A stretch of DNA of 64,000 nucleotides from an uncultured Azospirillum sp. Lineage in GTDB: Bacteria > Pseudomonadota > Alphaproteobacteria > RF32 > CAG-239. How positions within the stretch are numbered: position 1 is the stretch's first letter; each line of letters begins with the position of its first letter. The notes beneath the pieces were generated by a model. The model did not search any database and was not told the origin of the DNA. It saw only the letters and a program-made list of their open reading frames with translations. Below, piece after piece: positions 1 to 64,000 of the stretch. Both the position numbers and the translations under genes were made by a program. The stretch lies in assembly GCA_900538765.1 (NCBI GenBank), contig UQAB01000001.1, positions 75,679 through 139,678 of the forward strand, read 5' to 3'.

Positions 1-9965: not shown

Positions 9966-10498
9966 ACTTCCGTTTCCATAACCCGCTGAACAACATCATA
10001 ATCAAAACCGGCACGCGCCAAAGCCGCCATATCTTTTTGACGAAATTCTGCCCGCAGTGCCTCACTCCGAAAAGGACCAATATGCTTCTTTTTAGCCAAA
10101 AGAAGGGCATTTTCGTAAGGATCAAATTCCTGCTCAGCCAAAACCGCCGCCACCACACTCTCTGCCACACCTTTTTCAGCCATTTTGCCGCGAATATACT
10201 TTTCAGACTTTCCCGCCGCCAGGTAATCATGGATTCGCAACTCAGCAAAACGATTGTCATTCAGATAATTATATCCCTGAAATTCAACCAAAATCTCCTC
10301 AATCCAATCCAGAGCCTCTGACCGGTCATAGTCCTTATTCTGATAAGCATAATCGCTAACCCTTTTCTGCAATACCCGGCGCAGATTATCAACCGAAGAT
10401 TCAAACCGCTGCAAATAATACAAGGCAATATTTTTCAGCCGCTGTTTTGTAATCTTCCGCAGCGGGCGCTTTTTCTTTTCTCCGTCTTCCTCAGACAC
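9962..10498 (-). CDS. recX: RecX-family regulatory protein
   Basis: RecX-like helical repeats (LKNIALYYLQRFESSVDNLRRVL...). The ORF-track start at 10504 is TTG with an SD only 2 nt away. The GTG two codons downstream has better spacing, so the start is uncertain. Confidence 0.6.
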   Translation of the reverse strand: MSEEDGEKKKRPLRKITKQRLKNIALYYLQRFESSVDNLRRVLQKRVSDYAYQNKDYDRSEALDWIEEILVEFQGYNYLNDNRFAELRIHDYLAAGKSEKYIRGKMAEKGVAESVVAAVLAEQEFDPYENALLLAKKKHIGPFRSEALRAEFRQKDMAALARAGFDYDVVQRVMETEV

Positions 10499-10568
10499 TT
10501 GCAAAATCCTTCAACATGGTTTAAGTATAAATCAAACAATATAAACATATTATAAAAGGATTACGCTA

Positions 10569-11486
10569 TTGGTTAAGACAAATTCTGATACTTGTGTATC
10601 ATTTCACATAAACAACAACGCTTTTTTCGGACGGCTGGTACGTCTCGACGACGTTGTCAACACCATCATCAGCCGCCACAATTATCCGGAAGTCGTTTCC
10701 TCGGTTGTCGCCGAAAGCGTCGCCTTGGCAGCCCTGCTGGCCAGTACGATAAAATATGAAGGCCTGTTCACCCTGCAAACCAAAAGTGACGGCCCGATAA
10801 GCATGGTTGTCGTTGATGTCACCTCAGAAGGCGTTATCAGAGCCTCCGCAACTTATGACGAAAAGCGCATTGAAATGGCGCGTAAACTGCGCAAAACCGA
10901 AGAAGAGCATGAAGAAGCCCCGCATTTCCTTGGCCACGGCTATCTTGCTTTCACCGTAGACCAGGGCGGTCCGGACAAAATGTATCAGGGCGTTGTTGAC
11001 ATTCAGGGAAAAACGCTGGCCGAATGCGCCCTGCGTTATTTTAAACAGTCTGAACAAATTGACACGGCACTCAAACTTTACGTCAAAGCACCGGAATATG
11101 ATGGGGACAAATGGCAGTCTGCCGGTGCCCTCCTGCAAAAACTGCCTGAAGCCGGCGGAAAAATTGATGAAAGCATAGATATTGAATCCCTGTGGGAAGA
11201 AGCTGTCGTCTTTTTGGACAGCCTCCGGACAGACGAAGTATTCAACCGGGAATTAAGCTCGGAAGAACTGCTGCACCGCCTGTATCATTCCAACAATCTG
11301 GAAACCTCCCTGCACAAAAACTACCGCTTTGGCTGCCGTTGCAGCCGGGAAAAACTTCAGGCCGTCCTAAGCAGCATGTCCCCGGAAGAAGTAGATTCTC
11401 TGGCCGAAAAAGGAAAAATCACGGCGGAATGCAGTTTTTGCGGAGAAAAATACAGCTTTGAAAAAGGGGAACTTCTCAAACAATAA
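10569..11486 (+). CDS. hslO: Hsp33 redox-regulated chaperone (HslO)
   Basis: N-terminal alignment to Hsp33 (..NAFFGRLVRLDDVVNTIISRHNYPEVVSSVVAE..). C-terminal zinc centre CRCS...CSFCGEKY. TTG start 8 nt after AAAAGGA. Confidence 0.75.
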   Translation: MVKTNSDTCVSFHINNNAFFGRLVRLDDVVNTIISRHNYPEVVSSVVAESVALAALLASTIKYEGLFTLQTKSDGPISMVVVDVTSEGVIRASATYDEKRIEMARKLRKTEEEHEEAPHFLGHGYLAFTVDQGGPDKMYQGVVDIQGKTLAECALRYFKQSEQIDTALKLYVKAPEYDGDKWQSAGALLQKLPEAGGKIDESIDIESLWEEAVVFLDSLRTDEVFNRELSSEELLHRLYHSNNLETSLHKNYRFGCRCSREKLQAVLSSMSPEEVDSLAEKGKITAECSFCGEKYSFEKGELLKQ

Positions 11487-11556
11487 CTATTTCTTAATTT
11501 ATAATTGATAACATATGCCCAATAACAGAAGTTAATTAATTTAAATGGAAATAAGC

Positions 11557-12168
11557 ATGCTGAAAAAACTATTTACCGTCCTGCTGCTGATTTTTGTCAC
11601 GCCGGCCTGTACCGGCCTTCAGGACGACATGGCGGAACCGCGCCGTTATGAAGAACCTCGATTCGCCGATCAGGCGCCAATCCGCCTCAAAGTCAACAAA
11701 ATTGACGTTGTTTCGGAGTTCACGCCGTCGTTTAAACGCCCGAACGTCGAACACCTCTTCCCGATTTCTATTGAGAAGACAGCTCGGATATGGGCGCGTG
11801 ATCGGCTTGAAGCCGTTGACTTCGGCTCTAACAAAGTAGCGCAGTTCATCATTAAAGATGCCAGCGTAACCGAAGAACCTGTACAATCAATAGAGCTCTT
11901 CACCAAAGACCGTATCAGATACCATGCCCGTCTGGTTGTCACACTCAAAATCACCGATTCCCAAACTAACAGCAGCGCCGAAACCACAATAGAGGCCTGG
12001 AGGGAACTAACCATCCCGGCTGATACGAATATTGATGAAAAAGAAAGACACTGGAATACGATGGTTCATAAGCTGTTTACGGAATTCAACCGCAGTATGG
12101 AAAGCAACATCAACCAGTACCTGAATATGTACGTCGTCAATAACAACTATATTCAGGAATATAATTAA
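11557..12168 (+). CDS. hypothetical lipoprotein
   Basis: MLKKLFTVLLLIFVTPAC is signal peptide plus Cys. No domain recognised. An alternative start lies at 11545. Confidence 0.45.
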   Translation: MLKKLFTVLLLIFVTPACTGLQDDMAEPRRYEEPRFADQAPIRLKVNKIDVVSEFTPSFKRPNVEHLFPISIEKTARIWARDRLEAVDFGSNKVAQFIIKDASVTEEPVQSIELFTKDRIRYHARLVVTLKITDSQTNSSAETTIEAWRELTIPADTNIDEKERHWNTMVHKLFTEFNRSMESNINQYLNMYVVNNNYIQEYN

Positions 12169-12224
12169 AGCAAAAGGCCTTGGAAATCCAAGGCCTTTTT
12201 AATAACACGCAAATTCTGCAAAAA

Positions 12225-12737
12225 TTATTTGGCAAGAATTTCAATCAACTGCTTTGTCGCTTCATCAGAAGAAATATTGTTGCAAACAGCATACTCGCTG
12301 GCCAAACGTCCCAAAGCCTGTTCATAAATCTGACGTTCGCTGTATGACTGCTCGGCAAGATTTTCATTGCGATACAAATCGCGGACAACTTCCGCAATCG
12401 CAACCGGATTTCCTGAATTTATTTTATTTTCATATTCCTGAGCACGGCGTGACCACATAATTTTCTTGACTTTCGCTTTGCCTTTCAAAACATTCAAAGC
12501 ATCATTCATCGTATCCGCTTCCGAAATTTTGCGCAGACCGATAGTATCAGCCTTAGCCATGGGAATGCGCAACGTCATTTTATCCTTGTCAAAATTAACA
12601 ACAATCAGCTCCAACTCCGAACCGGCAATCTTCTGCTTGGAAATATCGGAAACCTTACCGACGCCGTGAGCCGGATAGACAACAAAATCACCCGAATTGA
12701 ACGCAATGCCCGAAGAAACTTTTTTATTCATAATCAC
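12225..12737 (-). CDS. CarD/CdnL-family RNA-polymerase-binding transcription factor
   Basis: FNSGDFVVYPAHGVGKV matches the CarD_CdnL_TRCF N-terminal domain. Length is 170 aa. Confidence 0.8.
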   Translation of the reverse strand: MIMNKKVSSGIAFNSGDFVVYPAHGVGKVSDISKQKIAGSELELIVVNFDKDKMTLRIPMAKADTIGLRKISEADTMNDALNVLKGKAKVKKIMWSRRAQEYENKINSGNPVAIAEVVRDLYRNENLAEQSYSERQIYEQALGRLASEYAVCNNISSDEATKQLIEILAK

Positions 12738-12907
12738 TCCCTATCATGTTTGGATTATTCGGTTTTTGACAACAGTCAACCCCGTTAACGAAACATAACA
12801 TACCACATTTTAAACCTCAAATCTAGTCTAAAAATAAAAATATTTTGTCAATCGAGTCGTTTTTTGATTCTTAAGCCTTATTTTTACTAAGAAAAAAATA
12901 TTTTTTT

Positions 12908-12945
12908 TAGAAAAAAAGGAGAAAACACCCACGGCGTTCTCTCCT
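12908..12945 (-). terminator. rho-independent terminator downstream of ackA
   Basis: Hairpin GGAGAGAACGCCGTGGGTGTTTTCTCC followed by a T7 run, read on the minus strand. Confidence 0.5.
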
Positions 12946-12970
12946 CTCTGCCGATTCTCCGGGACACAGA

Positions 12971-14152
12971 TTACTTTGTCAGCTCTACCGTATCCTGAGC
13001 AATAACCAATTCCTCGTTTGTCGGAATAACAAAGACCTTAACTTTGGAATCCGGTGTTGAAATTTCAATTTCTTCACCGCGCTTGTTGTTGGCTTCATCA
13101 ACCAGCTTGATGCCTAGATAAGACAGACGCTCACACAGCATTTTACGCAGCAGCGGTGAATTTTCGCCGATTCCCGCCGTGAAAATTATCGCATCCACAC
13201 CGCCCAGAACGGCAATATAAGAACCGATAAAACGGATAATCGTATGAACATAAACTTCCATCGCCGTTTTAGCTTTTTCATCACCGGCCAGATACTTCGC
13301 TTCAACGTCACGGTTATCGGAGAAACCGCTCAACCCCAACATACCGCTCTGCTTGTTCAGCAAGTCGTTGACCTCGTCAACCGTCTTGCGCTGATACTTC
13401 ATGATATGCAGCGGAATATAAGGATCAATATCGCCGCAGCGTGTCCCCATCATAATTCCGGCCAACGGCGTAAAGCCCATGGATGTATCGCGGCATTTGC
13501 CGTGGTCAACGGCAGAAATGGAAGCACCGTTGCCTAAATGGCAGGTAATAAACTTACCGTCGCATCCCAACAGTTCCGCCGCCCGGCGGGCAACATACTG
13601 ATGAGAAGTCCCGTGAGCGCCGTAACGGCGAATCTGATGCGCTTCATATTGTTCAATCGGCAGTGGATAAAGATAAGCTTCTTTAGGCATACTCTGATGA
13701 AAAGCAGTGTCAAAAGCGGCAACCTGTTTAATATTCGGCAAAGCGTTTTTAACCGCCTTAATTCCCAAAACCGCCGCCGGATTATGCAGCGGAGCCAAAA
13801 TCGACAGCTCATCAATTTTCTTCAAAACCTCATCCGTAATCAAAACCGACTTGTCAAAGAAACTGCCGCCCTGAACCACACGATGCCCAACACCGTCCAA
13901 CTCGTCAAGACTCTTCAGAGCACCGTTCAAAAGCAGATTAAGAACTTCCCTGATAGCTTCGTTGTGAGAAGGCAAAGCAACATCTTTAATAATTTTGTCG
14001 CCGTCACCGATTTTAATACTGACAAAAGAACCGTAAATACCGATACGTTCGGCATTGCCTTTTGCTATAACTTCATATTTATCGCCATCAACATTAAACA
14101 ACTGATATTTCAAAGAAGACGAACCTGAATTAAGTACTAATATTTTTTTCAT
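12971..14152 (-). CDS. ackA: acetate kinase
   Basis: MKKILVLNSGSSSLKYQLF and later AckA motifs. Start moved to the internal ATG (M48 of the ORF-track ORF). Confidence 0.9.
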   Translation of the reverse strand: MKKILVLNSGSSSLKYQLFNVDGDKYEVIAKGNAERIGIYGSFVSIKIGDGDKIIKDVALPSHNEAIREVLNLLLNGALKSLDELDGVGHRVVQGGSFFDKSVLITDEVLKKIDELSILAPLHNPAAVLGIKAVKNALPNIKQVAAFDTAFHQSMPKEAYLYPLPIEQYEAHQIRRYGAHGTSHQYVARRAAELLGCDGKFITCHLGNGASISAVDHGKCRDTSMGFTPLAGIMMGTRCGDIDPYIPLHIMKYQRKTVDEVNDLLNKQSGMLGLSGFSDNRDVEAKYLAGDEKAKTAMEVYVHTIIRFIGSYIAVLGGVDAIIFTAGIGENSPLLRKMLCERLSYLGIKLVDEANNKRGEEIEISTPDSKVKVFVIPTNEELVIAQDTVELTK

Positions 14153-14185
14153 ATAAACAATCCTAAAAAACAATTCAAATAGTAT

Positions 14186-14460
14186 ATTTTGCTCGCAATT
14201 TCTGCACTGGTACCCCAAAATACACATTTCCAAGAAATGGTGAAGTTTGAGTCGAGTAGTAGGCGTCAAGGGCAGAAAAAGCGCAGTGTACAATGGCTAA
14301 GTAAAACTGTAACCAACGTTACAGTTTTATCTGTAACATCTCAGAAAATCTTAGTGAGTTAAGCTGTGACAACTGCTGCAACGAACTTAGATTCCTGAGC
14401 TAGTACATGAGCATTTTTCTGTCCCGCTGACAACGCACTAATCGACCATTACACCCCCTA
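14186..14460. repeat. degenerate family-A repeat copies: a 3' half-element, then a copy whose core is split by a ~108-bp insert
   Basis: ...TTTGCTCGCAATTTCTGCACTGGTACCCCAAAATACAC is the 3' half. Then AATGGTGAAGTTTGAG...GCGCAGTGTACA, the insert with hairpin AAACTGTAACcaacGTTACAGTTT, and ...GCTAGTACATGAGCATTTTTCTG. Confidence 0.6.
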
Positions 14461-14583
14461 AAAAATGGTGGAGTTTGAGGCTAATAGTAAGAAACAAGAG
14501 AAAATGCGAGGGAGTGTACATAGAAGTACATGACCGAACATTTTGCTCGCAGTTTCTGTACTAGTAGCCCAAAATACACCATT
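14461..14583. repeat. family-A structured repeat, intact copy
   Basis: AAAAATGGTGGAGTTTGAGGCTAATAGTAAGAAAC...GGGAGTGTACATAGAAGTACATGACCGAACATTTTGCTCGCAGTTTCTGTACTAGTAGCCCAAAATACACC. Termini are imperfectly complementary and inner stem AAAATG/CATTTT flanks the core. Confidence 0.7.
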
Positions 14584-14584
14584 T

Positions 14585-15583
14585 TTACGCTTGCAAACAA
14601 GTTATAGCAATAACCCCTACAATATCCTCAACCAAAGCCCCGCGGGACAAATCGTTGACCGGCGCATTCAATCCCTGCAATAAAGGACCATAGGCATCAC
14701 AACCGCCTAAACGCTGCAAGAGTTTATAACCAATGTTTCCAGCCTCAAGGCTTGGAAAAATCAAAACGTTAGCCTGTCCGGCAACATCGCTGCCCGGCGC
14801 TTTTTTCTTGGCGACAACACCATCCAATGCGGCATCGGCCTGCAACTCGCCGTCAAGCTTGATATTGAGTTTTTTATATTCTTCTGTCTGCAAATCTGCC
14901 TTGGCCATTTCTACGGCTCTCTTGACCTTGTCAACCCGCTCGCCCTTGCCAGAACCGTAAGTCGAATAAGAAAGCATAGCAACTTTCGGCTCAAAACCAA
15001 ACTTAAGAGCACTTTCGGCGGCATCCAGTGCAATATCGGCCATTTCCCTGTCCGTCGGATCAATAACAATACCGCAGTCAGAAAGCAAATATGGCTTATC
15101 CCCGAAAACCAGCAGGAAGAAAGAAGAAACCGCACGGCCTTTTTTAGCGGATTTAATAATCTGCAAAGCCGGACGCACCGTATCCGCCGTTGAATGATTG
15201 GCGCCGGAAACCATACCATCGGCATGACCGGATTTAATCATCAGCGTCCCGAAGTAATTATAGTTCAAAGCCAACTTTGCCGCATCTTCTTCCGTCAGAC
15301 CTTTGTCCTTGCGCAAGTCATACAAAAGTTTGGTATATTCGGCCAGCCGCGGAGAGTTTTCCGGCTTAACAATCTCGATTCCCTCCAGGCTCCATCCCTG
15401 CTTGGCAAAATGAGCCTTAATTTCGGCCTCATCTCCCAAAATAACCAGCTTGGCAACTTTTTCAGCGGCAATAAGATGTGCGGCTTCCAAAATCCGCATA
15501 TCTTCGCCTTCTGGCAAAACAATCGTTTTGTTCTTCAACTTGGCCTGTTCCATCAGGCTCTGCAAATATTTGTTATAAGACAT
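14585..15583 (-). CDS. pta: phosphate acetyltransferase (short Pta/Ptb family)
   Basis: MSYNKYLQSLMEQAKLKNKTIVLPEGEDMRILEAA... with a Pta C-terminal domain. Start at the internal ATG with SD AAGAAAAGG. Confidence 0.85.
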   Translation of the reverse strand: MSYNKYLQSLMEQAKLKNKTIVLPEGEDMRILEAAHLIAAEKVAKLVILGDEAEIKAHFAKQGWSLEGIEIVKPENSPRLAEYTKLLYDLRKDKGLTEEDAAKLALNYNYFGTLMIKSGHADGMVSGANHSTADTVRPALQIIKSAKKGRAVSSFFLLVFGDKPYLLSDCGIVIDPTDREMADIALDAAESALKFGFEPKVAMLSYSTYGSGKGERVDKVKRAVEMAKADLQTEEYKKLNIKLDGELQADAALDGVVAKKKAPGSDVAGQANVLIFPSLEAGNIGYKLLQRLGGCDAYGPLLQGLNAPVNDLSRGALVEDIVGVIAITCLQA

Positions 15584-15761
15584 TGATACAACCTTTTCTT
15601 TCGTTATAAGACAGTTGCCATCGCCCGGTGACAACCGATTTCTACCCATAATAAACTATGCTTCGCGCTAATTGTCCATAAAAAACTTTTGATTTTTTAT
15701 TGCAAATAGAATAACATCAACTAAATTCTAATAAACTTAATCATTTTGCAAAGGGAAAAAC

Positions 15762-16178
15762 ATGGAAAGAACATTATCAATTATCAAACCTGATGCAACC
15801 GAACGCAACATCACCGGACAAGTCAACAGCATGATTGAAGCGGCCGGCCTGCGCATTATCGCCCAGCGCCGCATTTTGCTGACCCAGACTCAGGCAGAAG
15901 AATTCTATGCTGAACACAAGGAAAAATCTTTCTTTCCGGGCATGATTCAGCAAATGATTTCCGGGCCGGTCGTTGTTCAGGTTCTTGAAGGAGAAAACGC
16001 CATAACCCTTTACCGCAGCATTATGGGGGCAACCAACCCGGCAGTCGCCGAAGAAGGCACCATCCGCAAAACCCTTGCCCTGTCTATTGATAAAAACACT
16101 GTGCACGGCTCCGATTCTCCGGAAGCAGCACAAAGAGAAATCGCCTTTTTCTTTAATCATACCGAAATCGTTGGCTAG
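15762..16178 (+). CDS. ndk: nucleoside diphosphate kinase
   Basis: [11 protein letters not shown]...NAIHGSD-type motifs. 138 aa. SD AAGGGAAAAAC. Confidence 0.95.
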
Positions 16179-16187
16179 GAGGAAAAG

Positions 16188-17249
16188 TTGCGCAAACTGT
16201 TTTTTGGGCTGTTTTTGATGGTAGCAGCGTTTTCAACGGTCGGCAATGCTCTGGCCGCGCCCGGCAGTTATACCGCGGAAGTCAAAATAGACATCACGGC
16301 AGACAGCGCCGCCGCTGCCCGGGACAAAGGCATGAAAGAAGCCTACCGCAGCGCCTTCATGGCCATTGCCTCCCGCTCAACCAATGAAGAAGGACTTGAA
16401 CGCCTGGCCAAACTGACCGACGACCAGCTGATAAACTTCATCAAGGAAGCAACCGTTGTTTCTGAAAAAGCTTCTGACGTCCGCTATATGGCAACATTAA
16501 AAATAAGTATAAACAACGACCTGCTGAAAACATTCATGCAGGAACAAAATATCAGTTATGTCGTTACCTCTTCATCCAATATTCTGGTCATCCCCGTATT
16601 TCGGGAATATCCAAGCAGTTCTCCGTTATTGTGGGAACAGGAAAACCTGTGGCGCCGGGCATGGGAAAACAATGTTGTCACCACCAGTCCCAACACCTAC
16701 GTTTCGATTCCGGCTGACGGTACCAACACCGCCGCCCTTGACGCCCAAAAAGCGTTGAGCCTTGACGGCATGGCTTTGGATCAGGTTGCCCGCCACATGG
16801 GAACATCAAACATCTTTATCCTTGACGCCGTTTATAACGGCATTGAAGGCCTAAAAGTCACCATAATCCCCTATAACGGCGGAACACCGCAAACCGTCAG
16901 CATCAGTGGCGACAGAAGCCCCGAACTTTTCGTACAGGCACAGCCGGAAATTGTCAAACAAATAGATTCGACCATCCGGCGGCAAAAAATAAGCATGAGC
17001 AGCCGCCCCAGCGACATCATGGTGTTGTTTGACTACAACCGCCTCAGCGACTGGATAAAAACAGAAAAGAAAATCAAGGAAGTAAACCTTGTCAACAATG
17101 TCAGTACCATAGCCATGGGCAAGGGGAAAGTACAGTTCAGCCTCAGCTATATCGGCTCTTTGGAGGATTTGACAGCGGCGCTTCGCGGTAAATCCCTGAT
17201 TTTACATAACTATGAGAACTTTTATACCTTGGAAAGCGTAGGAAATTAA
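16188..17249 (+). CDS. secreted hypothetical protein (possibly DUF2066-like)
   Basis: Signal peptide MRKLFFGLFLMVAAFSTVGNALA|AP. TTG start 5 nt after a perfect AGGAGG. Abuts the AI-2E transporter gene. Confidence 0.5.
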   Translation: MRKLFFGLFLMVAAFSTVGNALAAPGSYTAEVKIDITADSAAAARDKGMKEAYRSAFMAIASRSTNEEGLERLAKLTDDQLINFIKEATVVSEKASDVRYMATLKISINNDLLKTFMQEQNISYVVTSSSNILVIPVFREYPSSSPLLWEQENLWRRAWENNVVTTSPNTYVSIPADGTNTAALDAQKALSLDGMALDQVARHMGTSNIFILDAVYNGIEGLKVTIIPYNGGTPQTVSISGDRSPELFVQAQPEIVKQIDSTIRRQKISMSSRPSDIMVLFDYNRLSDWIKTEKKIKEVNLVNNVSTIAMGKGKVQFSLSYIGSLEDLTAALRGKSLILHNYENFYTLESVGN

Positions 17250-17250
17250 A

Positions 17251-18318
17251 ATGCCCGCAACAAAAACCACTAGCCGCAACTGGCTTTTCTGGACCACACT
17301 GTTTGTTTTGTTCTGTGCCGGCGTCTATGTGTTGCGCTCGGTTTTGATGCCGTTTGTCGCCGGAATAATTATTGCCTACCTGCTTGACCCTTGGGTGGCA
17401 AAATTCAAAAAAATGGGACTCAACCGCACAATTGGCACATTGTTGGTTTTGTTTTTGGTCTTAATTGTCGTCATCCCCGGCCTCCTCTTGCTGATTAGCC
17501 TCATCAACGAACAAATCGGGCGTTTTTTGGCCGCCGCCCCGGAATATATCAGTTCATTTTTGCGTAAAATAGAACCGGTAATCAACAATCTGCAGGAACG
17601 TATTCCAAATTTTAACGCTGAAAAAATCCGGGCTTACATGCGTTCTAACTTTGCCAACTGGCTGAAAATGGGCGGTTCGGTATTGCAAAGCCTCATTAGC
17701 AGCGGCTTTGCTCTGGTTAATATTATTTCGCTGTTAATGATTACGCCGATTGTCGCCTTTTATATCCTGCGCGACTGGGAAAATATTCTGAAAAAAGCCG
17801 ACAGCCTGCTTCCCCGCAAATCCAAAGCAGCCATAAAAGAACAAGCCAGAGAAATCGACAGGACACTCGCCGGCTTCATCCGCGGACAACTAAGCGTTTG
17901 CCTCATTCTCGGCACATTTTACTCTCTGGGGCTATACTTTACGGGACTTGAACTGGGGCTGCTGATTGGCTTCCTGGCAGGCCTGATTTCGTTCATCCCT
18001 TATATCGGCAGCATCAGCGGCTTTGTTGTCAGCGTTGCCGTAGCCTTGGCACAGTTTGACTCCATGGGACCCGTCTTGCAGGTTGTCGGCGTCTTCTTTG
18101 TCGGACAATTCCTTGAAGGCAATTTCCTGACTCCCAAACTGGTTGGGGACAGCGTCGGACTGCATCCGGTCTGGATTATGTTTGCCCTGTTGGCCGGCGG
18201 CGTTCTTCTCGGTTTTCTCGGCCTGATGATTGCCGTTCCTGTAGCCGCCGTCATTGGTGTTCTCATCCGCCACGCCATCAAAAACTATAAAGAAAGCAAC
18301 CTGTATTTAGAAAAATAA
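17251..18318 (+). CDS. AI-2E family transporter (PerM/YhhT/TqsA-like, UPF0118)
   Basis: Eight-TM profile with a conserved FV.GIIIAYLLDP N-terminal region. 355 aa. Confidence 0.8.
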   Translation: MPATKTTSRNWLFWTTLFVLFCAGVYVLRSVLMPFVAGIIIAYLLDPWVAKFKKMGLNRTIGTLLVLFLVLIVVIPGLLLLISLINEQIGRFLAAAPEYISSFLRKIEPVINNLQERIPNFNAEKIRAYMRSNFANWLKMGGSVLQSLISSGFALVNIISLLMITPIVAFYILRDWENILKKADSLLPRKSKAAIKEQAREIDRTLAGFIRGQLSVCLILGTFYSLGLYFTGLELGLLIGFLAGLISFIPYIGSISGFVVSVAVALAQFDSMGPVLQVVGVFFVGQFLEGNFLTPKLVGDSVGLHPVWIMFALLAGGVLLGFLGLMIAVPVAAVIGVLIRHAIKNYKESNLYLEK

Positions 18319-18356
18319 CAACACATTACCGATAAATAAAAAAGAAAACAAAATAC

Positions 18357-18393
18357 CTTTGGCGAAACCGGCGAAGAAACGCCGGTTTCGCCC
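18357..18393 (+). terminator. strong hairpin after the AI-2E transporter gene
   Basis: GGCGAAACCGGCG-aagaaa-CGCCGGTTTCGCC is a perfect 13-bp stem. No clear U-run follows. Confidence 0.4.
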
Positions 18394-18410
18394 AAAACAA
18401 ATTCAAGAGC

Positions 18411-18580
18411 CTACATACAAACAATACACGAGCGAAAGAATTACAAGCATGACGCCAACATCAAAATAACCTTAGCTCCTAAAAAGGGTGTGCTGCGCCG
18501 TAATTCTTGAGCGACGTGTACACAAACAGTACACAAGCGAAAGAATTACAAGCATGACGCCTTTTTTTAGGAGCTAAGGG
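18411..18580. repeat. family-B long palindromic repeat (two GAAAGAATTACAAGCATGACGCC arms around core CGTGTACACAAACAGTACAC)
   Basis: Duplicated arm at ~18428-18457 and ~18531-18560. Outer inverted repeat CCTTAGCTCCTAAAAAGGG / CCTTTTTTTAGGAGCTAAGG. Middle stem GTAATTCTT/AAGAATTAC. Its 3' end overlaps the stop of the methyltransferase gene. Confidence 0.6.
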
Positions 18581-19266
18581 CGGAAGAGGGACTTACGCGC
18601 CAACCTATTCATACTCCACAAATTCCCCCACCCGTTAACCGGCTGCACCTCATAACGGGAAACAAAATCAAAATCTCGGGAAAAGAACAGAGATGTCGCT
18701 TTGGTATAACAGTTCATTGGGCAAAATCCGTAAAAATCCACCTGTAACAAACCGGCTTCCCGCAACGCGGCAACGGCATCTTTATACTCTTGGCTGGTAT
18801 TTATGCGGTCACTGTCATCAAGAATAATAAGGCCGCCCGGAGCCAAAGCTTTAACCGCGCAGCGGGAACAATCTGCCCGGCGTTTACCGTCAACAACAAT
18901 CACATCATATTGCTGCCCGTCTTCAAATATGGCGTTATAATAACCCTCGCCCTCATCCCGCCAGCGCACGTCAAGATTTTCCTCATGAAACGCCGCCTGC
19001 CACTTCTCAAACCATTGCAAATTATCCTCAATACTGACAACCCTTTCTGCCCGGCTGGCCCAAAACAGGGAAGAATTACCGCAACCAAATTCAAAAATCG
19101 TTTTCCGGCTGTAATCAAACTGTGACAAATACTCTATTGCCGGATAAGTATACCAGGGAATGGGATTGCCGTTACGATCAAGGCAGACTTTCTCGTCTAT
19201 AGTTCTTTCTATGGCAAAATCCTTCCGCCACATATCAATAAATTTCTGAAACTTTTCACTATACAT
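18574..19266 (-). CDS. class I SAM-dependent methyltransferase (O-methyltransferase-like)
   Basis: Motif I FEFGCGNSSLFW and motif IV-like GGLIILDD. Start at internal ATG MYSEKF with SD GAGGG. Confidence 0.6.
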   Translation of the reverse strand: MYSEKFQKFIDMWRKDFAIERTIDEKVCLDRNGNPIPWYTYPAIEYLSQFDYSRKTIFEFGCGNSSLFWASRAERVVSIEDNLQWFEKWQAAFHEENLDVRWRDEGEGYYNAIFEDGQQYDVIVVDGKRRADCSRCAVKALAPGGLIILDDSDRINTSQEYKDAVAALREAGLLQVDFYGFCPMNCYTKATSLFFSRDFDFVSRYEVQPVNGWGNLWSMNRLARKSLFRP

Positions 19267-19350
19267 TCGGTTATACCCTCGTTGAAAACACATTTATTCG
19301 TCATATATCATAATTGCATTCATAAGAAAACATTTTTTAGGAGATAAAAC

Positions 19351-19566
19351 ATGGAATTAATCAAAAAGATAGCCGTTATATTAACACTTGTCGGTGCCCT
19401 GAACTGGGGATTGGTCGGTTTGTTCGGTTTTGACCTGGTTGCCGCTATTTTCGGTATTGGGTCGCTGCTCAGCCGTATCGTATATATTCTGGTAGGTGCA
19501 TCCGCCGTTTACAGTGCCGTCATTTGGTGCCACGGCTGCAAAGTCAAGGACATGGTAAAAAAATAA
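19351..19566 (+). CDS. DUF378-family small membrane protein
   Basis: GALNWGLVGLFGFDLVAAIFG...SRIVYILVGASAVY matches the DUF378 signature. SD TAGGAGATAAAAC. Confidence 0.65.
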   Translation: MELIKKIAVILTLVGALNWGLVGLFGFDLVAAIFGIGSLLSRIVYILVGASAVYSAVIWCHGCKVKDMVKK

Positions 19567-19582
19567 CCGGTCGATAATTCCC

Positions 19583-19620
19583 AAAAAAAACACATTCCCG
19601 GAAGAATGTGTTTTTTTATT
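19583..19620. terminator. bidirectional rho-independent terminator
   Basis: AAAAAAAACACATTCccggaaGAATGTGTTTTTTTATTTT has A/T runs on both sides. Confidence 0.55.
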
Positions 19621-19668
19621 TTGCATTCCTCAGGCAAATGCCTATAATAACCCTGCAAGGAGATAAAC

Positions 19669-19998
19669 ATGGCCAAACCGGAAATAACCCTCTATAATCC
19701 CCAGTCCAAAGACATGCAGACAATACGCCTCGGCTATTCTTTCACCATGCTGCTGTTCGGCTTTTTTGTGCCTTTCTTCCGCCGGGACTGGAAAACCGGC
19801 TTTATCCTCATGCTGTGTGACATTCTGAGTCTGAGCGCCGTTTCCGTCATTTTTGCCTGGTTCTATAATTTTTATGATGTCCGCCGCCTGATAAAAAAAG
19901 GCTATGTCATACAAAAAATCGACGGGATCCTGCCGCCCGAAAAAATGGAAAAACTCAAAGAAACGGCCCGAATGAAAAACATCAATATCTTTGGTTAA
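19669..19998 (+). CDS. hypothetical small membrane protein
   Basis: SD AAGGAGATAAAC. A -10-like TATAAT lies at ~19642. Two hydrophobic segments. No domain recognised. Confidence 0.45.
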   Translation: MAKPEITLYNPQSKDMQTIRLGYSFTMLLFGFFVPFFRRDWKTGFILMLCDILSLSAVSVIFAWFYNFYDVRRLIKKGYVIQKIDGILPPEKMEKLKETARMKNINIFG

Positions 19999-21028
19999 GC
20001 TTTGCCGCGGCGGAAGCTGCTGCCGAAGCAATCTGCATCAGCGTGTAACTAACCACATCCTCAACCGGCATACTATTGCTGCGCGTATCCCGCTCGCATT
20101 TATACAAAAGCTCCAAAACACTGAAAATACGGTCCTTGCTCCATAAGGTCAGCTGCCGTTTAAAACTGTTTTCACGAAAGAAAATAACCCGCGGCGTCAG
20201 CTTCATAACCGCCCTGTCCAGCGTTTCACCACTTTCCATAATCGCAACGCAGTTAAGCAAACGGTTAAAATGATAAACCATGCTGCGGATTATCATTGCT
20301 GGGTCTGTCCCCTCATTAACCAACTTTTGAAAAGCCTGTAAAGTCTTGTCTTTTTGCCCTGCAGCCGCCGAAAAGCAGACATCATCGCTGCTGGAAGAAG
20401 ACGTGTCGCTGATAACTTTGCTCACATCGTCCAAAGTCACATTTTTCTTACTGCCCATATAGGTAATCAGCTTGTCAATTTCACCAAGATTACTCTTGCG
20501 GTCGTTGGATAATCTGGCGCATAAAAGCTGCAACGCGTCATTGCCAATCGTCATACCGTTTTGCAGAAACAGCGATTTAGCCGTCGCATAAATATCCTCG
20601 TCCCGGTCTTCATAACAGGCAACCAGCGCAAAATCCGCCTCATCTTCACCAAGCTTAACCAAAGAAGATTTTTTGTTCAGCGAAGCAGAATAAACGATAA
20701 CCAGCGTATCCGACTTGGCATTTTCAAACAAAGCTTTCAAATGTTTTGTCAGATTGTTGTCGGCATCTTTAATCACGATAACCCGCCGTCCGCCCATCAA
20801 CGACTGCGCGTTAAACTCGCCGATTAAAACGCCGGCATCGCCGATAATGTCTTCACAATTCAGATAAACCACCTGAAACGGATCATAAATATCGGGACAA
20901 ACGGCAGCCGTCAGCTTCTTGACGTATTCATTGACCAAACCGTCGTTGGTTCCGTAAATAATCCAACATTTGATTGACGGCTCCGGTTTCTTGAGATACT
21001 TTTCAATCTGCGCCTGTTTATAAATCAC
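19982..21028 (-). CDS. holA: DNA polymerase III delta subunit
   Basis: HolA-like N-terminus (KCWIIYGTNDGLVNEY...). GTG start. Conserved leuS-lptE-holA order. Confidence 0.8.
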   Translation of the reverse strand: MIYKQAQIEKYLKKPEPSIKCWIIYGTNDGLVNEYVKKLTAAVCPDIYDPFQVVYLNCEDIIGDAGVLIGEFNAQSLMGGRRVIVIKDADNNLTKHLKALFENAKSDTLVIVYSASLNKKSSLVKLGEDEADFALVACYEDRDEDIYATAKSLFLQNGMTIGNDALQLLCARLSNDRKSNLGEIDKLITYMGSKKNVTLDDVSKVISDTSSSSSDDVCFSAAAGQKDKTLQAFQKLVNEGTDPAMIIRSMVYHFNRLLNCVAIMESGETLDRAVMKLTPRVIFFRENSFKRQLTLWSKDRIFSVLELLYKCERDTRSNSMPVEDVVSYTLMQIASAAASAAAKLNQRY

Positions 21029-21566
21029 TTCCGGCTCCCTGCTTGGTTATCAAAGCATGAAAATAAGCGCCGACACGCAGAGAAATATCGTCGGAAATAA
21101 TCTTGGCAGCCTCTTTTTCAGCCTTTTTCTGCGCCATTGTCGTCGAATACGGATTATTCAGAATATCATAACTGACATAAGCAATGCTTTCGCTTTCAAA
21201 CAAAAGCTTATCGCCTTCTTTCATCGAATAGCCGACACGATAAACCGCCATTTCGCGGGTTGCCGAAATATCCTCGCGCAACGCCTGCAAATAAACGTTT
21301 TTGCTGTTTAGTTTGACATACAGGCGATACTTCGGTTTTGACGGAACGCCGGTAGGCGTCAGGTTATCAATCAGGTTGTTGCGGATAAGCTGGCCGAAAC
21401 GGTTGGCAATCGGCTCAACCTTAACCTGCCGCATTTCATCGGAAATGGAAGTATCGAACTTGCTGTTATAATACCAGCCGTCCGTCCGTTCCCGCTGTAC
21501 GTACAAAGGCGAAAAGCCGCAAGCCGAAAGCAATAAAAACATTCCTGCCCAAAGATATTTTTTCAT
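21018..21566 (-). CDS. lptE: LPS-assembly lipoprotein LptE (RlpB)
   Basis: MKKYLWAGMFLLLSACGF has lipobox LSAC. Sits between leuS and holA. Start moved to the internal ATG. Confidence 0.6.
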   Translation of the reverse strand: MKKYLWAGMFLLLSACGFSPLYVQRERTDGWYYNSKFDTSISDEMRQVKVEPIANRFGQLIRNNLIDNLTPTGVPSKPKYRLYVKLNSKNVYLQALREDISATREMAVYRVGYSMKEGDKLLFESESIAYVSYDILNNPYSTTMAQKKAEKEAAKIISDDISLRVGAYFHALITKQGAGSDL

Positions 21567-21605
21567 ATAATCCCTCTTCTTACTTTTTCGCCTTTGCCTG
21601 AGCAA

Positions 21606-24089
21606 CTAAGCCGTAACAATATTAACGATTTTATTCGGTACCACAATCACCTTGCGGATTTCTTTCCCGGTCGTCTGCTTTTGAATATTTTCCAAAGCAA
21701 AAGCCGCTTTTTCAACCTCATCGCGAGCCGCATCTTTAGGCATCTCAATAATACCACGCATTTTTCCGTTCAACTGGACGGCAATGGAAACAATGTTGTC
21801 TTCTGCCAAAGCCGGATCGAAGACCGGCCAAGTCTCGGTAATAGCCAAAGTTCCATGCCCCATTCTGGCCCACATTTCCTCGCACAGGTGCGGCGTAAAC
21901 GGACACAGCAGCTTAATCAGATTTTCATAAAGCTCCGACGCAATCTTCTCTTTGTCAGACAAATAATTGACATAGGTCATCAGGGAAGAAACGGCCGTAT
22001 TGAATTTCATCTGGTCAATACGTTCGGTTACTTCTTTAATGCACTTATGCATTGCCCGCAAATCTTTTTCTTCGGCAACAGCATCTTTATAAACTTTTTT
22101 AAACAGGCCGTAAACCTTGTTAACAAAACGGTAAACGCCCATCAGACTCTCATCCGACCACATAGCGACCTGATCAAACGGCCCGATAAACATCTCATAC
22201 AAACGGAACGTGTCCGCACCGTAAGCATCGACAATCTCATCCGGATTAATAACATTGCCGCGGGATTTTGACATTTTTTCACCGTTTGACGCCAAAATCA
22301 TACCATGCGACGTCCGGCGGTTATAAGGTTCTTTTGTCGGCACATAACCGCAGTCATACAGAAACTTGTGCCAAAAACGGGAATACAGCAGGTGCAGGGT
22401 TGTATGCTCCATGCCGCCGTTGTACCAGTCAACATTCATCCAGTAATCCAAAGCTTCGGGAGAAGCAAACGCTTTGTCGTTGTGCGGATCGCAATAACGC
22501 AGAAAATACCAGGATGACCCGGCCCAGTTCGGCATGGTATCCGTTTCCCGGCGGGCTTTTCCGCCGCATTTCGGACATTTAGCTTCCAACCACACACCGG
22601 CTTTTGACAAAGGCGATTCGCCTTCGTCATTCGGATGATAATCGGGAACTTCCGGCAAAGTCAGCGGCAGTTCGCTTTCATCAATCGGCTGCCAGCCGCA
22701 ATGCTCGCAGTAAACCATCGGAATGGGCTCGCCCCAGTAACGCTGGCGGGAAAAGACCCAATCGCGCAGCTTGTAATTGACTTTAGAATGACCAAAACCG
22801 TTTTCTTCGGCAAACTTAACCGCTGCTTTCATTCCGTCTTCTTTGTTCATACCGTCCATAAAGCCGGAATTGATATGCGCCCCGTCTTCTTCCCAAGCTT
22901 TTTCGGAAATATCGCCGCCTTCCAAAACCTGAACAATCGGCAAATTAAACAGCTTGGCAAAATCATAGTCCCTCTGGTCATGCGCCGGAACCGCCATAAT
23001 TGCTCCCGTTCCGTATCCGGTCAAAACATAATCGGAAATAAAGACCGGAATCATTTTGCCGTTAAACGGATTCTTAGCCTTAATGCCTTTTAATTCCACA
23101 CCGCTTTTACTGTCGTCCATCGTCCGCTGCAAATCAGACTTCTTGGCAGTTTCCGCAACATAAGCCTGAACTTCCTGAGGGTTATCAAAACGGCTCATCA
23201 ACTCCTGAACAAAACGGTGTTCCGGCGCCATAACCATATATGTCACGCCGAAAGCCGTATCCGGCCGGGTCGTAAAGACCGTCATTTTCCGATTCAAATC
23301 CGTGCCGTCATCGGCATACAGGGCAAAATCAAGCTCCGCTCCATAAGACCGGCCAATCCAGTTAATTTGCTGACTTTTAACCCGGTCAATGAAATCCAAA
23401 TCGTCCAAGTCATCAATCAGGCGGTCGGCATATTTGGTAATCGCCACCATCCACTGTTCTTTGTCCCGGCGAACCACCTGCGCGCCGCAGCGTTCGCAGC
23501 AGCCGTTGACAACTTCTTCGTTTGCCAGACCGACCTTGCAGGACGGACACCAGTTAATGGCAATTTTGTCTTTATAAGCCAAACCTTTCTTAAACAGTTG
23601 AATAAACATCCACTGTGTCCATTTATAATATTCCGGGTCACAGGTGGAAATACATCTGTCCCAATCAAAGCTAAAGCCCAAAGATTTCAGCTGGCGGGTA
23701 AAATTCTCAATGTTCGCTTTCGTCGAAACCGCCGGATGAACGCCGGTTTTAATGGCATAGTTTTCAGCCGGAAGGCCAAACGCATCAAACCCCATCGGAT
23801 ACAAAACATTAAATCCCTGCATTCTCTTTTTGCGGGAGATAACGTCCAAAGCCGTATAAGAGCGTGGATGCCCAACGTGCAATCCGGCGCCTGACGGATA
23901 AGGAAATTCCACCAACGCATAAAATTTTTCCTTATTCTTGTCGATATCAACCTTGTAAGCCTTCTCATCTTCCCAGATTTTCTGCCATTTTCCTTCTATT
24001 GTTCTGAAATTATAACGGTCTTCCAGCTGCCATTCCCTCTGCCAGTCTTCAAAAGTTTCTTTACCGTTATATCTAGCCTTGTTTGTCAT
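21606..24089 (-). CDS. leuS: leucyl-tRNA synthetase
   Basis: HVGHPRSY (HIGH-type), KMSKSRGN, CP1 editing domain. 827 aa. Confidence 0.95.
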   Translation of the reverse strand: MTNKARYNGKETFEDWQREWQLEDRYNFRTIEGKWQKIWEDEKAYKVDIDKNKEKFYALVEFPYPSGAGLHVGHPRSYTALDVISRKKRMQGFNVLYPMGFDAFGLPAENYAIKTGVHPAVSTKANIENFTRQLKSLGFSFDWDRCISTCDPEYYKWTQWMFIQLFKKGLAYKDKIAINWCPSCKVGLANEEVVNGCCERCGAQVVRRDKEQWMVAITKYADRLIDDLDDLDFIDRVKSQQINWIGRSYGAELDFALYADDGTDLNRKMTVFTTRPDTAFGVTYMVMAPEHRFVQELMSRFDNPQEVQAYVAETAKKSDLQRTMDDSKSGVELKGIKAKNPFNGKMIPVFISDYVLTGYGTGAIMAVPAHDQRDYDFAKLFNLPIVQVLEGGDISEKAWEEDGAHINSGFMDGMNKEDGMKAAVKFAEENGFGHSKVNYKLRDWVFSRQRYWGEPIPMVYCEHCGWQPIDESELPLTLPEVPDYHPNDEGESPLSKAGVWLEAKCPKCGGKARRETDTMPNWAGSSWYFLRYCDPHNDKAFASPEALDYWMNVDWYNGGMEHTTLHLLYSRFWHKFLYDCGYVPTKEPYNRRTSHGMILASNGEKMSKSRGNVINPDEIVDAYGADTFRLYEMFIGPFDQVAMWSDESLMGVYRFVNKVYGLFKKVYKDAVAEEKDLRAMHKCIKEVTERIDQMKFNTAVSSLMTYVNYLSDKEKIASELYENLIKLLCPFTPHLCEEMWARMGHGTLAITETWPVFDPALAEDNIVSIAVQLNGKMRGIIEMPKDAARDEVEKAAFALENIQKQTTGKEIRKVIVVPNKIVNIVTA

Positions 24090-24108
24090 CTTTCCTCAAC
24101 CTTGTAAA

Positions 24109-24585
24109 TTATCTTGAAATCACATCTCTTCTGAATAAATCTCTCGCCCGGTACAAAATGGCCTTTTCCAGTTCGTCAGCCAATTTGGGATTGGCTTTTT
24201 TATCAACCCAGACGCCGTTTGACAGCTCGCGTTCGAAAACTTCCGCCTTCAACCCGTCTGCCCGCAGTTCGCGCGTATGAATGGTAACCGTCACCTTAAA
24301 CTGTTCATTGGCAGCGCCCGGCATAGACTTCCAGTCGGTAATAATAACACCGCCCTTTGAATCCGCCGACACCAGAGGCATAAAGGACAGCTTATCCAAA
24401 GAAGCCTGCCATAAATACGGATTAACGGCCAAAACCATCGGATTGACGGCTTTCTTTTCTTCAACAGAATTTTCATCCTCCGAAAAAGGATTCAAATCGG
24501 ACCAGTCCGGCATAACCGATTCCACGGAAGCACATCCCGAAACCAAAGTCAAAACGAGCAACATAGCGCTTAGTCTTTTTTTCAT
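24109..24585 (-). CDS. lipoprotein, DUF3576-like
   Basis: MKKRLSAMLLVLTLVSGC lipobox. Adjacent to leuS as in many alphaproteobacteria. The ORF-track start at 24603 is TTG, so the ATG at 24585 is preferred. Confidence 0.5.
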   Translation of the reverse strand: MKKRLSAMLLVLTLVSGCASVESVMPDWSDLNPFSEDENSVEEKKAVNPMVLAVNPYLWQASLDKLSFMPLVSADSKGGVIITDWKSMPGAANEQFKVTVTIHTRELRADGLKAEVFERELSNGVWVDKKANPKLADELEKAILYRARDLFRRDVISR

Positions 24586-24724
24586 CAGCTTGTCTCTTTT
24601 CAAATAACATTATACTGGTTGGACATTATAAGGGGTTTTGCTAAAAAGACAAGTATGTTTAACTTGTAATTAACGCTAAAAGCATTAAAATGAGCCGGTA
24701 AAATAACTTGAGCTTGAAAATAAA

Positions 24725-26011
24725 ATGTCTGATCCGCGCGAACTGGCGTTTTCCGCCATTAAAAACAGCCTCTCCCAAAGAGGATTCCTCACAATCCCCG
24801 CCGCTGACAATCTTTCGGCGGCCGATATACCTTTTGTAAATATGCTGTGCCTGACGGCTGTCCGCAACCTGACCGGAATTCAACTCATATTGAAAGATTT
24901 CCTCAGAAAAAAACTCCCGCCCAAAGCGCGCGATGTCTGGTATCTACTGCTTTTGGGAACAACGGAACTTTTGTATATGAGAACGCCGGACTATGCCGTC
25001 ATCAACAGCTATGTCAACCTGGCCAAAAAACTGACCGACCGCTACGTCGCCAACATGGTTAACGCCGTTCTGCGCAACATCAGCCGACAGAAAGAAGAAC
25101 TCCGGGCTAATGAATATCCTTTTTTCCCGGATAACTTCCGGACAATCCTGAAACAGGACTACGCGCCGGAAACCATAAAAAAAATCGAACAGGCTGCCCG
25201 CAGCGAACCGCCTCTGACCATCAGCGTCAAAAAAGACACGGCAGACTGGGCCCAAAGGCTGAACGGAACACACATCGCCGGCAACAGCCTGAAAATTGAC
25301 AACGCTGGACAAATAACCGCTCTTGACGGATATGCTGACGGCGCATGGTGGGTGCAGGATTTTGCAGCCTCGCTGGCCGTCACTGCCCTTTCCCCGCTTT
25401 CCGGAATGCGGGTACTTGACCTCTGCGCGGCACCCGGCGGCAAAACCGCCCAGCTGTTATCTGCCGGCGCCAATGTAACCTCGCTGGATTCTTCGGCCGA
25501 ACGCCTCAAAACACTGCGGGAAAACATCTCTCGCCTGCAGCTGCCCTTGCCAGAAATTATTAATGACGACGCCGCCCGCTTCCTGCAAAATTATAACGGC
25601 CCAAGATTCGACGCCATTATCCTGGACGCCCCCTGTTCGGCAACCGGCATATTCCGCCGCCACCCCGAACTCATCCATTTTAAAGATAAAAATGACACTG
25701 CCAAGCAAGCCGCGCTGCAGAAAAAAATTCTTGAACAGATTTCCTGCGCCCTCAAACCCGACGGAATCCTGATATATTGTGTTTGTTCCATCGCCAAATG
25801 CGAGGGCGAAAGGCAAATTCGCCGCTTCCTTGAAACGCATCCGGACTTCAAAGCCGTGCCGATAACCGAAAAAGACCTTCACCCCCGCCCCGGCATCAGC
25901 CTGCGCGAATTAATCACCAAGGAAGGTTTTGTCCGCACGCTGCCCTATATGCTTTCCGCTGTTGGCGGCATCGATTCGTTTTTCATTGCCAAACTCCATA
26001 AGGAGAAATAA
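24725..26011 (+). CDS. rsmB: 16S rRNA m5C967 methyltransferase RsmB/Sun
   Basis: N-terminal NusB-like domain and MTase core with DLCAAPGGKT and ILDAPCSATG. Confidence 0.85.
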   Translation: MSDPRELAFSAIKNSLSQRGFLTIPAADNLSAADIPFVNMLCLTAVRNLTGIQLILKDFLRKKLPPKARDVWYLLLLGTTELLYMRTPDYAVINSYVNLAKKLTDRYVANMVNAVLRNISRQKEELRANEYPFFPDNFRTILKQDYAPETIKKIEQAARSEPPLTISVKKDTADWAQRLNGTHIAGNSLKIDNAGQITALDGYADGAWWVQDFAASLAVTALSPLSGMRVLDLCAAPGGKTAQLLSAGANVTSLDSSAERLKTLRENISRLQLPLPEIINDDAARFLQNYNGPRFDAIILDAPCSATGIFRRHPELIHFKDKNDTAKQAALQKKILEQISCALKPDGILIYCVCSIAKCEGERQIRRFLETHPDFKAVPITEKDLHPRPGISLRELITKEGFVRTLPYMLSAVGGIDSFFIAKLHKEK

Positions 26012-26932
26012 ATGACTGAAAACAAGCACAACACCACAGACAACCGGCCTGTATACATCTTGGGCGGCAACGCGCTCGCCTGCTACCTTGGCGCCACACT
26101 GACAAATGCGGGAGAACGCGTCATCCTATTGACCGACGATGTCAAAAAAAACAAGCTAAACTCGCAGGGAATAACTCTCAAAGAAGGCCTGAGAAAAAAA
26201 CATTATACTTTCGAAACCGCCGTTTGGACCAAAGAAGAACCCAAACTGCTCATCATTACATCAGACATCTCCACACTGCATTCAGACTTAAGTGCCCTGA
26301 CCCCGAGCAAAATTTGCAACGCCCCGGTAATCTGTTTCACACTGCTGAAAGACACCGCCTATCTGCGGGATATTCTGGGATGCAATTTTGCCAAAGCCGT
26401 TTTCGATGGCTGGCTCCTGCAAAACAATCAACATATTGCGCTGGCCGATACAACGCCCGCCGTCACGGTCTATACGCCGCTAAACGAAAAATCTGCCGCA
26501 GTCTTAGAAGAATGTTTTATCCAAACCCCGCTCAAATTAACCTTTTCCGAAAACGAATACCAAACTTTCTGGTCGCATTTTACCGTTTATGCCGCCGCCT
26601 CCCTCGTTACCGCGGCTTACAACCAAAACCTGGCGCAAGCCGTCAAAAACAGTAATGCTGCTTATTCCCTGAACATGATAGCGGAAGAATTATGCCGGCT
26701 GGCCGAAGCGGATAAAATAACCCTGTCCCCGGAAGATATGCTGAAACGGCTGTATGACATCCCGGCAGATTACATCTTCCCATTGCAAACGGAAGCACCA
26801 AACGGCAATGCCGGAGAACTCGATACCGTCAGCAGCGTTATCCGTCAGGCTTCGCGCCGATTAAACCTCAAAACGCCGGAAACAAACAACCTGATTCACC
26901 ATATTTATGGCATATACCTTAGCATAACCTGA
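26012..26932 (+). CDS. ketopantoate reductase (ApbA/PanE)-like NAD-binding protein
   Basis: VYILGGNALACYLGATLTNAGERVILL Rossmann motif and an ApbA_C-like C-terminus. SD AAGGAG. Start is 1 nt after the rsmB stop. Confidence 0.5.
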   Translation: MTENKHNTTDNRPVYILGGNALACYLGATLTNAGERVILLTDDVKKNKLNSQGITLKEGLRKKHYTFETAVWTKEEPKLLIITSDISTLHSDLSALTPSKICNAPVICFTLLKDTAYLRDILGCNFAKAVFDGWLLQNNQHIALADTTPAVTVYTPLNEKSAAVLEECFIQTPLKLTFSENEYQTFWSHFTVYAAASLVTAAYNQNLAQAVKNSNAAYSLNMIAEELCRLAEADKITLSPEDMLKRLYDIPADYIFPLQTEAPNGNAGELDTVSSVIRQASRRLNLKTPETNNLIHHIYGIYLSIT

Positions 26933-26999
26933 TATCTCATATTGAAGATTAAGCTCCGCCGGGATATAATCAGTATAAATTTATTGTCGGAACAAAAAA

Positions 27000-28079
27000 A
27001 TGGAAATCAAACTTCTCATCACAGCCATAATTTTTTGCAGCAGCTTTGTTTTAAGCTTCTTCGGCCTAAAGATGTTTCTTAAAACCCAAAGAAACGCCGA
27101 CACGGCGCTTTCCCCGTTTCACAGTATTTTTATTGTTCTCTGCCCACTCATTTTTCTGGCTGCCGCGGCAATATATTTTCAAACGCTGCCTCAGGAAGAT
27201 TTTCTGTACCCGCTGTCCTTCCCCGAAATCTGCTTAGCCGGATGTTTAAGCCTGCTTGTGTATTTTCTTGCTTTCTTTTCACCGCGGCCGCTCTACTCCT
27301 TTTTGGGAATTCTGCTGTCCATGGCCGTCATATCCCTGTTTGTCCCCAGAGAATTTTTGCTTTTTGACGGAAGCCTGCCTTTTGCCGCGGACAGAATTCT
27401 GTTGGTTTTCATTTTCAGCTTCTTCTGTTTCGGCTTCAAATACCTAAACGGCATTGAGGGATTGCTGAACCTTCATTTTATTTTCTCAATGCTTGTAATT
27501 TTTCTGCTGAGCCTGGTGGAAGGCGTCCCGGTTGCACTGGGACTTACAGCTCTGGCGGTCATCGGAATTCTGTCAGCCTTCCAGATTTTCAACGCCTACC
27601 CGGCCAGACTTCAGCTAAACACGGCAGAAAGTGCCGGACTTGGCTTCATTATTACCTGGATAACCCTGAAAGCAACAATCGAGGGCGCCGCCACCTGTTG
27701 CCTGACATTTAACCTGTTTTACATATATACGGTCGCCGCCGCCATCATTGCCAAATTCTCCCTCCGTCCGGACAGACAAAACATAACAACCAACACCGGC
27801 TACTATCGGGCTTTGATAAAAGGCCTGTCGCCGGCGGACATCTGCAGCACAGTCGGCCGGCTGCTGCTGTTCCTGACAATTATCAGCGCTTTCCAGCTAT
27901 ATGCGCCAAACTGGTACTCCATACCTCTCTTTAGCCTGCTTGCCGTCATCTGGTTCTCTGAACAGCTCAAAAACTGGGATAAAAAAAATCCTACGCTCAA
28001 AGAAATTAATAACGATATCTTAAATGAATTTAAGAATAATATTGATGAAATAAAGAATAACCTGCGCAAGGATGACTAA
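27000..28079 (+). CDS. polytopic membrane protein with a degenerate MraY/WecA-like motif
   Basis: About 10 hydrophobic helices. FKYLNGIEGLLN resembles the N..DGIDGL motif of polyprenyl-phosphate sugar transferases with D to N/E substitutions. Confidence 0.4.
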   Translation: MEIKLLITAIIFCSSFVLSFFGLKMFLKTQRNADTALSPFHSIFIVLCPLIFLAAAAIYFQTLPQEDFLYPLSFPEICLAGCLSLLVYFLAFFSPRPLYSFLGILLSMAVISLFVPREFLLFDGSLPFAADRILLVFIFSFFCFGFKYLNGIEGLLNLHFIFSMLVIFLLSLVEGVPVALGLTALAVIGILSAFQIFNAYPARLQLNTAESAGLGFIITWITLKATIEGAATCCLTFNLFYIYTVAAAIIAKFSLRPDRQNITTNTGYYRALIKGLSPADICSTVGRLLLFLTIISAFQLYAPNWYSIPLFSLLAVIWFSEQLKNWDKKNPTLKEINNDILNEFKNNIDEIKNNLRKDD

Positions 28080-28082
28080 CCC

Positions 28083-29444
28083 ATGAAAATTCTCGATTGG
28101 CTCAAAGACCTCATCTTTCCGGTTATTCGGGAAAAAGAAACACCTGAAAATTTCGCCGACTGCCCGCCGATTATCTTCCGGGTCGGCGTCATAGAATTTG
28201 CCGACAATGTCAATGCCGACAGCGGGCTGGCTCTGGCAAAACTCCTTGGCGGCTACGACGACTTAAAGGTTTTTTACTTCGACGAACCTTTCGGAAAAAA
28301 CTTCCTGACGCTTGAAAGCCGCACAATCTTCGACCTGATTGACAAAGGGCAGGACATTATTGACAAGACCAAAACCGATGTCATCATCTGGGGCTATCGC
28401 GAAGGCGACAAAATCCGCCTGAACTTCCAAACCGACAAACAATATGAATATGAAGACAAATCCTTTGTTTCCCTGCTGGACAGTCTTTATATCCCTGCCG
28501 TTTCAGAAGCAAATGCCGCCGTTTTCCCTGAGGCTCTGCTGAACCTGATACACGGAGCCGTTATCAGCGCCGTCACGCCTCCGGACACGGAAACCAGAAT
28601 CTACCGCCGCTATCTGCTGAAAAAAATCATCCATGAATTGACCGTAGACAACTCCGCCAAAAATCTTCCCTCGGAATATATGCCTTATATTATGAACTTT
28701 CTGGGAATCATCTATCTGAGTTACGCTTATGACCAGGAAAACGGCAGAAACTTCAAAACAATATATAACCTTCTGAATACGGCGCTGAAACATCAGGACA
28801 TGATTACCAATCCCATCCACTTGGGCTGCATTTATTATCACATCGGCCAGTTATACGATTCGGCTACCATTTACACAACCCGCAACCCGTCGGGATATTT
28901 CAAAGGCGCTATCGGCTATTACCGTCAGGCACAAAAATACCTGAGCAAATATAACTATCCTTACGACTACGGTTATATCTCTTATAAATTGTCCGGATTG
29001 TTTTTCAATTACTGGAAACAAAAAGAAGACATCCAGGCGCTGCGCGACGCCGTGTTCCAGCTCCGTGAAGCAGAAAAAATATATACCTACGCCCTGTTTC
29101 CTGCCTTTTGGGCTGAAATACAGGGAAAACTGGGACAAATGCTGGCGCTGCTGGGTAACATCACCAAAAGTACGGAAATCTCGGAAATAGCCATTACCGC
29201 TTACCAAAACCGGCAAAAAGTAATCAGCGAAAAAAGATTCCCGCTTCAATGGGGACACCTCCAGGAAAGCATCGGAGAAATCCACTACCAGCTAGGGCAA
29301 AAAGGTGCCGGAGATTCGCACTTTGAAGAAGCCATGGAATATTTCCACGATGCCCTGTATATGTATGAAAACGCCCAAGATACAGCCGGAATAAAAAAAG
29401 TCAAAAACAGTATTAACAAATGCCGGCAGCATCTCCGCAACTAA
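28083..29444 (+). CDS. hypothetical 453-aa helical-repeat (TPR-like) protein
   Basis: Aromatic-rich repeated helices (YYHIGQLYDS..., YYRQAQKYLSKY...). No catalytic motif recognised. Confidence 0.4.
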   Translation: MKILDWLKDLIFPVIREKETPENFADCPPIIFRVGVIEFADNVNADSGLALAKLLGGYDDLKVFYFDEPFGKNFLTLESRTIFDLIDKGQDIIDKTKTDVIIWGYREGDKIRLNFQTDKQYEYEDKSFVSLLDSLYIPAVSEANAAVFPEALLNLIHGAVISAVTPPDTETRIYRRYLLKKIIHELTVDNSAKNLPSEYMPYIMNFLGIIYLSYAYDQENGRNFKTIYNLLNTALKHQDMITNPIHLGCIYYHIGQLYDSATIYTTRNPSGYFKGAIGYYRQAQKYLSKYNYPYDYGYISYKLSGLFFNYWKQKEDIQALRDAVFQLREAEKIYTYALFPAFWAEIQGKLGQMLALLGNITKSTEISEIAITAYQNRQKVISEKRFPLQWGHLQESIGEIHYQLGQKGAGDSHFEEAMEYFHDALYMYENAQDTAGIKKVKNSINKCRQHLRN

Positions 29445-29480
29445 AAAACCATCGCCATCCCCAGAACATAACTTTTATCT

Positions 29481-29612
29481 TTAGCCGCTGTAAAAGTTTG
29501 GAGTTTGAGACTAGTAGTAAGAAACTAGAGAAACCGCGACAGGAGTGTACACAATAGTACATGACTTAGCGGTTTACTCGCTGTTTCTGTACTAATAGCC
29601 CAAAATACGAAC
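29481..29612. repeat. family-A structured repeat, single copy
   Basis: CTTAGCCGCTGTAAAAGTTTGGAGTTTGAGACTAGTAGTAAGAAAC...AAACCGCgacaGGAGTGTACACAATAGTACATGACttaGCGGTTT...GTTTCTGTACTAATAGCCCAAAATACGA. Inner stem AAACCGC/GCGGTTT. Confidence 0.65.
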
Positions 29613-29617
29613 TTTTA

Positions 29618-30082
29618 CTAAGAGCACATTTTTACCTGGCGGAGAGCCTCCCCCACCACTATCGCCGCTGAAATCGCCATATTAATGGAACGGGCCTTGG
29701 GATTCATCGGGATAAGTAAACGCGCGTCTGCCTGATTATGAACATCCTCCGGCACACCGGCGCTTTCCCGCCCCATTAAAATAATATCATGCGGCTGAAA
29801 AGAAAAATCGGTATAAGGCTCGGAAGCGTGCGTCGACATCAGAACAAGCCGGCCGTATTCTTCTGGATGCGCCGCACGATAAGCCAAAAAATCCTGCCAT
29901 GAATTATGCCGCCGGTAAGATACCTGTTCCAAATAATCCATCCCGGCTCGACGCATGGCCTTTTCATTAAAAATAAACCCGCAGGGCTCAATAATGTCGA
30001 CGGCAAAGTCAAGACAAGCCCCCAAACGCAGCAATGTCCCTGTATTTTGCGGAATATCCGGTTGAAATAAAGCCAAACGCAT
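29618..30082 (-). CDS. trmL: tRNA (cytidine/uridine-2'-O)-methyltransferase TrmL (SpoU family)
   Basis: MRLALFQPDIPQNTGTLLRLGAC is a SPOUT fold. 154 aa. Confidence 0.8.
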   Translation of the reverse strand: MRLALFQPDIPQNTGTLLRLGACLDFAVDIIEPCGFIFNEKAMRRAGMDYLEQVSYRRHNSWQDFLAYRAAHPEEYGRLVLMSTHASEPYTDFSFQPHDIILMGRESAGVPEDVHNQADARLLIPMNPKARSINMAISAAIVVGEALRQVKMCS

Positions 30083-30116
30083 AACGAAATCACTCTACCT
30101 GACACGATACAAGTTT

Positions 30117-31229
30117 TTAAACATTGAAGAGGAACAACAACACATCCCCATCCTGCACCACATATTCCTTGCCCTCGGAACGAACCTTTCCGGCCTCTTT
30201 GCACTGCTGCTCACCGCCGTATTTTACAAAATCGTCAAAGGCAATGGTTTCAGCGCGGATAAAACCTTTTTCAAAATCAGAGTGAATAATACCGGCACAT
30301 TGCGGCGCTTTTGAACCCTTAATAAATGTCCAGGCACGAACTTCTTTGGGGCCGCAGGTAAAATAAGTTTGCAATCCCAAAATATTATACCCGGCACGGA
30401 TAATTTTTGCCAAACCGGTTTCCGTCAATCCCAGAGATTCCAAAAACTCTTTCTTCTCTTCCTCACTGTCCAGCTGGGCAACTTCAGATTCTATTGCGGC
30501 GGAAATAATAACCGCTTCCGTTCCTTCGGCTTTAGCCCGCTCTTCCACCAGCTTAGAATATTTATTGCCCGTCGCCGCCGATTCTTCATCAACATTGCAA
30601 ACATACAAAACCGGCTTAGACGTCAACAGCTGCAGCATTTCATACTGCTTATAGGCATCTTTTTCATCCTTGCTCGGCGCGGCTGAACGGGCAGGCTTTC
30701 CTTCCCGCAAGGCATTAATAATCGGTTCCATAACCTGTGCGCGGATTTTAGCTTCTTTATCACCGCCGGTCTGCGCTTTCTTCTTCGTTTGCTCAAAACG
30801 TTTTTCCAGAGATTCCAAATCGGCAATCATCAACTCTGTTTCAACAATATCCGCATCGCGTATCGGATCAACAGAACCTTCCACATGCGTAATGTTATCA
30901 TCGTCAAAACAACGCAAAACATGGATAATCGCGTCAACCTCACGAATATTGGCCAAAAACTGGTTGCCCAGCCCTTCCCCTTTGGAAGCGCCTTTAACCA
31001 AACCGGCAATATCCACAAATTCCAGCTGTGTCGGCGTAATCATCCGCGGATTAACCAGCTTGGTCAACTGATCAAGACGCGGGTCAGGCACGGCAACACG
31101 CCCGGTATTCGGTTCAATCGTGCAAAACGGAAAATTTGCCGCCTGAGCCGCAATTGTCTGCGTCAAAGCATTAAACAAAGTCGATTTTCCCACATTCGGC
31201 AAACCGACAATACCGCAATTGAATCCCAT
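30117..31229 (-). CDS. ychF: ribosome-binding ATPase YchF (Obg-family)
   Basis: GIVGLPNVGKSTLFNALT G1 motif and a TGS C-terminal domain. 370 aa. Confidence 0.9.
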   Translation of the reverse strand: MGFNCGIVGLPNVGKSTLFNALTQTIAAQAANFPFCTIEPNTGRVAVPDPRLDQLTKLVNPRMITPTQLEFVDIAGLVKGASKGEGLGNQFLANIREVDAIIHVLRCFDDDNITHVEGSVDPIRDADIVETELMIADLESLEKRFEQTKKKAQTGGDKEAKIRAQVMEPIINALREGKPARSAAPSKDEKDAYKQYEMLQLLTSKPVLYVCNVDEESAATGNKYSKLVEERAKAEGTEAVIISAAIESEVAQLDSEEEKKEFLESLGLTETGLAKIIRAGYNILGLQTYFTCGPKEVRAWTFIKGSKAPQCAGIIHSDFEKGFIRAETIAFDDFVKYGGEQQCKEAGKVRSEGKEYVVQDGDVLLFLFNV

Positions 31230-31335
31230 AAAAAAACTCCTTAAACAAAAACCTGAAATTGCTTTTCCTTATAGCCGATAATATCCCGTTTTTCAACAAA
31301 AAAAACCACCGAAAAAACGGTGGTTTTTACACATC

Positions 31336-31830
31336 TCAGGACCGCGCAATTTCATAAATCTCAACAACCCGCTTATACTTCGGGTTTTGAAACAGCTCCT
31401 CTTTGACTTCGGACAGCAAATCATAACGGCGGATATAACCGAACAGCAAATTATGATATTTGGCAAAGTAAGGATCCTGCGGCATAAACTTATTCGCCTC
31501 AACCTCACAAAGCCTATACTGCCACCTTTGATCAGAACCGATATCTGCCAAAACCCGAAAAAAAGTATCAGTCAAATACCCGTAACGGTCAACAACTCGC
31601 AACGCCTCGCCATACAGAAACAAGCGCGGCAACAGCTTTTCAAAACGACCGTCATAAAAATTCCGGCAACGCTTTTGCGGATCTGACTTATCGACTTTTT
31701 CCAATAAATCAAGAACCTCCTGTTCTGATAAGCAGTCGTTCAACCTTTTTCCACGATTGCCTTTCGGAAAATGACCGCAGCAACAGCAATCAAAAGAACT
31801 TCCCAAAAAATCAAGTTTGTCCCTAGCCAT
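31336..31830 (-). CDS. hypothetical cysteine-cluster protein
   Basis: MARDKLDFLGSSFDCCCCGHFPKGNRGKRLNDC... The ORF-track start at 31854 is GTG, so the internal ATG is used. Function unknown. Confidence 0.4.
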   Translation of the reverse strand: MARDKLDFLGSSFDCCCCGHFPKGNRGKRLNDCLSEQEVLDLLEKVDKSDPQKRCRNFYDGRFEKLLPRLFLYGEALRVVDRYGYLTDTFFRVLADIGSDQRWQYRLCEVEANKFMPQDPYFAKYHNLLFGYIRRYDLLSEVKEELFQNPKYKRVVEIYEIARS

Positions 31831-31870
31831 AATTCTTAAGTTTAATGATGACACAATAATATTTTCAAAC

Positions 31871-32443
31871 TTACTTTCTCAACAACATTCCCAACCGGTT
31901 GGAATATTCGGCAATCCCCTTTTCCAACAAAACCTCTATACTCTCGGCAATCAATTCTATATTGCCCTCAACAAGCGCTTTATCAGCCTTTGAAAATCCG
32001 CCGAGCACATAATTGACCACGTCATTGCCGCTGCCAGCCGGATGCCCGACCCCGATACGAATACGGTTATAATTCGGTGACACGGCCGCATCAATGGACT
32101 TAATACCGTTATGTCCGCCGGAACCGCCGCCTAATTTAGCTTTCAGCTTACCGCAGGGCAAATCCATATCATCATGCATAACAACAATATTTTCCGGCAA
32201 AATCTTATAAAAATGAGCAGCTTTGACAACGGCATTTCCCGACAAATTCATATAGGTCTGCGGTTTAAGCAAATAAACCTTTTCCCCGCCGATTTTTCCC
32301 TCGGCAATCATCCCGTCAAACTTGGCCTTAAAAGGCGCAAAAGAAAACTTGTCATGCAAAACATCTGCCGCCATAAAACCGACATTATGCCGCGTATTGG
32401 CATATTCCGCACCGGGATTTCCTAAACCGACAATCAAAAACAT
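31871..32443 (-). CDS. pth: peptidyl-tRNA hydrolase
   Basis: MFLIVGLGNPGAEYANTRHNVGF is the Pth signature. Start at the internal ATG. Confidence 0.85.
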   Translation of the reverse strand: MFLIVGLGNPGAEYANTRHNVGFMAADVLHDKFSFAPFKAKFDGMIAEGKIGGEKVYLLKPQTYMNLSGNAVVKAAHFYKILPENIVVMHDDMDLPCGKLKAKLGGGSGGHNGIKSIDAAVSPNYNRIRIGVGHPAGSGNDVVNYVLGGFSKADKALVEGNIELIAESIEVLLEKGIAEYSNRLGMLLRK

Positions 32444-32516
32444 CTGTATTCTTTCAAAAAACGGGAGCCAAGCTCCCGAAATCTTTAGCAAAACTCATCA
32501 TAAAAAAAATAAGTTG

Positions 32517-32605
32517 ATAAAGAGGTGTGCTGCGCAGCATAAATTTGACGACGTGTACAACAAACAGTACACGAGGAGAATTTATGCAAGCATGACACCT
32601 CTTTT
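32517..32605. repeat. family-B long hairpin repeat
   Basis: AAGAGGTGTGCTGCGCAGCATAAATTTgacgaCGTGTACAacaaacAGTACACGaggagAATTTATGCAAGCATGACACCTCTT has nested stems and the same core as 18411..18580. Confidence 0.55.
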
Positions 32606-32610
32606 GCGAC

Positions 32611-32901
32611 TTATTTTCTGAGGAAGTCGACGTGCAAAGCCTTATCACTAACCGGATGGAACTGAACATCCTGGCATTTAACGGAATATTTGGTACCTTC
32701 AACGTCTACTTCAATGGCAAACTTGTACAGACCTGCCATATCCAGAGCTTTTTCAACCTGTACCGGGTCAAGACTAATCATAACCGGTTCTTGTTTTCCA
32801 CCATAGATGACAGCGGGAACGCGTCCTTCACGACGACATGCGCGAGCTGCCCCCTTACCTGCCAATTCACGCTTTTTAGCATTAAAAATTAAATCAGCCA
32901 T
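32611..32901 (-). CDS. rplY: 50S ribosomal protein L25 (short, Ctc N-domain only)
   Basis: RVPAVIYGGKQEPVMISLD...EVDVEG is the L25 fold. Adjacent to pth as is typical. Confidence 0.75.
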   Translation of the reverse strand: MADLIFNAKKRELAGKGAARACRREGRVPAVIYGGKQEPVMISLDPVQVEKALDMAGLYKFAIEVDVEGTKYSVKCQDVQFHPVSDKALHVDFLRK

Positions 32902-33013
32902 TTTATAAATCCTTTATTATAAATGATACAAACTGCTTTGCGTACCTCCAGGGGTGTCCGCAAAGTAAGCTTTGTTTACATCTTTTTTTACATAATTTCA
33001 AGTATTTTTTATA

Positions 33014-33036
33014 CAAAAAAAGAGGCCGAAGCCTCT
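33014..33036 (-). terminator. terminator of the 33040..33525 gene
   Basis: AGAGGCttcgGCCTCT followed by T7, read on the minus strand. Confidence 0.5.
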
Positions 33037-33039
33037 TTC

Positions 33040-33525
33040 TCAATAGTCTGCTTTAGGTTCTACGACAATTTCCTCCGGCGTACAGGAAATAACGGAAACA
33101 ACCGCTCCGTCGCCAGGGCTGTAGTTTTTGTCAGAATTAACCATTTCTGCCGTAAACACCTCATCGCTCAAAAAAGTGCTGAAATGCCCAAAAACTCGAC
33201 CGTTTTCAATCTTGTCAACAGCAAAGTCATAATAAGCGCTCTTCATCACGCCATAAAAGCGTTCTCTGACAGCCCAAACGGACAACGCGCTTAAAATAAT
33301 TGCCACCAAAACAAAAACACTCCAAAGCATACCGCTGTCATCCTGTCGCAAATATTCATAATTATAAACGACACACAGCACTAAGGCAAAAATCATAGAA
33401 ACAGCCCATAATGTCCAATGATAATGCTTTTTAAAACTCCAAAACGGATTAACACTCATAACAAACAAAAAATTGCTGACATTTTCCGCAATCAGAATTC
33501 CTAAAATAACTTTCCAAGTTTCCAT
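33040..33525 (-). CDS. small membrane-anchored protein (2 N-terminal TM helices plus beta-rich C-domain)
   Basis: Hydrophobic N-terminus and C-terminal ...KIENGRVFGHFSTFLSDEVFTAEMVNSD... Family-type promoter/leader upstream (TTGACATTTTTGATTTTGATGATATTTT...ATTAATTATTATG). Confidence 0.5.
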   Translation of the reverse strand: METWKVILGILIAENVSNFLFVMSVNPFWSFKKHYHWTLWAVSMIFALVLCVVYNYEYLRQDDSGMLWSVFVLVAIILSALSVWAVRERFYGVMKSAYYDFAVDKIENGRVFGHFSTFLSDEVFTAEMVNSDKNYSPGDGAVVSVISCTPEEIVVEPKADY

Positions 33526-33605
33526 AATAATTAATGCTTAAATTAAGATAATAATAAATAACTGATTGAAAAATATCATCAAAATCAAAAATGTCAAACA
33601 TAACT
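33526..33605 (-). promoter_or_regulatory. family-type promoter plus AU-rich leader
   Basis: See the 33040..33525 entry. Confidence 0.4.
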
Positions 33606-33716
33606 TGCACATAGTTTCATATTCGTCAATTTTTCCTCTCTTCGTGAAAAATAATGGTTGAACATAAGAAAAATATATGTTAGATTAGATTTGTGATGAC
33701 AAGTGTGGAGGAAACT

Positions 33717-35597
33717 ATGAAAAGTATCTCAAAAGTAATGTTATTGTCAACTTCGTTCCTATTCCGCTTCGAAGCTGCTTACGCATTGGCCGATGCTGAT
33801 GCTTTTCCTGCTTTCCAAAGGGATGGTACCCACACACACTACACTACTAACCTCGCTCCTGTTCCACACTTGTCATCTGCACGCAATGAAATGGAATATA
33901 AGCTTGCTTCTGTTTGCTTCGTCACCGATACAACGGACTGCCGTGGCGGAAATTATGACATTCCGGATTACAACATCTGTGTTGAGGACGGTTATGACAA
34001 GACCTCCTGTCCCGATGAGTTTTACATTCCCGAAAACTACTGCCCTTATGACAGCAAATATTTTGCCAACTGCCGCGATGCCTGCGAGGGATATGTCGAA
34101 TGTGTCGACCCGTATTACGGTGTGGGTGAGGCTTGCCGTGGTTTATATGAAAAATGCGAATGCGACACCTGTCCCGGATATGTCTTTGAAAGCGATATTC
34201 CCCGCGGCTACCACAAAGTCGGGGAAGCCTGCAATTCCTGCGACGGGCCGAAATATAAGTACGAGATAAACACCTGCGACGGCTTTATGGAATGCACCGA
34301 CACCGGGCCGGAAGACGGCGCGGAAGTCTGCTGGCGCGGCGACACTCCGACATACAGCAGTTGCAAGCCCTGCGCCAATCTCGGCGATTTGGACAGTTGT
34401 CCGGCACATTATGTCTGCAAATATGAAGACTGCTCCAAGAAATATTACAAGACCGGCTGCGAAGACGGCTATATCTGGGACGAGGCGGCCAAGACCTGCA
34501 CACCGGAGTGTGATCCGAACGACCGCACCTGCCAATGTCCCGGAAAACATTTTTGCGACCCGGACACCAAAGTCGGCGACGGCAAAACCTGTACAACCGC
34601 CGACGGCACAACCTACTACGAAAGATGCCTCGTCAAGGAAACTTGTATAACCCATCATATGGCTAAAGATCCTGTATATCCGCAATGTCACATAAGAAAT
34701 TCTCTTGGTTTAAATAATTATTCATATTTTGTTGAAAAATACTGTACAACGCAGCAAAACCAAACTTATTACCGCTTTTGTTCTTGTACAGCTACTCAAA
34801 CGGATCCCTTGGGAAATATGCCGCCTTGCGCAGGCAAAAAACAATGCGATAACGATTCAGGATATGGTGAGCCCTGTATATGCGGCAACGGAAAATACTT
34901 TGATAAATGCGATGAATGTCAAATTCAAGGACAACGTTGGGAAAAAGACGAAAACGGCAATGGCGGCTGGTGTACAGACACAACAACAGATGTTCGTAAT
35001 CCGGACTATGATGGCGGAATGTTCTATGTTGACGAAAAATGCAAAATGTTAGATGGCACACCCATTTACGTAATCGGTTATTGCGGACAGTCCGGCTGCC
35101 GAGGTTATGCAAATTCTTGCAATGGTAAAATGCTTTGTGAAGATGATGAAGGTGCAGAAGGCGAAGTCGCCTGTGAATGCGGCGGAAGGAAATATTTCAA
35201 TAAATGTAAGGAAATGTGCCAATATAAAGTTAATAATACCGGAGTTAAATTCCATGAAACATCACACTGGTTTACAAAGGGCTGGTATATGGACAAAGTT
35301 GTTTGTACGCGTCTGGACGGCAGCAAAGTCGGTTATAGAAAACAATGCAATGCCACAACGACTGATGCCGCCGGCAACATGCCGCCATGTGCGGGAATGA
35401 AAGAATGTCCTAACGGAACATTCGGTACCGGAGAAAAATGTTCCTGCGGCGGGGTGTTATTTTACAGCGGTAACTGTATCACAGAATGCACTTACGAAGA
35501 CACCGCGGAAAGCTGTGCCGCCAAAGGACAAAGTTTTGAACAGAAATGTTATGGCACAAAAGACGAACAACAAACCTGGTTCGGACAGTGTAAATAG
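33717..35597 (+). CDS. secreted, extremely cysteine-rich repeat protein (EGF/furin-like spacing)
   Basis: GGAGG SD 6 nt before ATG MKSISKVMLLSTSFLFRFEAAYA (signal peptide). The ORF-track start at 33693 is GTG. About 80 Cys. Repeated module ...GNMPPCAG(K/M)K(Q/E)C.N..G.GE.C.CG.G.YF.KC.E.CQ. Confidence 0.6.
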   Translation: MKSISKVMLLSTSFLFRFEAAYALADADAFPAFQRDGTHTHYTTNLAPVPHLSSARNEMEYKLASVCFVTDTTDCRGGNYDIPDYNICVEDGYDKTSCPDEFYIPENYCPYDSKYFANCRDACEGYVECVDPYYGVGEACRGLYEKCECDTCPGYVFESDIPRGYHKVGEACNSCDGPKYKYEINTCDGFMECTDTGPEDGAEVCWRGDTPTYSSCKPCANLGDLDSCPAHYVCKYEDCSKKYYKTGCEDGYIWDEAAKTCTPECDPNDRTCQCPGKHFCDPDTKVGDGKTCTTADGTTYYERCLVKETCITHHMAKDPVYPQCHIRNSLGLNNYSYFVEKYCTTQQNQTYYRFCSCTATQTDPLGNMPPCAGKKQCDNDSGYGEPCICGNGKYFDKCDECQIQGQRWEKDENGNGGWCTDTTTDVRNPDYDGGMFYVDEKCKMLDGTPIYVIGYCGQSGCRGYANSCNGKMLCEDDEGAEGEVACECGGRKYFNKCKEMCQYKVNNTGVKFHETSHWFTKGWYMDKVVCTRLDGSKVGYRKQCNATTTDAAGNMPPCAGMKECPNGTFGTGEKCSCGGVLFYSGNCITECTYEDTAESCAAKGQSFEQKCYGTKDEQQTWFGQCK

Positions 35598-35696
35598 ATA
35601 TCCCCTTGTAAACTGGAGATGCTAATCGGCTACAAACCTTACAGTTTGACCACACTCGTTGGCGCGGAACAGTGTCTAATGACACCTTTGCATTCA

Positions 35697-35718
35697 GCCC
35701 CCGATAAATCGGGGGTTT
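35697..35718 (+). terminator. terminator after the Cys-rich gene
   Basis: CCCCCGATAAATCGGGGG followed by TTTTC. Confidence 0.5.
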
Positions 35719-35740
35719 TCTGTAAGGAGTGTAATAAGCA

Positions 35741-35769
35741 AAAAGGCTCTGAATTTTCAGAGCCCTTTT
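35741..35769. terminator. bidirectional terminator hairpin
   Basis: AAAAGGCTCTGAattttCAGAGCCCTTTT. Confidence 0.5.
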
Positions 35770-35772
35770 ATT

Positions 35773-36294
35773 TTAGTGAACTGTAACGGTAACAAACGGC
35801 AAGTCAACATTATCGCTCTTCACATCAACCCATAAACGCTCTCCGACTGAATAAGCGCACACAGCTCTGCCGATTACTTCACCTTCCAATTCCGCCGGTT
35901 GTTCTTTAGCTAAATCGACAAGCTCCGCATCGACAACAAGATGATAATCGTCAACACAGAGCTTACCAAACACCCGACCATCAATAACTCTGGTAATTTT
36001 AAAAGGAAAAAAACCACTGCTCATACATTCCACAAAGTAACGTTTCAGCATCAAAATGCCAAACATCGCCGGCAAACTGGAAACAATGGCAACAATGACA
36101 CACATTTCTTTTGACAAAACTTCCGTTCCATTGCAAAACGCCGCCGCTAAAACATTCAACAGCATCACACAACCCAAAAACAGAATAATCTTCATTCTGC
36201 CTTTGTAAGGACGCACCGGTTTTTTCCACAAAATCACACACATACTGCCCCAGCAAATGACGCTGCACAGCACAAAAATAATAAAAGATACCAT
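35773..36294 (-). CDS. small membrane-anchored protein (2 TM plus beta-rich C-domain)
   Basis: MVSFIIFVLCSVICWGSMCVILW... C-terminus ...ITRVIDGRVFGKL...EGEVIGRAVCAYSVGERLWVDV. Lies 11 nt downstream of the 36306..36806 gene, so likely an operon. Confidence 0.5.
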   Translation of the reverse strand: MVSFIIFVLCSVICWGSMCVILWKKPVRPYKGRMKIILFLGCVMLLNVLAAAFCNGTEVLSKEMCVIVAIVSSLPAMFGILMLKRYFVECMSSGFFPFKITRVIDGRVFGKLCVDDYHLVVDAELVDLAKEQPAELEGEVIGRAVCAYSVGERLWVDVKSDNVDLPFVTVTVH

Positions 36295-36305
36295 ACAAAA
36301 AATAT

Positions 36306-36806
36306 TTAAGGATTAATAATAACTCTTGGCTTCACCACACAAACCGTCAATTCCGGTTTCAGCATTTCAACCCTGACCTTATTGATCACCGCACCGACTT
36401 TCATCCGTTTGAGAAAATCCGGCCCGGCAAAACAGACTGCTTCAAAAGGCATATCCCGGTTAACACCGATTAAATTACCTTTGACATAACTGTTGCCGAA
36501 TTCCTGAACCTCAAACGAAAATTCCCTGCCCAGAATCTGTTCGGCAAAAGTTTTATGAACATACTTAATCGCCTGATAATCCCAAAACAAAGCAGTCCCG
36601 GTCAAAGTTCCAAACACAGCAAAATGTTCGGTAATATCCGGCCACGCAAAAACAAGCGTTGCAATCAACAATCCGGCCAGTTCGCCGACAAAAACACACC
36701 AGCCCTGACGCATCCTCTTATTCCACAACGGTTTAAGAAAGAAAATCAACGGCCAAGTTACAAAATTAAAAAAGAGCATCACGCTCACAATCCAATAACT
36801 TCCCAT
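36306..36806 (-). CDS. small membrane-anchored protein (2 TM plus beta-rich C-domain), paralogous architecture
   Basis: MGSYWIVSVMLFFNFVTWPLIFFL... Family-type promoter/leader upstream. Confidence 0.5.
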   Translation of the reverse strand: MGSYWIVSVMLFFNFVTWPLIFFLKPLWNKRMRQGWCVFVGELAGLLIATLVFAWPDITEHFAVFGTLTGTALFWDYQAIKYVHKTFAEQILGREFSFEVQEFGNSYVKGNLIGVNRDMPFEAVCFAGPDFLKRMKVGAVINKVRVEMLKPELTVCVVKPRVIINP

Positions 36807-36880
36807 AATTGTAATATTTAAAATTTATAATAATAAAGAAACATACTAGATGTACCGCAAATGGACAAAAGAGTCAACGA
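36807..36880 (-). promoter_or_regulatory. family-type promoter plus AU-rich leader
   Basis: Reverse complement reads TTGACTCTTTTGTCCATTTGCGGTACATC...TTTATTATTATAAATTTTAAATATTACAATTATG. Confidence 0.4.
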
Positions 36881-36910
36881 CAAAAGAGACCGGATGTTCC
36901 GGTCTCTTTT
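36881..36910. terminator. bidirectional terminator hairpin
   Basis: AAAAGAGACCGGatgttCCGGTCTCTTTT. Confidence 0.5.
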
Positions 36911-36916
36911 ATAAAA

Positions 36917-37237
36917 TCAAATAACAACACCTAATTGATAGATTTCATCAAATCCCAGCACCTCGGCGTCAACTTCAAGATGTTCCGCACCTTGCCCTTT
37001 TGACAAGTCCAGAAAATAGCCATGGCATAGACAGTCGTCTTTATAAAAATCCGCATGCCAGCCGCGTTCCTTGGTATAATAAGTCAGTACGGCAACAACA
37101 CGCTTCGGCTTTTCTTCCGGTTCCGTTTGAATTTGCAGCGGTTTAACATACTTTTTATACACATAGTCGCCAACATAAACAAGTACCAGAAAAACAACCA
37201 GAGTCACGGCAATAATAATAATTTCTTCTGTTTTCAT
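36917..37237 (-). CDS. small membrane-anchored protein (1 TM plus C-domain)
   Basis: MKTEEIIIIAVTLVVFLVLVYVG... Family-type promoter/leader upstream (TTGACATTTTGTCTATAAGGGGTATGAT...ATTAATTTCTAAATATACATAATTATG). Confidence 0.45.
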   Translation of the reverse strand: MKTEEIIIIAVTLVVFLVLVYVGDYVYKKYVKPLQIQTEPEEKPKRVVAVLTYYTKERGWHADFYKDDCLCHGYFLDLSKGQGAEHLEVDAEVLGFDEIYQLGVVI

Positions 37238-37320
37238 AATTATGTATATTTAGAAATTAATAATTAAAATATCTTTTATATCATACCCCTTATAGACAAA
37301 ATGTCAACAAAAAAGGGCGC
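37238..37320 (-). promoter_or_regulatory. family-type promoter plus AU-rich leader
   Basis: See the 36917..37237 entry. Confidence 0.4.
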
Positions 37321-37359
37321 TCTGAAAAAGCACCCCCGTTAAAGACAAAATATATCTTT

Positions 37360-39480
37360 TTATTTTTCGAGATCTTCACCGGTTTCCTGATTAACTCTCT
37401 TGGCAGAAAGTTTAATCTTACCGCGGTTATCCGTCCCCAGACATTTAACCCAAATCTCGTCGCCTTCCTTGTAAAAGTCAGAAACAGAAGCAATACGTTC
37501 GTTCTTAACCTCAGAAATATGAACCAATCCTTCCGTCTGTCCGAGGAAACGAACAAACGCACCAAAGTCCATAATCTTGGTAATCACGCCGTGATAAATC
37601 TTTCCTTCTTCCGGTTCGGCAACAATACCCATAATCCATTCCAAAGCGGCATCGCCGTCTTCCTTCTTCATGGATGCAATCTTGATAACGCCGTCATCGC
37701 TGATATCAATTTTGCAATGGGTCTTTTCGGTAATTTCACGAATAACCTTACCGCCGGAACCGATTACTTCGCGAATTTTATCAACCGGAATCTTAATCGC
37801 AACAATACGCGGCGCTTTGTCTGAAACATGTGGCCGCGGCTCGGCAATAACTTTCGCCATTTCGCCCAAAATATGAATACGGCCTTCATGAGCCTGAGCC
37901 AAAGCTGTCTGCATAATTTCTTTGGTAATGGAAGTAATCTTAATATCCATCTGCAAGGCGGTAACACCGTCTTTTGTTCCGGCAACCTTAAAATCCATAT
38001 CACCAAGATGGTCTTCATCACCGAGAATATCAGTCAAAACGGCAACCCGGCCATCATCTTCCTTAATCAACCCCATGGCAATACCGGCAACCGGCTTAGC
38101 CAAAGGAACACCGGCAGACATCAAAGACAATGTCGTTCCGCAAACGGTAGCCATCGAAGAAGAACCGTTTGATTCCAAAATCTCGGAAACAACACGAACC
38201 GTATAGGGAAAAGTATCCTTATTTTTCGGCATCATCGGATGAATAGCGCGCCATGCTAGCTTGCCGTGGCCGATTTCACGGCGTCCCGGAGCGCCGGTAC
38301 GACCGCACTCACCAACGGAAAACGGTGGAAAGTTATAATTCAGCATAAAGTCTTCTTTATATTCTTCCATCAGTCCGTCAATAATCTGCGCGTCTTCACC
38401 GGTACCCAAAGTTGTCGCAACCAGAGCCTGTGTTTCACCGCGCGTAAAGATAGCGGAACCGTGAGCCATTGGCAAAACGTCAACTTCACACCAAATCGGT
38501 CGAACAGTCTTTGTATCACGGCCGTCAATACGATGTCCCGTTGTCAAAACTTTTTCGCGAACAACCTTGTGCATTAATTTTTCCAACGCATCCTGCGCAT
38601 ATTTCTGCTCAAACTCATTTTCAGGATCAAGCGTCGCTTTAAATTCTTCGGAAGCTTTGCCAACCAGTTCACCGCGTTTCAGTTTGTCTGTTTCTTTGAA
38701 AGCTTCTTCAAACTTAGCTATAAAACCTTTCTCAAGTTTATTGTAAAGCTCGTCAAATTCCGGCGGAAACTTCGGCGCTTCCCACCGCGGTTTACCGGCT
38801 TCAGAAACCATTTCATTAATCATTTTGATAACCGGTTGGAAGCTCTCAAAACCAAACATAACCGCACCGAGCATTGTTTCTTCAGACAATTCCTGGGCTT
38901 CAGATTCTACCATCAGCACACCTTCTGATGTACCGGCAACAGCCAGTTCGAGTTCGGATTCTTTACGCTGATCCATTGTCGGATTCAAAATATACTGTCC
39001 GTCTTTATAACCAATCTTAGCCGCACCGATAGGCCCTAAGAACGGAATGCCGGAAACTGCCAGAGCAGCAGAAGCCGCAATCATGGCAACAACATCGGAA
39101 TCTGTCTGCTGGTCATGAGAAAGAACTGTACAAATAACTTGAACTTCATTTTTAAAAGCATCCGGGAACAGCGGACGAATTGGACGGTCAATCAGGCGAG
39201 AGATAAGAACTTCACGCTCGGAAGGCTTGCCTTCTCTTTTCATAAAACCGCCCGGCACTTTACCGGTAGCGTAATATTTTTCTTGATAATTAACTGTTAA
39301 AGGGAAGAAATCCTGATCGGGAGCAGCTTCCTTGGCTGCGCAAACTGTAGCTAAGACAGTGGTTCCTCCATAAGTTGCTTCCACGGCGCCGAGAGCCTGC
39401 TTAGCAATTTTACCTGTTTCTAAAACTAATTTTCTGCCGCCCCATTCCATTTCTTTGCGGCAAATATTCAATTCGACCAT
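37360..39480 (-). CDS. pnp: polynucleotide phosphorylase
   Basis: Two RNase PH domains plus KH and S1 domains. 706 aa. Sequence is diagnostic. Confidence 0.95.
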
Positions 39481-39649
39481 ATTTCTATACCTTTCATTTC
39501 ATCTTTTCAAACATCTTTATAAAACCTCACCCGAATTGGTCAAACCCGGGATTTTTAATATAAAGCACAATAATTACAATAATTGATATCGTGTAATAAA
39601 CTCCAAGTGCAAAAAAAACAGTATTCTCAAATTCTCCAGCACCTTCTTC

Positions 39650-40140
39650 AAAAAACTTGGAGTTTGAGGTCAATAGTAAGAAACTAGAGAAAATGTGAGG
39701 GAGTGTACATAGAAGTACATAACCGAACATTTTACTCGCAGTTTCTGTACTAGTGACCCAAAATACGAGTTTTTCAAAATTCACTTTTAGGAGAGCAGAT
39801 AGAGTAGTTTCCAGGTGCGAGAAAAATTCTAGTGTACAGAGAAGTACATGAATTTTTTGAGACACCCTCTCCTAAAAATGTTTTCAAAAAAACTTGGAGT
39901 TTGAGGTTAATAGTAAGAAAACAGAGAAAATGCGAGGGAGTGTACATAGAAGTACATGACCGAACATTTTACTCGCAGTTTCTGTACTAGTAACCCAAAA
40001 TACGAGTTTTTTAAAATTCACTTTTAGGAGAGCAGATAGAATAGTTTCCAGGTGCAAGAAAAATTCTAGTGTACAGAGAAGTACATGAATTTTTTGAGAC
40101 ACCGTAAAACTGCTCTAGATGCCTCATAAAAGTGAATTTT
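39650..40140. repeat. two tandem ~245-bp composite repeat units (family-A element plus a second hairpin element) filling the rpsO-pnp intergenic region
   Basis: Units at ~39652-39893 and ~39892-40140. Each has AAACTTGGAGTTTGAGGT(C/T)AATAGTAAGAAA...GGGAGTGTACATAGAAGTACAT(A/G)ACCGAA...CCCAAAATACGAGTTTTT. Then TTTTAGGAGAG...TAGTGTACAGAGAAGTACATGA...CTCTCCTAAAA. ORFs 39527..39865 and 39884..40102 are artefacts of the repeat. Confidence 0.7.
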
Positions 40141-40141
40141 T

Positions 40142-40414
40142 TTACTTACGGAGATCCAGCTTCTTAATAATTTCCTGATATCTGTCGTTGTTCTTGGCTT
40201 TCAAATAGTCAAGAAGATGGCGACGACGGCTGACCATTTTCATTAAGCCCAAACGGGAGTGCAAGTCTTTGTTATGAACATTGAAATGGCCGATAAGCTT
40301 ATTGATTCTGGCTGTCCAAATAGCAATCTGAACTTCCGGAGAACCTGTATCATTCGGATTCAAACCATAAGTATTTACAATTTCTTTTTTTTCTTCATTC
40401 GTAATAGACGACAT
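40142..40414 (-). CDS. rpsO: 30S ribosomal protein S15
   Basis: [31 protein letters not shown]... 90 aa. Confidence 0.9.
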
Positions 40415-40429
40415 CTGTATTTCCTTATT

Positions 40430-41341
40430 TTAGAGATTAAACACACGAACCGGAGCAATTTTCCGTTCTTCGATTCGCACAATCGCCGCCAGTTTACCGT
40501 TATATGTTGCCACAGCGTCTTCTCCAATGTGCTTAGAAACATCATAAGCGCGCGGAGACAGCCCCTGCCCCATTTTCAGTTTGGCGGCATCTGCTTCCGA
40601 AACAGCAATAACCGTGATGTCGCACAGAAATGTTTCTAACGGAAGCAAAAACTTATTAAGGTCTTCACCGTACACCATATTTTCTAAATTTTCCAGTAAA
40701 ATTTTCTGACTCAGATCAAAATTTCCGCATTTTGTCCGCCGCAGCTCCTGCAAATATCCTAAAGTTCCGAGTTTTAAAGCAATATCTTTGCCCAAAGTAC
40801 GGATATATGTCCCTTTGGAACAGCGGACTTTAAACCGCGCCTGCTGATTCGGCAACTCTTCAAGCAATTCCAGAGCATAGATTTCCACCTCGCGTTTGGG
40901 AATATCGACACAGATTCCCTTTCGTGCCAAATCATAAGCCCGCCGCCCGTTAATTTTAATCGCGGAATAAACCGGCGGCACCTGAACAATTTTCCCTAAA
41001 AAAGCCGGAATAACCGCTTCAATCTCCGAACGCTCGGGAATTTTCTCACATTGGGCAATCACCTCTCCCTCGGAATCATCCGTATCGGTAGAAACACCCC
41101 AACGAATAATAAATTCATACTCCTTGACGCCATCTGTCACAAAAGGCAAAAGCTTTGTCGCCTCGCCGAATGCAACCGGCAAAACCCCTGTTGCAAAAGG
41201 ATCCAGCGTCCCGGCATGGCCGTTTTTCCTGGCCCGGAACAAGCGTTTCGTCCGGCGCACCACATCTGTCGACCCCATTCCCCGGGATTTGTCAACCACC
41301 AGCCAACCGTTAATCTCTTCACCTTTGTTATGTTTCATCAA
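40430..41341 (-). CDS. truB: tRNA pseudouridine(55) synthase TruB
   Basis: GWLVVDKSRGMGSTDVVRRTKRLF...GHAGTLDPFATGVL is the catalytic Asp motif. PUA C-terminus. Confidence 0.9.
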   Translation of the reverse strand: MMKHNKGEEINGWLVVDKSRGMGSTDVVRRTKRLFRARKNGHAGTLDPFATGVLPVAFGEATKLLPFVTDGVKEYEFIIRWGVSTDTDDSEGEVIAQCEKIPERSEIEAVIPAFLGKIVQVPPVYSAIKINGRRAYDLARKGICVDIPKREVEIYALELLEELPNQQARFKVRCSKGTYIRTLGKDIALKLGTLGYLQELRRTKCGNFDLSQKILLENLENMVYGEDLNKFLLPLETFLCDITVIAVSEADAAKLKMGQGLSPRAYDVSKHIGEDAVATYNGKLAAIVRIEERKIAPVRVFNL

Positions 41342-41402
41342 CCTTCCCCGTTCATAATTTTACATCTTTTTAACCGATAAGCGCCCGTCTGTCAATGGAT
41401 AC

Positions 41403-41433
41403 AAAAAAACCTGAATCCGTTAAGGGATTCAGG
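41403..41433 (-). terminator. terminator of the 41440..42195 gene
   Basis: CCTGAATCCgttaagGGATTCAGG followed by T7, read on the minus strand. Confidence 0.5.
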
Positions 41434-41439
41434 CCATAA

Positions 41440-42195
41440 TTAATACAGCAACGACTTTGAATAATAAAAAACAAATCTTTCGCGCACAACAACCCAAAAG
41501 TCATAGCACAAATCCGCCACACTCCTGGGAGCGCAAAACCTGTCCGCCGCCAAACGGTTTCCAAAACAGCTGTTTCGTATTTTGAAAAAACGTTCCGAAC
41601 GCCGAACCAAACTGGGATAACGCAAATCCACCCGCATAAAAATACATTTATACATCAAATATCTGAGAACAAACACCTCCGTTTTGTTTTCGACCAGCAG
41701 CAAATCGCTTTTGATTGGAAACAGCAAAGAAGCGTCAAACATACCCTGTTCCCAAACATCATAGGCATTTTCTCCTGTCCTCTTGGCAATAATCTGTTTG
41801 GAATTTTTAGCATTGCAAAACACGCTTTCATAAATTACCTGACAAAAACACCCGCTCCCGTCAAAAAAAGACGTGATATTTGCACCATAAAAATAACAGC
41901 CAAAACTTTGCCCCAAACAAATAACTTTTCCTTGCTGCAGCGTATACCAAACATTCTCTTTCTCAAAGAATATCATTTCCCGATAAAAATAAGCATTGGC
42001 AACCTCATCTGCAACAAGCATCATCGCCGCCGCATTGACAATCAACAGCGTTTCGGCATCATCAGAAATCAATATCAACAACTCTCCCTGCCGCTCGGCA
42101 CGCCCGTTTTGACAATCAATGACAACATTGCCGTCTGATTTTTTTACAATTTGTAATCTCGCATTGCCGTTTTTAAAAACTTTTTTATTTCTCAT
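41440..42195 (-). CDS. hypothetical protein (~250 aa) with family-type AU-rich leader
   Basis: Start chosen at MRNKKVFKNGN... by analogy to the leader pattern TTTAATTATTATTGTTATATTTTTATG. The ORF-track start at 42234 lies inside the AT-rich leader. No domain recognised. Confidence 0.4.
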   Translation of the reverse strand: MRNKKVFKNGNARLQIVKKSDGNVVIDCQNGRAERQGELLILISDDAETLLIVNAAAMMLVADEVANAYFYREMIFFEKENVWYTLQQGKVICLGQSFGCYFYGANITSFFDGSGCFCQVIYESVFCNAKNSKQIIAKRTGENAYDVWEQGMFDASLLFPIKSDLLLVENKTEVFVLRYLMYKCIFMRVDLRYPSLVRRSERFFKIRNSCFGNRLAADRFCAPRSVADLCYDFWVVVRERFVFYYSKSLLY

Positions 42196-42300
42196 AAAAA
42201 TATAACAATAATAATTAAACATATAAATAAACAAACTTCGGCAACATAATCCCGCTTTAAATGAAAATCAACTTTTTTTTACATTTTTTTCTTTTTCTCC
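42196..42300 (-). promoter_or_regulatory. promoter plus AU-rich leader (family-like)
   Basis: TTGATT-17nt-TATGTT then an AT-rich leader. Confidence 0.35.
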
Positions 42301-42333
42301 TAACCGCTGCTTTCATGCAACGTCTTTTGCAAT

Positions 42334-42354
42334 AAAAAAACCGCCCGAAGGCGG
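42334..42354 (-). terminator. rbfA terminator
   Basis: CCGCCttcgGGCGG followed by T7, read on the minus strand. Confidence 0.5.
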
Positions 42355-42361
42355 CAGTCTA

Positions 42362-42745
42362 TTAATCCTTATTATCTAAATCCTGTCTGACTTTGGGATT
42401 TCTCAGCAATTTCTCAATCTTGTCAACTTCTTCAAATGTTTTATCAATACGGAAATTTAGCTCCGGTACATATCTCAAATCGGTTTTGGAAATAATCACC
42501 TTGCGCAAATAATTGGCAGCCAACTGTAAACCGCCGATAACTTCCTGCTCCTTGCTTTTGTCAGAAGTAATGACATAAACTGTTGCATATTTCAAATCAG
42601 GAGAAACGCGCGCTTCCATAATCGTCACCAGCGTATTAACCCCTTGCAAATTACGAATTTCATCCCGTTCAACCTGATTGGCAATAATCTTCTTAATTTC
42701 CTGTCCAACTCTCAGCTGACGTTGCGACGGCTCTTTCTCTGCCAT
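42362..42745 (-). CDS. rbfA: ribosome-binding factor A
   Basis: RQLRVGQEIKKIIANQVER... KH-like fold. 127 aa. Confidence 0.85.
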   Translation of the reverse strand: MAEKEPSQRQLRVGQEIKKIIANQVERDEIRNLQGVNTLVTIMEARVSPDLKYATVYVITSDKSKEQEVIGGLQLAANYLRKVIISKTDLRYVPELNFRIDKTFEEVDKIEKLLRNPKVRQDLDNKD

Positions 42746-42851
42746 AAAACTTCTCCTTAATCACGTTAACACGGCTATATATAAAGCTAAAAACAATGAT
42801 AATCAAGAAAAAACAAAAGGACAGGATAAAATCCCGCCCTTTTTAACCAAC

Positions 42852-43481
42852 TCAGAACAAGCCCGGCGCACTGTAAACTTCCAAACTTCCGTTTTTCCAC
42901 GCCAATCTTGCCTTTTGACATCTTTTCCCGGCAAAGACAGTGTCTTGAACAAATTCGGTTTTTATTTTCCCCGAACACAGACCTGTTTCCTCCCAGGAAT
43001 AAGCAACACCCCTTCCGGCTCGCACGCCTCTTCCCGGAACACAATGCAAACCATAAGTATTATCATGCGGTTCCAGGTAAGTCAGAACAATTCCGTCTTT
43101 CTGTTGCAAAGCAAAAACCCAGAAATCAGGACAGTCAATAATTCTGCTACCCAAACTTTTTACTTCTCCGGGCTTCTGTTCGTCAGGTTCAATGGTAAAA
43201 AACGTTTTTCCTTCTGAAAACAAAGGCTTTTGCCCCACAAAACCATAAAAACAAAATATGCCCTCAGACGGCCGATAAGAAGAAAGTTCATTTTTATCGC
43301 TGCTGAGCCAAAACAAACCGCCTTCTTCAAAATACAACAGATTTCCCCGCGTTTCAAAACGCTTGTCCGTTGAAATGACAACATCATACAATCCGCTTGC
43401 GGAGTTAAACTTTCTTAGCCACACTTTTTTACCATACCGGCACAAATCATAAGTTTTAATTTCTCTGACATCCATAATCAT
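42852..43481 (-). CDS. family protein (WxSS-motif, DUF1566/Lcl-C-terminal-like?)
   Basis: GGLFWLSSDKNELSSY and a later YSWEETG. The AU-rich leader TTTATTATTAAATTTTTATGATTATG is retained 25 nt after the upstream paralog. Confidence 0.4.
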   Translation of the reverse strand: MIMDVREIKTYDLCRYGKKVWLRKFNSASGLYDVVISTDKRFETRGNLLYFEEGGLFWLSSDKNELSSYRPSEGIFCFYGFVGQKPLFSEGKTFFTIEPDEQKPGEVKSLGSRIIDCPDFWVFALQQKDGIVLTYLEPHDNTYGLHCVPGRGVRAGRGVAYSWEETGLCSGKIKTEFVQDTVFAGKRCQKARLAWKNGSLEVYSAPGLF

Positions 43482-43506
43482 AAAAATTTAATAATAAAGA
43501 AGTATT

Positions 43507-44031
43507 TCAAAAGTTCGTTAATATCGGACGGATAAAGGCTTCATCCGCGGAAAAGGCATCATCTTCTTTAGCCAAATTCCAATAATATAAAAACGCCCCC
43601 AATCCCTTTCGGGAAGTCCAATAGTATCTAAGAACTTTCAGCGGCTGCCCGCCGATTTCCCTCATTGCGGCATTAATACCCCCAAAATGCGCATTAATGC
43701 ACTTCCAAATATCCTTGTCTGCCAAAATATCGTTTCGACCACAAAACGAATGCTGATTACAATATCCTTTAACACAATTCCGATTAACTTTGCATTCAGA
43801 ATCCGCCAATGCAATTATATAACAGCAAAAGGCGATTCCGACTGGTGTTCGGCCGGACATATCTTCTTTGTAAGGACTAATCAAACCATCAGAATAAACA
43901 ACACGGAAAGCATATTTTTCTTTTCTTCGGACATAACGCCAAAAACGGGAAAAAATCCCATGTTGATAAAAAACTGTAAAAACATTGTCATCATCACGAC
44001 ATAAACAAGGAGAGTCTTTTTCTGTTTTCAT
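43507..44031 (-). CDS. family protein (WxSS-motif, DUF1566/Lcl-C-terminal-like?)
   Basis: ...RYYWTSRKGLGAFLYYWNLAKEDDAFSADEAFIRPIL. Cassette upstream: TTGACTTTTGTCTAGCC...ATTATTAACTTAATAAAAAAATATAATTATG. Confidence 0.45.
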   Translation of the reverse strand: MKTEKDSPCLCRDDDNVFTVFYQHGIFSRFWRYVRRKEKYAFRVVYSDGLISPYKEDMSGRTPVGIAFCCYIIALADSECKVNRNCVKGYCNQHSFCGRNDILADKDIWKCINAHFGGINAAMREIGGQPLKVLRYYWTSRKGLGAFLYYWNLAKEDDAFSADEAFIRPILTNF

Positions 44032-44110
44032 AATTATATTTTTTTATTAAGTTAATAATATTTTTTCAACCCAAACCCTACCACAGGCTAGACAAAAGTC
44101 AACAAAAAAA
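44032..44110 (-). promoter_or_regulatory. family-type promoter plus AU-rich leader
   Basis: Conserved TTTTTTTGTTGACTTTTGTCTA. Confidence 0.45.
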
Positions 44111-44140
44111 GCTCCGAGTTTTAGCTCGGAGCTTTTGTTA

Positions 44141-44269
44141 TTAATCAGAAACTTCCGTCTTTTTCTTTTTTGCTTCTTCCTCAGCACAAAACTGCACCAA
44201 ATCATCAACTAAAAATCCAGCTGTTTCTAAACTGTCTTTAATACTTTGCAAAAATTCCTCTCTTTTCAT
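44141..44269 (-). pseudogene. 42-codon truncated paralog of the 51085..51696 gene (N-terminal domain only)
   Basis: Manual translation gives MKREEFLQSIKDSLETAGFLVDDLVQFCAEEEAKKKKTEVSD*. The paralog begins MEKEKFLQSIKETLEAAGFLVDDLVQYCAEKE... The upstream cassette is retained but the -35 reads TTGGCT instead of TTGACT. Too short for the ORF track. Confidence 0.5.
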
Positions 44270-44345
44270 AATTATATATTTTAAAAATTAATAATACTTT
44301 TTCTCTCTCATTACTGCAATCTAAACAAAAGCCAACAAGAAAGGT
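44270..44345 (-). promoter_or_regulatory. degenerate family-type promoter plus leader
   Basis: CTTGTTGGCTTTTGTTTAGA...AGTATTATTAATTTTTAAAATATATAATTATG. Confidence 0.4.
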
Positions 44346-44375
44346 TTCAAATTAAAATTCGAAACCTTTAAAATT

Positions 44376-44819
44376 TCATGAAAGACTGTTCATGCGCCGC
44401 ACCGGTCGGATAAAATTCGTTTCCCGGTTCAGGTGGCCGTTTTCGGCAGAATCCGGATAAACAAAAACCAACTCGTCAGGATTGTTCATCCATACTGTAT
44501 CCGTCCACACCGCACCGCGTCCGATACGGTCACCGCCAAGACTGACAATAAATTGGCAAAGCTCCTCAAACACCGGATGAATTGAAAGCCAAAACTCTTT
44601 AATTCCCAAATGACAGGGCTTGCCGTCAATCTTAACCGTCTTTACAATCTCCTTAGCTTCCGCAGGGGTATGCCACTTGCGGTCTTCTTTCAAAGAAATG
44701 GCATAACCGTTATAAATCACGGCTTCAACCTTTTTGTCCGGCAGCAAATCATGAGAAATTTCACCGCCAAGATACAAAATTGCAAACTTCTCGTTCTTTT
44801 GAAATTCTTTCTTTTCCAT
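44376..44819 (-). CDS. family protein (DUF1566/Lcl-C-terminal-like?)
   Basis: ...VKIDGKPCHLGIKEFW...SLGGDRIGRGAVWTDTVWMNNPDELVFVYPDSAENGHLNRETNFIRPVRRM aligns with the C-terminus of the 51085..51696 protein. Cassette upstream with TTGACT-16-TATAGT. Confidence 0.45.
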   Translation of the reverse strand: MEKKEFQKNEKFAILYLGGEISHDLLPDKKVEAVIYNGYAISLKEDRKWHTPAEAKEIVKTVKIDGKPCHLGIKEFWLSIHPVFEELCQFIVSLGGDRIGRGAVWTDTVWMNNPDELVFVYPDSAENGHLNRETNFIRPVRRMNSLS

Positions 44820-44900
44820 AATAATTGTGTATTTAGTAGTTATAAAAATATTTTAACATCGCTACTATACTACATTTTAGACAAAAGTCAACAAAATATA
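44820..44900 (-). promoter_or_regulatory. family-type promoter plus AU-rich leader
   Basis: TTTGTTGACTTTTGTCTAAAATGTAGTATAGT...AAATACACAATTATTATG. Confidence 0.45.
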
Positions 44901-44958
44901 AAATAAAAAAAGCGGCGTGCTTTTAACACCCCGCTCAAAACCATTTTGATAAATCAAA

Positions 44959-45444
44959 TTAGTTGTTTTCAAACGCTTTCGCCTGTTTTTTGGCATCATC
45001 GTCTGTTCTGGCAACGTTAACCAAAATTGTCTGGGTAACTTCCGGATGAAGATTCAATTTAACTTCATACACGCCCAAATCTTTAATCGGTCTTTCCAGA
45101 AAAACGCAGCGGCGTTCAATATCAAAACCGGACTCTTTAATTGCAGCGGCAATATCGCGAATGGTAACAGAACCATACAACTGACCTGTTTCGGCAGCCT
45201 GACGGATAAGAATTGCGCTGTAACCTTTCAGAGCTTCAGCCTTCTTACCGGCTTCTTCAAGCAAAGCCTTGTTGTGAGCTTCTAACTCTGCTTTTTTGTT
45301 TTCGTAAAAAGCAACATTGGCTTCAGTAGCGCGAAGAGCCTTTTTGCTCGGCAAAAGATAGTTGCGGGCATAACCGTTCTTGACATTAACTTTGTCACCC
45401 ATTTTACCTAATTTATCAACATGTTCCAGAAGAATAATTTCCAT
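44959..45444 (-). CDS. rplI: 50S ribosomal protein L9
   Basis: MEIILLEHVDKLGKMGDKVNVKNGYARNYL. 161 aa. Confidence 0.9.
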   Translation of the reverse strand: MEIILLEHVDKLGKMGDKVNVKNGYARNYLLPSKKALRATEANVAFYENKKAELEAHNKALLEEAGKKAEALKGYSAILIRQAAETGQLYGSVTIRDIAAAIKESGFDIERRCVFLERPIKDLGVYEVKLNLHPEVTQTILVNVARTDDDAKKQAKAFENN

Positions 45445-45459
45445 AGTTTCTCTCCTTCC

Positions 45460-45687
45460 TTAATCAGCCACGAACGGCAGCAAGCCGATGTAGCGGGCAC
45501 GTTTAATAGCGCGGGCCAGTTCTCTCTGCTTTTTAACAGAAACAGCTGTGATGCGGCTCGGAATGATTTTTCCTTTTTCAGAAATGTATCTTGAAAGGAG
45601 TTTAACGTCTTTGTAGTCAATTTTCAAAGCGTCTTCGCCGGAAAACGGACAAGCTTTTTTTCTTCTAAAGAATACTTGTTTAGCCAT
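45460..45687 (-). CDS. rpsR: 30S ribosomal protein S18
   Basis: [26 protein letters not shown]. 75 aa. Confidence 0.9.
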
Positions 45688-45698
45688 TATACAATCTC

Positions 45699-46028
45699 CT
45701 ATTCTTCGCTGGCGTCTTTTTCGCTTGATGAAACTTCGCTGAATTCATCAACTTTAACTGTCATGTAACGAATGATGTCTTCGTTAAAGCGCATAACGCG
45801 TTCAAATTCCGCAATAGCGTTAGCCGGAGCGGTAATGTTCATCAGAACATAATGGCCTTTACGGTTTTTCTTAATGCGATAAGCCAGGTTTTTCAAACCC
45901 CAGTTATCAACTCTGACGACTTCGCCACCTTCTTTCTTAACGACATTGCTCAAATCTTCAACAATGCTGTTAACCTGAGAAGCGCCCAAGTCCTGACGTG
46001 CAATCAGCACGCTTTCATAATTAGTCAT
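45699..46028 (-). CDS. rpsF: 30S ribosomal protein S6
   Basis: [14 protein letters not shown]...[10 protein letters not shown]. Confidence 0.9.
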
Positions 46029-46281
46029 TTATAAATTCTCCTTATGGATTCTCAACAAATGCCGCCTGCAATCGATATAAGGAATCGAAACAGCCGGCGT
46101 GTTCTTTTGTATAGCCCGAACATTTCGAGCAAGGAACGGCTGCAATATACACCAAACTCGTTAATTTGCAAGCATTTTTTCATTTTACGGCAAATTTAGC
46201 CAAAATCAGCCGCCATATTTATATTATATTAAGGTTTTGCCTTTATATTTAAACAAAATAAACTTAACACCTGGGGCGCAA

Positions 46282-46623
46282 ATGCTGAATTTTAAACCAA
46301 TATTGATATTCTGTCTGGTTCTGGCGGTCGGTTCCTGCGGCTGGTTTCACCACAGCGGCAAAACCATACACCACATCCCGGCACCGGCAGGATATGCCAA
46401 CGAAATACAAAAAATAAGCCTGCTTGACCCCTATACCCGCAATATTGTCCATTGTTACGATTCATCTTCCGGCGGCTCGGAAAACTGCGCCAGAAAATAC
46501 AAACGAAAAAACTTTGTCCGTTTCCGCGACATCCCGTATAAAACGGCAAACTACGATTTTCTGACCAGAGAAACTTATCCGACCCGCCGCTGGAGAGAAC
46601 ACGAACGCACGCCCCGGTGGTAA
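46282..46623 (+). CDS. small putative lipoprotein
   Basis: MLNFKPILIFCLVLAVGSCG is lipobox-like. The ORF-track start at 46237 is TTG. Weak SD. Confidence 0.35.
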   Translation: MLNFKPILIFCLVLAVGSCGWFHHSGKTIHHIPAPAGYANEIQKISLLDPYTRNIVHCYDSSSGGSENCARKYKRKNFVRFRDIPYKTANYDFLTRETYPTRRWREHERTPRW

Positions 46624-46629
46624 TCTGCA

Positions 46630-48153
46630 ATGCTGGCCAGAATCAATACTGTTACCTTTAACGGCTTAGAAGTTTTAAACGTCGACCTGCAGGTTCAGAT
46701 TTCATCTGGAATGCCTGCATTTTCCATCGTCGGCCTCCCGGATAAATCCATTGCCGAAAGCCGCGAGCGTGTCCGCGCCGCATTGAACTCTCTTGGGCTG
46801 TCTGTCCCTGCCAAACGCATCACCATCAACCTTGCACCGGCAGATTTACTGAAAGAAGGCGCTCACTTTGACCTTCCCGTCGCCTTAGGCCTGCTTGCCG
46901 GCATGGGAATTATCCCGCAGGAAGAAATCAGCCGTTATGTCGTCCTCGGCGAGCTCAGCCTTGACGGCGCCATTCTCCCTGTCAACGGTGCACTTCCCGT
47001 TGCAATCAAAGCCAACGCGCAAAACCTCGGCCTTATCTGCCCGGAGGCTCAAGGCGCTGAAGCAGCTTGGTCCGGGCTGAAAGACATCATCGCCGCATCT
47101 TCTCTGCTGGCATTGATAAACCACTTCAAAGGCGCGCAAATCATTCCTGCCCCAAAAACCTTGAAAAAAGCGCCAGCCGCCAAACATTTGGACATGAAAG
47201 ACGTCAAAGGGCAGGAAAGCGCCAAAAAAGCTCTTGAAATCGCTGCAGCCGGCGGACACAATATGTTAATGATTGGTCCGCCGGGAGCCGGAAAAAGCAT
47301 GCTCGCATCACGCCTGCCGGGAATTCTCCCGCCGTTGACGCCCGAAGAAGCCCTTGCCACCAGTATGATTCATTCCATAGCCGGTGCCCTGAAAGACGGA
47401 CAACTCTGTTTTGAGCGACCGTTCCGCGCCCCGCACCATAATGCCTCAACCCCGGCCTTGGTCGGCGGCGGCAGACGCGCTGAACCGGGAGAAATTTCCC
47501 TCGCCCATAACGGCGTATTATTCTTGGACGAGCTTCCCGAATTCAACCGTGCAACCCTGGAAGCGCTGCGCCAACCGCTCGAAAACGGCAGCATCACCAT
47601 TTCCCGGGTAAACGCTCATACAACCTATCCGGCAAAGTTCCAGCTCATCGCGGCAATGAACCCCTGCCGCTGTGGCAATCTAGGAAATCCGAGGTTTGAA
47701 TGCTCCCGAGCACCGAAATGTGCCGAAGAATATCAGGCAAAAATTTCCGGACCGCTCCTCGACCGTATAGATATACAAATTGAAGTTCCCGCCGTCAGTC
47801 CTTGGGAAATAGCCGACGTCAAAACCGGCGAAAGCTCAGCCGAAATCTTGCAAAGAGTTATCCATGCCCGCAACATCCAAACCGAAAGATTCCGACGTTT
47901 CGGCCATCCCGAACTGCACACCAATTCCGAACTCAGAGGCGACCTCCTGGAACAGGCCGTACAGCTGGATAATGACGCGGAACAGCTTCTCATCGCCTTT
48001 GCCGACAAAAACAACCTTTCAGCCCGCGCTTATCATCGTATTTTGCGGTTAGCAAGAACAATTGCAGACTTGCAAAATAACGAAAAAGTGCTTAAACTGC
48101 ACGTAGCTGAGGCTTTGTCCTATCGCAGGGCATTACCAAACCGGAGAAAATAA
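46630..48153 (+). CDS. YifB/ComM-family Mg-chelatase-like AAA+ ATPase
   Basis: Lon-like N-domain, Walker A GPPGAGKSMLA, and a ChlI-type core with the Cys cluster CRCGNLGNPRFECSRAPKC. Confidence 0.85.
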   Translation: MLARINTVTFNGLEVLNVDLQVQISSGMPAFSIVGLPDKSIAESRERVRAALNSLGLSVPAKRITINLAPADLLKEGAHFDLPVALGLLAGMGIIPQEEISRYVVLGELSLDGAILPVNGALPVAIKANAQNLGLICPEAQGAEAAWSGLKDIIAASSLLALINHFKGAQIIPAPKTLKKAPAAKHLDMKDVKGQESAKKALEIAAAGGHNMLMIGPPGAGKSMLASRLPGILPPLTPEEALATSMIHSIAGALKDGQLCFERPFRAPHHNASTPALVGGGRRAEPGEISLAHNGVLFLDELPEFNRATLEALRQPLENGSITISRVNAHTTYPAKFQLIAAMNPCRCGNLGNPRFECSRAPKCAEEYQAKISGPLLDRIDIQIEVPAVSPWEIADVKTGESSAEILQRVIHARNIQTERFRRFGHPELHTNSELRGDLLEQAVQLDNDAEQLLIAFADKNNLSARAYHRILRLARTIADLQNNEKVLKLHVAEALSYRRALPNRRK

Positions 48154-48165
48154 TGGAGAAAATAC

Positions 48166-51006
48166 ATGAAAATCACTAGGTGTTTCAAACTTTTAGCCTG
48201 TTCTGCCATGGCTCTGTCCATATGCAGCATAGCATTCTCCGAAACAATGGCCTCACAATACAGCAATAGTTTCCAACAAGATACGGAATCCGGAAGCCGC
48301 AGTGTTCGCGTCGAATATACGGGACTAAGCCGTTCCATGGGCTTCTTTGACGAAGCACAGCCCCAACCGGAAGAAATCCAGGGAAGCGCCAATGTCAACA
48401 CCAGACTCAAACAACGTCTTCCCCAACCCAAAGTAAACGTCAAAAGTACTTACAGCGGCGAAACTTACCGTGACGGCAGTATCTTTGGCGGCACCTGCTG
48501 CACCGCCTCTAACAAACAGGATAACAGCATTTTCCCCGGACATGGCTGCTCTAAAGACGAAATGCGCGGCTGTGTTACAGTCAAACCGGCGCCAAAAAAA
48601 GTTCCCTGCAAGCCTAAAAAACGCAAAATCATTGCCAAAGAAGCTGTTCCGATGCGCGAAAACTTCGTTAATAACTACGTCACCGTCGGCCGCCGCGACG
48701 TTTATCGCAGCATCCACAATCAATGCCAGAAATTTGCCCCCATTCAGCTGGAATGGGTTGATTTCAGACTGAATGAAGAAGACATCAACGGCACAATGTC
48801 ACAAAAACTCGGCAACTACCGTTTCCGCATTTTCGGCTGCCGCCGTTTTAGCAAAGAAGCTTTCCTTGATCAGAGTCGTCTGATGCAGCAAAACATGCGC
48901 TTCATGTCCATTTTCGAAAATGAACTCAAAGACTGCTTCAAAATCGTAAAAATTCCTAACGATGTCTGTACGGAAGTAACGCCCAGCCCGCTGCCCGAAT
49001 ATTTGGTAACCGCGGAAATCACCAATTATTTTATGAACATCTGCGATAAATACGACTGGGACAACAGCGTTAAGGAAGACAAACGCACCGGCTCGTCTGA
49101 AATTACGATTAAATGGACAATCACCGACATCAATAAAACCAAAGCTTACTGGAGCGGTGAAACAAACGGTTACGGCGAATTAATGCGCGGCGAGGAAAAC
49201 GGCGAAATAATCCTGGTGGAAAGAGCCTATGCCGACGCTGTCAATAATTTGCGCAACAATCCCGGCTTCCAAAAACAACTTTCCCGCCGCTTCAGTCCGG
49301 CTGAAAGAGAAAACCAGCGCATTGAACTGATTGAGCGCGAAAGAGAGCTTAACCCGGCAAAATGCCAATACACCAAACATGAAACAGAAATCAACGAAAC
49401 AACAAAATACGTTTACACGCCTGACAAACCGGCTGAAAAAGTTGATGTTCCGGAACCCGTATCACCGCTGGTTAAAAATAAAGAAGTACTGCCGGTTCCA
49501 ACAGTCGTTGCCAAACTCTCCGACGGTTCGGTTGTCGAAAAACAGTCTGACGGCGTTGTTATCCGCAAAAACAAAGACGGCAGCAGCATAAAAGTGGCTC
49601 CGGCTCCCAAACCGGCTCCGGAAATCAAAACGACCGTTACGACAACGGTAGAAAAGGAAATTCCGATACCGACACCCCCGGTTCCGCTGCCAGAACCTGC
49701 ACCATTACCGGCAGCACCGTTACCTACCCCGGCACCGGCCGTAACCACCACCACAACAACCGTTGTTACAACGGTAACAGAAGAGCCAGCACAGGTTTTT
49801 GACGCCGCAACATTACTTGAAAAAGAGCGCCCGTCAGAACCTCTGGACATCAGCCTTATTCCGACAAATCAGGAAGAACGTTACGGTCAAAATTCTGAAT
49901 TTGAAGATGCGGAAATCAAGGTTGACCTGAAAACCACAACGTTGGATAAGCCTTCCGGCGTCATCCCTCTGCCTGTACCGCCGCTGCCGGTTCCGGAAAA
50001 GCCCTGCAACAACATGACATTGTTTGGCCCGGATTGCGACTGCAATAATAAACTGTACCGCGGTTGTGAGGACAACAAGCTGTATAAAGGCTGTGAGGAC
50101 AACAAACTTTACGGCGGCTGTGAAGCTCAAACGCTGTTTGGCGATTGCACCAAAGATCCCCAGGGCTGCAAAGTCACAAACAACATCGATTTGGATATTG
50201 ATGAAAAAGGCGGTGTTGAAGCGACCGGTACAGTCAGCAAAGAAACCTGGATCAGCGTTCCGATTAATGATCAGGGAGCTATTGACGCTCAGAATAACCT
50301 CTGCATCATTGAGCGCCCGGCTTACGATACGCCGCTGACGCCGGAAGATGTCTATAAGATACGCGCGTCAATCATCTCAATTACCAACAACCAGGGAAAG
50401 AAAGGCGCCGGTCTTATCGTTTCCGACCAGTTTGTTTTGACCTCGGCCGACCTGATAACCAAAGAAAACAATTCTTATGAATTGCAGACAATCAACGGCG
50501 TCAAATTCAAAGGCCATGCGGTTCGCCTTAACCCGAACAAGAATGTTGCCCTGATATTCATGGAAAAGAAGACGACATACACACCGCTCTCTCTGAACCT
50601 TGAACTGCCGCCGATTAATAAGGACAAATTCCTGACGCTGGGTATCCTTGATTTCAGTACCGGCGAAGGTTACCTTGAAGATTCCGGAAAAGTCAGCGGT
50701 TACCGTTATTCTGAAAACCGCGGCACAGAAATCATCATTGATACTTTCGTTCAGGATGTCACGTTGGGCGGCGCTTTGATTGATAAGCAGGGAACAATTA
50801 CCGGCTTGGCTCATACCGGTGCCAAACCGAGTGAAAATACAGACTTGTTCCTACCGATTGCCACGGCAATGAAGAGTGTCGGTCTTGAAATCTGCGGCAA
50901 ACAGATAAAAGACATTCCGGTCAAGAATACTGAAATCAGCGACGCTATTCTCTTCAACAGCGGGTCAAAAGAACCTCTGCCGATGAACAAGAGCGAACGC
51001 AAATAA
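48166..51006 (+). CDS. large secreted protein with Pro/Thr-rich linker, Cys repeats and C-terminal degenerate trypsin-like domain
   Basis: Signal peptide MKITRCFKLLACSAMALSICSIAFS. PT-rich region ...PIPTPPVPLPEPAPLPAAPLPTPAPAVTTTTTT... Triple (R/K/G)GCEDNKLY repeat. C-terminal GAGLIVSDQFVLTSADLI ... GTEIIIDTFVQDVTLGGALIDKQGTITGL resembles the S1/HtrA fold with His and Ser positions substituted. Confidence 0.55.
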   Translation: MKITRCFKLLACSAMALSICSIAFSETMASQYSNSFQQDTESGSRSVRVEYTGLSRSMGFFDEAQPQPEEIQGSANVNTRLKQRLPQPKVNVKSTYSGETYRDGSIFGGTCCTASNKQDNSIFPGHGCSKDEMRGCVTVKPAPKKVPCKPKKRKIIAKEAVPMRENFVNNYVTVGRRDVYRSIHNQCQKFAPIQLEWVDFRLNEEDINGTMSQKLGNYRFRIFGCRRFSKEAFLDQSRLMQQNMRFMSIFENELKDCFKIVKIPNDVCTEVTPSPLPEYLVTAEITNYFMNICDKYDWDNSVKEDKRTGSSEITIKWTITDINKTKAYWSGETNGYGELMRGEENGEIILVERAYADAVNNLRNNPGFQKQLSRRFSPAERENQRIELIERERELNPAKCQYTKHETEINETTKYVYTPDKPAEKVDVPEPVSPLVKNKEVLPVPTVVAKLSDGSVVEKQSDGVVIRKNKDGSSIKVAPAPKPAPEIKTTVTTTVEKEIPIPTPPVPLPEPAPLPAAPLPTPAPAVTTTTTTVVTTVTEEPAQVFDAATLLEKERPSEPLDISLIPTNQEERYGQNSEFEDAEIKVDLKTTTLDKPSGVIPLPVPPLPVPEKPCNNMTLFGPDCDCNNKLYRGCEDNKLYKGCEDNKLYGGCEAQTLFGDCTKDPQGCKVTNNIDLDIDEKGGVEATGTVSKETWISVPINDQGAIDAQNNLCIIERPAYDTPLTPEDVYKIRASIISITNNQGKKGAGLIVSDQFVLTSADLITKENNSYELQTINGVKFKGHAVRLNPNKNVALIFMEKKTTYTPLSLNLELPPINKDKFLTLGILDFSTGEGYLEDSGKVSGYRYSENRGTEIIIDTFVQDVTLGGALIDKQGTITGLAHTGAKPSENTDLFLPIATAMKSVGLEICGKQIKDIPVKNTEISDAILFNSGSKEPLPMNKSERK

Positions 51007-51008
51007 CC

Positions 51009-51036
51009 CAAAAAAGCGCCCGTTTGGGCGCTTTTT
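51009..51036. terminator. bidirectional terminator
   Basis: AAAAAAGCGCCCgtttGGGCGCTTTTTT. Confidence 0.55.
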
Positions 51037-51050
51037 TGATAAACAAAATA

Positions 51051-51080
51051 AAAGCTCCAAAATAAAACTTGGAGCTTTTA
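51051..51080 (-). terminator. terminator of the 51085..51696 gene
   Basis: AAAAGCTCCAAaataaaacTTGGAGCTTTT. Confidence 0.5.
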
Positions 51081-51084
51081 TAAT

Positions 51085-51696
51085 TTAAGATAATTCAGAC
51101 AAATCCAGCACCGGATGAACAACGTAGTTGCCGTACTTATTGCGGTAGTCCACGCCGCCCCAATCAGCGCCAATAAGCGTACAGAAGACCCACGCGTGGT
51201 AGCCGTCATACTCGGACGACGACCAATACCATTTCCCCTGCACCACTATTGTATCACCGCCAAGGCTAATCAACAAATTATCAAGCGCTTTTTTCTGTTC
51301 CTCACAGCTACTCATCACTTTTTTCCAGAATCCAATTTTTCCGGCGCTGCAAGCATGACCTTCTATTTTAATTTCACGACAATACTTCACAACTTCTCTC
51401 CACGGCACCGTCCTTGAAGAATCATGTAAGGTGATAAGATGATTCTCAAAAATAACGCCCAATGGCTTTTTGCCTTCAAGCGGAACCCATGACCGAACCA
51501 TACCCTCATACATAACTTCAAAAGGAAATCTTTCCTCGTTCTCTTTTGAAGAAACACCAACGACAGAAACGTCACTTGCTACAGCATTAATAGCCGGTAC
51601 CTCCTTTTCAGCACAATATTGCACCAAATCGTCAACTAAAAACCCTGCCGCCTCCAATGTCTCTTTAATACTTTGTAAAAATTTTTCTTTTTCCAT
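51085..51696 (-). CDS. family protein: N-terminal domain plus DUF1566/Lcl-C-terminal-like domain
   Basis: ...GKWYWSSSEYDGYHAWVFCTLIGADWGGVDYRNKYGNYVVHPV matches the hallmark YWSST...AW.v.f..G......yvRcV ending of DUF1566/FISUMP-type domains. No signal peptide. Confidence 0.5.
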   Translation of the reverse strand: MEKEKFLQSIKETLEAAGFLVDDLVQYCAEKEVPAINAVASDVSVVGVSSKENEERFPFEVMYEGMVRSWVPLEGKKPLGVIFENHLITLHDSSRTVPWREVVKYCREIKIEGHACSAGKIGFWKKVMSSCEEQKKALDNLLISLGGDTIVVQGKWYWSSSEYDGYHAWVFCTLIGADWGGVDYRNKYGNYVVHPVLDLSELS

Positions 51697-51775
51697 AATT
51701 ATATATTTTAATTAATAATAAATTTCATATTCCTACTCTATCACGCATTAGACAAAAGTCAACAAAAAAACATCT
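51697..51775 (-). promoter_or_regulatory. family-type promoter plus AU-rich leader (reference copy)
   Basis: Reverse complement reads TTTTTTTGTTGACTTTTGTCTAATGCGTGATAGAGTAGGAATATGAAATTTATTATTAATTAAAATATATAATTATG. Confidence 0.5.
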
Positions 51776-51819
51776 AAACCATTCATCTGCTTATACCGCT
51801 GCTAATCCGCCTTAATCCT

Positions 51820-52255
51820 AGCCGTAGTAAAAAGTTCAGAGTTTGCGGCAGATAATAAGAATCTCGGAAAAAGACGAAGGGAGTGTACATAGAAGTACAT
51901 GACCGAGTATTTTTTCAATGTTCTGTATTAGATGCCCAAAATACGCAGCAACAAACCCAAACCCCGACCTTAGCCGCTGTAAAAAGGTCGGAGTTTGCGG
52001 CAGATAATAAGAATCTCGGAAAAAGACGAAGGAAGTGTACACAGAAGTACATGACCGAGTATTTTTCCGAGATTCTGTATTAGGTACCCAAAATACGCAG
52101 CAACAAACCCAAGCCCCGACCTTAGCCGCTGTAAAAAGGTCGGAGTTTGCGGCAGATAATAAGAATCTCGGAAAAAGACGAAGGGAGTGTACACAGAAGT
52201 ACATGACCGAGTATTTTTCCGAGATTCTGTATTAGGTGCCCAAAATACGAGCTTT
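51820..52255. repeat. three tandem ~152-bp family-A-variant repeat units between infB stop and the 51085 gene promoter
   Basis: Each unit is ...CCGACCTTAGCCGCTGTAAAAAGGTCGGAGTTTGCGGCAGATAATAAGAATCTCGGAAAAAgacgaaGGGAGTGTACACAGAAGTACATGACCGAGTATTTTTCCGAGATTCTGTATTAGGT(A/G)CCCAAAATACG... ORFs 51836..52204, 51883..52083, 51970..52287, 52035..52235 and 52187..52393 are repeat artefacts. Confidence 0.7.
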
Positions 52256-54757
52256 TTACAATGTTGCGGCGATTTCCTCCACCTCATAACACTCTATAAA
52301 GTCACCGACTTGAATATCGTTATAGTTTTCAAAACTCATACCGCATTCATAGCCGGATTTGACCTCTTTAACATCTTCCTTAAAGCGTTTTAGCTGAGCC
52401 AAAGCGCCATCATGAATAACAACATTGTCACGCAGCAGACGAACCTTGGCACCACGCTTGACAAAGCCTTCCGTCACCATGCAGCCGCCGACTTTACCGA
52501 CACCGGTAATATTGAAGACATTGCGGATTTCGGCATAACCGATAATCTTTTCTCTCAATTCAGGCGACAACATACCTTCCAAAGCCTTCTTAATGTCATC
52601 GGCCACATCATAAATAATCGAGTAATAACGAATATCCACGCCGTCCTGACGCGCCATGTCACGGGCATGCGGAATAGCACGGACGTTAAAGCCGATGATA
52701 AAGGCATTGGAAGCCTTAGCCAGAGTAACATCGGAATCCGAAATAGGACCAACGGCAGAATGCAAAATCTGAACGCTGACTTCCTCGTTGGACAACTTCT
52801 TAATTGTACCTTCAATAGCCTCAATAGAACCTTGAACATCAGCCTTGATAATAACCGGCAAATGCTTAACTTCGCCTGACTTAATCTTATCAAGCATCTG
52901 TTCCATTGCAGACTTGGCACTCTTAACCAGTTTAGCGTCACGTTCTTTGCGAATACGATAACCGGTAACTTCCTTAGCCTGGTTTTCGTCCTTAACAATG
53001 ACAAAATCGTCACCGGCTGCCGGCGTTCCTTGCAAACCGAGAATTTCAACTGGGGTCGCCGGACCGGCTTCCGTCATCTTCTTGCCATGTTCGTTAAACA
53101 TAGCGCGGACATGTCCCCACTCCTTACCGGCAATACAAATATCACCAACGCGCAGCGTACCGTTCTGAACCAGAACCGTTGCAACAGAACCGCGGCCTTT
53201 TTCCATCTTGGCTTCAACAACCGTACCCGAAGCCATGCGATTCGGGTTGGCTTTCAAATCCAGAATTTCCGCCTGCAACAGAATAGCTTCAACCAGCTTA
53301 TCAATGTTAATACGCTTCTTAGCCGAAACTTCTGCGCTCAAATATTCACCGCCCATATCTTCAACGGCAATGCCATGTTGCAATAAAGCGGTCTTCACCT
53401 TCATCGGATCAGCGCCCGGAAGGTCAATCTTGTTAATCGCAACCACAATCGGCACTTCTGCAGCCTGAGCATGGCGGATTGCCTCAACCGTCTGCGGCAT
53501 AATGCCGTCATTGGCAGCAACCACCAGAACCACAATATCGGTAACCTTTGCACCGCGAGCACGCATTTCTGAAAAGGCCTCGTGTCCCGGCGTATCAATA
53601 AAGGCAATCTTTTTGCCTCCGGCAACTTCAATCTGATAAGCACCGATATGTTGCGTAATACCACCAGCCTCGCGAGAAGCAACGTTTGTTTCGCGCAAAG
53701 CATCCAATAACGAAGTCTTACCATGGTCAACGTGTCCCATAACCGTAACCACCGGCGCTCTCGGCAGCAAATCGGCGTCCGTATCTTCCGGACCGGTCAA
53801 CCCCTGCTCAACATCGCTGTCGGCAACTCGTTTAAACTTATGTCCGAATTCCTCAACCACAATCTGCGCCGTATCGGCATCAATCGGTTGGTTAATCGTA
53901 GCCATAACCCCTAAAGCCATCAGCTTTTTAATAACTTCGGCACCTTTTTCTGCCATACGGTTAGCCAATTCCTGAACCGTAATAATTTCAGGAATAACGA
54001 CCTCTTTAACAATTTTTTCTGTCGGCTGCTGAAAAGCCTGCTGCTTCGGCTGTTTTTTCTTAAACCGACGCCGGCCGCCGCCAAAACCATAATCATCGTC
54101 ATCTTCATCAACACTGCTCAATGTATGCAGGTTGACTTTTCCGCCGCGCCGCGGTGTTTCAAAACTGCGCTTCATAACTTTTTTGCGCTCTTGTTCAAAA
54201 ACATCATCTTTGCTCAAAGATCTTTCGGCAACTTTTTTAAACTTATGATTATGGGAATCTTCTTCCTCGTCTTCGTCCTCTTCATCGAAATCGCGGGACT
54301 TCTTTTCCTTAATCTTCTGAATACGATCATCCTCAGCCGGTGAAACCGCTGCCGTTACCACAGGACGAACAGCTGCTTTTTTCTCCTCCGCCGCCTTTTT
54401 AGCTTCTTCGGCTTCCCGTTGAGCCTTTTCCTGCTCTTCCTGTTCACGTCTCAGCTGGCGCTGGCGTTCCTTCTCTTCTTCCTCCTGCCGGCGTTTGGCA
54501 TCATGCTCTTTAGCCTCGGCAATAAGCCGCAGCTTTGCAGCTGTCGCTTCGTCAATTTTAACTTTAGGCTCTTCCGTTTCGCTGCGATTGGCGATAACCC
54601 TCTTCTTTCGCACTTCAACCTGAACAATCTTCTTGCCGTCATTATTGTGCGCCCGGGAACCGTCGCTTACATTTTTGAGTGTAAGGGTAGATTTACCTGA
54701 TAATGTTAATTTGCTTTTTGCATTATCTTCTGTCATTAATTTTTTTCTCCGTATCAT
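52256..54757 (-). CDS. infB: translation initiation factor IF-2
   Basis: GTPase domain [19 protein letters not shown]...DTPGHEAF...NKID and the IF-2 C-terminal domains. An alternative start is the ATG at 54736. Confidence 0.95.
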
Positions 54758-54765
54758 CTAACCGG

Positions 54766-55338
54766 TTATGCGTGCAAAAAACACTCATAACGTTTTAATT
54801 CTTTATATACTGTTTTTGACATTTCGCTCTTCAAAAAAGCGGCATGCACCGTATTAACTTTATCTAATGCCTTATCCAACTCCTCAGTAGTATACAATCC
54901 GAAAACATCCAGTCCTTTAGCCATACTCAACACTTTTTCATGCCCGTCGGCTCCGGCATCGCTGGCCTCAAGAATAAAAGCGACCTTTCCACGCTCCAAA
55001 GCTTCCTTAACCTTGTCAAAACCGGTAACCAGTTCCCCGGCCTTCCGCGCCAGATTAATCGCTTCCAAACCTTTTTTCTTCAAAAGGGCTTCCGTCATCT
55101 CAACCAATGACAAATCCGCTCTTGCCCGACCCTTAGTCGCCTTGGCAAACTGGTTTTTCTGAATGGTCGTTTCCAGCTTCTGCTTAGAATTTGAAACATA
55201 AATCCCGCGTCCCGGAAGTTTTTTCTTAAAATCCGGAATAACCCGCCCGCCGGAAATAAGCGTAAAACGCAAAAGCTCGTCTTTGCTTTTCACTTCTCCG
55301 GTCAGAATACATTTTCTGTCTTCAGTTTCCTGTTTCAT
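54766..55338 (-). CDS. YlxR (DUF448)-L7Ae fusion RNA-binding protein of the nusA-infB operon
   Basis: RKCILTGEVKSKDELLRF...LPGRGIYV is YlxR. LLKKKGLEAINLARKAGELVTGFDKVKEALERGKVAFILEASDA is L7Ae-like. The position between nusA and infB is typical of alphaproteobacteria. Confidence 0.7.
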   Translation of the reverse strand: MKQETEDRKCILTGEVKSKDELLRFTLISGGRVIPDFKKKLPGRGIYVSNSKQKLETTIQKNQFAKATKGRARADLSLVEMTEALLKKKGLEAINLARKAGELVTGFDKVKEALERGKVAFILEASDAGADGHEKVLSMAKGLDVFGLYTTEELDKALDKVNTVHAAFLKSEMSKTVYKELKRYECFLHA

Positions 55339-55480
55339 CTTCCTGTATCGATCAATAATAAAGAAACAATAACGGATAATTTTAGGCTAAAACAGAGAAG
55401 AGGAACGGAGCACCACACAGTGTATTAAAGAAACACATAAAAATGTGAACGCCGTACCGCTCCTCTGACAGCGCATAAAA

Positions 55481-57004
55481 CTATTCGCCCTCTTCTGTGA
55501 ACCAGTGCTCACGCGCTGCCATAATAACTCTGTTAGCTTCGGCCTGAGAAATAACACTCTCACCAAGCATTTCAATCAGCTCATCGGCAGCCAAATCAGC
55601 CAAATCATCAATGGTTTTAACGCCTTTTTCAGCCAAAACCAAAATCATATCCTGGTCCAGACCGCTGATTTCTTTCAGTTTGTCATCAATACCCAAAGAT
55701 TTACTCTTGTCGGCAAACTCCTTGTCACGCTTCGCAACAAACTCCTGAGCACGGCTCTGCAGTTCTTTAGCTACATCTTCGTCAAAACCCTCAATTTCAG
55801 ACAGCTCGGAAAGCGCAACCAAAGCAACCTCATCAACCGTTGAAAAACCTTCGGCAATCAGCAAATGAGCAATCATTTCATCAACGTCCAAAGCTTCCAT
55901 AAAGCGCTGAGAGCGGACTTTATTTTCATTGGAACGTCTTTCCTGTTCCTGCTCTTCGGTCAAGACATCTATATCGCAGCCAAGCAGCTGGGAAGCCAGT
56001 TTAACATTCTGACCGCGGCGGCCGATAGCGATTGAAAACTGCTCCTGAGGAACAACCACTTCAATACGGCCGTTTTCTTCATCCAAAACCACCTTGGAAA
56101 CCTCAGCCGGCGCCAAAGCGCTGACAATATACTGGGCTTTGTCTTCGGAATAAGGAACAATATCAATTTTTTCACCCTGCAATTCATTGACAACCGCCTG
56201 AACGCGAATACCGCGCAAACCAACGCAGGCACCGACAGCGTCAACCGTAACATCCTCGGCTTTAACGGCAATTTTAGCCTTTGACCCCGGATCGCGGGCA
56301 ACACCCATAATCTTGACAATACCATCATAAATTTCAGGAACTTCCTGAGTAAACAGCTTGGCCATAAATTCCGGACAAGTTCTGGAAAGGAAAATCTGCG
56401 GTCCTTTGTTTTCGCGGCGAACATCCAGAACATAAGCACGGATACGGTCGCCGTTTTTAAATTTCTCACGGGCAATCGTTTCGTCACGGCGTAAAATCGC
56501 TTCCGTCTTGCCGATATCCAAAACAACATTGCCGAACTCGGCTCTCTTAACCGTACCGTTGATAATCGTGCCGATTTTTTCGCGATATTCTTCATATTGC
56601 TTATTGCGTTCAGCTTCACGTACTTTCTGAACGATAACCTGCTTGGCAGTCTGTGCGGCAATACGTCCGAAATCAATCGGCGGCAGCGCGTCAATCAAAA
56701 ACTCGCCGACTTTAGCATCCGCTTTGATTTTTTTAGCTTTACTCAACGGCAGCTGAGCCGCCTCATTCTCAATAACGGCATCTTCCTCAACAACTTCGCG
56801 ATAACGGGACAAAGCGATAGCGCCTGTCTTGCGGTCAATATTGGCTCTGATGTCATGTTCAACACCGTATTTGGAACGGGCGCCTTTCTGAATAGCAACT
56901 TCCATCGCCACAAAAACATCCTCGCGGTCAATATTTTTCTCTCTGGCCACCGTGTCGGCAACCAAAAGAATTTCCGGTCTCGGCATACTTTCAATATTTT
57001 CCAT
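55481..57004 (-). CDS. nusA: transcription termination/antitermination factor NusA
   Basis: NusA N-domain, S1, two KH domains and a C-terminal acidic repeat. 507 aa. Confidence 0.95.
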   Translation of the reverse strand: MENIESMPRPEILLVADTVAREKNIDREDVFVAMEVAIQKGARSKYGVEHDIRANIDRKTGAIALSRYREVVEEDAVIENEAAQLPLSKAKKIKADAKVGEFLIDALPPIDFGRIAAQTAKQVIVQKVREAERNKQYEEYREKIGTIINGTVKRAEFGNVVLDIGKTEAILRRDETIAREKFKNGDRIRAYVLDVRRENKGPQIFLSRTCPEFMAKLFTQEVPEIYDGIVKIMGVARDPGSKAKIAVKAEDVTVDAVGACVGLRGIRVQAVVNELQGEKIDIVPYSEDKAQYIVSALAPAEVSKVVLDEENGRIEVVVPQEQFSIAIGRRGQNVKLASQLLGCDIDVLTEEQEQERRSNENKVRSQRFMEALDVDEMIAHLLIAEGFSTVDEVALVALSELSEIEGFDEDVAKELQSRAQEFVAKRDKEFADKSKSLGIDDKLKEISGLDQDMILVLAEKGVKTIDDLADLAADELIEMLGESVISQAEANRVIMAAREHWFTEEGE

Positions 57005-57043
57005 TTTATCCTCTTATCTTAAATTGTATCTTTTTATTAAAAA

Positions 57044-57547
57044 TTATAATTCAACTTCTGCCTGAGCTTCCTCATATTCTTTCAAAAGCTCATCAGTAAT
57101 GACTATCTTTGCCTTGGCGACATCTTCAAAAGGAATTTTATATTCCGTATCTTCCATCGTCAGGCAAATATTGTTCTCAGTGTCAACGCCGTTAACAACA
57201 CCCTTGAAACGTTTTCTGTTTTCAACCGCTACTGCCGTTTCAACTTTCACCTCATAACCGGCAAAACGCTTAAAATGCTCTATCTTTGTCAAAGGGCGGT
57301 CGATTCCCGGAGAGCTGACTTCCAGAGAATACTGATTCTCTATCGGGTCTTTTTCATCCAAAACGTCAGACAAAGCGCGGCTAACCTTGGCACAGTCATC
57401 AACCGTGATTTCCGTCCCGTCTTTCCGGTCAATCATAACCTGTAAAGTCGGATTTTTCATGCCAATAGTCAAAACCCTAATCAGCTCATATCCCAATCCT
57501 TCGACCACAGGTTCCAACATATCCTGCAAAGGGTGTTTATTAATCAT
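57044..57547 (-). CDS. rimP: ribosome maturation factor RimP
   Basis: LEPVVEGLGYELIRVL...LEVSSPGIDRPL. Confidence 0.85.
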   Translation of the reverse strand: MINKHPLQDMLEPVVEGLGYELIRVLTIGMKNPTLQVMIDRKDGTEITVDDCAKVSRALSDVLDEKDPIENQYSLEVSSPGIDRPLTKIEHFKRFAGYEVKVETAVAVENRKRFKGVVNGVDTENNICLTMEDTEYKIPFEDVAKAKIVITDELLKEYEEAQAEVEL

Positions 57548-57816
57548 TGACGATTCCTTCTAACAAAAAAGCGGGGCTTTTGACCCCACTTTCAATAATA
57601 TTATCAATTTATGAAACTCTTATACCACAAAAATTTTAAAAATCAAGCAGGAAAATCGCTGCCGGGCTTTTCATCCGCTGTATAATTTAAAATTTGCAAC
57701 AGATAATTTAAAAACATGATACCCAGAACAAAATATACAAAATTACCTTATTCTTTAACCTTTAATATATTAGTTCCCGACTAAGTCAACTCCAATTTAT
57801 AACATAAGAAAATTCT

Positions 57817-59592
57817 TCATATTTTTTTTTTATATTTCAAAACAAAATCATTAACAAGGTCATAAATCTTCTGCTTGTAACATTTTTGATTGTATAAAGT
57901 TTCTATATCAATATCTTTATTCCCAACATATATTTTTATTCGTGAACCCAGCTTGACATCAATATCTTCGTCTAAAGCTAGAAAGTCTAAATTAAAAATT
58001 TCAGCATATTGTTTTTTAATCTTTTCTTTAAGCCTCAAATAATCTTCATTTACTAACAAATATTTTAGCATAAATTCATTTCCAAAAAAATCCTTGTATT
58101 TTGAATAATCATTACTAGCAATACTAGCGCACTTATCATTTGTTATATCACAAGGATACAAACTTAAATCAATCTTTTCGCTTTTATTTATAACAAACCA
58201 ACATGTCAATCCTCCATCAGAAGGGCGTTCTTTAAAATATTCTTCACTCAAGGTTCTGTAATATGCATAATAATCTCTTAGGCATTCACCGTTTTCTACA
58301 TATTCAATTTTCTTTGATAGAGGAGCTTGAGAATTAGTACTTCCATCTTTTACCAAAGAAATTGTTGCTGGTTGAACATCCTTATAAATAATAAACGTTT
58401 TATTACGATCTAAATAATTTTTCTTATTTTCAATGACGATATTCTTGTCTTTCTTCAACGTTCTATATTCTCTTAATTTGTCTCCAGCAAAATCCTTCTC
58501 ATCAAAATAGTAAAGCTTATCTCGTACTTTAATTGAGGCATGGGGAGGTAAACCAACAAACTCTTCTTTATCTGAATTTTGTCGATAAAAAAAGAACTCG
58601 GCATTGTAATTAAACAATTCATATTTTTTGTTTTGAAATGATAAACTTGCTATCGTATACGGAGAATTATTGGTAATTATATACTCAACTTCAAAATCAT
58701 TGTAATTAGAGATAACACGAGAAAACTTAACCTCAACCTGAGACTTCAACTCCTCAATTTTATCACTGAAAGGTTTCGCTATTAGCTTTCCATCAGTCAT
58801 AAAATTAAATGTCTGCTCTATAAGATTATTTATTTTCTTTTGTTTTTCTGAACTACAAATATTCCCATCAATTTCCGTTGCAATTTCATCAGTTTTATAA
58901 GCCATTGCTGCTTGATAATCTTTACTTAATTTTCTTAAATCATCTAAAAAATCCATTCCCAAATTTTTGTCATTAGTAAGAATATCTTTATCAGATGGGG
59001 AAATATTAAAAATTTCTTCTGTATACTCTTCTTCATTTTCTAAAATCTCAAGATAAGAAGAAATAATTTTTTTTACTTTCTTTCTGTTGTTTAACTCTTT
59101 TAACTTTTGTTCCTCCCTTTTCTGTTTCATATCCTTATTATACGTTTTACATGAACGATAATTACTAATTTCATTCATTCTCGACAAACTTAATTCTGTT
59201 TTTAATACATTTATATCCTTTTGCAGAGGGTTATCGTCATAAACATTTGCCAAAAACAAGCTATAATGTTCTATTACGGTTTCCATGTCGCCTAAAACAA
59301 TATCTTTAATATTATCACATACGTTTGACACTTCCATATTAGCAATCTCTGTTTTTATCTCTACTAAGCTAGATATTCTATTTGAAAGTACAATCCGTGA
59401 TGTTACAGAAGCAATTTTCTCATACTCAGAAAATAATTTTATTTTCTTGTTTATAAATTCTTTTTCCCCTGCTGGCTCGTAAAAATATTTATAATAAGAA
59501 TAACAAATACTTCCACAAATTATTATTGTTAACAAGGCTATTAAAGATAGTAAAATTATTTTCTTTAATTTCAACATTTTCTTTTCTTCCAT
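57817..59592 (-). CDS. AT-rich-island hypothetical lysine-rich single-pass membrane protein (~592 aa)
   Basis: Start at MEEKKMLKLKKIILLSLIALLTIIICG with SD GGGGTGA 3-4 nt upstream. N-terminal TM then a large K/N/E/Y-rich domain. Very low GC compared with neighbours. Confidence 0.55.
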   Translation of the reverse strand: MEEKKMLKLKKIILLSLIALLTIIICGSICYSYYKYFYEPAGEKEFINKKIKLFSEYEKIASVTSRIVLSNRISSLVEIKTEIANMEVSNVCDNIKDIVLGDMETVIEHYSLFLANVYDDNPLQKDINVLKTELSLSRMNEISNYRSCKTYNKDMKQKREEQKLKELNNRKKVKKIISSYLEILENEEEYTEEIFNISPSDKDILTNDKNLGMDFLDDLRKLSKDYQAAMAYKTDEIATEIDGNICSSEKQKKINNLIEQTFNFMTDGKLIAKPFSDKIEELKSQVEVKFSRVISNYNDFEVEYIITNNSPYTIASLSFQNKKYELFNYNAEFFFYRQNSDKEEFVGLPPHASIKVRDKLYYFDEKDFAGDKLREYRTLKKDKNIVIENKKNYLDRNKTFIIYKDVQPATISLVKDGSTNSQAPLSKKIEYVENGECLRDYYAYYRTLSEEYFKERPSDGGLTCWFVINKSEKIDLSLYPCDITNDKCASIASNDYSKYKDFFGNEFMLKYLLVNEDYLRLKEKIKKQYAEIFNLDFLALDEDIDVKLGSRIKIYVGNKDIDIETLYNQKCYKQKIYDLVNDFVLKYKKKI

Positions 59593-59706
59593 AATCACCC
59601 CGCTTATTCGAAAAACCATTAATCGAAAAATACTTCCAATAAAAAGACACAAACAACAAAAAAATGAAAAACTAAATCTATATTAATCATCCATTATACA
59701 CAACAT

Positions 59707-60816
59707 TTAACCGTCTTCAAGATGAAGCAATATCGACACGCTCACCAATACCGTAATCAAAATAGGCGTCCAAACCGCCATAAATACCGGAATATAGCCG
59801 TTCAAACCGAAAGTATAAATAACCTGCGATGAAAAATAAACCAGAAAACCGGCAATAATACCGCCGACAATAAGAAACATCACGCCACCGCGGCGATTGT
59901 TCGGCCGCAGAGCAAAAACCGCCGCTACCAAAACCATGGCACAAAGCATAAATGGCGAAGCAATCAGCGACAAATAACGAATTCGATGTTTAACCACCGA
60001 AAAGCCGGATTTTTTATAAAATTCTATTGTGCTGGGCAAATCCCAAAAAGAAATGGCGTCAGGATCAATAAAATTCTCCCGGATACGATCGACCGTAATC
60101 GTTGTGTTGTACTTAACGCTGTTGACAATAGTCCGCGGCTTACCGGCCTCAAATACATTAACATCTTTCAACTCAATCTGTTCATTTTTCAAAACCGCCA
60201 TAAAAGCACCAACCTGCCGCAAAATCTGGGAATTATGGTCAAGTTCCAAAATATTGACATCATACAAATACAAAGTCTGCTCATCTTCCTGACGGACGGA
60301 TTTGGCCTGCATTACCAAAACATTGCCTTCTTCCGCCGCTTCCCTGATCCATAATCCTTTATCGGAAAAAAGCACGGCCTTCGGATTTTTGGTCTTAAGC
60401 TGATAATCCATCGTTTCAAAAATTTCCAACATCCTTGAGGCAATCGGATTAAAAATACTCACATTAATCACGCCAATCATAAAAACGGCAAACAGAACCG
60501 GAACCAGAAAGCCCCAAACAGACACCCCTGCTGCCCGGATAATCACAAATTCGTTTGTTTTGCTGACTTTTTGAAAAGTCACCATCGCGGCAATCATCAT
60601 GACAAACGGGAAAATCATATCCAGTGTCCGCGGCAATTTCATCATTACCATCTTCAGAACAAAACCCCAGCCGATATCCGGCCTGTCCGCCACACGGCGC
60701 AGCAAATCAATCACCTCAAACATAAATATAATGCCCAGCACCATAATCAGAACTGAGAAAAAATTCCACACAATCTGCTTTGTCAGATATCTGCCGAGAA
60801 TAGAATTAGGTTTCAT
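59707..60816 (-). CDS. LptF/LptG-family LPS export permease (YjgP/YjgQ)
   Basis: Six-TM topology with a large periplasmic loop and a conserved N-terminal ILGRYL...F region. 369 aa. Confidence 0.75.
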   Translation of the reverse strand: MKPNSILGRYLTKQIVWNFFSVLIMVLGIIFMFEVIDLLRRVADRPDIGWGFVLKMVMMKLPRTLDMIFPFVMMIAAMVTFQKVSKTNEFVIIRAAGVSVWGFLVPVLFAVFMIGVINVSIFNPIASRMLEIFETMDYQLKTKNPKAVLFSDKGLWIREAAEEGNVLVMQAKSVRQEDEQTLYLYDVNILELDHNSQILRQVGAFMAVLKNEQIELKDVNVFEAGKPRTIVNSVKYNTTITVDRIRENFIDPDAISFWDLPSTIEFYKKSGFSVVKHRIRYLSLIASPFMLCAMVLVAAVFALRPNNRRGGVMFLIVGGIIAGFLVYFSSQVIYTFGLNGYIPVFMAVWTPILITVLVSVSILLHLEDG

Positions 60817-60898
60817 TATATTTAAACAGCTTTCCTTTTTAAAAATTTGCCTACAACATAACCAAAAACGACCGCTTTGGCAAATACTTTTTTCAAGG

Positions 60899-61825
60899 CT
60901 AAAACCAGCCTAGCGACAAATACCTTTCCGTCCCGTCCGGCAAAATAACCACAATCACCTTCTTGGCAAACTCCGGACGCTGCCCGATTTTCACCGCCGC
61001 CGCCAGCGCTGCTCCGGCAGAAATGCCTATCGGCAAACCTTCTTCCTTAGCCGCGTCTTTCAACAAAGCGATTGCTTCGTCATCCTTAATATCTATAACT
61101 TCGTCCACCAAAGATTTATCATAAAACGGCGGCACGAACCCGGCGCCTATACCGGGAATTTTATGCGCACCGGCCTCCCCGCCTGACAAAACCGGACTGG
61201 AAGCCGGCTCCACGGCAACAACATACAAATCCGGATTGCAGGTTTTCAGCGTCGACGCTATTCCAGTCAAAGTCCCGGAAGTCCCGACAGCACTGACAAT
61301 CACGTCAACATTTCCGCCGGTATCCTCCATAATCTCCATACTCGTTCCCAGCCGGTGCGCTTCGGGATTGGCTTCGTTTTCAAACTGTTTCAACATAATC
61401 ACGTTCGGATTTTTCGCCGCCAAGATTTCCGCCTTTTTTATCGCACCGTTCATCCCGTCTTCTCTAGGCGTCAAAATAACCTCCGCCCCGAAATGGCGCA
61501 TCATCTTGATACGTTCTTCACTCATATTTTCCGGCATGGTTATCACCAGTTTATATCTCTTGGCCGCACACATCGCCGACAAAGCAATGCCCGTATTTCC
61601 CGAAGTGGCTTCCACAAAAACCGTTTCACTGTTGACCTTTCCGCTCTCTTCCGCTTTTTCAAGCATTTTCAAAGCAATACGGTCCTTAACCGAAAACAAC
61701 GGATTATAAGCCTCGCACTTTCCCAAAATCTCGGCCTTAACCTTATGCTTGCGGCACAAACGATTTAAACGCAGCAACGGCGTATGCCCGACCATTTCCG
61801 TAATTGAATTGTAAATTTTCTTCAT
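60899..61825 (-). CDS. cysK: cysteine synthase A (O-acetylserine sulfhydrylase)
   Basis: MKKIYNSITEMVGHTPLLRLN...SVKDR (PLP lysine) ...GTSGTLTG. Start at the internal ATG. Confidence 0.85.
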   Translation of the reverse strand: MKKIYNSITEMVGHTPLLRLNRLCRKHKVKAEILGKCEAYNPLFSVKDRIALKMLEKAEESGKVNSETVFVEATSGNTGIALSAMCAAKRYKLVITMPENMSEERIKMMRHFGAEVILTPREDGMNGAIKKAEILAAKNPNVIMLKQFENEANPEAHRLGTSMEIMEDTGGNVDVIVSAVGTSGTLTGIASTLKTCNPDLYVVAVEPASSPVLSGGEAGAHKIPGIGAGFVPPFYDKSLVDEVIDIKDDEAIALLKDAAKEEGLPIGISAGAALAAAVKIGQRPEFAKKVIVVILPDGTERYLSLGWF

Positions 61826-61921
61826 TTTGACCTCTAACCTGTTCATAAAGCGCAAAACAAGTTTATTTTCTGCGCCGGATTTGCTACTATTGGCTCAATC
61901 TTAAAGGCAAATAATAAAAAA

Positions 61922-62506
61922 ATGATAAAGACCCAAACTTTTATTTATACGGTTTTACTCGGAACGATCCTCGCTGTGCCGGCGCCGGCAACCAGTCTGG
62001 ATGAAATCTACCGGGACATCGTCCGCTCCGACAACAGCGGATATTTGCCGCTATACGTTAAAAACCGCAACGCGCCGGAATTCCTCTTTGATGACAGCGA
62101 GCTGCAAAAAGCCAAAGACAATCCCCCGCTCATCCCGATTATTCAGGAAGAAGACAGCGTTATTGACTTTGAAAACAAAAGAAAACTGCGCGAGCTGGAA
62201 GAGCAGGCCAGGATTTTACAATGGCAGCAAACGCTTAACGCCGTAAAAGAAAACCGCGTTACTCCGGTCGAATTAAAAGAAATCGAACAAAAAGCCGAAA
62301 AGAACGACCCTCAGGCCATTGAAGTCTACGCTTATATTTATGCCCGCGGGATTGGTGTCAAACCTGATTTGCCCAAAGCGTTCCAACTCTACCAGAAGGC
62401 AGAAAAGTTAAACGTACCCAATGCCTTGCAAAATGCTGCCAAGGTATATAAAGCCATGTCCCCGAAACAAAGAAAAGAGCTTTCCCCGCTGAAGGCTAAG
62501 AATTAA
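61922..62506 (+). CDS. secreted Sel1-like repeat protein
   Basis: Signal peptide MIKTQTFIYTVLLGTILAVPAPA. C-terminal AIEVYAYIYARGIGVKPDLPKAFQLYQKAEKLN matches the SLR consensus. Confidence 0.5.
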   Translation: MIKTQTFIYTVLLGTILAVPAPATSLDEIYRDIVRSDNSGYLPLYVKNRNAPEFLFDDSELQKAKDNPPLIPIIQEEDSVIDFENKRKLRELEEQARILQWQQTLNAVKENRVTPVELKEIEQKAEKNDPQAIEVYAYIYARGIGVKPDLPKAFQLYQKAEKLNVPNALQNAAKVYKAMSPKQRKELSPLKAKN

Positions 62507-62999
62507 ATTCTTCGGGAAACAACTGCTGCAGAGCCAGCCAGTGACAATAGTTTATCTTGACTTTTCCGCTGAAAATATCTTCAATATCCGCCCAAACGGC
62601 TTCGCCGTTTTCCGGTGTTTTCCACCGCGGACGCAACACATCAAAACCATAAGCGTCAGCTTCATAAACCATAAAAAACTGATGGTAAATATAAAACATG
62701 CCGCTTGGCTTTTCATCATCGGCGAAATAATTAACCGTCTGCTCAAACTGCCGAACACCTTTATCCAGCATAAACTCCACGCCGGTTTCTTCATAAAGCT
62801 TGCGGAACAGACAATCCCTGAAATTCTCGCTGCGGCGAATGCTTCCGCCCGGAAATTCAGGAACCCCCACTCCCGGAGGATAAGTCAGCAAAATCTTGTT
62901 TTCCTTAACCAACAGGGCAAAATAACCGTTTTTATATGCCGGGATAACATCATCGGCATATTTTGGACGCCCTTTGCGGTTAAAGAAAAGATTATCCAT
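62496..62999 (-). CDS. NUDIX hydrolase
   Basis: Nudix box GGSIRRSENFRDCLFRKLYEETGVE. Confidence 0.7.
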   Translation of the reverse strand: MDNLFFNRKGRPKYADDVIPAYKNGYFALLVKENKILLTYPPGVGVPEFPGGSIRRSENFRDCLFRKLYEETGVEFMLDKGVRQFEQTVNYFADDEKPSGMFYIYHQFFMVYEADAYGFDVLRPRWKTPENGEAVWADIEDIFSGKVKINYCHWLALQQLFPEEFNS

Positions 63000-63654
63000 G
63001 CTGCGCTTCCGTCAAAAGATGTTCAACAAACTCTGCCAACCCGGTCTGTCTGACGCGCTTCATTCTCTCTGCGGAAATAATTTTCTGCACCTTATAAACC
63101 GTTTCTTCCAGATTGACATTCAACAAAACATAATCAAATTCTTTCCAATGGCTCACTTTGTCAGGAAACTGAGACATCCGCTTTTTGATAACTTCTTCAG
63201 AATCCGTCCCTCTGCCGTACAAACGCCGTCTAAGCTCCACAATTGATGGCGGCAGAAGATAAATCGTCACGACATCATCCGGCGCCTTAGCCTTCATCTG
63301 CCGAGCTCCGGCCCAATCCATATCAAACAAAACATCTTCGCCGACATTCAAAAAGCCGTCCACCTCTGAGCGCAAAGTCCCGTAACGCGCGCCGTATTGA
63401 GAATCAACACATTCATAAAAAGCGTCTTCGGCCTTGAGCTTGTCATATTCCGCATCGGAAATAAAATGATAATCGATATCTTCAACTTCCGTGTCACGCT
63501 TTGGCCGGGTCGTTACCGAAACTGAAAACTTAATATGCTCGTCCTGAGCCAGAATTTCTTTGCAGACAGCACCTTTTCCCGTCCCCGACGGTCCCTCAAT
63601 AATAAACATTGCGCCGCGGCGGACTCTTTTCAGTTTGTCGATAATGTCATTCAT
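62992..63654 (-). CDS. gmk: guanylate kinase
   Basis: FIIEGPSGTGKGAV P-loop and VSVTTRPKRDTEVEDIDYHFIS. Start chosen at the ATG with SD GAGGAGAAAG rather than 63672. Confidence 0.85.
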   Translation of the reverse strand: MNDIIDKLKRVRRGAMFIIEGPSGTGKGAVCKEILAQDEHIKFSVSVTTRPKRDTEVEDIDYHFISDAEYDKLKAEDAFYECVDSQYGARYGTLRSEVDGFLNVGEDVLFDMDWAGARQMKAKAPDDVVTIYLLPPSIVELRRRLYGRGTDSEEVIKKRMSQFPDKVSHWKEFDYVLLNVNLEETVYKVQKIISAERMKRVRQTGLAEFVEHLLTEAQHG

Positions 63655-63757
63655 GTCTTTCTCCTCGCCCAAATGTGTAAAACTGCTGCTGCAAATTTTG
63701 ATTTTAAGTAATTTTATAGTATATTGCTAAAAACAATATTAATAAGGATTTTCAAAA

Positions 63758-64000
63758 ATGGCAACATCAAAACGTTATCAAAACATCCTCATTACCGGCG
63801 CTTCTAGCGGTATTGGCGAAGCCTTGGCGCTGCAATATGCCAAAACCACCGCCGCCCGCCTGTTTTTATCAGGCAGAAATGAAGAACGCCTGCAGGATGT
63901 CTGCCGCCGCTGCAAAGACCTTGGCGCAGAAACCGAATGCAAAATCATTGACGTAACCGACCGCCAAGCTATGAAAGAATGGATAAACCAATGCGAAAAG
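63758..64000 (+). CDS. short-chain dehydrogenase/reductase (SDR), N-terminal part (runs off window end)
   Basis: Manual translation gives MATSKRYQNILITGASSGIGEALALQYAK... with the TGxxxGxG cofactor motif. SD AAGGA 9 nt before the ATG at 63758. Confidence 0.6.
   Translation, partial: MATSKRYQNILITGASSGIGEALALQYAKTTAARLFLSGRNEERLQDVCRRCKDLGAETECKIIDVTDRQAMKEWINQCEK

Follow-up and report, generated by a model that had tools for sequence, protein, structure and literature searches.

The window analyzed here, a 64,000-nt stretch of DNA from an uncultured Azospirillum sp., carries three small genes and one gene fragment of a single family, all on the (-) strand. Gene A (51085..51696) encodes a 203-aa protein without a signal peptide, gene B (43507..44031) encodes a 174-aa paralog with the alternative N-terminus 'DSPCLCRDD', and gene C (44376..44819) encodes a 147-aa paralog that lacks the N-terminal helical module. 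A 42-codon ORF at 44144..44269 encodes the N-terminal helical module only, with 75% identity to residues 1-28 of A, and ends at a terminator (44107-44136) that abuts the promoter of B; it appears to be what is left of a truncated family gene. BLASTP aligned A with C at E=7e-10 and with B at E=2e-6. When a family profile built only from A-type homologs outside the window was run on all 1137 six-frame ORFs of the window, it found C at E=1.2e-13, B at 3.7e-8 and the 42-codon ORF at 3.8e-14, and beyond these three no window ORF fell below E=0.4. By these sequence comparisons, A, B, C and the remnant are true paralogs.

The initial annotation had described a clustered family of four paralogous ORFs with a common C-terminal motif. 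BLASTP and the profile bore this out for the three genes above, and removed the fourth, ORF D (42852..43481, (-), 209 aa), which had no family-profile match at E<=10 and an hhalign probability of 0.3% against the family. Its GLFWLSSDKNE, considered as the family motif, lies at residues 55-65 and not at the C-terminus, and the resemblance is coincidental. ORF D is a lineage-specific orphan that is probably co-transcribed with B. The pairing of motifs with coordinates had also been swapped: GKWYWSSSE...VVHPV belongs to 51085-51696 and GLFWLSSDKNE to 42852-43481. ORF E (41440..42234, (-), 251 aa from the ATG at 42194), which lies inside the originally annotated span, is an orphan between rbfA and truB and is unrelated to the family (hhalign probability 0.5%); HMM and hhalign comparisons ruled out both D and E as remote members. 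All family members are without a functional name, and none has a precomputed Pfam domain. PHROGs gave one weak match only, to a family of unknown function, PADLOC returned nothing for the A/B/C family, relatives of the family were not found among IMG/VR viral contigs, and a search of 36-53 kb for Rfam families was negative. A 542-aa protein (P0041) was considered as a fusion partner that could hint at function; Pfam finds no domain in it, and the fusion is probably an artefact of read-through.

The reported lack of signal peptides was confirmed, as the stop-to-stop frames reach only 4-11 codons 5′ of the ATGs and the proteins begin with hydrophilic stretches, where Kyte-Doolittle hydropathy (over 12 residues) peaks at 1.27 in A and at 0.81 in B. 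The claim that each gene has its own promoter held in part. Promoter-like sites precede A (51735..51762, (-); TTGACT, 16 nt, TAGAGT, with a TG before the -10) and C (44864-44891; TTGACT-16-TATAGT), but the 25 bp that separate B from D contain no terminator. The exact 15-mer GTTGACTTTTGTCTA is found upstream of A, B and C, and in A it is contained in the promoter-like site. Terminators were called after A, after the remnant and after D, with a terminator-like hairpin at 51048..51081 (-) directly 3′ of A. The shared promoter module was considered as a hallmark of a mobile cassette; similar -35 sequences also precede the ORF at 12225-12737, by eye a housekeeping CarD-type regulator, and the module is therefore not family-specific. 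The ribosomal/translation neighbourhood was found as described, with infB, rpsF-rpsR-rplI, rbfA, truB, rpsO and pnp present.

The family had also been likened to DUF1566/Lcl domains. The results of transitive profile searches, of profile-profile alignment and of a confidently predicted AlphaFold structure agree with this reading; they support a place for the family within the DUF1566/Lcl_C C-type-lectin-like superfamily, as a divergent branch. In direct searches, Pfam matches remained below threshold: against a gathering threshold of 34.9 bits for PF07603 (Lcl_C), gene A scored 12.4 bits (E=0.19), genes B and C gave no match, and 10 of 26 family members matched weakly (best E=0.0053). TIGR02145 matched none of the five ORFs at E<=10. 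The homology to PF07603 came from the transitive search and from hhalign. The family profile reached multidomain proteins at E=1e-10 to 1e-27, these proteins are called Lcl_C by Pfam at 1e-10 to 1e-24, and hhalign of the family against their Lcl_C-type domains gave a probability of 97.9% (E=3e-13, 72 columns). A PDB sequence-profile search with the family returned 8q4e, the C-terminal domain of Legionella pneumophila Lcl (PF07603), as its sole match; this domain is also the best fold match, and the AlphaFold model shows the same C-type-lectin-like fold. Gene A consists of a two-helix module (aa 2-31), a disordered linker (aa 32-53), a beta-hairpin and an Lcl_C-like domain (aa 55-203), a layout like that of Lcl with its N-terminal helix, linker and C-terminal domain, and in both the lectin-like fold lacks disulfides and a Ca2+/carbohydrate motif (PMC11162425). 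Lcl has a signal peptide, T2SS export, collagen repeats, trimers and glycosaminoglycan binding, whereas the window proteins have neither a leader nor collagen repeats and reach 12 bits against the 34.9 cut-off. The proteins have a lectin fold and presumably bind ligands.

Among family members, entropy is as low as 0.3-0.4 bits at the near-invariant residues 61-90 and reaches 2.1-2.5 bits in the hypervariable residues 161-190. Variation among the paralogous proteins peaks in a segment that resembles the variable region (VR) of targets of a diversity-generating retroelement (DGR). In this VR, dN/dS is 0.94 compared to 0.29 in the core, and codon positions 1 and 2 are more variable than position 3. 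The scaffold codons of the VR are still DNA-identical in paralogs that are 55-60% identical as proteins, and several codons with an adenine (AAG, ACG and GAG) also stay conserved in VRs. In gene A the VR-like segment lies at 51109..51225 (-) (aa 158-196, WSSSEYDGYHAWVFCTLIGADWGGVDYRNKYGNYVVHPV) and reads as a DGR variable-region scaffold, probably fixed.

A reverse transcriptase (RT), Avd and template repeat (TR) are all absent from the window, and a blastn-short search for an internal TR found none. A reading without any DGR, based on the lack of an RT in six neighbourhoods, stable alleles and indels, was overturned by a metagenome scaffold-pattern scan. The scan recovered classic environmental VR/TR pairs, as well as human-gut contigs with 3-8 tandem TR units that bear the scaffold of this family and have AAC/AAT as their variable codons. 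The associated DGR comprises bAvd, 6-8 tandem TRs and an RT, and the human-gut contigs that carry it match in GC and were assigned to the same species; in L083, the TR array lies between bAvd (Pfam 2.4e-19) and RVT_1 (4.9e-17). The TRs vary between strains, with 17 distinct units in five loci. Ten related VRs differ from a TR by 0-1 non-adenine mismatches and 6-19 adenine-site changes, and all ten keep the CTAGCTTT flank of the TR. In other target classes of the species, the VR is replaced between samples. We infer that this DGR is in the same genome as the window from MAG binning, co-occurrence at similar coverage and the shared DNA scaffold, with no contig joining the two. The RT MDO5386650.1 (same 90% cluster) is in a MAG whose infB is 99.9% identical to that of the window, and contig L103, which is 98-99% identical to window positions 50367-64000, comes from the same assembly as TR contig L084 and has similar coverage. 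Taken together, these results suggest that the motif W-S-S-S-E ... A-W-x-F-C-T ... G-G-V ... N-K ... V-R-P-V is, in all likelihood, the invariant scaffold of a DGR VR.

The proteins are leaderless yet homologous to extracellular adhesin modules, their N-terminal module and acidic C-terminal tail are conserved, and their genes are scattered as single-gene units like many effector genes. These features would suit effectors directed at a host or competitor and exported by a non-Sec route (T4SS, T1SS or other), with the N-terminal helices or the 'LDLSELS' tail as the signal. Such export is a question of where the proteins go and would not conflict with a DGR origin. It is unlikely, given that neither the window nor the neighbour lists yielded a secretion-system gene or a known signal, that cytoplasmic DGR targets are documented (PMC10907252), and that clearly secreted relatives in the same species bear ordinary signal peptides.

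Local DNA alignment of the gene A VR with the TRs, which come from other strains, scored 63-118 compared to a shuffle mean of ~15 (sd 2). Against one TR, mismatches fell on 17 of 33 template adenines and on 10 of 84 other bases (p=1.5e-5); against TR1 with a 3-codon deletion, they fell on 15 of 33 and 5 of 84, respectively (p=2e-6). No sampled TR matched exactly: there are 5-10 mismatches at bases other than adenine, the lengths differ by 3 codons, and ordinary divergence contributes. Every A-type VR has 4-15 non-adenine mismatches to the TR, and its 3′ flank is CTGGATTTGTC instead of the TR-matching CTAGCTTT, departing straight after CCGGTG. The 3′ end of gene A reads GTTGTTCATCCGGTG followed by CTGGATTTGTC, where the TRs read GTCGTTCGCCCGGTG followed by CTAGCTTTTTT; at the level of sequence, the IMH region at the VR 3′ end is not as close to the TR flank as retrohoming would call for. 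Among four independent samples, the gene A VR differs at 1-2 of 117 nt, whereas the rest of the gene varies, as in the L104 allele, which differs at 26 of 495 nt outside the VR. Members of the gene A cluster carry the same VR, one allele is found on 163 contigs, and an identical copy of the protein was called on an ENA gut-metagenome contig. The pattern of a DGR target, in which the VR varies and the rest of the gene is constant, was not seen for gene A across samples. The non-adenine mismatches, the divergent 3′ flank and the near-invariance across strains indicate that the gene A VR is probably a fixed former target, and gene A is most likely a fixed ('retired') variant rather than a target that is still in use. 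Alternatively, its 'frozen' state may be the product of strong selection, or of sampling that is clonal for a single widespread strain.

These observations also bear on whether A and the other 'LDLSELS'-tailed paralogs are still-active remote DGR targets, with an unsampled cognate TR and rare or conditional diversification. The adenine bias of the gene A VR would be expected of such targets, as would a DGR with several TRs, the set of which changes from strain to strain. An A-type allele (L029) is near a TR, with 17 adenine-site and 4 non-adenine mismatches; in cluster c7, a codon with AAA as its TR counterpart encodes K, I or R, and one c7 member has the 5′ half of its VR replaced. Remote and trans-acting targets are documented (PMC5758913, PMC10907252). 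However, the constancy of the VR, the non-adenine mismatches in every A-type VR and the departure of the 3′ flank from the TR, together with the absence of an LDLS-type flank from all 22 TR-like units, make continuing activity rather improbable.

Genes B and C have diverged further. Their C-termini carry decayed motifs (YYWTSRKG...FIRPIL in B and VWTDT...FIRPV in C), and their tails show no DNA similarity to any TR, with alignment scores at background. Both appear to have kept the fold and to have wholly lost the VR DNA scaffold. Relatives from other strains with the N-terminus of gene B (L111, L093) still have a VR.

Recombination is also evident in the family. In L001, infB is 99.9% and the downstream protease gene (48166-51006) 97.6% identical, whereas the gene in the slot of A is only 55% identical, with breakpoints at the ends of the flanking genes; whole cassettes are thus exchanged between strains. 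One cluster member joins the body of A to the VR of another paralog, and the common promoter/5′ modules and the truncated remnant at 44144-44269 suggest recombination between copies. In addition, alleles differ by indels and throughout the gene, and third codon positions vary in the VR too. All of this would fit lectin-like binding or effector proteins that form an ordinary family of paralogs, shaped by point mutation, cassette recombination and positive selection with no retroelement, whose likeness to the TRs comes from shared DUF1566 ancestry. That account is very improbable, because TR arrays beside bAvd and an RT bear exactly the family scaffold with Asn codons at the variable positions, adenine sites are significantly enriched for changes in A and other A-type VRs, and scaffold codons are conserved at synonymous sites among diverged paralogs. 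Recombination and a DGR origin are mutually compatible.

DUF1566-type DGR targets are a known kind of system, and the one here is an unusual form of it. Among DGR targets, DUF1566/Fib_succ_major domains make up an established class, of which about half are short single-domain proteins (PMC5758913). Like the family, members of the DUF1566/DUF823/Fib_succ_major class (CLec2 VRs, 'category d', Wu et al. 2018; Legionella LdtA) have a CLec domain with the VR in the last ~40 codons and a YWSSSE...AW...N-rich template. Differences from the TR are adenine-specific in the class, as they are in the ten related VRs, and remote targets occur. LdtA and typical class members are lipoproteins or secreted, whereas the window family is leaderless with a two-helix N-terminal module; unlike the class, the window copies have no clean VR/TR match and are seemingly fixed, and the associated DGR has 6-8 tandem TRs instead of the usual one. 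The solved DGR proteins Treponema denticola TvpA and Bordetella phage Mtd belong to another CLec subclass (FGE-sulfatase/Mtd type), have no sequence similarity to the family and are surface or phage-tail proteins. The cytoplasmic, trans-diversified DGR targets of Thiohalocapsa PB-PSB1 and cyanobacteria are likewise leaderless CLec proteins, many per genome and far from the RT/TR (PMC10907252); those are large multidomain STAND/MoxR-associated sensors, whereas the family proteins have 130-210 aa and no signalling domain. A literature search found neither this family nor an 8-unit TR array described.

The best explanation as a whole, which we consider quite likely, is a lineage-specific family of small, leaderless proteins descended from DGR targets, many of which have a two-helix module and a flexible linker ahead of the lectin-like domain. 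A DGR elsewhere in the genome would make adenine-mutagenised cDNA from a template repeat, and this cDNA would overwrite the last ~40 codons of target genes and so re-randomise the loops of a lectin-fold binding surface. The window copies would be descendants of such targets, A with a recognisable VR and B and C with the fold only, each a separate transcription unit at a junction between housekeeping operons. As a more tentative extension, somewhat short of an even chance, the species may hold a large DGR in which one bAvd-RT pair serves 6-8 templates of differing loop lengths, with template switching between strains and at least four target architectures, both secreted and leaderless. The leaderless cassettes would sit at junctions of translation, replication and transcription operons, and the window copies would be archived, uneditable specificities still expressed from their own promoters.

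This makes a family of 'hypothetical proteins' interpretable as lectin-fold proteins with predicted binding loops written by a retroelement, and points to a DGR with a tandem template library and many dispersed targets in a common uncultured gut alphaproteobacterium, in which single alleles of family genes are found on 160-240 public contigs. These genes would escape DGR-detection pipelines that depend on an RT close by or on mismatches confined cleanly to adenines. Should the frozen copies be former targets, the locus preserves a rarely visible step in DGR evolution, the fixation of DGR specificities that were later kept as ordinary genes.

BLASTP confirmed the proposed paralogy of the small minus-strand genes A (51085-51696), B (43507-44031) and C (44376-44819), with E-values of 7e-10 for A and C and 2e-6 for A and B. 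When a family profile made solely from A-type homologs from outside the window was run on all 1137 six-frame window ORFs, it matched C (1.2e-13), B (3.7e-8) and a 42-codon minus-strand ORF at 44144-44269 (3.8e-14), and no other window ORF fell below E = 0.4. The initial annotation had also counted ORF D (42852-43481, minus strand) in the family. D showed no HMM match at E ≤ 10 and an hhalign probability of 0.3%; it has its own handful of homologs and is a separate orphan. Another orphan, E (41440-42234, minus strand), which lies between rbfA and truB, was rejected as a member (no HMM match at E ≤ 10; hhalign probability 0.5%). In addition, motifs and coordinates had been paired wrongly: GKWYWSSSE sits in A and GLFWLSSDKNE in D, at residues 55-65, where the likeness is coincidental. 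The genes indeed lack a signal peptide, as their frames are open for only 4-11 codons 5' of the start and their N-termini are hydrophilic.

The family had been likened to the DUF1566 (Lcl_C) C-type-lectin-like domain. Matches to Pfam Lcl_C exist, the direct ones all being below threshold, and TIGR02145 gave no match. Searching 1.8 billion representative proteins with a family profile returned 493 relatives; among the small ones of 130-210 aa a signal-peptide-like N-terminus is almost absent, while the long ones have one and are assigned Lcl_C by Pfam at 1e-10 to 1e-24. Profile-profile comparison of the small family with the Lcl_C domains of the long relatives gave 97.9% probability (E = 3e-13), and the AF2 model made from an alignment of the family had a pLDDT of 84, with residues 55-203 mostly above 90. 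Taken together, the transitive Pfam calls, the profile-profile match and the confident model show that the lectin-like reading is correct at the superfamily level. The protein is predicted to start with a two-helix module (aa 2-31), followed by a disordered linker and a beta-hairpin that lead into the lectin-like domain.

Along the minus strand, the order is infB (52256-54757), a 152-bp tandem repeat, A, three plus-strand genes (a small lipoprotein-like ORF, a comM-like gene and the gene of a 946-aa protein), rpsF-rpsR-rplI, C, the 42-codon ORF, B, D, rbfA, E, truB, rpsO, a second repeat and pnp, so that A to E do lie in a ribosomal/translation neighbourhood as noted before. An ENA human-gut metagenome scaffold is identical to the window across the infB-to-pnp stretch and carries the same ORF calls, without a Pfam domain; the nearest GTDB genomes are human-gut MAGs of uncultured Alphaproteobacteria/Pseudomonadota. 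An exact 15-mer including the -35 element is common to the upstream regions of A, B and C, promoter-like sites were called for A and C, and terminators were called 3' of A, the 42-codon ORF and D, which would make A, B and C mostly separate units of transcription. The claim that each gene has its own promoter thus stands for A and C, while B and D are probably on one unit.

Several other features were observed in this part of the window. The nusA-infB-rbfA-truB-rpsO-pnp operon (37360-57004), usually contiguous, is interrupted by rpsF-rpsR-rplI, comM, the protease gene and orphan cassettes, and orphan genes also lie between rplL and rpoB and after dnaA-dnaN-recF in related genomes. The 946-aa protein (48166-51006) combines a signal peptide and a Pro/Thr-rich linker with a trypsin-like domain at the C-terminus; its gene is convergent with A, contains 27-bp tandem repeats at 50050-50123 and has conserved synteny. 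The intergenic tandem repeats at 51819-52249 (152 bp, 2.8 copies), immediately upstream of A, and at 39650-40103 (237 bp, 1.9 copies) belong to a dispersed family with related copies at 14477-14588 and 29492-29616, whose copy number varies among strains and which had no Rfam match in a search of 36-53 kb. A 2-kb insertion of low GC (0.29-0.35) at 57672-59707, between rimP and an lptF/G-family gene, is missing from three close strains (L001, L103 and L104); its 611-aa ORF (57817-59652) had no Pfam, PHROG or PADLOC match.

In the A subfamily, residues 61-90 are nearly invariant and residues 161-190 are hypervariable. Between strains with infB proteins 99.9% identical, the gene in the slot of A is only 55% identical, and the divergence begins at the infB end and ceases at the convergent terminator. 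Related genomes carry family genes at ftsK/grpE, at an MFS-transporter/short-chain-dehydrogenase junction a few kb ahead of rimP-nusA, downstream of dnaA-dnaN-recF, between rplL and rpoB, and downstream of rph, all of which are junctions between housekeeping operons. Codon alignment of the alleles shows that the variable codons are chiefly NNC or NNT, and that the codons between them are identical in DNA, synonymous sites included (TGG TCG TCG TCC GAG; GCG TGG GTC TTC TGT ACG; GGC GGC GTG). The variable C-terminal segment had a dN/dS ratio of 0.94, the core one of 0.29, and in this segment position 3 of the codon varies less than positions 1 and 2. The pairing of a lectin fold with a C-terminal segment that varies in this way is the hallmark of the targets of diversity-generating retroelements (DGRs). 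DUF1566/Fib_succ_major is a recognised class of DGR target (PMC5758913). A DGR was at first disfavoured, since no template repeat (TR) was found within the window and no reverse transcriptase (RT) in six family-gene neighbourhoods, and since the alleles, separated by indels, were stable in the population.

Scanning a metagenome collection with the scaffold pattern TGGTCGTCGTCCGAG-N15-21-GCGTGG yielded 97 loci. Environmental contigs carry textbook pairs of variable region (VR) and TR about 690 bp apart that differ solely at template adenines, which shows that the scaffold is that of a canonical DUF1566-type VR. Five human-gut contigs (L034, L074, L083, L084 and L120) carry 3-8 tandem TR units 265-297 bp apart, with exactly the scaffold of the A/B/C family, AAC or AAT at the variable codons, and a common end, CCGGTGCTAGCTTTTTT. 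These loci hold 17 distinct units of 117-150 nt, and TR content varies among strains. On L083, the DGR (154-4110) consists of eight tandem TRs of four lengths (117, 126-129, 135 and 150 nt) between a bAvd accessory gene (Pfam, 2.4e-19) and an RT (RVT_1, 4.9e-17), whose IGNLTSQ motif is typical of DGR RTs. Ten VRs in the collected loci showed 6-19 adenine-site differences and 0-1 others relative to a TR. Their proteins form three groups (secreted Cys-rich proteins of 270-370 aa, leaderless proteins of ~190 aa, and proteins of 128 aa), every one ending VRPVLAF. The VRs of the same target gene in different samples differ in length and derive from different TR units (L084, minus-strand position 4460, L057, 6687, and L042, 6359; L105, minus-strand position 2322, and L056, 912), which suggests that templates are swappable on a single target.

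Downstream of pnp, the window has an ORF of 634 aa (33693-35597) that is rich in Cys and has a stretch of hydrophobic residues at the N-terminus. It is reminiscent of the N-terminal regions of secreted DGR targets on other contigs and has no VR. Small membrane-protein ORFs surround it (33040-33525, 35773-36294, 36306-36806 and 36917-37237), the last with a promoter/leader module resembling that of the A/B/C family.

The last 39 scaffold codons of A (51109-51225) aligned to the TRs with a score of 118 (shuffle mean, 15). Mismatches to the best TR of the same length fell at 17/33 adenine sites and 10/84 others (p = 1.5e-5), and to TR1 minus three codons at 15/33 and 5/84 (p = 2e-6). The strong alignment and the excess of adenine-site mismatches indicate that 51109-51225 is VR-derived, yet it is no clean copy of any sampled template. 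The 3' flank of A, CTGGATTTGTC, encodes an LDLSELS tail and diverges from the TR flank; A-type flanks read CTGGATTTG and LAF-type flanks (VRs ending VRPVLAF) CTAGCTTT, the latter kept by all clean VRs. All A-type VRs have 4-15 non-adenine mismatches. The VR of A is essentially unchanged in four independent samples, including the L104 allele with 26 differences elsewhere in the gene, and is likewise shared by cluster members, with one allele seen on 163 contigs. A is best read as a fixed former DGR target. In one protein of its cluster (P0213), the body of A continues into a VR and tail that belong to a different paralog (cluster c3); the join stems either from conversion between paralogous genes or from chimeric assembly.

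No similarity to the TRs was seen in the DNA of B and C, which retain the fold only; a VR is still present in relatives from other strains with the N-terminus of B (L111 and L093). The 42-codon ORF, which is among the gene calls on the identical ENA scaffold as well, encodes nothing but the family's helical N-terminal module, and a strong terminator at its end abuts the promoter of B. It corresponds to a P0008/P0010-like gene that a terminator cuts off after the N-terminal module, and is probably the leftover of a family gene truncated via cassette recombination, which suggests turnover through recombination between cassettes.

Assignment of the DGR to the window's organism is at the level of binning, not physical linkage. 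Contig L103, 98-99% identical to window 50367-64000, and the TR-bearing L084 come from one assembly at similar coverage. MDO5386650.1, an RT in the 90% cluster of the L083 RT, comes from the same MAG series as contigs L001 and L002, whose infB is 99.9% identical to that of the window, and the GC content of the DGR contigs agrees with this organism.

The family had no defence-system match, no phage-family match beyond a weak one to a PHROGs family of unknown function, and no viral relatives among IMG/VR contigs. By homology, the A, B and C proteins are predicted ligand-binding modules, and the former VR would form putative binding loops. The proteins may be cytoplasmic or exported by a non-classical route; cytoplasmic DGR targets are documented in other systems (PMC10907252). 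Set against known DUF1566-type targets, the less usual features here are the large tandem TR library, what looks like a switch of template on a single target gene, proteins that lack a leader and carry helices at the N-terminus, and the fixed or decayed former targets scattered over housekeeping operon junctions.

Follow-up and report, generated by a model that had tools for sequence, protein, structure and literature searches.

An exported two-domain pseudo-protease family of gut Alphaproteobacteria with a putative origin in an active S1C lipoprotein protease

Gene and protein organization

The window (the whole 64-kb stretch of DNA that was analyzed) contains a gene for an exported, Cys-rich protein whose layout is given in Table 1. 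Databases label this protein 'hypothetical' or 'probable serine proteinase', and the database sequence P0001 differs from the window protein at four residues. The 946-aa open reading frame and both C-terminal strings quoted in the original prediction are present in the translation, the strings being GAGLIVSDQFVLTSADLI (aa 747-764) and DTFVQDVTLGGALIDKQGTITGL (aa 859-881). Relatives whose catalytic triad is replaced are referred to here as the dead clade, which is represented by 35 sequences from clustering at 50% identity, and those that keep the triad are referred to as active relatives.

Table 1. Positions in the window of the pseudo-protease gene, its protein regions and adjacent features
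Feature	Residues	Window position	Strand	Basis or remark
Promoter-like site		46197-46225		Upstream of small lipoprotein gene
Small putative lipoprotein gene, 128 aa		46237..46623	+	Lipobox LAVGS-C; first in inferred unit
comM/yifB, Mg-chelatase-like AAA+ protein, 507 aa		46630..48153	+	Pfam ChlI, Mg_chelatase, Mg_chelatase_C
Whole gene, exported two-domain pseudo-protease	1-946	48166..51006	+	Open reading frame, ATG start
Sec signal peptide	1-29	48166..48252	+	Sole hydrophobic segment of protein
N-terminal variable region	30-165	48253..48660	+	Cys motifs, family alignment
Conserved N-terminal globular domain (N-domain)	166-403	48661..49374	+	Conservation, AlphaFold2, Foldseek, hhalign
Pro/Thr-rich low-complexity linker	404-612	49375..50001	+	Composition; unalignable across family
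Cys-rich 9-aa repeats	613-668	50002..50169	+	27-nt DNA period, peptide copies
C-terminal HtrA-like (S1C, chymotrypsin-fold) domain with dead active site (C-domain)	685-910	50218..50895	+	
Pfam Trypsin_2 match within C-domain	747-881	50404-50808	+	
Asp762 codon (GAC), catalytic His position	762	50449..50451	+	Profile alignments
Asn793 codon (AAT), catalytic Asp position	793	50542..50544	+	Profile alignments
Val865-Thr866-Leu867 codons, in place of Gly-Asn-Ser	865-867	50758..50766	+	Profile alignments
C-terminal tail	911-946	50896..51003	+	Dead-clade-specific, conserved E-R-K end
GC-rich hairpin of 14 bp with A and T runs on its flanks		51008..51039	.	

The gene begins 12 nt after comM, and no terminator-like site was found between the two. 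comM is directly upstream on the same strand in 74 of 74 loci in which both genes are seen, and a homolog of the small lipoprotein gene precedes comM by 4-26 nt on the same strand in 71 of 77 related loci. The pseudo-protease gene is probably co-transcribed with comM and the small lipoprotein gene, and the downstream hairpin is likely a bidirectional intrinsic terminator that closes this unit. Pfam finds nothing significant in the small lipoprotein or in orf203, and Rfam has no match between 44 and 53 kb of the window. The wider neighborhood has a housekeeping character (comM, hslVU, and ribosomal proteins).

Export signal and variable regions

A signal peptide had been proposed, and the only hydrophobic segment of the protein does lie at its N terminus. 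Signal peptidase I is predicted to cleave after T-M-A29. The aligned position holds a small residue family-wide (Ala, or Gly in some members), which fits such a site. A lipoprotein signal was rejected because the only lipobox-like string (LLAC, aa 9-12) occurs too early, inside the hydrophobic core, and because the signal peptides of close relatives such as P0004 contain no Cys. Most dead-clade members lack a lipobox. Credible lipoboxes do exist in some other subclades of the family.

The Pro/Thr-rich linker was originally thought to follow the signal peptide directly, but a 135-aa region with Cys motifs and a globular domain of ~240 aa intervene. In the Cys-motif region, D-G/N-S-I-F-(P)-G-x-G-C occurs twice (at aa 103-112 and at aa 119-128) alongside further Cys, and Pfam returns nothing significant for this region. 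Among dead-clade representatives, 14 of 35 carry the motif, versus 0 of 64 active relatives. Of the 209 residues of the linker itself, 35 are Pro and 26 are Thr, and the sequence cannot be aligned across the family. Counted as the whole stretch between the N- and C-domains, the linker reaches 281 aa here, with a dead-clade median of 239 aa and a median of 38 aa in active relatives. The Cys-rich repeats are real, although the GCEDNKLY unit is not present in triplicate as first described. It occurs exactly at aa 633 and at aa 642, and these two copies are flanked by the degenerate versions DCNNKLY and GCEAQTLF, giving the series DCNNKLYR, GCEDNKLYK, GCEDNKLYG, and GCEAQTLFG, and the underlying DNA has 2.7 copies of its period (50050-50123). 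The C-terminal tail has a median length of 36 aa in the dead clade versus 5 aa in active relatives, and it ends with ERK in 117 of 120 close relatives.

N-terminal domain

The N-domain has six invariant Cys. It is a conserved domain outside any described sequence family and has no family model yet. Pfam gives no match at E up to 10 to this domain or to that of an active relative, and a PDB search with the domain profile yields no sequence match. An hhalign comparison pairs it with the N-domain of the active lipoprotein proteases (99.7%, E=5e-27). The columns of Cys225 and Cys293 align with the two invariant N-domain Cys of the active family, and these two residues may form a disulfide.

The AlphaFold2 model of this domain (pLDDT 71.8, pTM 0.73) is matched by Foldseek to CsgG, HpaA, Cj1090c, CT253, LptE, PelC, and FlgT. 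The probabilities are ~1.0, with E-values down to 2e-5 and TM-scores of 0.3-0.55, all from one model of moderate confidence. The domain is tentatively predicted to adopt a CsgG/LptE/PelC-like alpha/beta fold, as found in outer-membrane lipoprotein scaffolds.

C-terminal domain and lost active site

The resemblance to the S1 family that was first noticed by eye is statistically significant. Pfam Trypsin_2 matches across its entire 144-position model with 32.4 bits (E=1.9e-7; gathering cutoff 27.6), and the family profile matches the structures of M. tuberculosis HtrA1 and human HTRA1. An hhalign comparison with the active sister family covers 181 columns at 99.3% probability (E=1e-20). A phmmer search of PDB with the full protein gives low-complexity and chance matches only. 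The AlphaFold2 model from a 14-sequence alignment is weak (pLDDT 41) and usable only for its first beta-barrel, and this partial model recovers HtrA-family domains exclusively in Foldseek. Describing the protein as HtrA-like is appropriate for its protease domain, but a Pfam scan at E up to 10 finds no PDZ family in the 946-aa protein, so the term needs a qualifier. With the NCBIfam model degP_htrA_DO the protein reaches 12.2 bits, far below the cutoff of 416.

To map the triad positions, the family profile was aligned with solved structures of HtrA proteins and with the active sister family. As the original prediction held, the catalytic His and Ser are substituted. Asp762 occupies the His column (TSA-D-L versus TNA-H-V), which contains D in 108, E in two, and N in one of 111 close relatives. 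Leu867 occupies the Ser column, where GNSGG has become VTLGG with only the two trailing Gly retained; close relatives have I (95), L (16), T (5), or V (3) here and never S. The catalytic Asp is also replaced. Its column is filled by Asn793 (K-N-VAL versus R-D-VAL), and Asn is present in 118 of 120 close relatives. At the oxyanion hole, Gly is replaced by Val865 in a column that is Val, Thr, or Ile in the family. All three triad columns are substituted in every one of the 120 close relatives and 35 dead-clade representatives, intact His, Asp, and Ser residues align nowhere else, and the family alignment of the C-domain has no invariant His. D762, N793, T866, S760, and K792 around the old triad are near-invariant. 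The significant S1-fold match together with the substituted triad columns supports the proposal that an exported protein carries a pseudo-protease. Serine-protease chemistry would be impossible for such a protein, and the label 'probable serine proteinase' is misleading.

Distribution and evolutionary constraint

At least 247 species-level MAGs from gut or rumen carry the gene with its frame intact. The dead clade is limited to gut and rumen MAGs, and its carriers are all uncultured. The gene is large, unannotated, and strongly conserved, and it belongs to the core genes of this widespread uncultured group of human and animal gut Alphaproteobacteria. Values of dN/dS are 0.016 for the N-domain, 0.044 for the linker, and 0.019 for the C-domain (dS 0.32), and purifying selection on the dead C-domain is as strong as on the N-domain. 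In the C-domain, 53 columns reach 80% conservation or more among dead-clade proteins, versus 40 in active relatives. Judged from these sequence comparisons, the C-domain appears to be a pseudo-protease in the operational sense, with its fold retained, its catalytic residues lost family-wide, and its sequence under purifying selection.

Active relatives and descent

The full-length profile matches 479 representatives. Many of these are proteins of ~450 aa that match in two stretches, one for each domain, and have the N-domain and the S1C domain in the same order as the 946-aa protein. They score 100-110 bits with Trypsin_2, versus 32 bits for the 946-aa protein, and they keep His-Asp-Ser and GNSGG. 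A lipobox-like signal is present in about two-thirds of the active relatives (43 of 62). Their carriers are free-living Rhodospirillales-type Alphaproteobacteria (Ferrovibrio, Shumkonia, Haematospirillum, Limimonas, Dongia, Telmatospirillum, and Rhodovibrionaceae). Family members such as P0195 are annotated as 'S1C family serine protease' or 'trypsin-like peptidase domain-containing protein', and no experimentally characterized member was found among the source names of these ~450-aa relatives.

The split between dead and active proteins is recovered in 200 of 200 bootstraps with both domains, with the N-domain alone, and with the C-domain alone, using alignments fitted to HMMs from the dead clade. 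In these trees the dead-triad proteins form one well-separated clade. Its basal members are partly degenerate (S-D-L, K-D-L, or G-D-L), with Asp kept and Ser and His lost, and three independent degenerate members are located within the active clade. The trees are unrooted, and the universal H-D-S of other S1C proteases suggests the direction of change, from an active lipoprotein S1C protease to the dead clade. Relative to the active family, the dead clade has evidently gained its long disordered linker, N-terminal Cys motifs, and C-terminal tail.

Gene neighborhoods are also shared across this split. The active P0173 and P0273 and the basal P0160 have the his operon or a HIT gene upstream, and hslVU is downstream of the active P0173 and of crown dead-clade members. 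An hslV gene beside the basal forms was considered but not confirmed. The partial downstream genes in loci L088 and L089 are not hslV, so the shared context of P0160 consists of the upstream his/HIT genes only.

The dead triad, the strong conservation, and the descent from an active protease together make this a well-supported new family of bacterial pseudo-proteases. The original prediction had not included the N-domain, the loss of the catalytic Asp, or this descent. Bacterial pseudoenzymes are seldom traced so completely. Four stages exist as natural sequences: active enzymes, partly degenerate basal forms, a dead crown clade, and degenerate members inside the active clade. The order in which a serine protease loses its active site becomes testable with them by back-mutation and ancestral reconstruction.

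Possible functions

We favor, with a probability of roughly 60%, a non-catalytic binding, holding, adaptor, or scaffold protein of the cell envelope, on the basis of elimination and analogy. Through its N-domain the protein could dock to a partner in the outer membrane or envelope, or oligomerize, as in CsgG, LptE, and PelC. With the flexible linker of ~280 aa, a polypeptide or other ligand would then lie within reach of the dead protease domain and might be held in its former active-site cleft, now remodeled yet conserved.

It is possible, though we consider it rather doubtful, that the protein is instead secreted or displayed on the cell surface as an adhesin-like factor for host or matrix interaction. 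The dead domain and Cys repeats on a PT-rich stalk might then bind a glycan or some other ligand in the gut. The restriction of the clade to gut and rumen MAGs, the linker and repeat expansions peculiar to it, the many Cys that suggest an oxidizing compartment, and the loss of the lipid anchor in most members are all compatible with this role. The S1C-like domain of RsgI9, which is described as cellulose-binding (PMC12203970), offers a precedent. However, no outer-membrane translocation or anchoring signal was recognized, Pfam finds no autotransporter, T9SS, or other such domain, and the locus has housekeeping rather than secretion or adhesion genes. In a diderm, proteins with a Sec signal go to the periplasm by default, which also counts against surface display.

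A more ambitious version of the envelope role, which we regard as unlikely, is that the old active site has been rebuilt as a ligand or catalytic pocket. Asp762, Asn793, and the invariant motifs YTPLSLNL, GEGYL, and GYRYS, which are specific to the dead clade, would form this pocket. If true, the protein, co-transcribed with comM and the small lipoprotein gene in nearly all members, would be a lineage-specific envelope machine of the Azospirillum sp. CAG:239-type gut lineage, for example one for ComM-linked DNA uptake or outer-membrane biogenesis, and its role would go beyond that of a generic peptide-binding scaffold.

Slightly less probable again is a role like that of MamO toward MamE, in which the protein would partner allosterically with, or activate, another HtrA/DegP protease that is itself active. 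HtrA-type domains oligomerize via the protease domain, which counts for such a partnership. The dead domain is also highly conserved, and MamO sets a precedent within the Alphaproteobacteria (PMC4794232). However, no canonical HtrA gene occurs in the 64-kb window or in the conserved neighborhood, and by its position the gene seems to be orthologous to that of the active enzyme, not a duplicate retained beside one.

We find it very improbable that the protein is still an enzyme with a non-canonical site, in which Thr866 or Ser760 acts as the nucleophile together with Asp762 or Lys792. New chemistry could explain why D762, N793, T866, S760, and K792 are near-invariant, and MamO has a Thr at the nucleophile position, but MamO is inactive and its Thr is dispensable (PMC4794232). 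The domain has no conserved His and so lacks the usual general base, the oxyanion-hole Gly has become Val, Thr, or Ile, and the nucleophile column varies among hydrophobic residues (I/L/V/T). Moreover, K/R792 is conserved in the active family too and is therefore not a new feature.

A functionless decaying remnant or a mis-called ORF might have been suspected from the missing catalytic residues and from low-complexity linkers that grow and shrink, but this is refuted by the intact frame in 247 species genomes, dN/dS of ~0.02 in both folded domains, more conserved columns than in the active sister family, and an operon position kept at all 74 loci that have both genes.

Comparison with known systems

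The 946-aa protein has its closest counterparts in the two-domain S1C proteases of Rhodospirillales, which have the same domains and shared neighboring genes and likewise lack PDZ. They differ in their intact triad, size of ~450 aa, short linker (~38 aa), and mostly present lipobox, and they have neither the C-terminal tail nor the DGSIFPGG-C motifs. HtrA, DegP, DegQ, and DegS (MEROPS S1C) share the protease-domain fold and the motif order G-x-G-f-i…LTN-H-V, D-hAL, and GNSGG-P-L-hD…G…G. The 946-aa protein lacks their triad and PDZ domains, and they lack its N-terminal scaffold domain and long linker.

The similarity to CsgG, LptE, PelC, HpaA, Cj1090c, and FlgT is limited to the predicted alpha/beta fold of the N-domain. 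These proteins are lipoproteins, as most of the active relatives are predicted to be. In the 946-aa protein itself the lipid anchor is probably absent, and its N-domain has no Pfam or PDB sequence match. When the sequence is read against the AlphaFold2 model, the long strands of the N-domain are polar and give no hint of a transmembrane hairpin like that of CsgG.

Eukaryotic S1 pseudoproteases such as haptoglobin, HGF, azurocidin, and protein Z use the chymotrypsin fold as a binding module after loss of the triad. They belong to the unrelated S1A lineage, have other partners, and share no common architecture with the 946-aa protein.

A bacterial example of an extracytoplasmic S1C protease-like domain is the ectodomain of RsgI9 from Clostridium thermocellum, which is described as a ligand-binding (cellulose-binding) module, not a proteolytic one (PMC12203970). 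Its structure (PDB 7sjy) is among the top Foldseek matches of the weak C-domain model (pLDDT 41). RsgI9 differs in being an anti-sigma factor of a Firmicute that includes an NTF2 domain and a transmembrane helix, and its sequence is no closer to the 946-aa protein than the S1C superfamily in general.

MamO of magnetotactic Alphaproteobacteria is an HtrA-like pseudoprotease that needs no active site of its own to promote MamE-dependent proteolysis (PMC4794232). It evolved from an active HtrA-like ancestor and kept its trypsin-2 domain for a non-catalytic role (PMC4794232). Of the triad, MamO keeps His and Asp, with Thr in place of Ser; it also has a fused TauE transporter domain and a surface di-His motif that binds metal (PMC4794232). 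The NCBIfam MamO model NF040961 does not match the 946-aa protein at E up to 10. Both proteins have an HtrA-type domain with a degenerate triad and a non-glycine residue at oxyanion-hole position 193. In contrast to MamO, the 946-aa protein has all three triad residues replaced, with Leu at the nucleophile position, has neither TauE nor a conserved His, and carries an unrelated N-terminal domain. Bacterial HtrA-like pseudoproteases such as MamO are thus already known, and the dead-clade family is a new one.

Layout of the pseudo-protease gene

The analysis shows that the pseudo-protease gene encodes an exported, two-domain, strongly selected protein that derives from a lipoprotein S1C protease and is catalytically disabled. 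Its predicted reading frame is real (see table), and the C-terminal strings quoted in the original prediction occur at aa 747-764 and aa 859-881. The protein has only one hydrophobic segment, at the N terminus, followed at aligned position 29 by a small residue (A; G in some members) that fits a signal-peptidase I site. BLAST against relatives delimits two conserved blocks, aa ~97-405 and aa ~678-946, with an unalignable linker between them. A PT-rich linker had been placed straight after the signal peptide; instead, a 135-aa Cys-motif region and a conserved ~240-aa domain intervene. The GCEDNKLY repeat is present, although not in triplicate as first described: two exact copies are flanked by two degenerate ones.

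Features of the pseudo-protease gene and its surroundings (window positions)
Feature	Position	Strand	Description
Putative lipoprotein gene	46237-46623	+	128 aa; lipobox LAVGS-C; no Pfam family
Pseudo-protease gene	48166-51006	+	946 aa; ATG start
GCEDNKLY repeat DNA	50050-50123		27-nt period, 2.7 copies
First strong hairpin	51008-51039		A and T runs alongside
Second strong hairpin	51048-51081		adjoins the first
Convergent ORF	51085-51696	-	203 aa; no Pfam family
Tandem repeat	51819-52274		152-nt unit, 3 copies (100, 91, 79% identity); no Rfam match
Spurious ORF	51836-52204		
Spurious ORF	51970-52287		
611-aa ORF	57817-59652	-	
Low-GC block	58001-60000		GC 0.30 vs ~0.45 elsewhere

The C-terminal domain

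The anticipated Trypsin_2 match (PF13365) is found at aa 747-881 over the full 144-position model (32.4 bits, E=1.9e-7; curated cutoff 27.6 bits). Neither a PDZ nor any further Pfam domain is detected in the protein in searches up to E 10, and an NCBIfam scan returns only MarP and DegP/HtrA models, all far below threshold. A 14-sequence profile of the C-terminal domain (A1) matches the M. tuberculosis HtrA1 and human HTRA1 chains. The AlphaFold2 model of this domain is poor (pLDDT 41; shallow alignment), with only the first barrel reaching 55-78, and its PDB matches span ~80-110 residues. They are HtrA-family protease domains only (HtrA2, HtrA1, DegS, DegQ, DegP, MucD, Rv0983 and the RsgI9 S1C-like domain), which weakly corroborates an HtrA-type fold.

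The A1 alignments bear out the substitutions proposed for the catalytic His, where TSA-D-L lies opposite TNA-H-V of HtrA, and Ser, where T-L-GGAL lies opposite N-S-GGPL of HtrA structures. In the catalytic Asp column, K-N-TAL is opposite T-D-LAV of the same structures. These paired motifs put Asp762, Asn793 and Leu867 in the His, Asp and Ser columns and show that Val865 replaces the oxyanion-hole glycine. Residue counts from 120 close relatives follow the same pattern at the His (D 108, E 2, N 1), Asp (N 118, D 1, T 1) and Ser (I 95, L 16, T 5, V 3) columns, and no His is invariant in the domain across the 14-sequence alignment. Judged by these residues, the active site is catalytically disabled across the whole family. 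With the fold matched and the triad substituted family-wide, the pseudo-protease interpretation stands in its core.

The N-terminal domain

The core of the N-terminal block (aa 166-403; alignment A3) has no Pfam match and no PDB sequence match. Its AlphaFold2 model is usable (pLDDT 71.8, pTM 0.73), and Foldseek relates it to CsgG (E=2e-5), HpaA, Cj1090c, CT253, LptE, PelC, FlgT and GNA1162 with probabilities of ~1.0 but TM-scores of just 0.3-0.55. We take this modeled similarity to outer-membrane lipoprotein scaffolds to reflect a core fold in common rather than family membership. Six invariant Cys residues in this domain, together with the further C713 and C910, suggest disulfides, which would imply an oxidising compartment.

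Active relatives and descent

Searching 1.84 billion representatives with a profile of the full-length family (A2) gives 479 matches. Around 35 are long proteins (529-1176 aa), and many others are ~430-460-aa proteins that match both domains. These shorter relatives score 100-110 bits against Trypsin_2, carry the LTN-H-V, R-D-VAL and GN-S-GGPL motifs, and have only generic database names ('S1C family serine protease'). They come from Ferrovibrio, Shumkonia, Haematospirillum, Limimonas, Dongia, Telmatospirillum, Rhodovibrionaceae and Magnetovibrionaceae. In profile-profile comparison with 22 of them (A4), the C-terminal domain aligns over 181 columns (99.3%, E=1e-20) with D/H, N/D, L/S and V/G correspondences, and the N-terminal domain aligns over 189 columns (99.7%, E=5e-27).

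Neighbour-joining of 99 two-domain representatives separates dead-triad from H-D-S members in 200/200 bootstraps. The split is equal for the concatenated domains and for either domain alone, so the pair has stayed together through evolution. The tree is unrooted; the active-to-dead polarity follows from the universality of H-D-S in other S1C proteases. Early-splitting members of the dead clade retain partly degenerate triads (S-D-L in P0156 and P0160; K-D-L, G-D-L and D-D-L in others), which suggests that Ser and His were lost before Asp. Three isolated ~460-aa members of the active group also have degenerate triads (P0227, E-H-A; P0242, D-N-A; P0249, G-G-A), and these sequences indicate independent degeneration. 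The resemblance of the P0242 triad to the Asp/Asn pair of fully dead crown members may be convergence.

Constraint and derived features

Compared with a 98%-identical relative (dS 0.32), dN/dS is 0.016 in the N-terminal domain, 0.044 in the linker and 0.019 in the C-terminal domain; in the folded domains it is ~0.07-0.09 in those comparisons with 65-74%-identical relatives that have unsaturated dS. Among representatives clustered at 50% identity, conservation reaches 80% or more at 53/262 C-domain columns of the dead clade vs 40 in the active clade, and the motifs Y-PL-L-L-LP, GYRY and G-EI are specific to the former.

The dead clade has a median interdomain linker of 239 aa (range 79-684) vs 38 aa in active members, a median region ahead of the N-terminal domain of 142 vs 37 aa, and a median C-terminal tail of 36 aa, mostly ending x-R-K, vs 5 aa. 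An ERK terminus occurs in 117/120 close relatives. DGSIFPGG-C motifs are present in 14/35 dead and 0/64 active representatives, and lipobox-like signals in 7/35 and 43/62, respectively.

Genomic context

The window carries ordinary chromosomal genes (pnp, truB, rpsF-rpsR-rplI, comM, infB, nusA, rimP). The lipoprotein gene is separated by 6 nt from comM at 46630-48153, which ends 12 nt before the pseudo-protease gene. A promoter-like site lies ahead of the lipoprotein gene, no terminator-like site is found between the three genes, and the first hairpin, which closes the putative transcription unit, looks like a bidirectional terminator. Of 77 related loci, the 74 that show both comM and the pseudo-protease gene all have comM as the same-strand gene just upstream, and 71 have the lipoprotein gene ahead of comM. 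The three genes appear to be fixed as a unit in the lineage.

Downstream, hslV lies within ~110-250 nt in 14 of the 62 loci having at least 1.5 kb of sequence there; two loci, L088 and L089, have genes other than hslV downstream. The active P0173 (Rhodovibrionaceae) sits between a divergent his operon and hslVU, a second active member is downstream of a divergent HIT gene, the basal P0160 follows HIT-hisE-hisF, and one crown member has the order lpp-comM-gene-hslVU. The arrangement is consistent with positional orthology and a later insertion of comM and the lipoprotein gene on the upstream side.

Both hairpins fall within the 78-nt gap between the pseudo-protease gene and the convergent 203-aa ORF, which here takes the position that hslVU has in many relatives and has homologs in only 6/77 loci. 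The tandem repeat lies between that gene and the infB 3' end and accounts for the two near-duplicate spurious ORFs. The low-GC block, overlapping the 611-aa ORF, could be of foreign origin or evolving fast.

Scanning a single genome for each GTDB species reveals relatives in at least 247 genomes, the best at 98% identity. Those among the matches listed are all uncultured gut or rumen Alphaproteobacteria MAGs (human, mouse, deer, yak, chicken), and an abundant relative, CDB53291.1, is named 'probable serine proteinase [Azospirillum sp. CAG:239]'. Four loci (L046, L055, L070, L087) are on contigs of MAGs whose titles name Lactobacillaceae, Eubacteriales, Bacteroidaceae and [Ruminococcus] gnavus; contaminated bins or wrong labels are a likelier explanation than transfer.

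Proposed function

The protein probably acts in the cell envelope without catalysis. By analogy with its fold class, the N-terminal domain could be a docking or oligomerisation module, and the dead HtrA-like domain could retain a ligand, in the simplest case an unfolded polypeptide, at the tip of a long flexible tether. A surface or secreted protein that binds host or glycan is a plausible alternative. The protein could also activate a separate HtrA, as MamO does, but no such partner is seen nearby. A non-canonical enzyme is unlikely, since a conserved His and the oxyanion hole are both absent. Decay is refuted by the low dN/dS of both folded domains and by the conserved columns and clade-specific motifs of the C-terminal domain.

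Comparison with known systems

The protein is a pseudo-protease counterpart of HtrA/DegP in its protease domain, but it lies outside that family proper because the triad, the GNSGG loop and a PDZ domain are all absent. It properly belongs to an uncharacterised lineage of two-domain S1C proteases in Alphaproteobacteria, and its own branch there is catalytically dead, expanded in architecture and, among the matches listed, gut-restricted. Bacterial S1C pseudoproteases are already known as a kind. They arose repeatedly in magnetotactic bacteria, where MamO binds metal and activates MamE-dependent proteolysis with a dispensable triad (PMC4794232), and the protease-like domain of RsgI9 is described as cellulose-binding (PMC12203970). 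The pseudo-protease is not a MamO family member; MamO and RsgI9 are precedents for repurposed bacterial S1C domains. A literature search on bacterial HtrA-type pseudoproteases brought up neither this family nor gut Alphaproteobacteria, and source names are 'hypothetical' or generic, so this variant, its N-terminal domain and the evolutionary series appear undescribed. The gene is conserved in a common gut lineage of uncultured organisms, where its role is putative, and its family forms a clean, well-populated natural series from protease to pseudoenzyme.

Follow-up and report, generated by a model that had tools for sequence, protein, structure and literature searches.

The lptF-rimP locus and its inserted gene

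The window, by which we mean the whole stretch of 64,000 nucleotides analyzed here, comes from an uncultured gut alphaproteobacterium and carries a 2,036-bp insertion, hereafter called the islet, at positions 57672..59707 (no strand assigned). It lies between a permease gene of the lptF/lptG family (59707..60816, minus strand; Pfam LptF_LptG, E 1.2e-60) and rimP (57044..57547, minus strand; Pfam RimP_N and DUF150_C), and the wider flanks comprise lptF, cysK, rimP, nusA, and infB. The limits of the islet were set by blastn against a conspecific genome with an empty site (L065) and by reading the junctions base by base. A sequence-only reading made earlier had proposed an island of about 2.1 kb at 57550-59700. 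The island itself stands, but its limits do not, and the foreign DNA is confined to 57672-59707. The segment at 57548-57671, outside the islet, is native and consists of the lptF terminator, the putative rimP promoter, and the rimP leader.

A single gene occupies the islet (57817..59592). The list of open reading frames and the homologues of its product define it as a coding sequence of 591 amino acids, specifying a predicted membrane-anchored protein that belongs to a new and very rare family. The same open reading frame had been recognized earlier, and needs only to be assigned to the minus strand. Translation begins at an ATG (MEEKKM), and a frame opened by TTG extends to 59652. The gene has its own putative Shine-Dalgarno sequence, as claimed before, which we read as GGGGTGAT at 59594..59601 (minus strand), 5 nt upstream of the ATG.

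A consensus scan also finds a promoter-like site across the left junction (59693..59720, minus strand; 10 of 12 matches), with a -35 element (TTGAAG) in the last lptF codons, a 16-nt spacer, and a -10 element (TATAAT) inside the islet. Promoter-like sites are no commoner here than in shuffled sequence, and the junction site is best called a putative promoter. The only terminator-like hairpin downstream of the islet gene (57646..57663, minus strand; found by scan) is the native lptF terminator, which the insertion has pushed to the far side of the islet, immediately downstream of it; when the site is empty, as in L065, this sequence comes straight after the stop codon of lptF. Next to it is a native promoter-like element of rimP-nusA-infB (57619..57646, minus strand) with TTGATT, a 17-nt spacer, and TGGTATAAG. 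This putative promoter is outside the islet; L065 has it in identical form, and it is also conserved among relatives. The islet gene would be transcribed by read-through from lptF, from the junction-spanning promoter, or by both routes.

Composition of the islet

The sharp drop in GC content noted from sequence alone is borne out. The interval 57548-59706 has 27.6% GC versus 44.6% for the whole window, and a 2-kb sliding window (mean 0.446, sd 0.039) reaches its minimum of 0.27 at the islet, about 4.4 sd under the mean. Codon usage gives the same result: the third-position GC content (GC3) of the islet gene is 0.226-0.230, far outside the range of 0.39-0.60 found in the 34 other open reading frames of at least 200 amino acids in the window. 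Lysine makes up 12.9% of the protein. When the same protein is recoded with the codon usage of neighboring genes, about 35% GC is expected, whereas the actual value is 27%, and therefore the AT-richness does not result from amino-acid content alone.

Empty and filled sites in related genomes

The empty site of L065 is a close match to the window. NusA is 100% identical, the flanks are 95-98% identical at the nucleotide level, and lptF is joined directly to rimP by a 127-bp spacer. Blastn aligns window positions 52245-57671 and 59708-64000 to adjoining L065 positions (4932 and 4929, respectively), and in place of the islet L065 has 2 bp, so that 2 bp have been exchanged for 2,036 bp. The filled-site junctions read GACGGTTAA/ATGTTGTG and CAGCGGATG/AAAAGCCC, and the empty-site junction reads GACGGTTAG/TAAAAGCC (slashes mark the junctions). 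By this comparison, the insertion point falls after the stop codon of lptF and before its terminator. That stop codon reads TAG when the site is empty and TAA when it is filled, its last A being supplied by the insert.

Among 39 related genomes that keep lptF beside rimP, none has the islet gene at this site, and in the closest outgroups the spacer measures 112-160 bp. The gene is therefore not conserved in syntenic position. Sixteen of the 39 hold other cargo in the same slot, namely a PAP2 phosphatase, unknown proteins of 144-154 amino acids, or Cys-rich secreted proteins. This distribution marks the lptF-rimP spacer of the clade as a hot spot for accessory genes related to the envelope. The genome is also rich in other secreted Cys-rich proteins. 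A search of the literature on the host lineage returned nothing relevant to the lptF-rimP locus.

The same insertion is present in two further assemblies, L003 (99.75% identical) and L086 (100% identical), so that three independent assemblies, the window included, agree in their junctions. Like the assemblies with homologues at other sites (L002 and L004) and L005, these two are short metagenomic assemblies. Differences from the window are far rarer in the islet than in its flanks, both for L086 (0 of 2,036 versus 21 of 1,819; Fisher p = 1e-7) and for L003 (5 of 2,036 versus 23 of 1,273; Fisher p = 4e-6). By this sequence comparison, the low divergence of the islet fits a recent spread or sweep. 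We considered whether a cluster of nine mismatches at the right junction of L086 might mark an independent, site-specific insertion. It is probably a sequencing error due to low coverage, in view of the preponderance of transversions among the mismatches and a contig coverage of 2.96x.

Mode of insertion

No transposase domain was found in the islet with Pfam or NCBIfam, no integrase or recombinase is encoded by its one open reading frame, the window junctions show neither a target duplication nor terminal inverted repeats, and the 64-kb window contains no tRNA. A transposon or insertion sequence was rejected for want of a transposase, terminal inverted repeats, and a target-site duplication, and an integrase-type genomic island was rejected for the window copy for want of an integrase, a tRNA target, and flanking direct repeats. 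An integron cassette with an attC-like end was likewise discarded, given a fold z-score of only -0.87 and a context without intI or attI; the 3′ end of the islet matches no Rfam family and has no unusually stable RNA structure. With no mobility gene and no target duplication, the insertion therefore resembles illegitimate recombination, in which 2 bp would have been replaced and the stop codon rebuilt. Homologous recombination within its conserved flanks best accounts for the spread of the islet from strain to strain.

Horizontal acquisition, which the sequence-only reading had proposed from composition, is almost certain. The gene is a compositional outlier, L065 has an empty site, none of the 39 relatives has the gene here, and a homologue lies elsewhere, at an unrelated locus, in L001. 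These observations have shown the islet to be recent, strain-variable, single-gene DNA of foreign origin in its uncultured gut host. The opposite reading, that an ancestral native gene was deleted from L065 or that the assembly is chimeric, starts from the fact that a presence/absence polymorphism alone gives no polarity, but it is effectively refuted by the absence of the gene from all 39 lptF-rimP relatives (closest outgroups included), by a GC3 of 0.23 that is incompatible with long residence in the genome, and by the three independent assemblies with identical junctions.

Horizontal transfer routinely produces strain-specific AT-rich islets with genes for orphan envelope proteins. The present example is a clean case, with base-level junctions, an empty site, and recent spread, in an almost unstudied lineage of uncultured gut Alphaproteobacteria. 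The type of event is ordinary, and it is the cargo, from an extremely rare and uncharacterized family of predicted membrane-anchored envelope proteins, that is unusual.

Architecture of the encoded protein

All domain coordinates given here are on the minus strand. Hydropathy identifies one hydrophobic segment at about residues 12-34 (59491..59559), after a lysine-rich N terminus, and AlphaFold2 predicts a helix at residues 2-37. The N-terminal transmembrane helix that had been read from the sequence is thus retained, and the predicted topology is N-in, C-out. It is followed by a four-helix-bundle domain at residues 38-165 (59098..59481), modeled by AlphaFold2 with a pLDDT of 95.8 and a pTM of 0.88. 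This N-domain, as we call it, has the motif IA-x-T-S/P-R-I-x-L and two conserved cysteines, and it has no Pfam match. A charged helical linker comes next (residues 166-285; 58738..59097; AlphaFold2 secondary structure), and then a beta-sandwich domain (residues 286-414; 58351..58737) defined by AlphaFold2 strands and an alignment of the family (A1). In that alignment, the beta-sandwich holds the motifs most conserved in the family: EYIITNNSPYTIA, FYRQN-D-EEF-GLP, and AGD-LR-YR. The protein ends in an alpha/beta domain (residues 472-591; 57820..58179; AlphaFold2 and alignment) whose cysteines C481, C488, and C571 are three of the eight that are invariant in the family.

The part of the protein beyond the membrane helix had been described as resembling low-complexity sequence. 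This description does not hold, since low-entropy windows take in no more than 62 of the 591 residues, which belong to the membrane helix and to two short stretches of charged residues, and AlphaFold2 folds the full-length protein with a mean pLDDT of 79. It had also been said to have no recognizable motif; no known family or fold is matched, but the N-terminal domain is recognizable, though unannotated. Nothing above noise was found for the 591-residue protein in Pfam, NCBIfam, PADLOC, or PHROGs, and sequence searches of the PDB with the single protein and with a profile returned no match. Foldseek with the full model gave no match with E < 0.03 against PDB and BFVD, and only weak, generic matches to Ig/ApaG-like sandwiches in PDB (E of at least 0.07). 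These searches, and one of PDB with the high-confidence N-domain model, gave no more than generic likenesses to beta-sandwiches and four-helix bundles (E of at least 0.03), and the C-terminal domain has no structural match in PDB or BFVD.

From these predictions, we suggest that the protein is held in the inner membrane by its single N-terminal helix and extends into the oxidizing periplasm, where a stalk made of the four-helix bundle is followed by the helical linker, the beta-sandwich, and a head rich in cysteines. An extracytoplasmic location is predicted from the positively charged N terminus with its one helix, from the eight invariant cysteines, and from homologues whose N-domains follow lipoboxes. 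A lipoprotein reading of the window protein itself was rejected, as the cysteines of its membrane segment are not conserved and it has no lipobox.

A very rare family from an AT-rich gene pool

Full-length homologues were sought with word-indexed searches (single sequence and profile), an exhaustive search with HMMER through 1.84 billion representatives, and a scan of metagenome contigs. The public data, some 15 billion proteins, hold five homologue clusters or variants in total, with 42-100% identity. Variants other than that of the window come from samples SRR13490896, SRR17030640, ERZ28594575, and ERR13989096. Searches of IMG/VR, of the INPHARED phages, and of the PLSDB plasmids returned no hit to the full-length protein. 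Its beta-sandwich and Cys-rich C-terminal domain are limited to this five-member family.

Three family variants are at known sites, and all of these sites are different. The homologue in L001/L087 lies in an islet of about 2.1 kb with 21-31% GC, in a genome of the same clade with 46-47% GC, at an unrelated locus where its neighbors are anmK, small open reading frames, a zeta-toxin-domain gene (Zeta_toxin), and ileS. The L002 homologue follows a tRNA 3′ end, is beside the GtrA-like gene gtrA, and has flanking direct repeats of 28 nt, while the L004 homologue is beside a UvrD_C/Zn-ribbon gene and has flanking direct repeats of 104 nt. Repeats of this kind are not present around the window copy. 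Comparison of their ends revealed no shared conserved termini among the five islets, and the contexts in the window, L001, L002, and L004 have no conserved partner gene in common.

All five coding sequences have 25-27% GC and a GC3 of 0.17-0.23, with a pairwise dS of 0.7-2.0. GC3 has been held in this range despite saturated synonymous sites, and therefore the five variants must be supplied repeatedly by a pool of AT-rich mobile genes instead of evolving where they lie. That only five variants, persistently AT-rich, occur in about 15 billion proteins points to an unsampled pool of AT-rich genes, probably in the phages or plasmids of these bacteria. The open reading frame is intact in all five variants, dN/dS is 0.15-0.34, and the gene, judged from these sequences, is under purifying selection.

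Relatives of the N-terminal domain

The N-domain is homologous to a domain of about 125 residues in small anchored proteins (P0008-P0043), with the same IA-x-T-S/P-R-I-x-L motif and cysteine pair (hhalign probability 98.1%, E 1.4e-13). These relatives consist of the domain alone (140-215 residues) or are lipoproteins in which ankyrin repeats are added to it. The domain always directly follows a membrane helix or a lipobox, and canonical lipoboxes (LSAC, LTAC, ISGC) precede it in P0008, P0010, P0011, and P0014.

Several of these genes are found in mobile elements. In Mu-like prophages (three records), P0015 is flanked by Phage_lysozyme and Mor genes and is encoded on the opposite strand. P0009 is on a phage-like contig with a serine recombinase, P0010 comes after Phage_integrase and Imm_superinfect genes, P0008 is between an integrase gene and a resolvase gene with a KAP NTPase gene, and P0030 adjoins pPIWI-RE genes. 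P0015 and P0013 were not found in INPHARED, nor P0015 and P0010 in IMG/VR. The N-domain is a previously unannotated four-helix-bundle domain, predicted to be extracytoplasmic. It recurs across diverse bacteria, both among the morons of prophages and in elements beside integrase genes, and is a candidate for a new envelope-protection module.

Possible functions of the islet protein

We propose that the protein might act as a moron-like exclusion or protection factor in the periplasm, where it would bind an incoming foreign macromolecule or mask the target of that molecule. Candidates for what is met there are phage tail or ejection proteins, or a toxin that acts in the periplasm. The proposal is made because the N-domain recurs in a Mu-like prophage moron and beside integrases. 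By analogy, a protective function at the envelope is a tentative assignment, and the explanation as a whole, an acquired islet that specifies a moron-like protection factor, has in our judgment an even chance of being right. Several observations weigh against protection. The protein has no likeness in sequence or by Foldseek to known exclusion, defense, or immunity proteins; the link to phages runs through distant relatives, in which no more than about 125 of its 591 residues have counterparts; this length far exceeds that of typical exclusion proteins; and the window copy is outside any prophage, with neighbors and PAP2 cargo in the slot that fit envelope remodeling equally well.

A bolder form of the proposal is that the unit of about 2.0-2.1 kb is a new kind of recombinase-less, single-gene mobile cassette whose product founds a new class of large periplasmic phage- or toxin-exclusion proteins. 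Such a cassette would come from a pool of AT-rich phage or plasmid genes, would land repeatedly in terminator-proximal intergenic sites of gut Alphaproteobacteria, sometimes leaving direct repeats of 28-104 nt, and would specify a four-helix-bundle stalk shared with prophage morons. We consider this combination of claims improbable.

Perhaps the protein is instead an accessory factor for envelope remodeling or host interaction, concerned with LPS transport, surface biogenesis, adhesion, or colonization, and exchanged among strains as O-antigen and other low-GC surface genes are. The insertion sits within the lptF transcription unit, upstream of its terminator; sister species have a PAP2-family membrane phosphatase in the same slot; the L002 homologue adjoins a GtrA-like gene; and secreted Cys-rich proteins are abundant in the genome. 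The predicted periplasmic topology and the eight cysteines would suit remodeling as well as protection. However, a partner gene conserved across the four contexts is missing, and searches of Pfam, NCBIfam, and Foldseek revealed no similarity to LptC, LptA, glycosyltransferase, phosphatase, or adhesin families. An inner-membrane anchor with no export signal past the periplasm is ill-suited to a surface adhesin, and the N-domain relatives belong to prophages and integrative elements rather than to LPS loci. A remodeling or host-interaction role, together with exchange of that kind, is thus doubtful.

As a special case of envelope protection, aimed at bacteria and not at phages, the protein might be an orphan immunity protein directed against a periplasm-acting polymorphic toxin or bacteriocin. 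The islet holds a strain-variable single gene for a protein predicted to be anchored and to face the periplasm, a Zeta_toxin-domain gene is near the L001 homologue, and the N-domain lipoproteins of mobile elements carry ankyrin repeats, which are protein-binding modules. Ankyrin-repeat immunity proteins have been described for polymorphic toxin systems. Yet a toxin gene is adjacent in none of the contexts, 591 residues is very large for an immunity protein, and no known Pfam immunity family is matched, which leaves this assignment unlikely.

Alternatively, the gene could be a selfish or neutral passenger, possibly silenced through its AT-richness, that spreads by recombination or an unrecognized means of mobilization and brings the host no benefit. 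This would agree with the extreme rarity of the full-length family, the lack of a recognizable function, the weak promoter evidence, and the direct repeats at L002 and L004 that hint at a mobilization mechanism. Working against it are the low dN/dS, intact frames, and invariant cysteines of all variants, as well as the islet divergence much under that of the flanks, fitting a recent spread or sweep; the islets also have no common termini, and no recombinase or transposase is encoded. There is accordingly little chance that the gene is such a passenger.

Comparison with known systems

Given its place beside lptF, the protein invites comparison with LptC, the periplasmic component of LptB2FGC anchored by a single membrane pass, which it resembles in its predicted N-terminal anchor and periplasmic beta-rich domain. 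It is unlike LptC in matching no Pfam LptC/LptA or NCBIfam model and, by Foldseek, no Lpt (OstA/LptC) beta-jellyroll. It is also three times as large as LptC, varies among strains, and has a foreign composition.

With genomic islands and islets, the DNA shares deviant GC content and codon usage, an empty site, and a hot spot with differing cargo. It differs from classical genomic islands in being only 2 kb long, with one gene and with no integrase, tRNA target, or direct repeats, and its junction resembles an illegitimate insertion.

Morons are inserted units with deviant GC content (PMC3594210). The exclusion proteins that they encode are attached to the membrane or the envelope (PMC3594210, PMC10883804, PMC3952083), an example being HK97 gp15, an exclusion protein of the inner membrane (PMC3594210). 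Like morons (HK97 gp15, P22 SieA, and the genes for Ltp-type lipoproteins), the islet is a single gene between conserved neighbors with deviant GC content, its product is predicted to be membrane-anchored, and P0015, a distant relative of its N-domain, is found at a typical moron site of Mu-like prophages. However, the islet is chromosomal, between housekeeping genes and outside any phage or prophage, and the scan gave it no terminator-like hairpin of its own. Neither in sequence nor in fold does its product resemble gp15, SieA, Imm, Ltp, or any PHROG, and searches of Pfam with its Imm_superinfect model, PHROGs, PADLOC, and PDB matched none of the exclusion families (SieA, gp15, Imm, Sp, Ltp, and Cor/Llp). 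The protein is several times the size of gp15, SieA, and Ltp-type proteins, with which it may have an exclusion activity in common. With the N-domain family, it shares the homologous membrane-proximal domain of about 125 residues, to which it adds a beta-sandwich and a Cys-rich C-terminal domain.

An AT-rich islet inserted between lptF and rimP

The interval between rimP (RimP_N and DUF150_C domains) and the LptF_LptG permease gene lptF has an exceptional base composition. GC content is 27.6% at 57548-59706 versus 44.6% for the whole 64-kb window, and the lowest value among all 2-kb sliding windows (0.27; mean 0.446, s.d. 0.039) falls at this islet, which is bordered farther out by cysK on one side and by nusA, ylxR, and infB on the other. 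The islet carries one long ORF (57817-59592, minus strand, 591 aa), which starts at an ATG (MEEKKM) with a Shine-Dalgarno sequence, GGGGTGAT, located 5 nt 5′ of it on that strand; a TTG-opened version reaches 59652. A sequence-only reading had proposed a very AT-rich interval with a single gene between rimP and lptF/G, and its composition, location, and gene all hold once the gene is assigned to the minus strand.

The AT-richness of the gene is not merely a product of its encoded amino acids. Because GC at codon positions 1, 2, and 3 is 0.35, 0.24, and 0.23, because recoding the protein with its neighbors' codon usage yields an expected GC of ~35% versus the actual 27%, and because its GC3 is the lowest among the 35 window ORFs of at least 200 aa (0.23; next 0.39; 0.45-0.57 in nusA, rimP, lptF, and cysK), Lys/Asn-rich content alone does not account for the anomaly.

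Scanning one genome per GTDB species with NusA as the seed yielded 80 loci, all from uncultured Alphaproteobacteria that inhabit the guts of humans, ruminants, chickens, and other animals, recorded as Alphaproteobacteria, Azospirillaceae, Ca. Scatocola, or CAG:495. With NusA 100%, LptF 99%, RimP 98%, and CysK 97% identical to the window proteins, one of these genomes, L065 (JAUNPO010000040.1), is essentially conspecific with the window genome, yet its lptF-rimP gap is only 127 bp. By blastn, window positions 52245-57671 and 59708-64000 match adjoining L065 positions 4932 and 4929, and therefore 2,036 bp (57672-59707) replace 2 bp of L065. In gene orientation, the empty site reads GAAGACGGTTAG / TAAAAGCCCGGCAG, whereas the filled site reads GAAGACGGTTAA / ATGTTGTGTATAATGG... 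at the left junction and ...TATACAGCGGATG / AAAAGCCCGGCAG at the right. The insertion point lies between the lptF stop codon, which changes from TAG to TAA with the final A supplied by the insert, and the terminator-like hairpin (now 57663-57646) that directly follows this codon in the empty site. The islet was thus inserted into the transcription unit of lptF, upstream of the terminator, and the native promoter and leader of rimP (57548-57646) do not differ between the two states.

The junctions exhibit no target-site duplication or terminal inverted repeat, the islet contains no recombinase gene and no Rfam match, and there is no tRNA gene in the entire 64-kb window. Two sub-threshold Rfam sRNA matches (57559-57648) lie outside the islet, where the native promoter and leader of rimP are. 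The rimP leader also carries a strong hairpin with a T-run, GGGGTCAAAAGCCCCGCTTTTTT (57565-57587, minus strand), lying after a promoter-like element and before the start of rimP. This hairpin is kept in every relative inspected and resembles an attenuator in the leader of the rimP-nusA-infB operon. A second strain-variable spot occurs at 51534-52244, which has no counterpart in L065, and a 152-bp unit is present in 2.8 tandem copies (94% match) at 51819-52249, directly downstream of infB.

Because the islet gene is absent from all 39 related genomes in which lptF is directly upstream of rimP, including the nearest outgroups (spacers of 112-160 bp), the polarity is clearly that of a gain at the window site. 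Together with the outlying composition and the empty site, this absence upholds the earlier proposal of horizontal acquisition, and the DNA is almost certainly of foreign origin. Conservation at a syntenic position would have spoken against transfer, and it was not seen: homologues in three other contigs (L001, L002, and L004) reside at other loci.

Recent spread within the species

The same islet, with the same junctions, is found in a Logan contig from SRR20950676 (L003) and in human-gut contig OURC01002572 (L086). Compared to the window, L003 differs at 5 of 2,036 islet positions versus 23 of 1,273 flank positions (Fisher p = 4e-6), and L086 at 0 of 2,036 versus 21 of 1,819, with a suspect cluster excluded (p = 1e-7). 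The islet has therefore spread recently. Variants common to the lptF 3′ end of L003 and the empty-site L065 begin only 33 bp from the junction, and thus the islet is tied to at least two flank haplotypes. These data fit a single illegitimate insertion followed by spread via homologous recombination in the conserved flanks; repeated site-specific insertion may be an alternative route. A cluster of 9 mismatches in 60 bp at the right junction of L086 (window 57606-57665), adjoining identical islet sequence, is more probably a sequencing error than a recombination breakpoint, given that the mismatches are mostly transversions and contig coverage is 2.96x.

The lptF-rimP slot

We counted spacer classes by hand in the 39 genomes with lptF-rimP adjacency. 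The spacer is gene-free (332 bp or less) in 23 genomes, encodes an unknown 144-146-aa protein in six (~680 bp), and encodes a PAP2-family membrane phosphatase in eight (~770-800 bp; checked in L026, L028, L029, and L045) and in L010 (1,143 bp). In L017, a 3,299-bp spacer encodes a 154-aa relative of the unknown protein and two Cys-rich secreted proteins. Therefore, the slot is a hot spot that collects accessory genes, and the window islet is one among several alternative cargoes. Cargo of recognizable function is envelope-related. The PAP2-family protein (~215 aa; L010 8698-9366, L026 8712-9362) may be a phosphatase of lipid A or of undecaprenyl phosphate that is encoded beside LPS export.

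The window also encodes minus-strand proteins of 203 aa (51085-51696) and 147 aa (44376-44819) that are weak paralogues (E-values 5e-9 to 2e-4) of the 146-154-aa slot unknowns of L014 and L017; together they form a multi-copy accessory family. A very cysteine-rich 634-aa secreted protein without a Pfam domain (33693-35597, plus strand) has relatives as slot cargo in L017 and beside the islet homologue in L001, and appears to belong to a clade-specific expanded family.

A small family of AT-rich genes

Searches of a word index of 5.8 billion clusters (single sequence and profile), exhaustive HMMER against 1.84 billion representatives, and JGI metagenome contigs together recovered no more than five full-length variants, namely the window type (P0001, L003, L086), P0004 (L001, matched at 99.85% by L087), P0002 (L002), P0003 (L005), and P0005 (L004). 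The window protein shares 42-49% identity with the remaining four, and the full-length family has no match among IMG/VR, INPHARED phage, and PLSDB plasmid sequences. The ORF is intact in all five, with pairwise dN/dS of 0.15-0.34 and dS of 0.7-2.0, and thus the gene is functional and under purifying selection, and the variants separated from one another long ago.

Regardless of host context, all variants have 25-27% GC and GC3 of 0.17-0.23. In L001, judged from common Cys-rich secreted proteins to be of the same clade as the window genome, a ~2.1-kb block of 21-31% GC lies within flanks of 46-47% GC, between anmK with small ORFs and a Zeta_toxin-domain gene with ileS. L002 has a tRNA 3′ end at the contig start and a GtrA-like gene downstream of the homologue, and the L004 homologue, in a setting that is just as AT-rich, adjoins a gene for a UvrD_C and topoisomerase zinc-ribbon protein. 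Saturation of synonymous sites, taken with lasting AT-richness, implies that these copies are too recent in their current hosts to have ameliorated and that variants keep arriving from an AT-rich reservoir.

The L002 gene is bracketed by a perfect 28-nt terminator hairpin direct repeat (33-60 and 2136-2163, 2,103 bp apart), and the L004 gene by 104-nt direct repeats of 92% identity (99-202 and 2242-2345, 2,143 bp apart) containing iteron-like YCCCGA-N4-GGATTT sub-repeats. Both spacings approximate the 2,036-bp window insert. The window copy lacks bracketing direct repeats, and the five islets have no conserved termini in common.

Protein architecture and the N-domain

An AlphaFold2 model built from the five-sequence alignment (mean pLDDT 79, pTM 0.53) comprises a membrane helix (residues 2-37), a helical region (43-285), a beta-sandwich (286-414), a low-confidence segment (417-471), and an alpha/beta domain (472-591). 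Conservation among the five variants peaks in the beta-sandwich (EYIITNNSPYTIA, FYRQN-D-EEF-GLP, AGD-LR-YR). The lysine-rich N-terminus ahead of the sole membrane helix predicts an N-in, C-out topology, in keeping with the N-terminal helix and extracytoplasmic remainder originally suggested, and eight invariant cysteines (C92, C148, C246, C437, C464, C481, C488, and C571) would fit an oxidizing compartment. The description of the protein as low-complexity-like fails, as low-entropy windows hold only 62 of its 591 residues, all in the membrane helix or in two short runs of charged residues. Its supposed lack of any recognizable motif is correct for Pfam, NCBIfam, PADLOC, PHROGs, and PDB sequences, and Foldseek against PDB and BFVD returned only generic Ig/ApaG-like sandwich resemblance (E ≥ 0.03), but a membrane-proximal module of ~125 aa, the N-domain, recurs in other proteins.

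Exhaustive HMMER revealed weak matches to residues ~30-170. Proteins P0008, P0010, P0011, and P0014 are lipoproteins with a canonical lipobox, the N-domain, and then ankyrin repeats; P0012 (142 aa) has a lipobox and the N-domain alone, and P0009, P0013, and P0015 (150-170 aa) have a membrane helix and the N-domain alone. An N-domain profile retrieved 32 proteins, nearly all of 140-215 aa, unnamed or "hypothetical", among them Acinetobacter members and one from an Anaerolineales MAG; all lack a Pfam domain. As an independent check, hhalign of the five-member profile against one built from 18 small proteins, with all islet-family members left out, gave a probability of 98.1% (E 1.4e-13). For the N-domain, AlphaFold2 (36 sequences) predicts with very high confidence a four-helix bundle trailed by one more helix (pLDDT 95.8, pTM 0.88), a structure that has no significant PDB neighbor (best E 0.7, generic bundles). 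The N-domain directly follows the membrane anchor in every case, and therefore constitutes a membrane-proximal extracytoplasmic module whose position is further support for the topology predicted for the window protein.

All five contexts examined for N-domain relatives are of a mobile-element or defense type. P0015 (168 aa, L094 5001-5507) is flanked by Phage_lysozyme and Mor and encoded on the opposite strand, within a Mu-like prophage that also encodes Portal_Mu, Terminase_6N, Mu Gp27, GemA, MuB_C, and Kil. This is a textbook moron position, seen in three independent records (L094, L095, and L096), and P0015 is a candidate moron. P0009 shares a phage-like contig with a large serine recombinase and a Gp3-like gene, P0010 comes directly after Phage_integrase and Imm_superinfect genes, P0008 has an integrase on one side and a resolvase with a KAP NTPase on the other, and P0030 adjoins pPIWI-RE genes. 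INPHARED holds no match to P0015 or P0013, nor IMG/VR to P0015 or P0010.

Possible function

The islet protein would be anchored in the inner membrane and face the periplasm. Its expression might rely on lptF read-through, on a promoter-like site across the left junction (-35 TTGAAG in lptF, -10 TATAAT in the islet; 10/12 consensus matches), or on both, and promoter matches at the islet are not enriched over shuffles. By analogy, we tentatively propose that the protein could act like a moron, as a protection factor in the envelope that intercepts a phage component or a toxin on its way in. HK97 gp15 and P22 SieA are inner-membrane proteins from compositionally deviant inserted genes, and both stop DNA entry (PMC3594210, PMC10883804); Ltp-type lipoproteins offer a further precedent (PMC3952083).

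The main rival, which we consider unlikely, is a role in envelope remodeling or host interaction, suggested by the position next to lptF, by PAP2 cargo in the slot of sister genomes, and by the GtrA neighbor of the L002 homologue. An orphan immunity protein and a selfish passenger both rank lower than envelope remodeling. An ancestral gene or an assembly chimera is effectively refuted.

Comparison with known systems

The window islet behaves like a genomic islet or moron. It differs from integrase-type islands in lacking an integrase, a tRNA target, and direct repeats, it does not qualify as a transposon, and, unlike a phage moron in the strict sense, it is not in a phage. That it represents a recombinase-less single-gene cassette carrying a new class of periplasmic exclusion protein seems quite improbable. 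The protein fits none of the described exclusion, defense, or Lpt families. Thus, the type of event is well known, whereas the protein family and its N-domain are new and unannotated.
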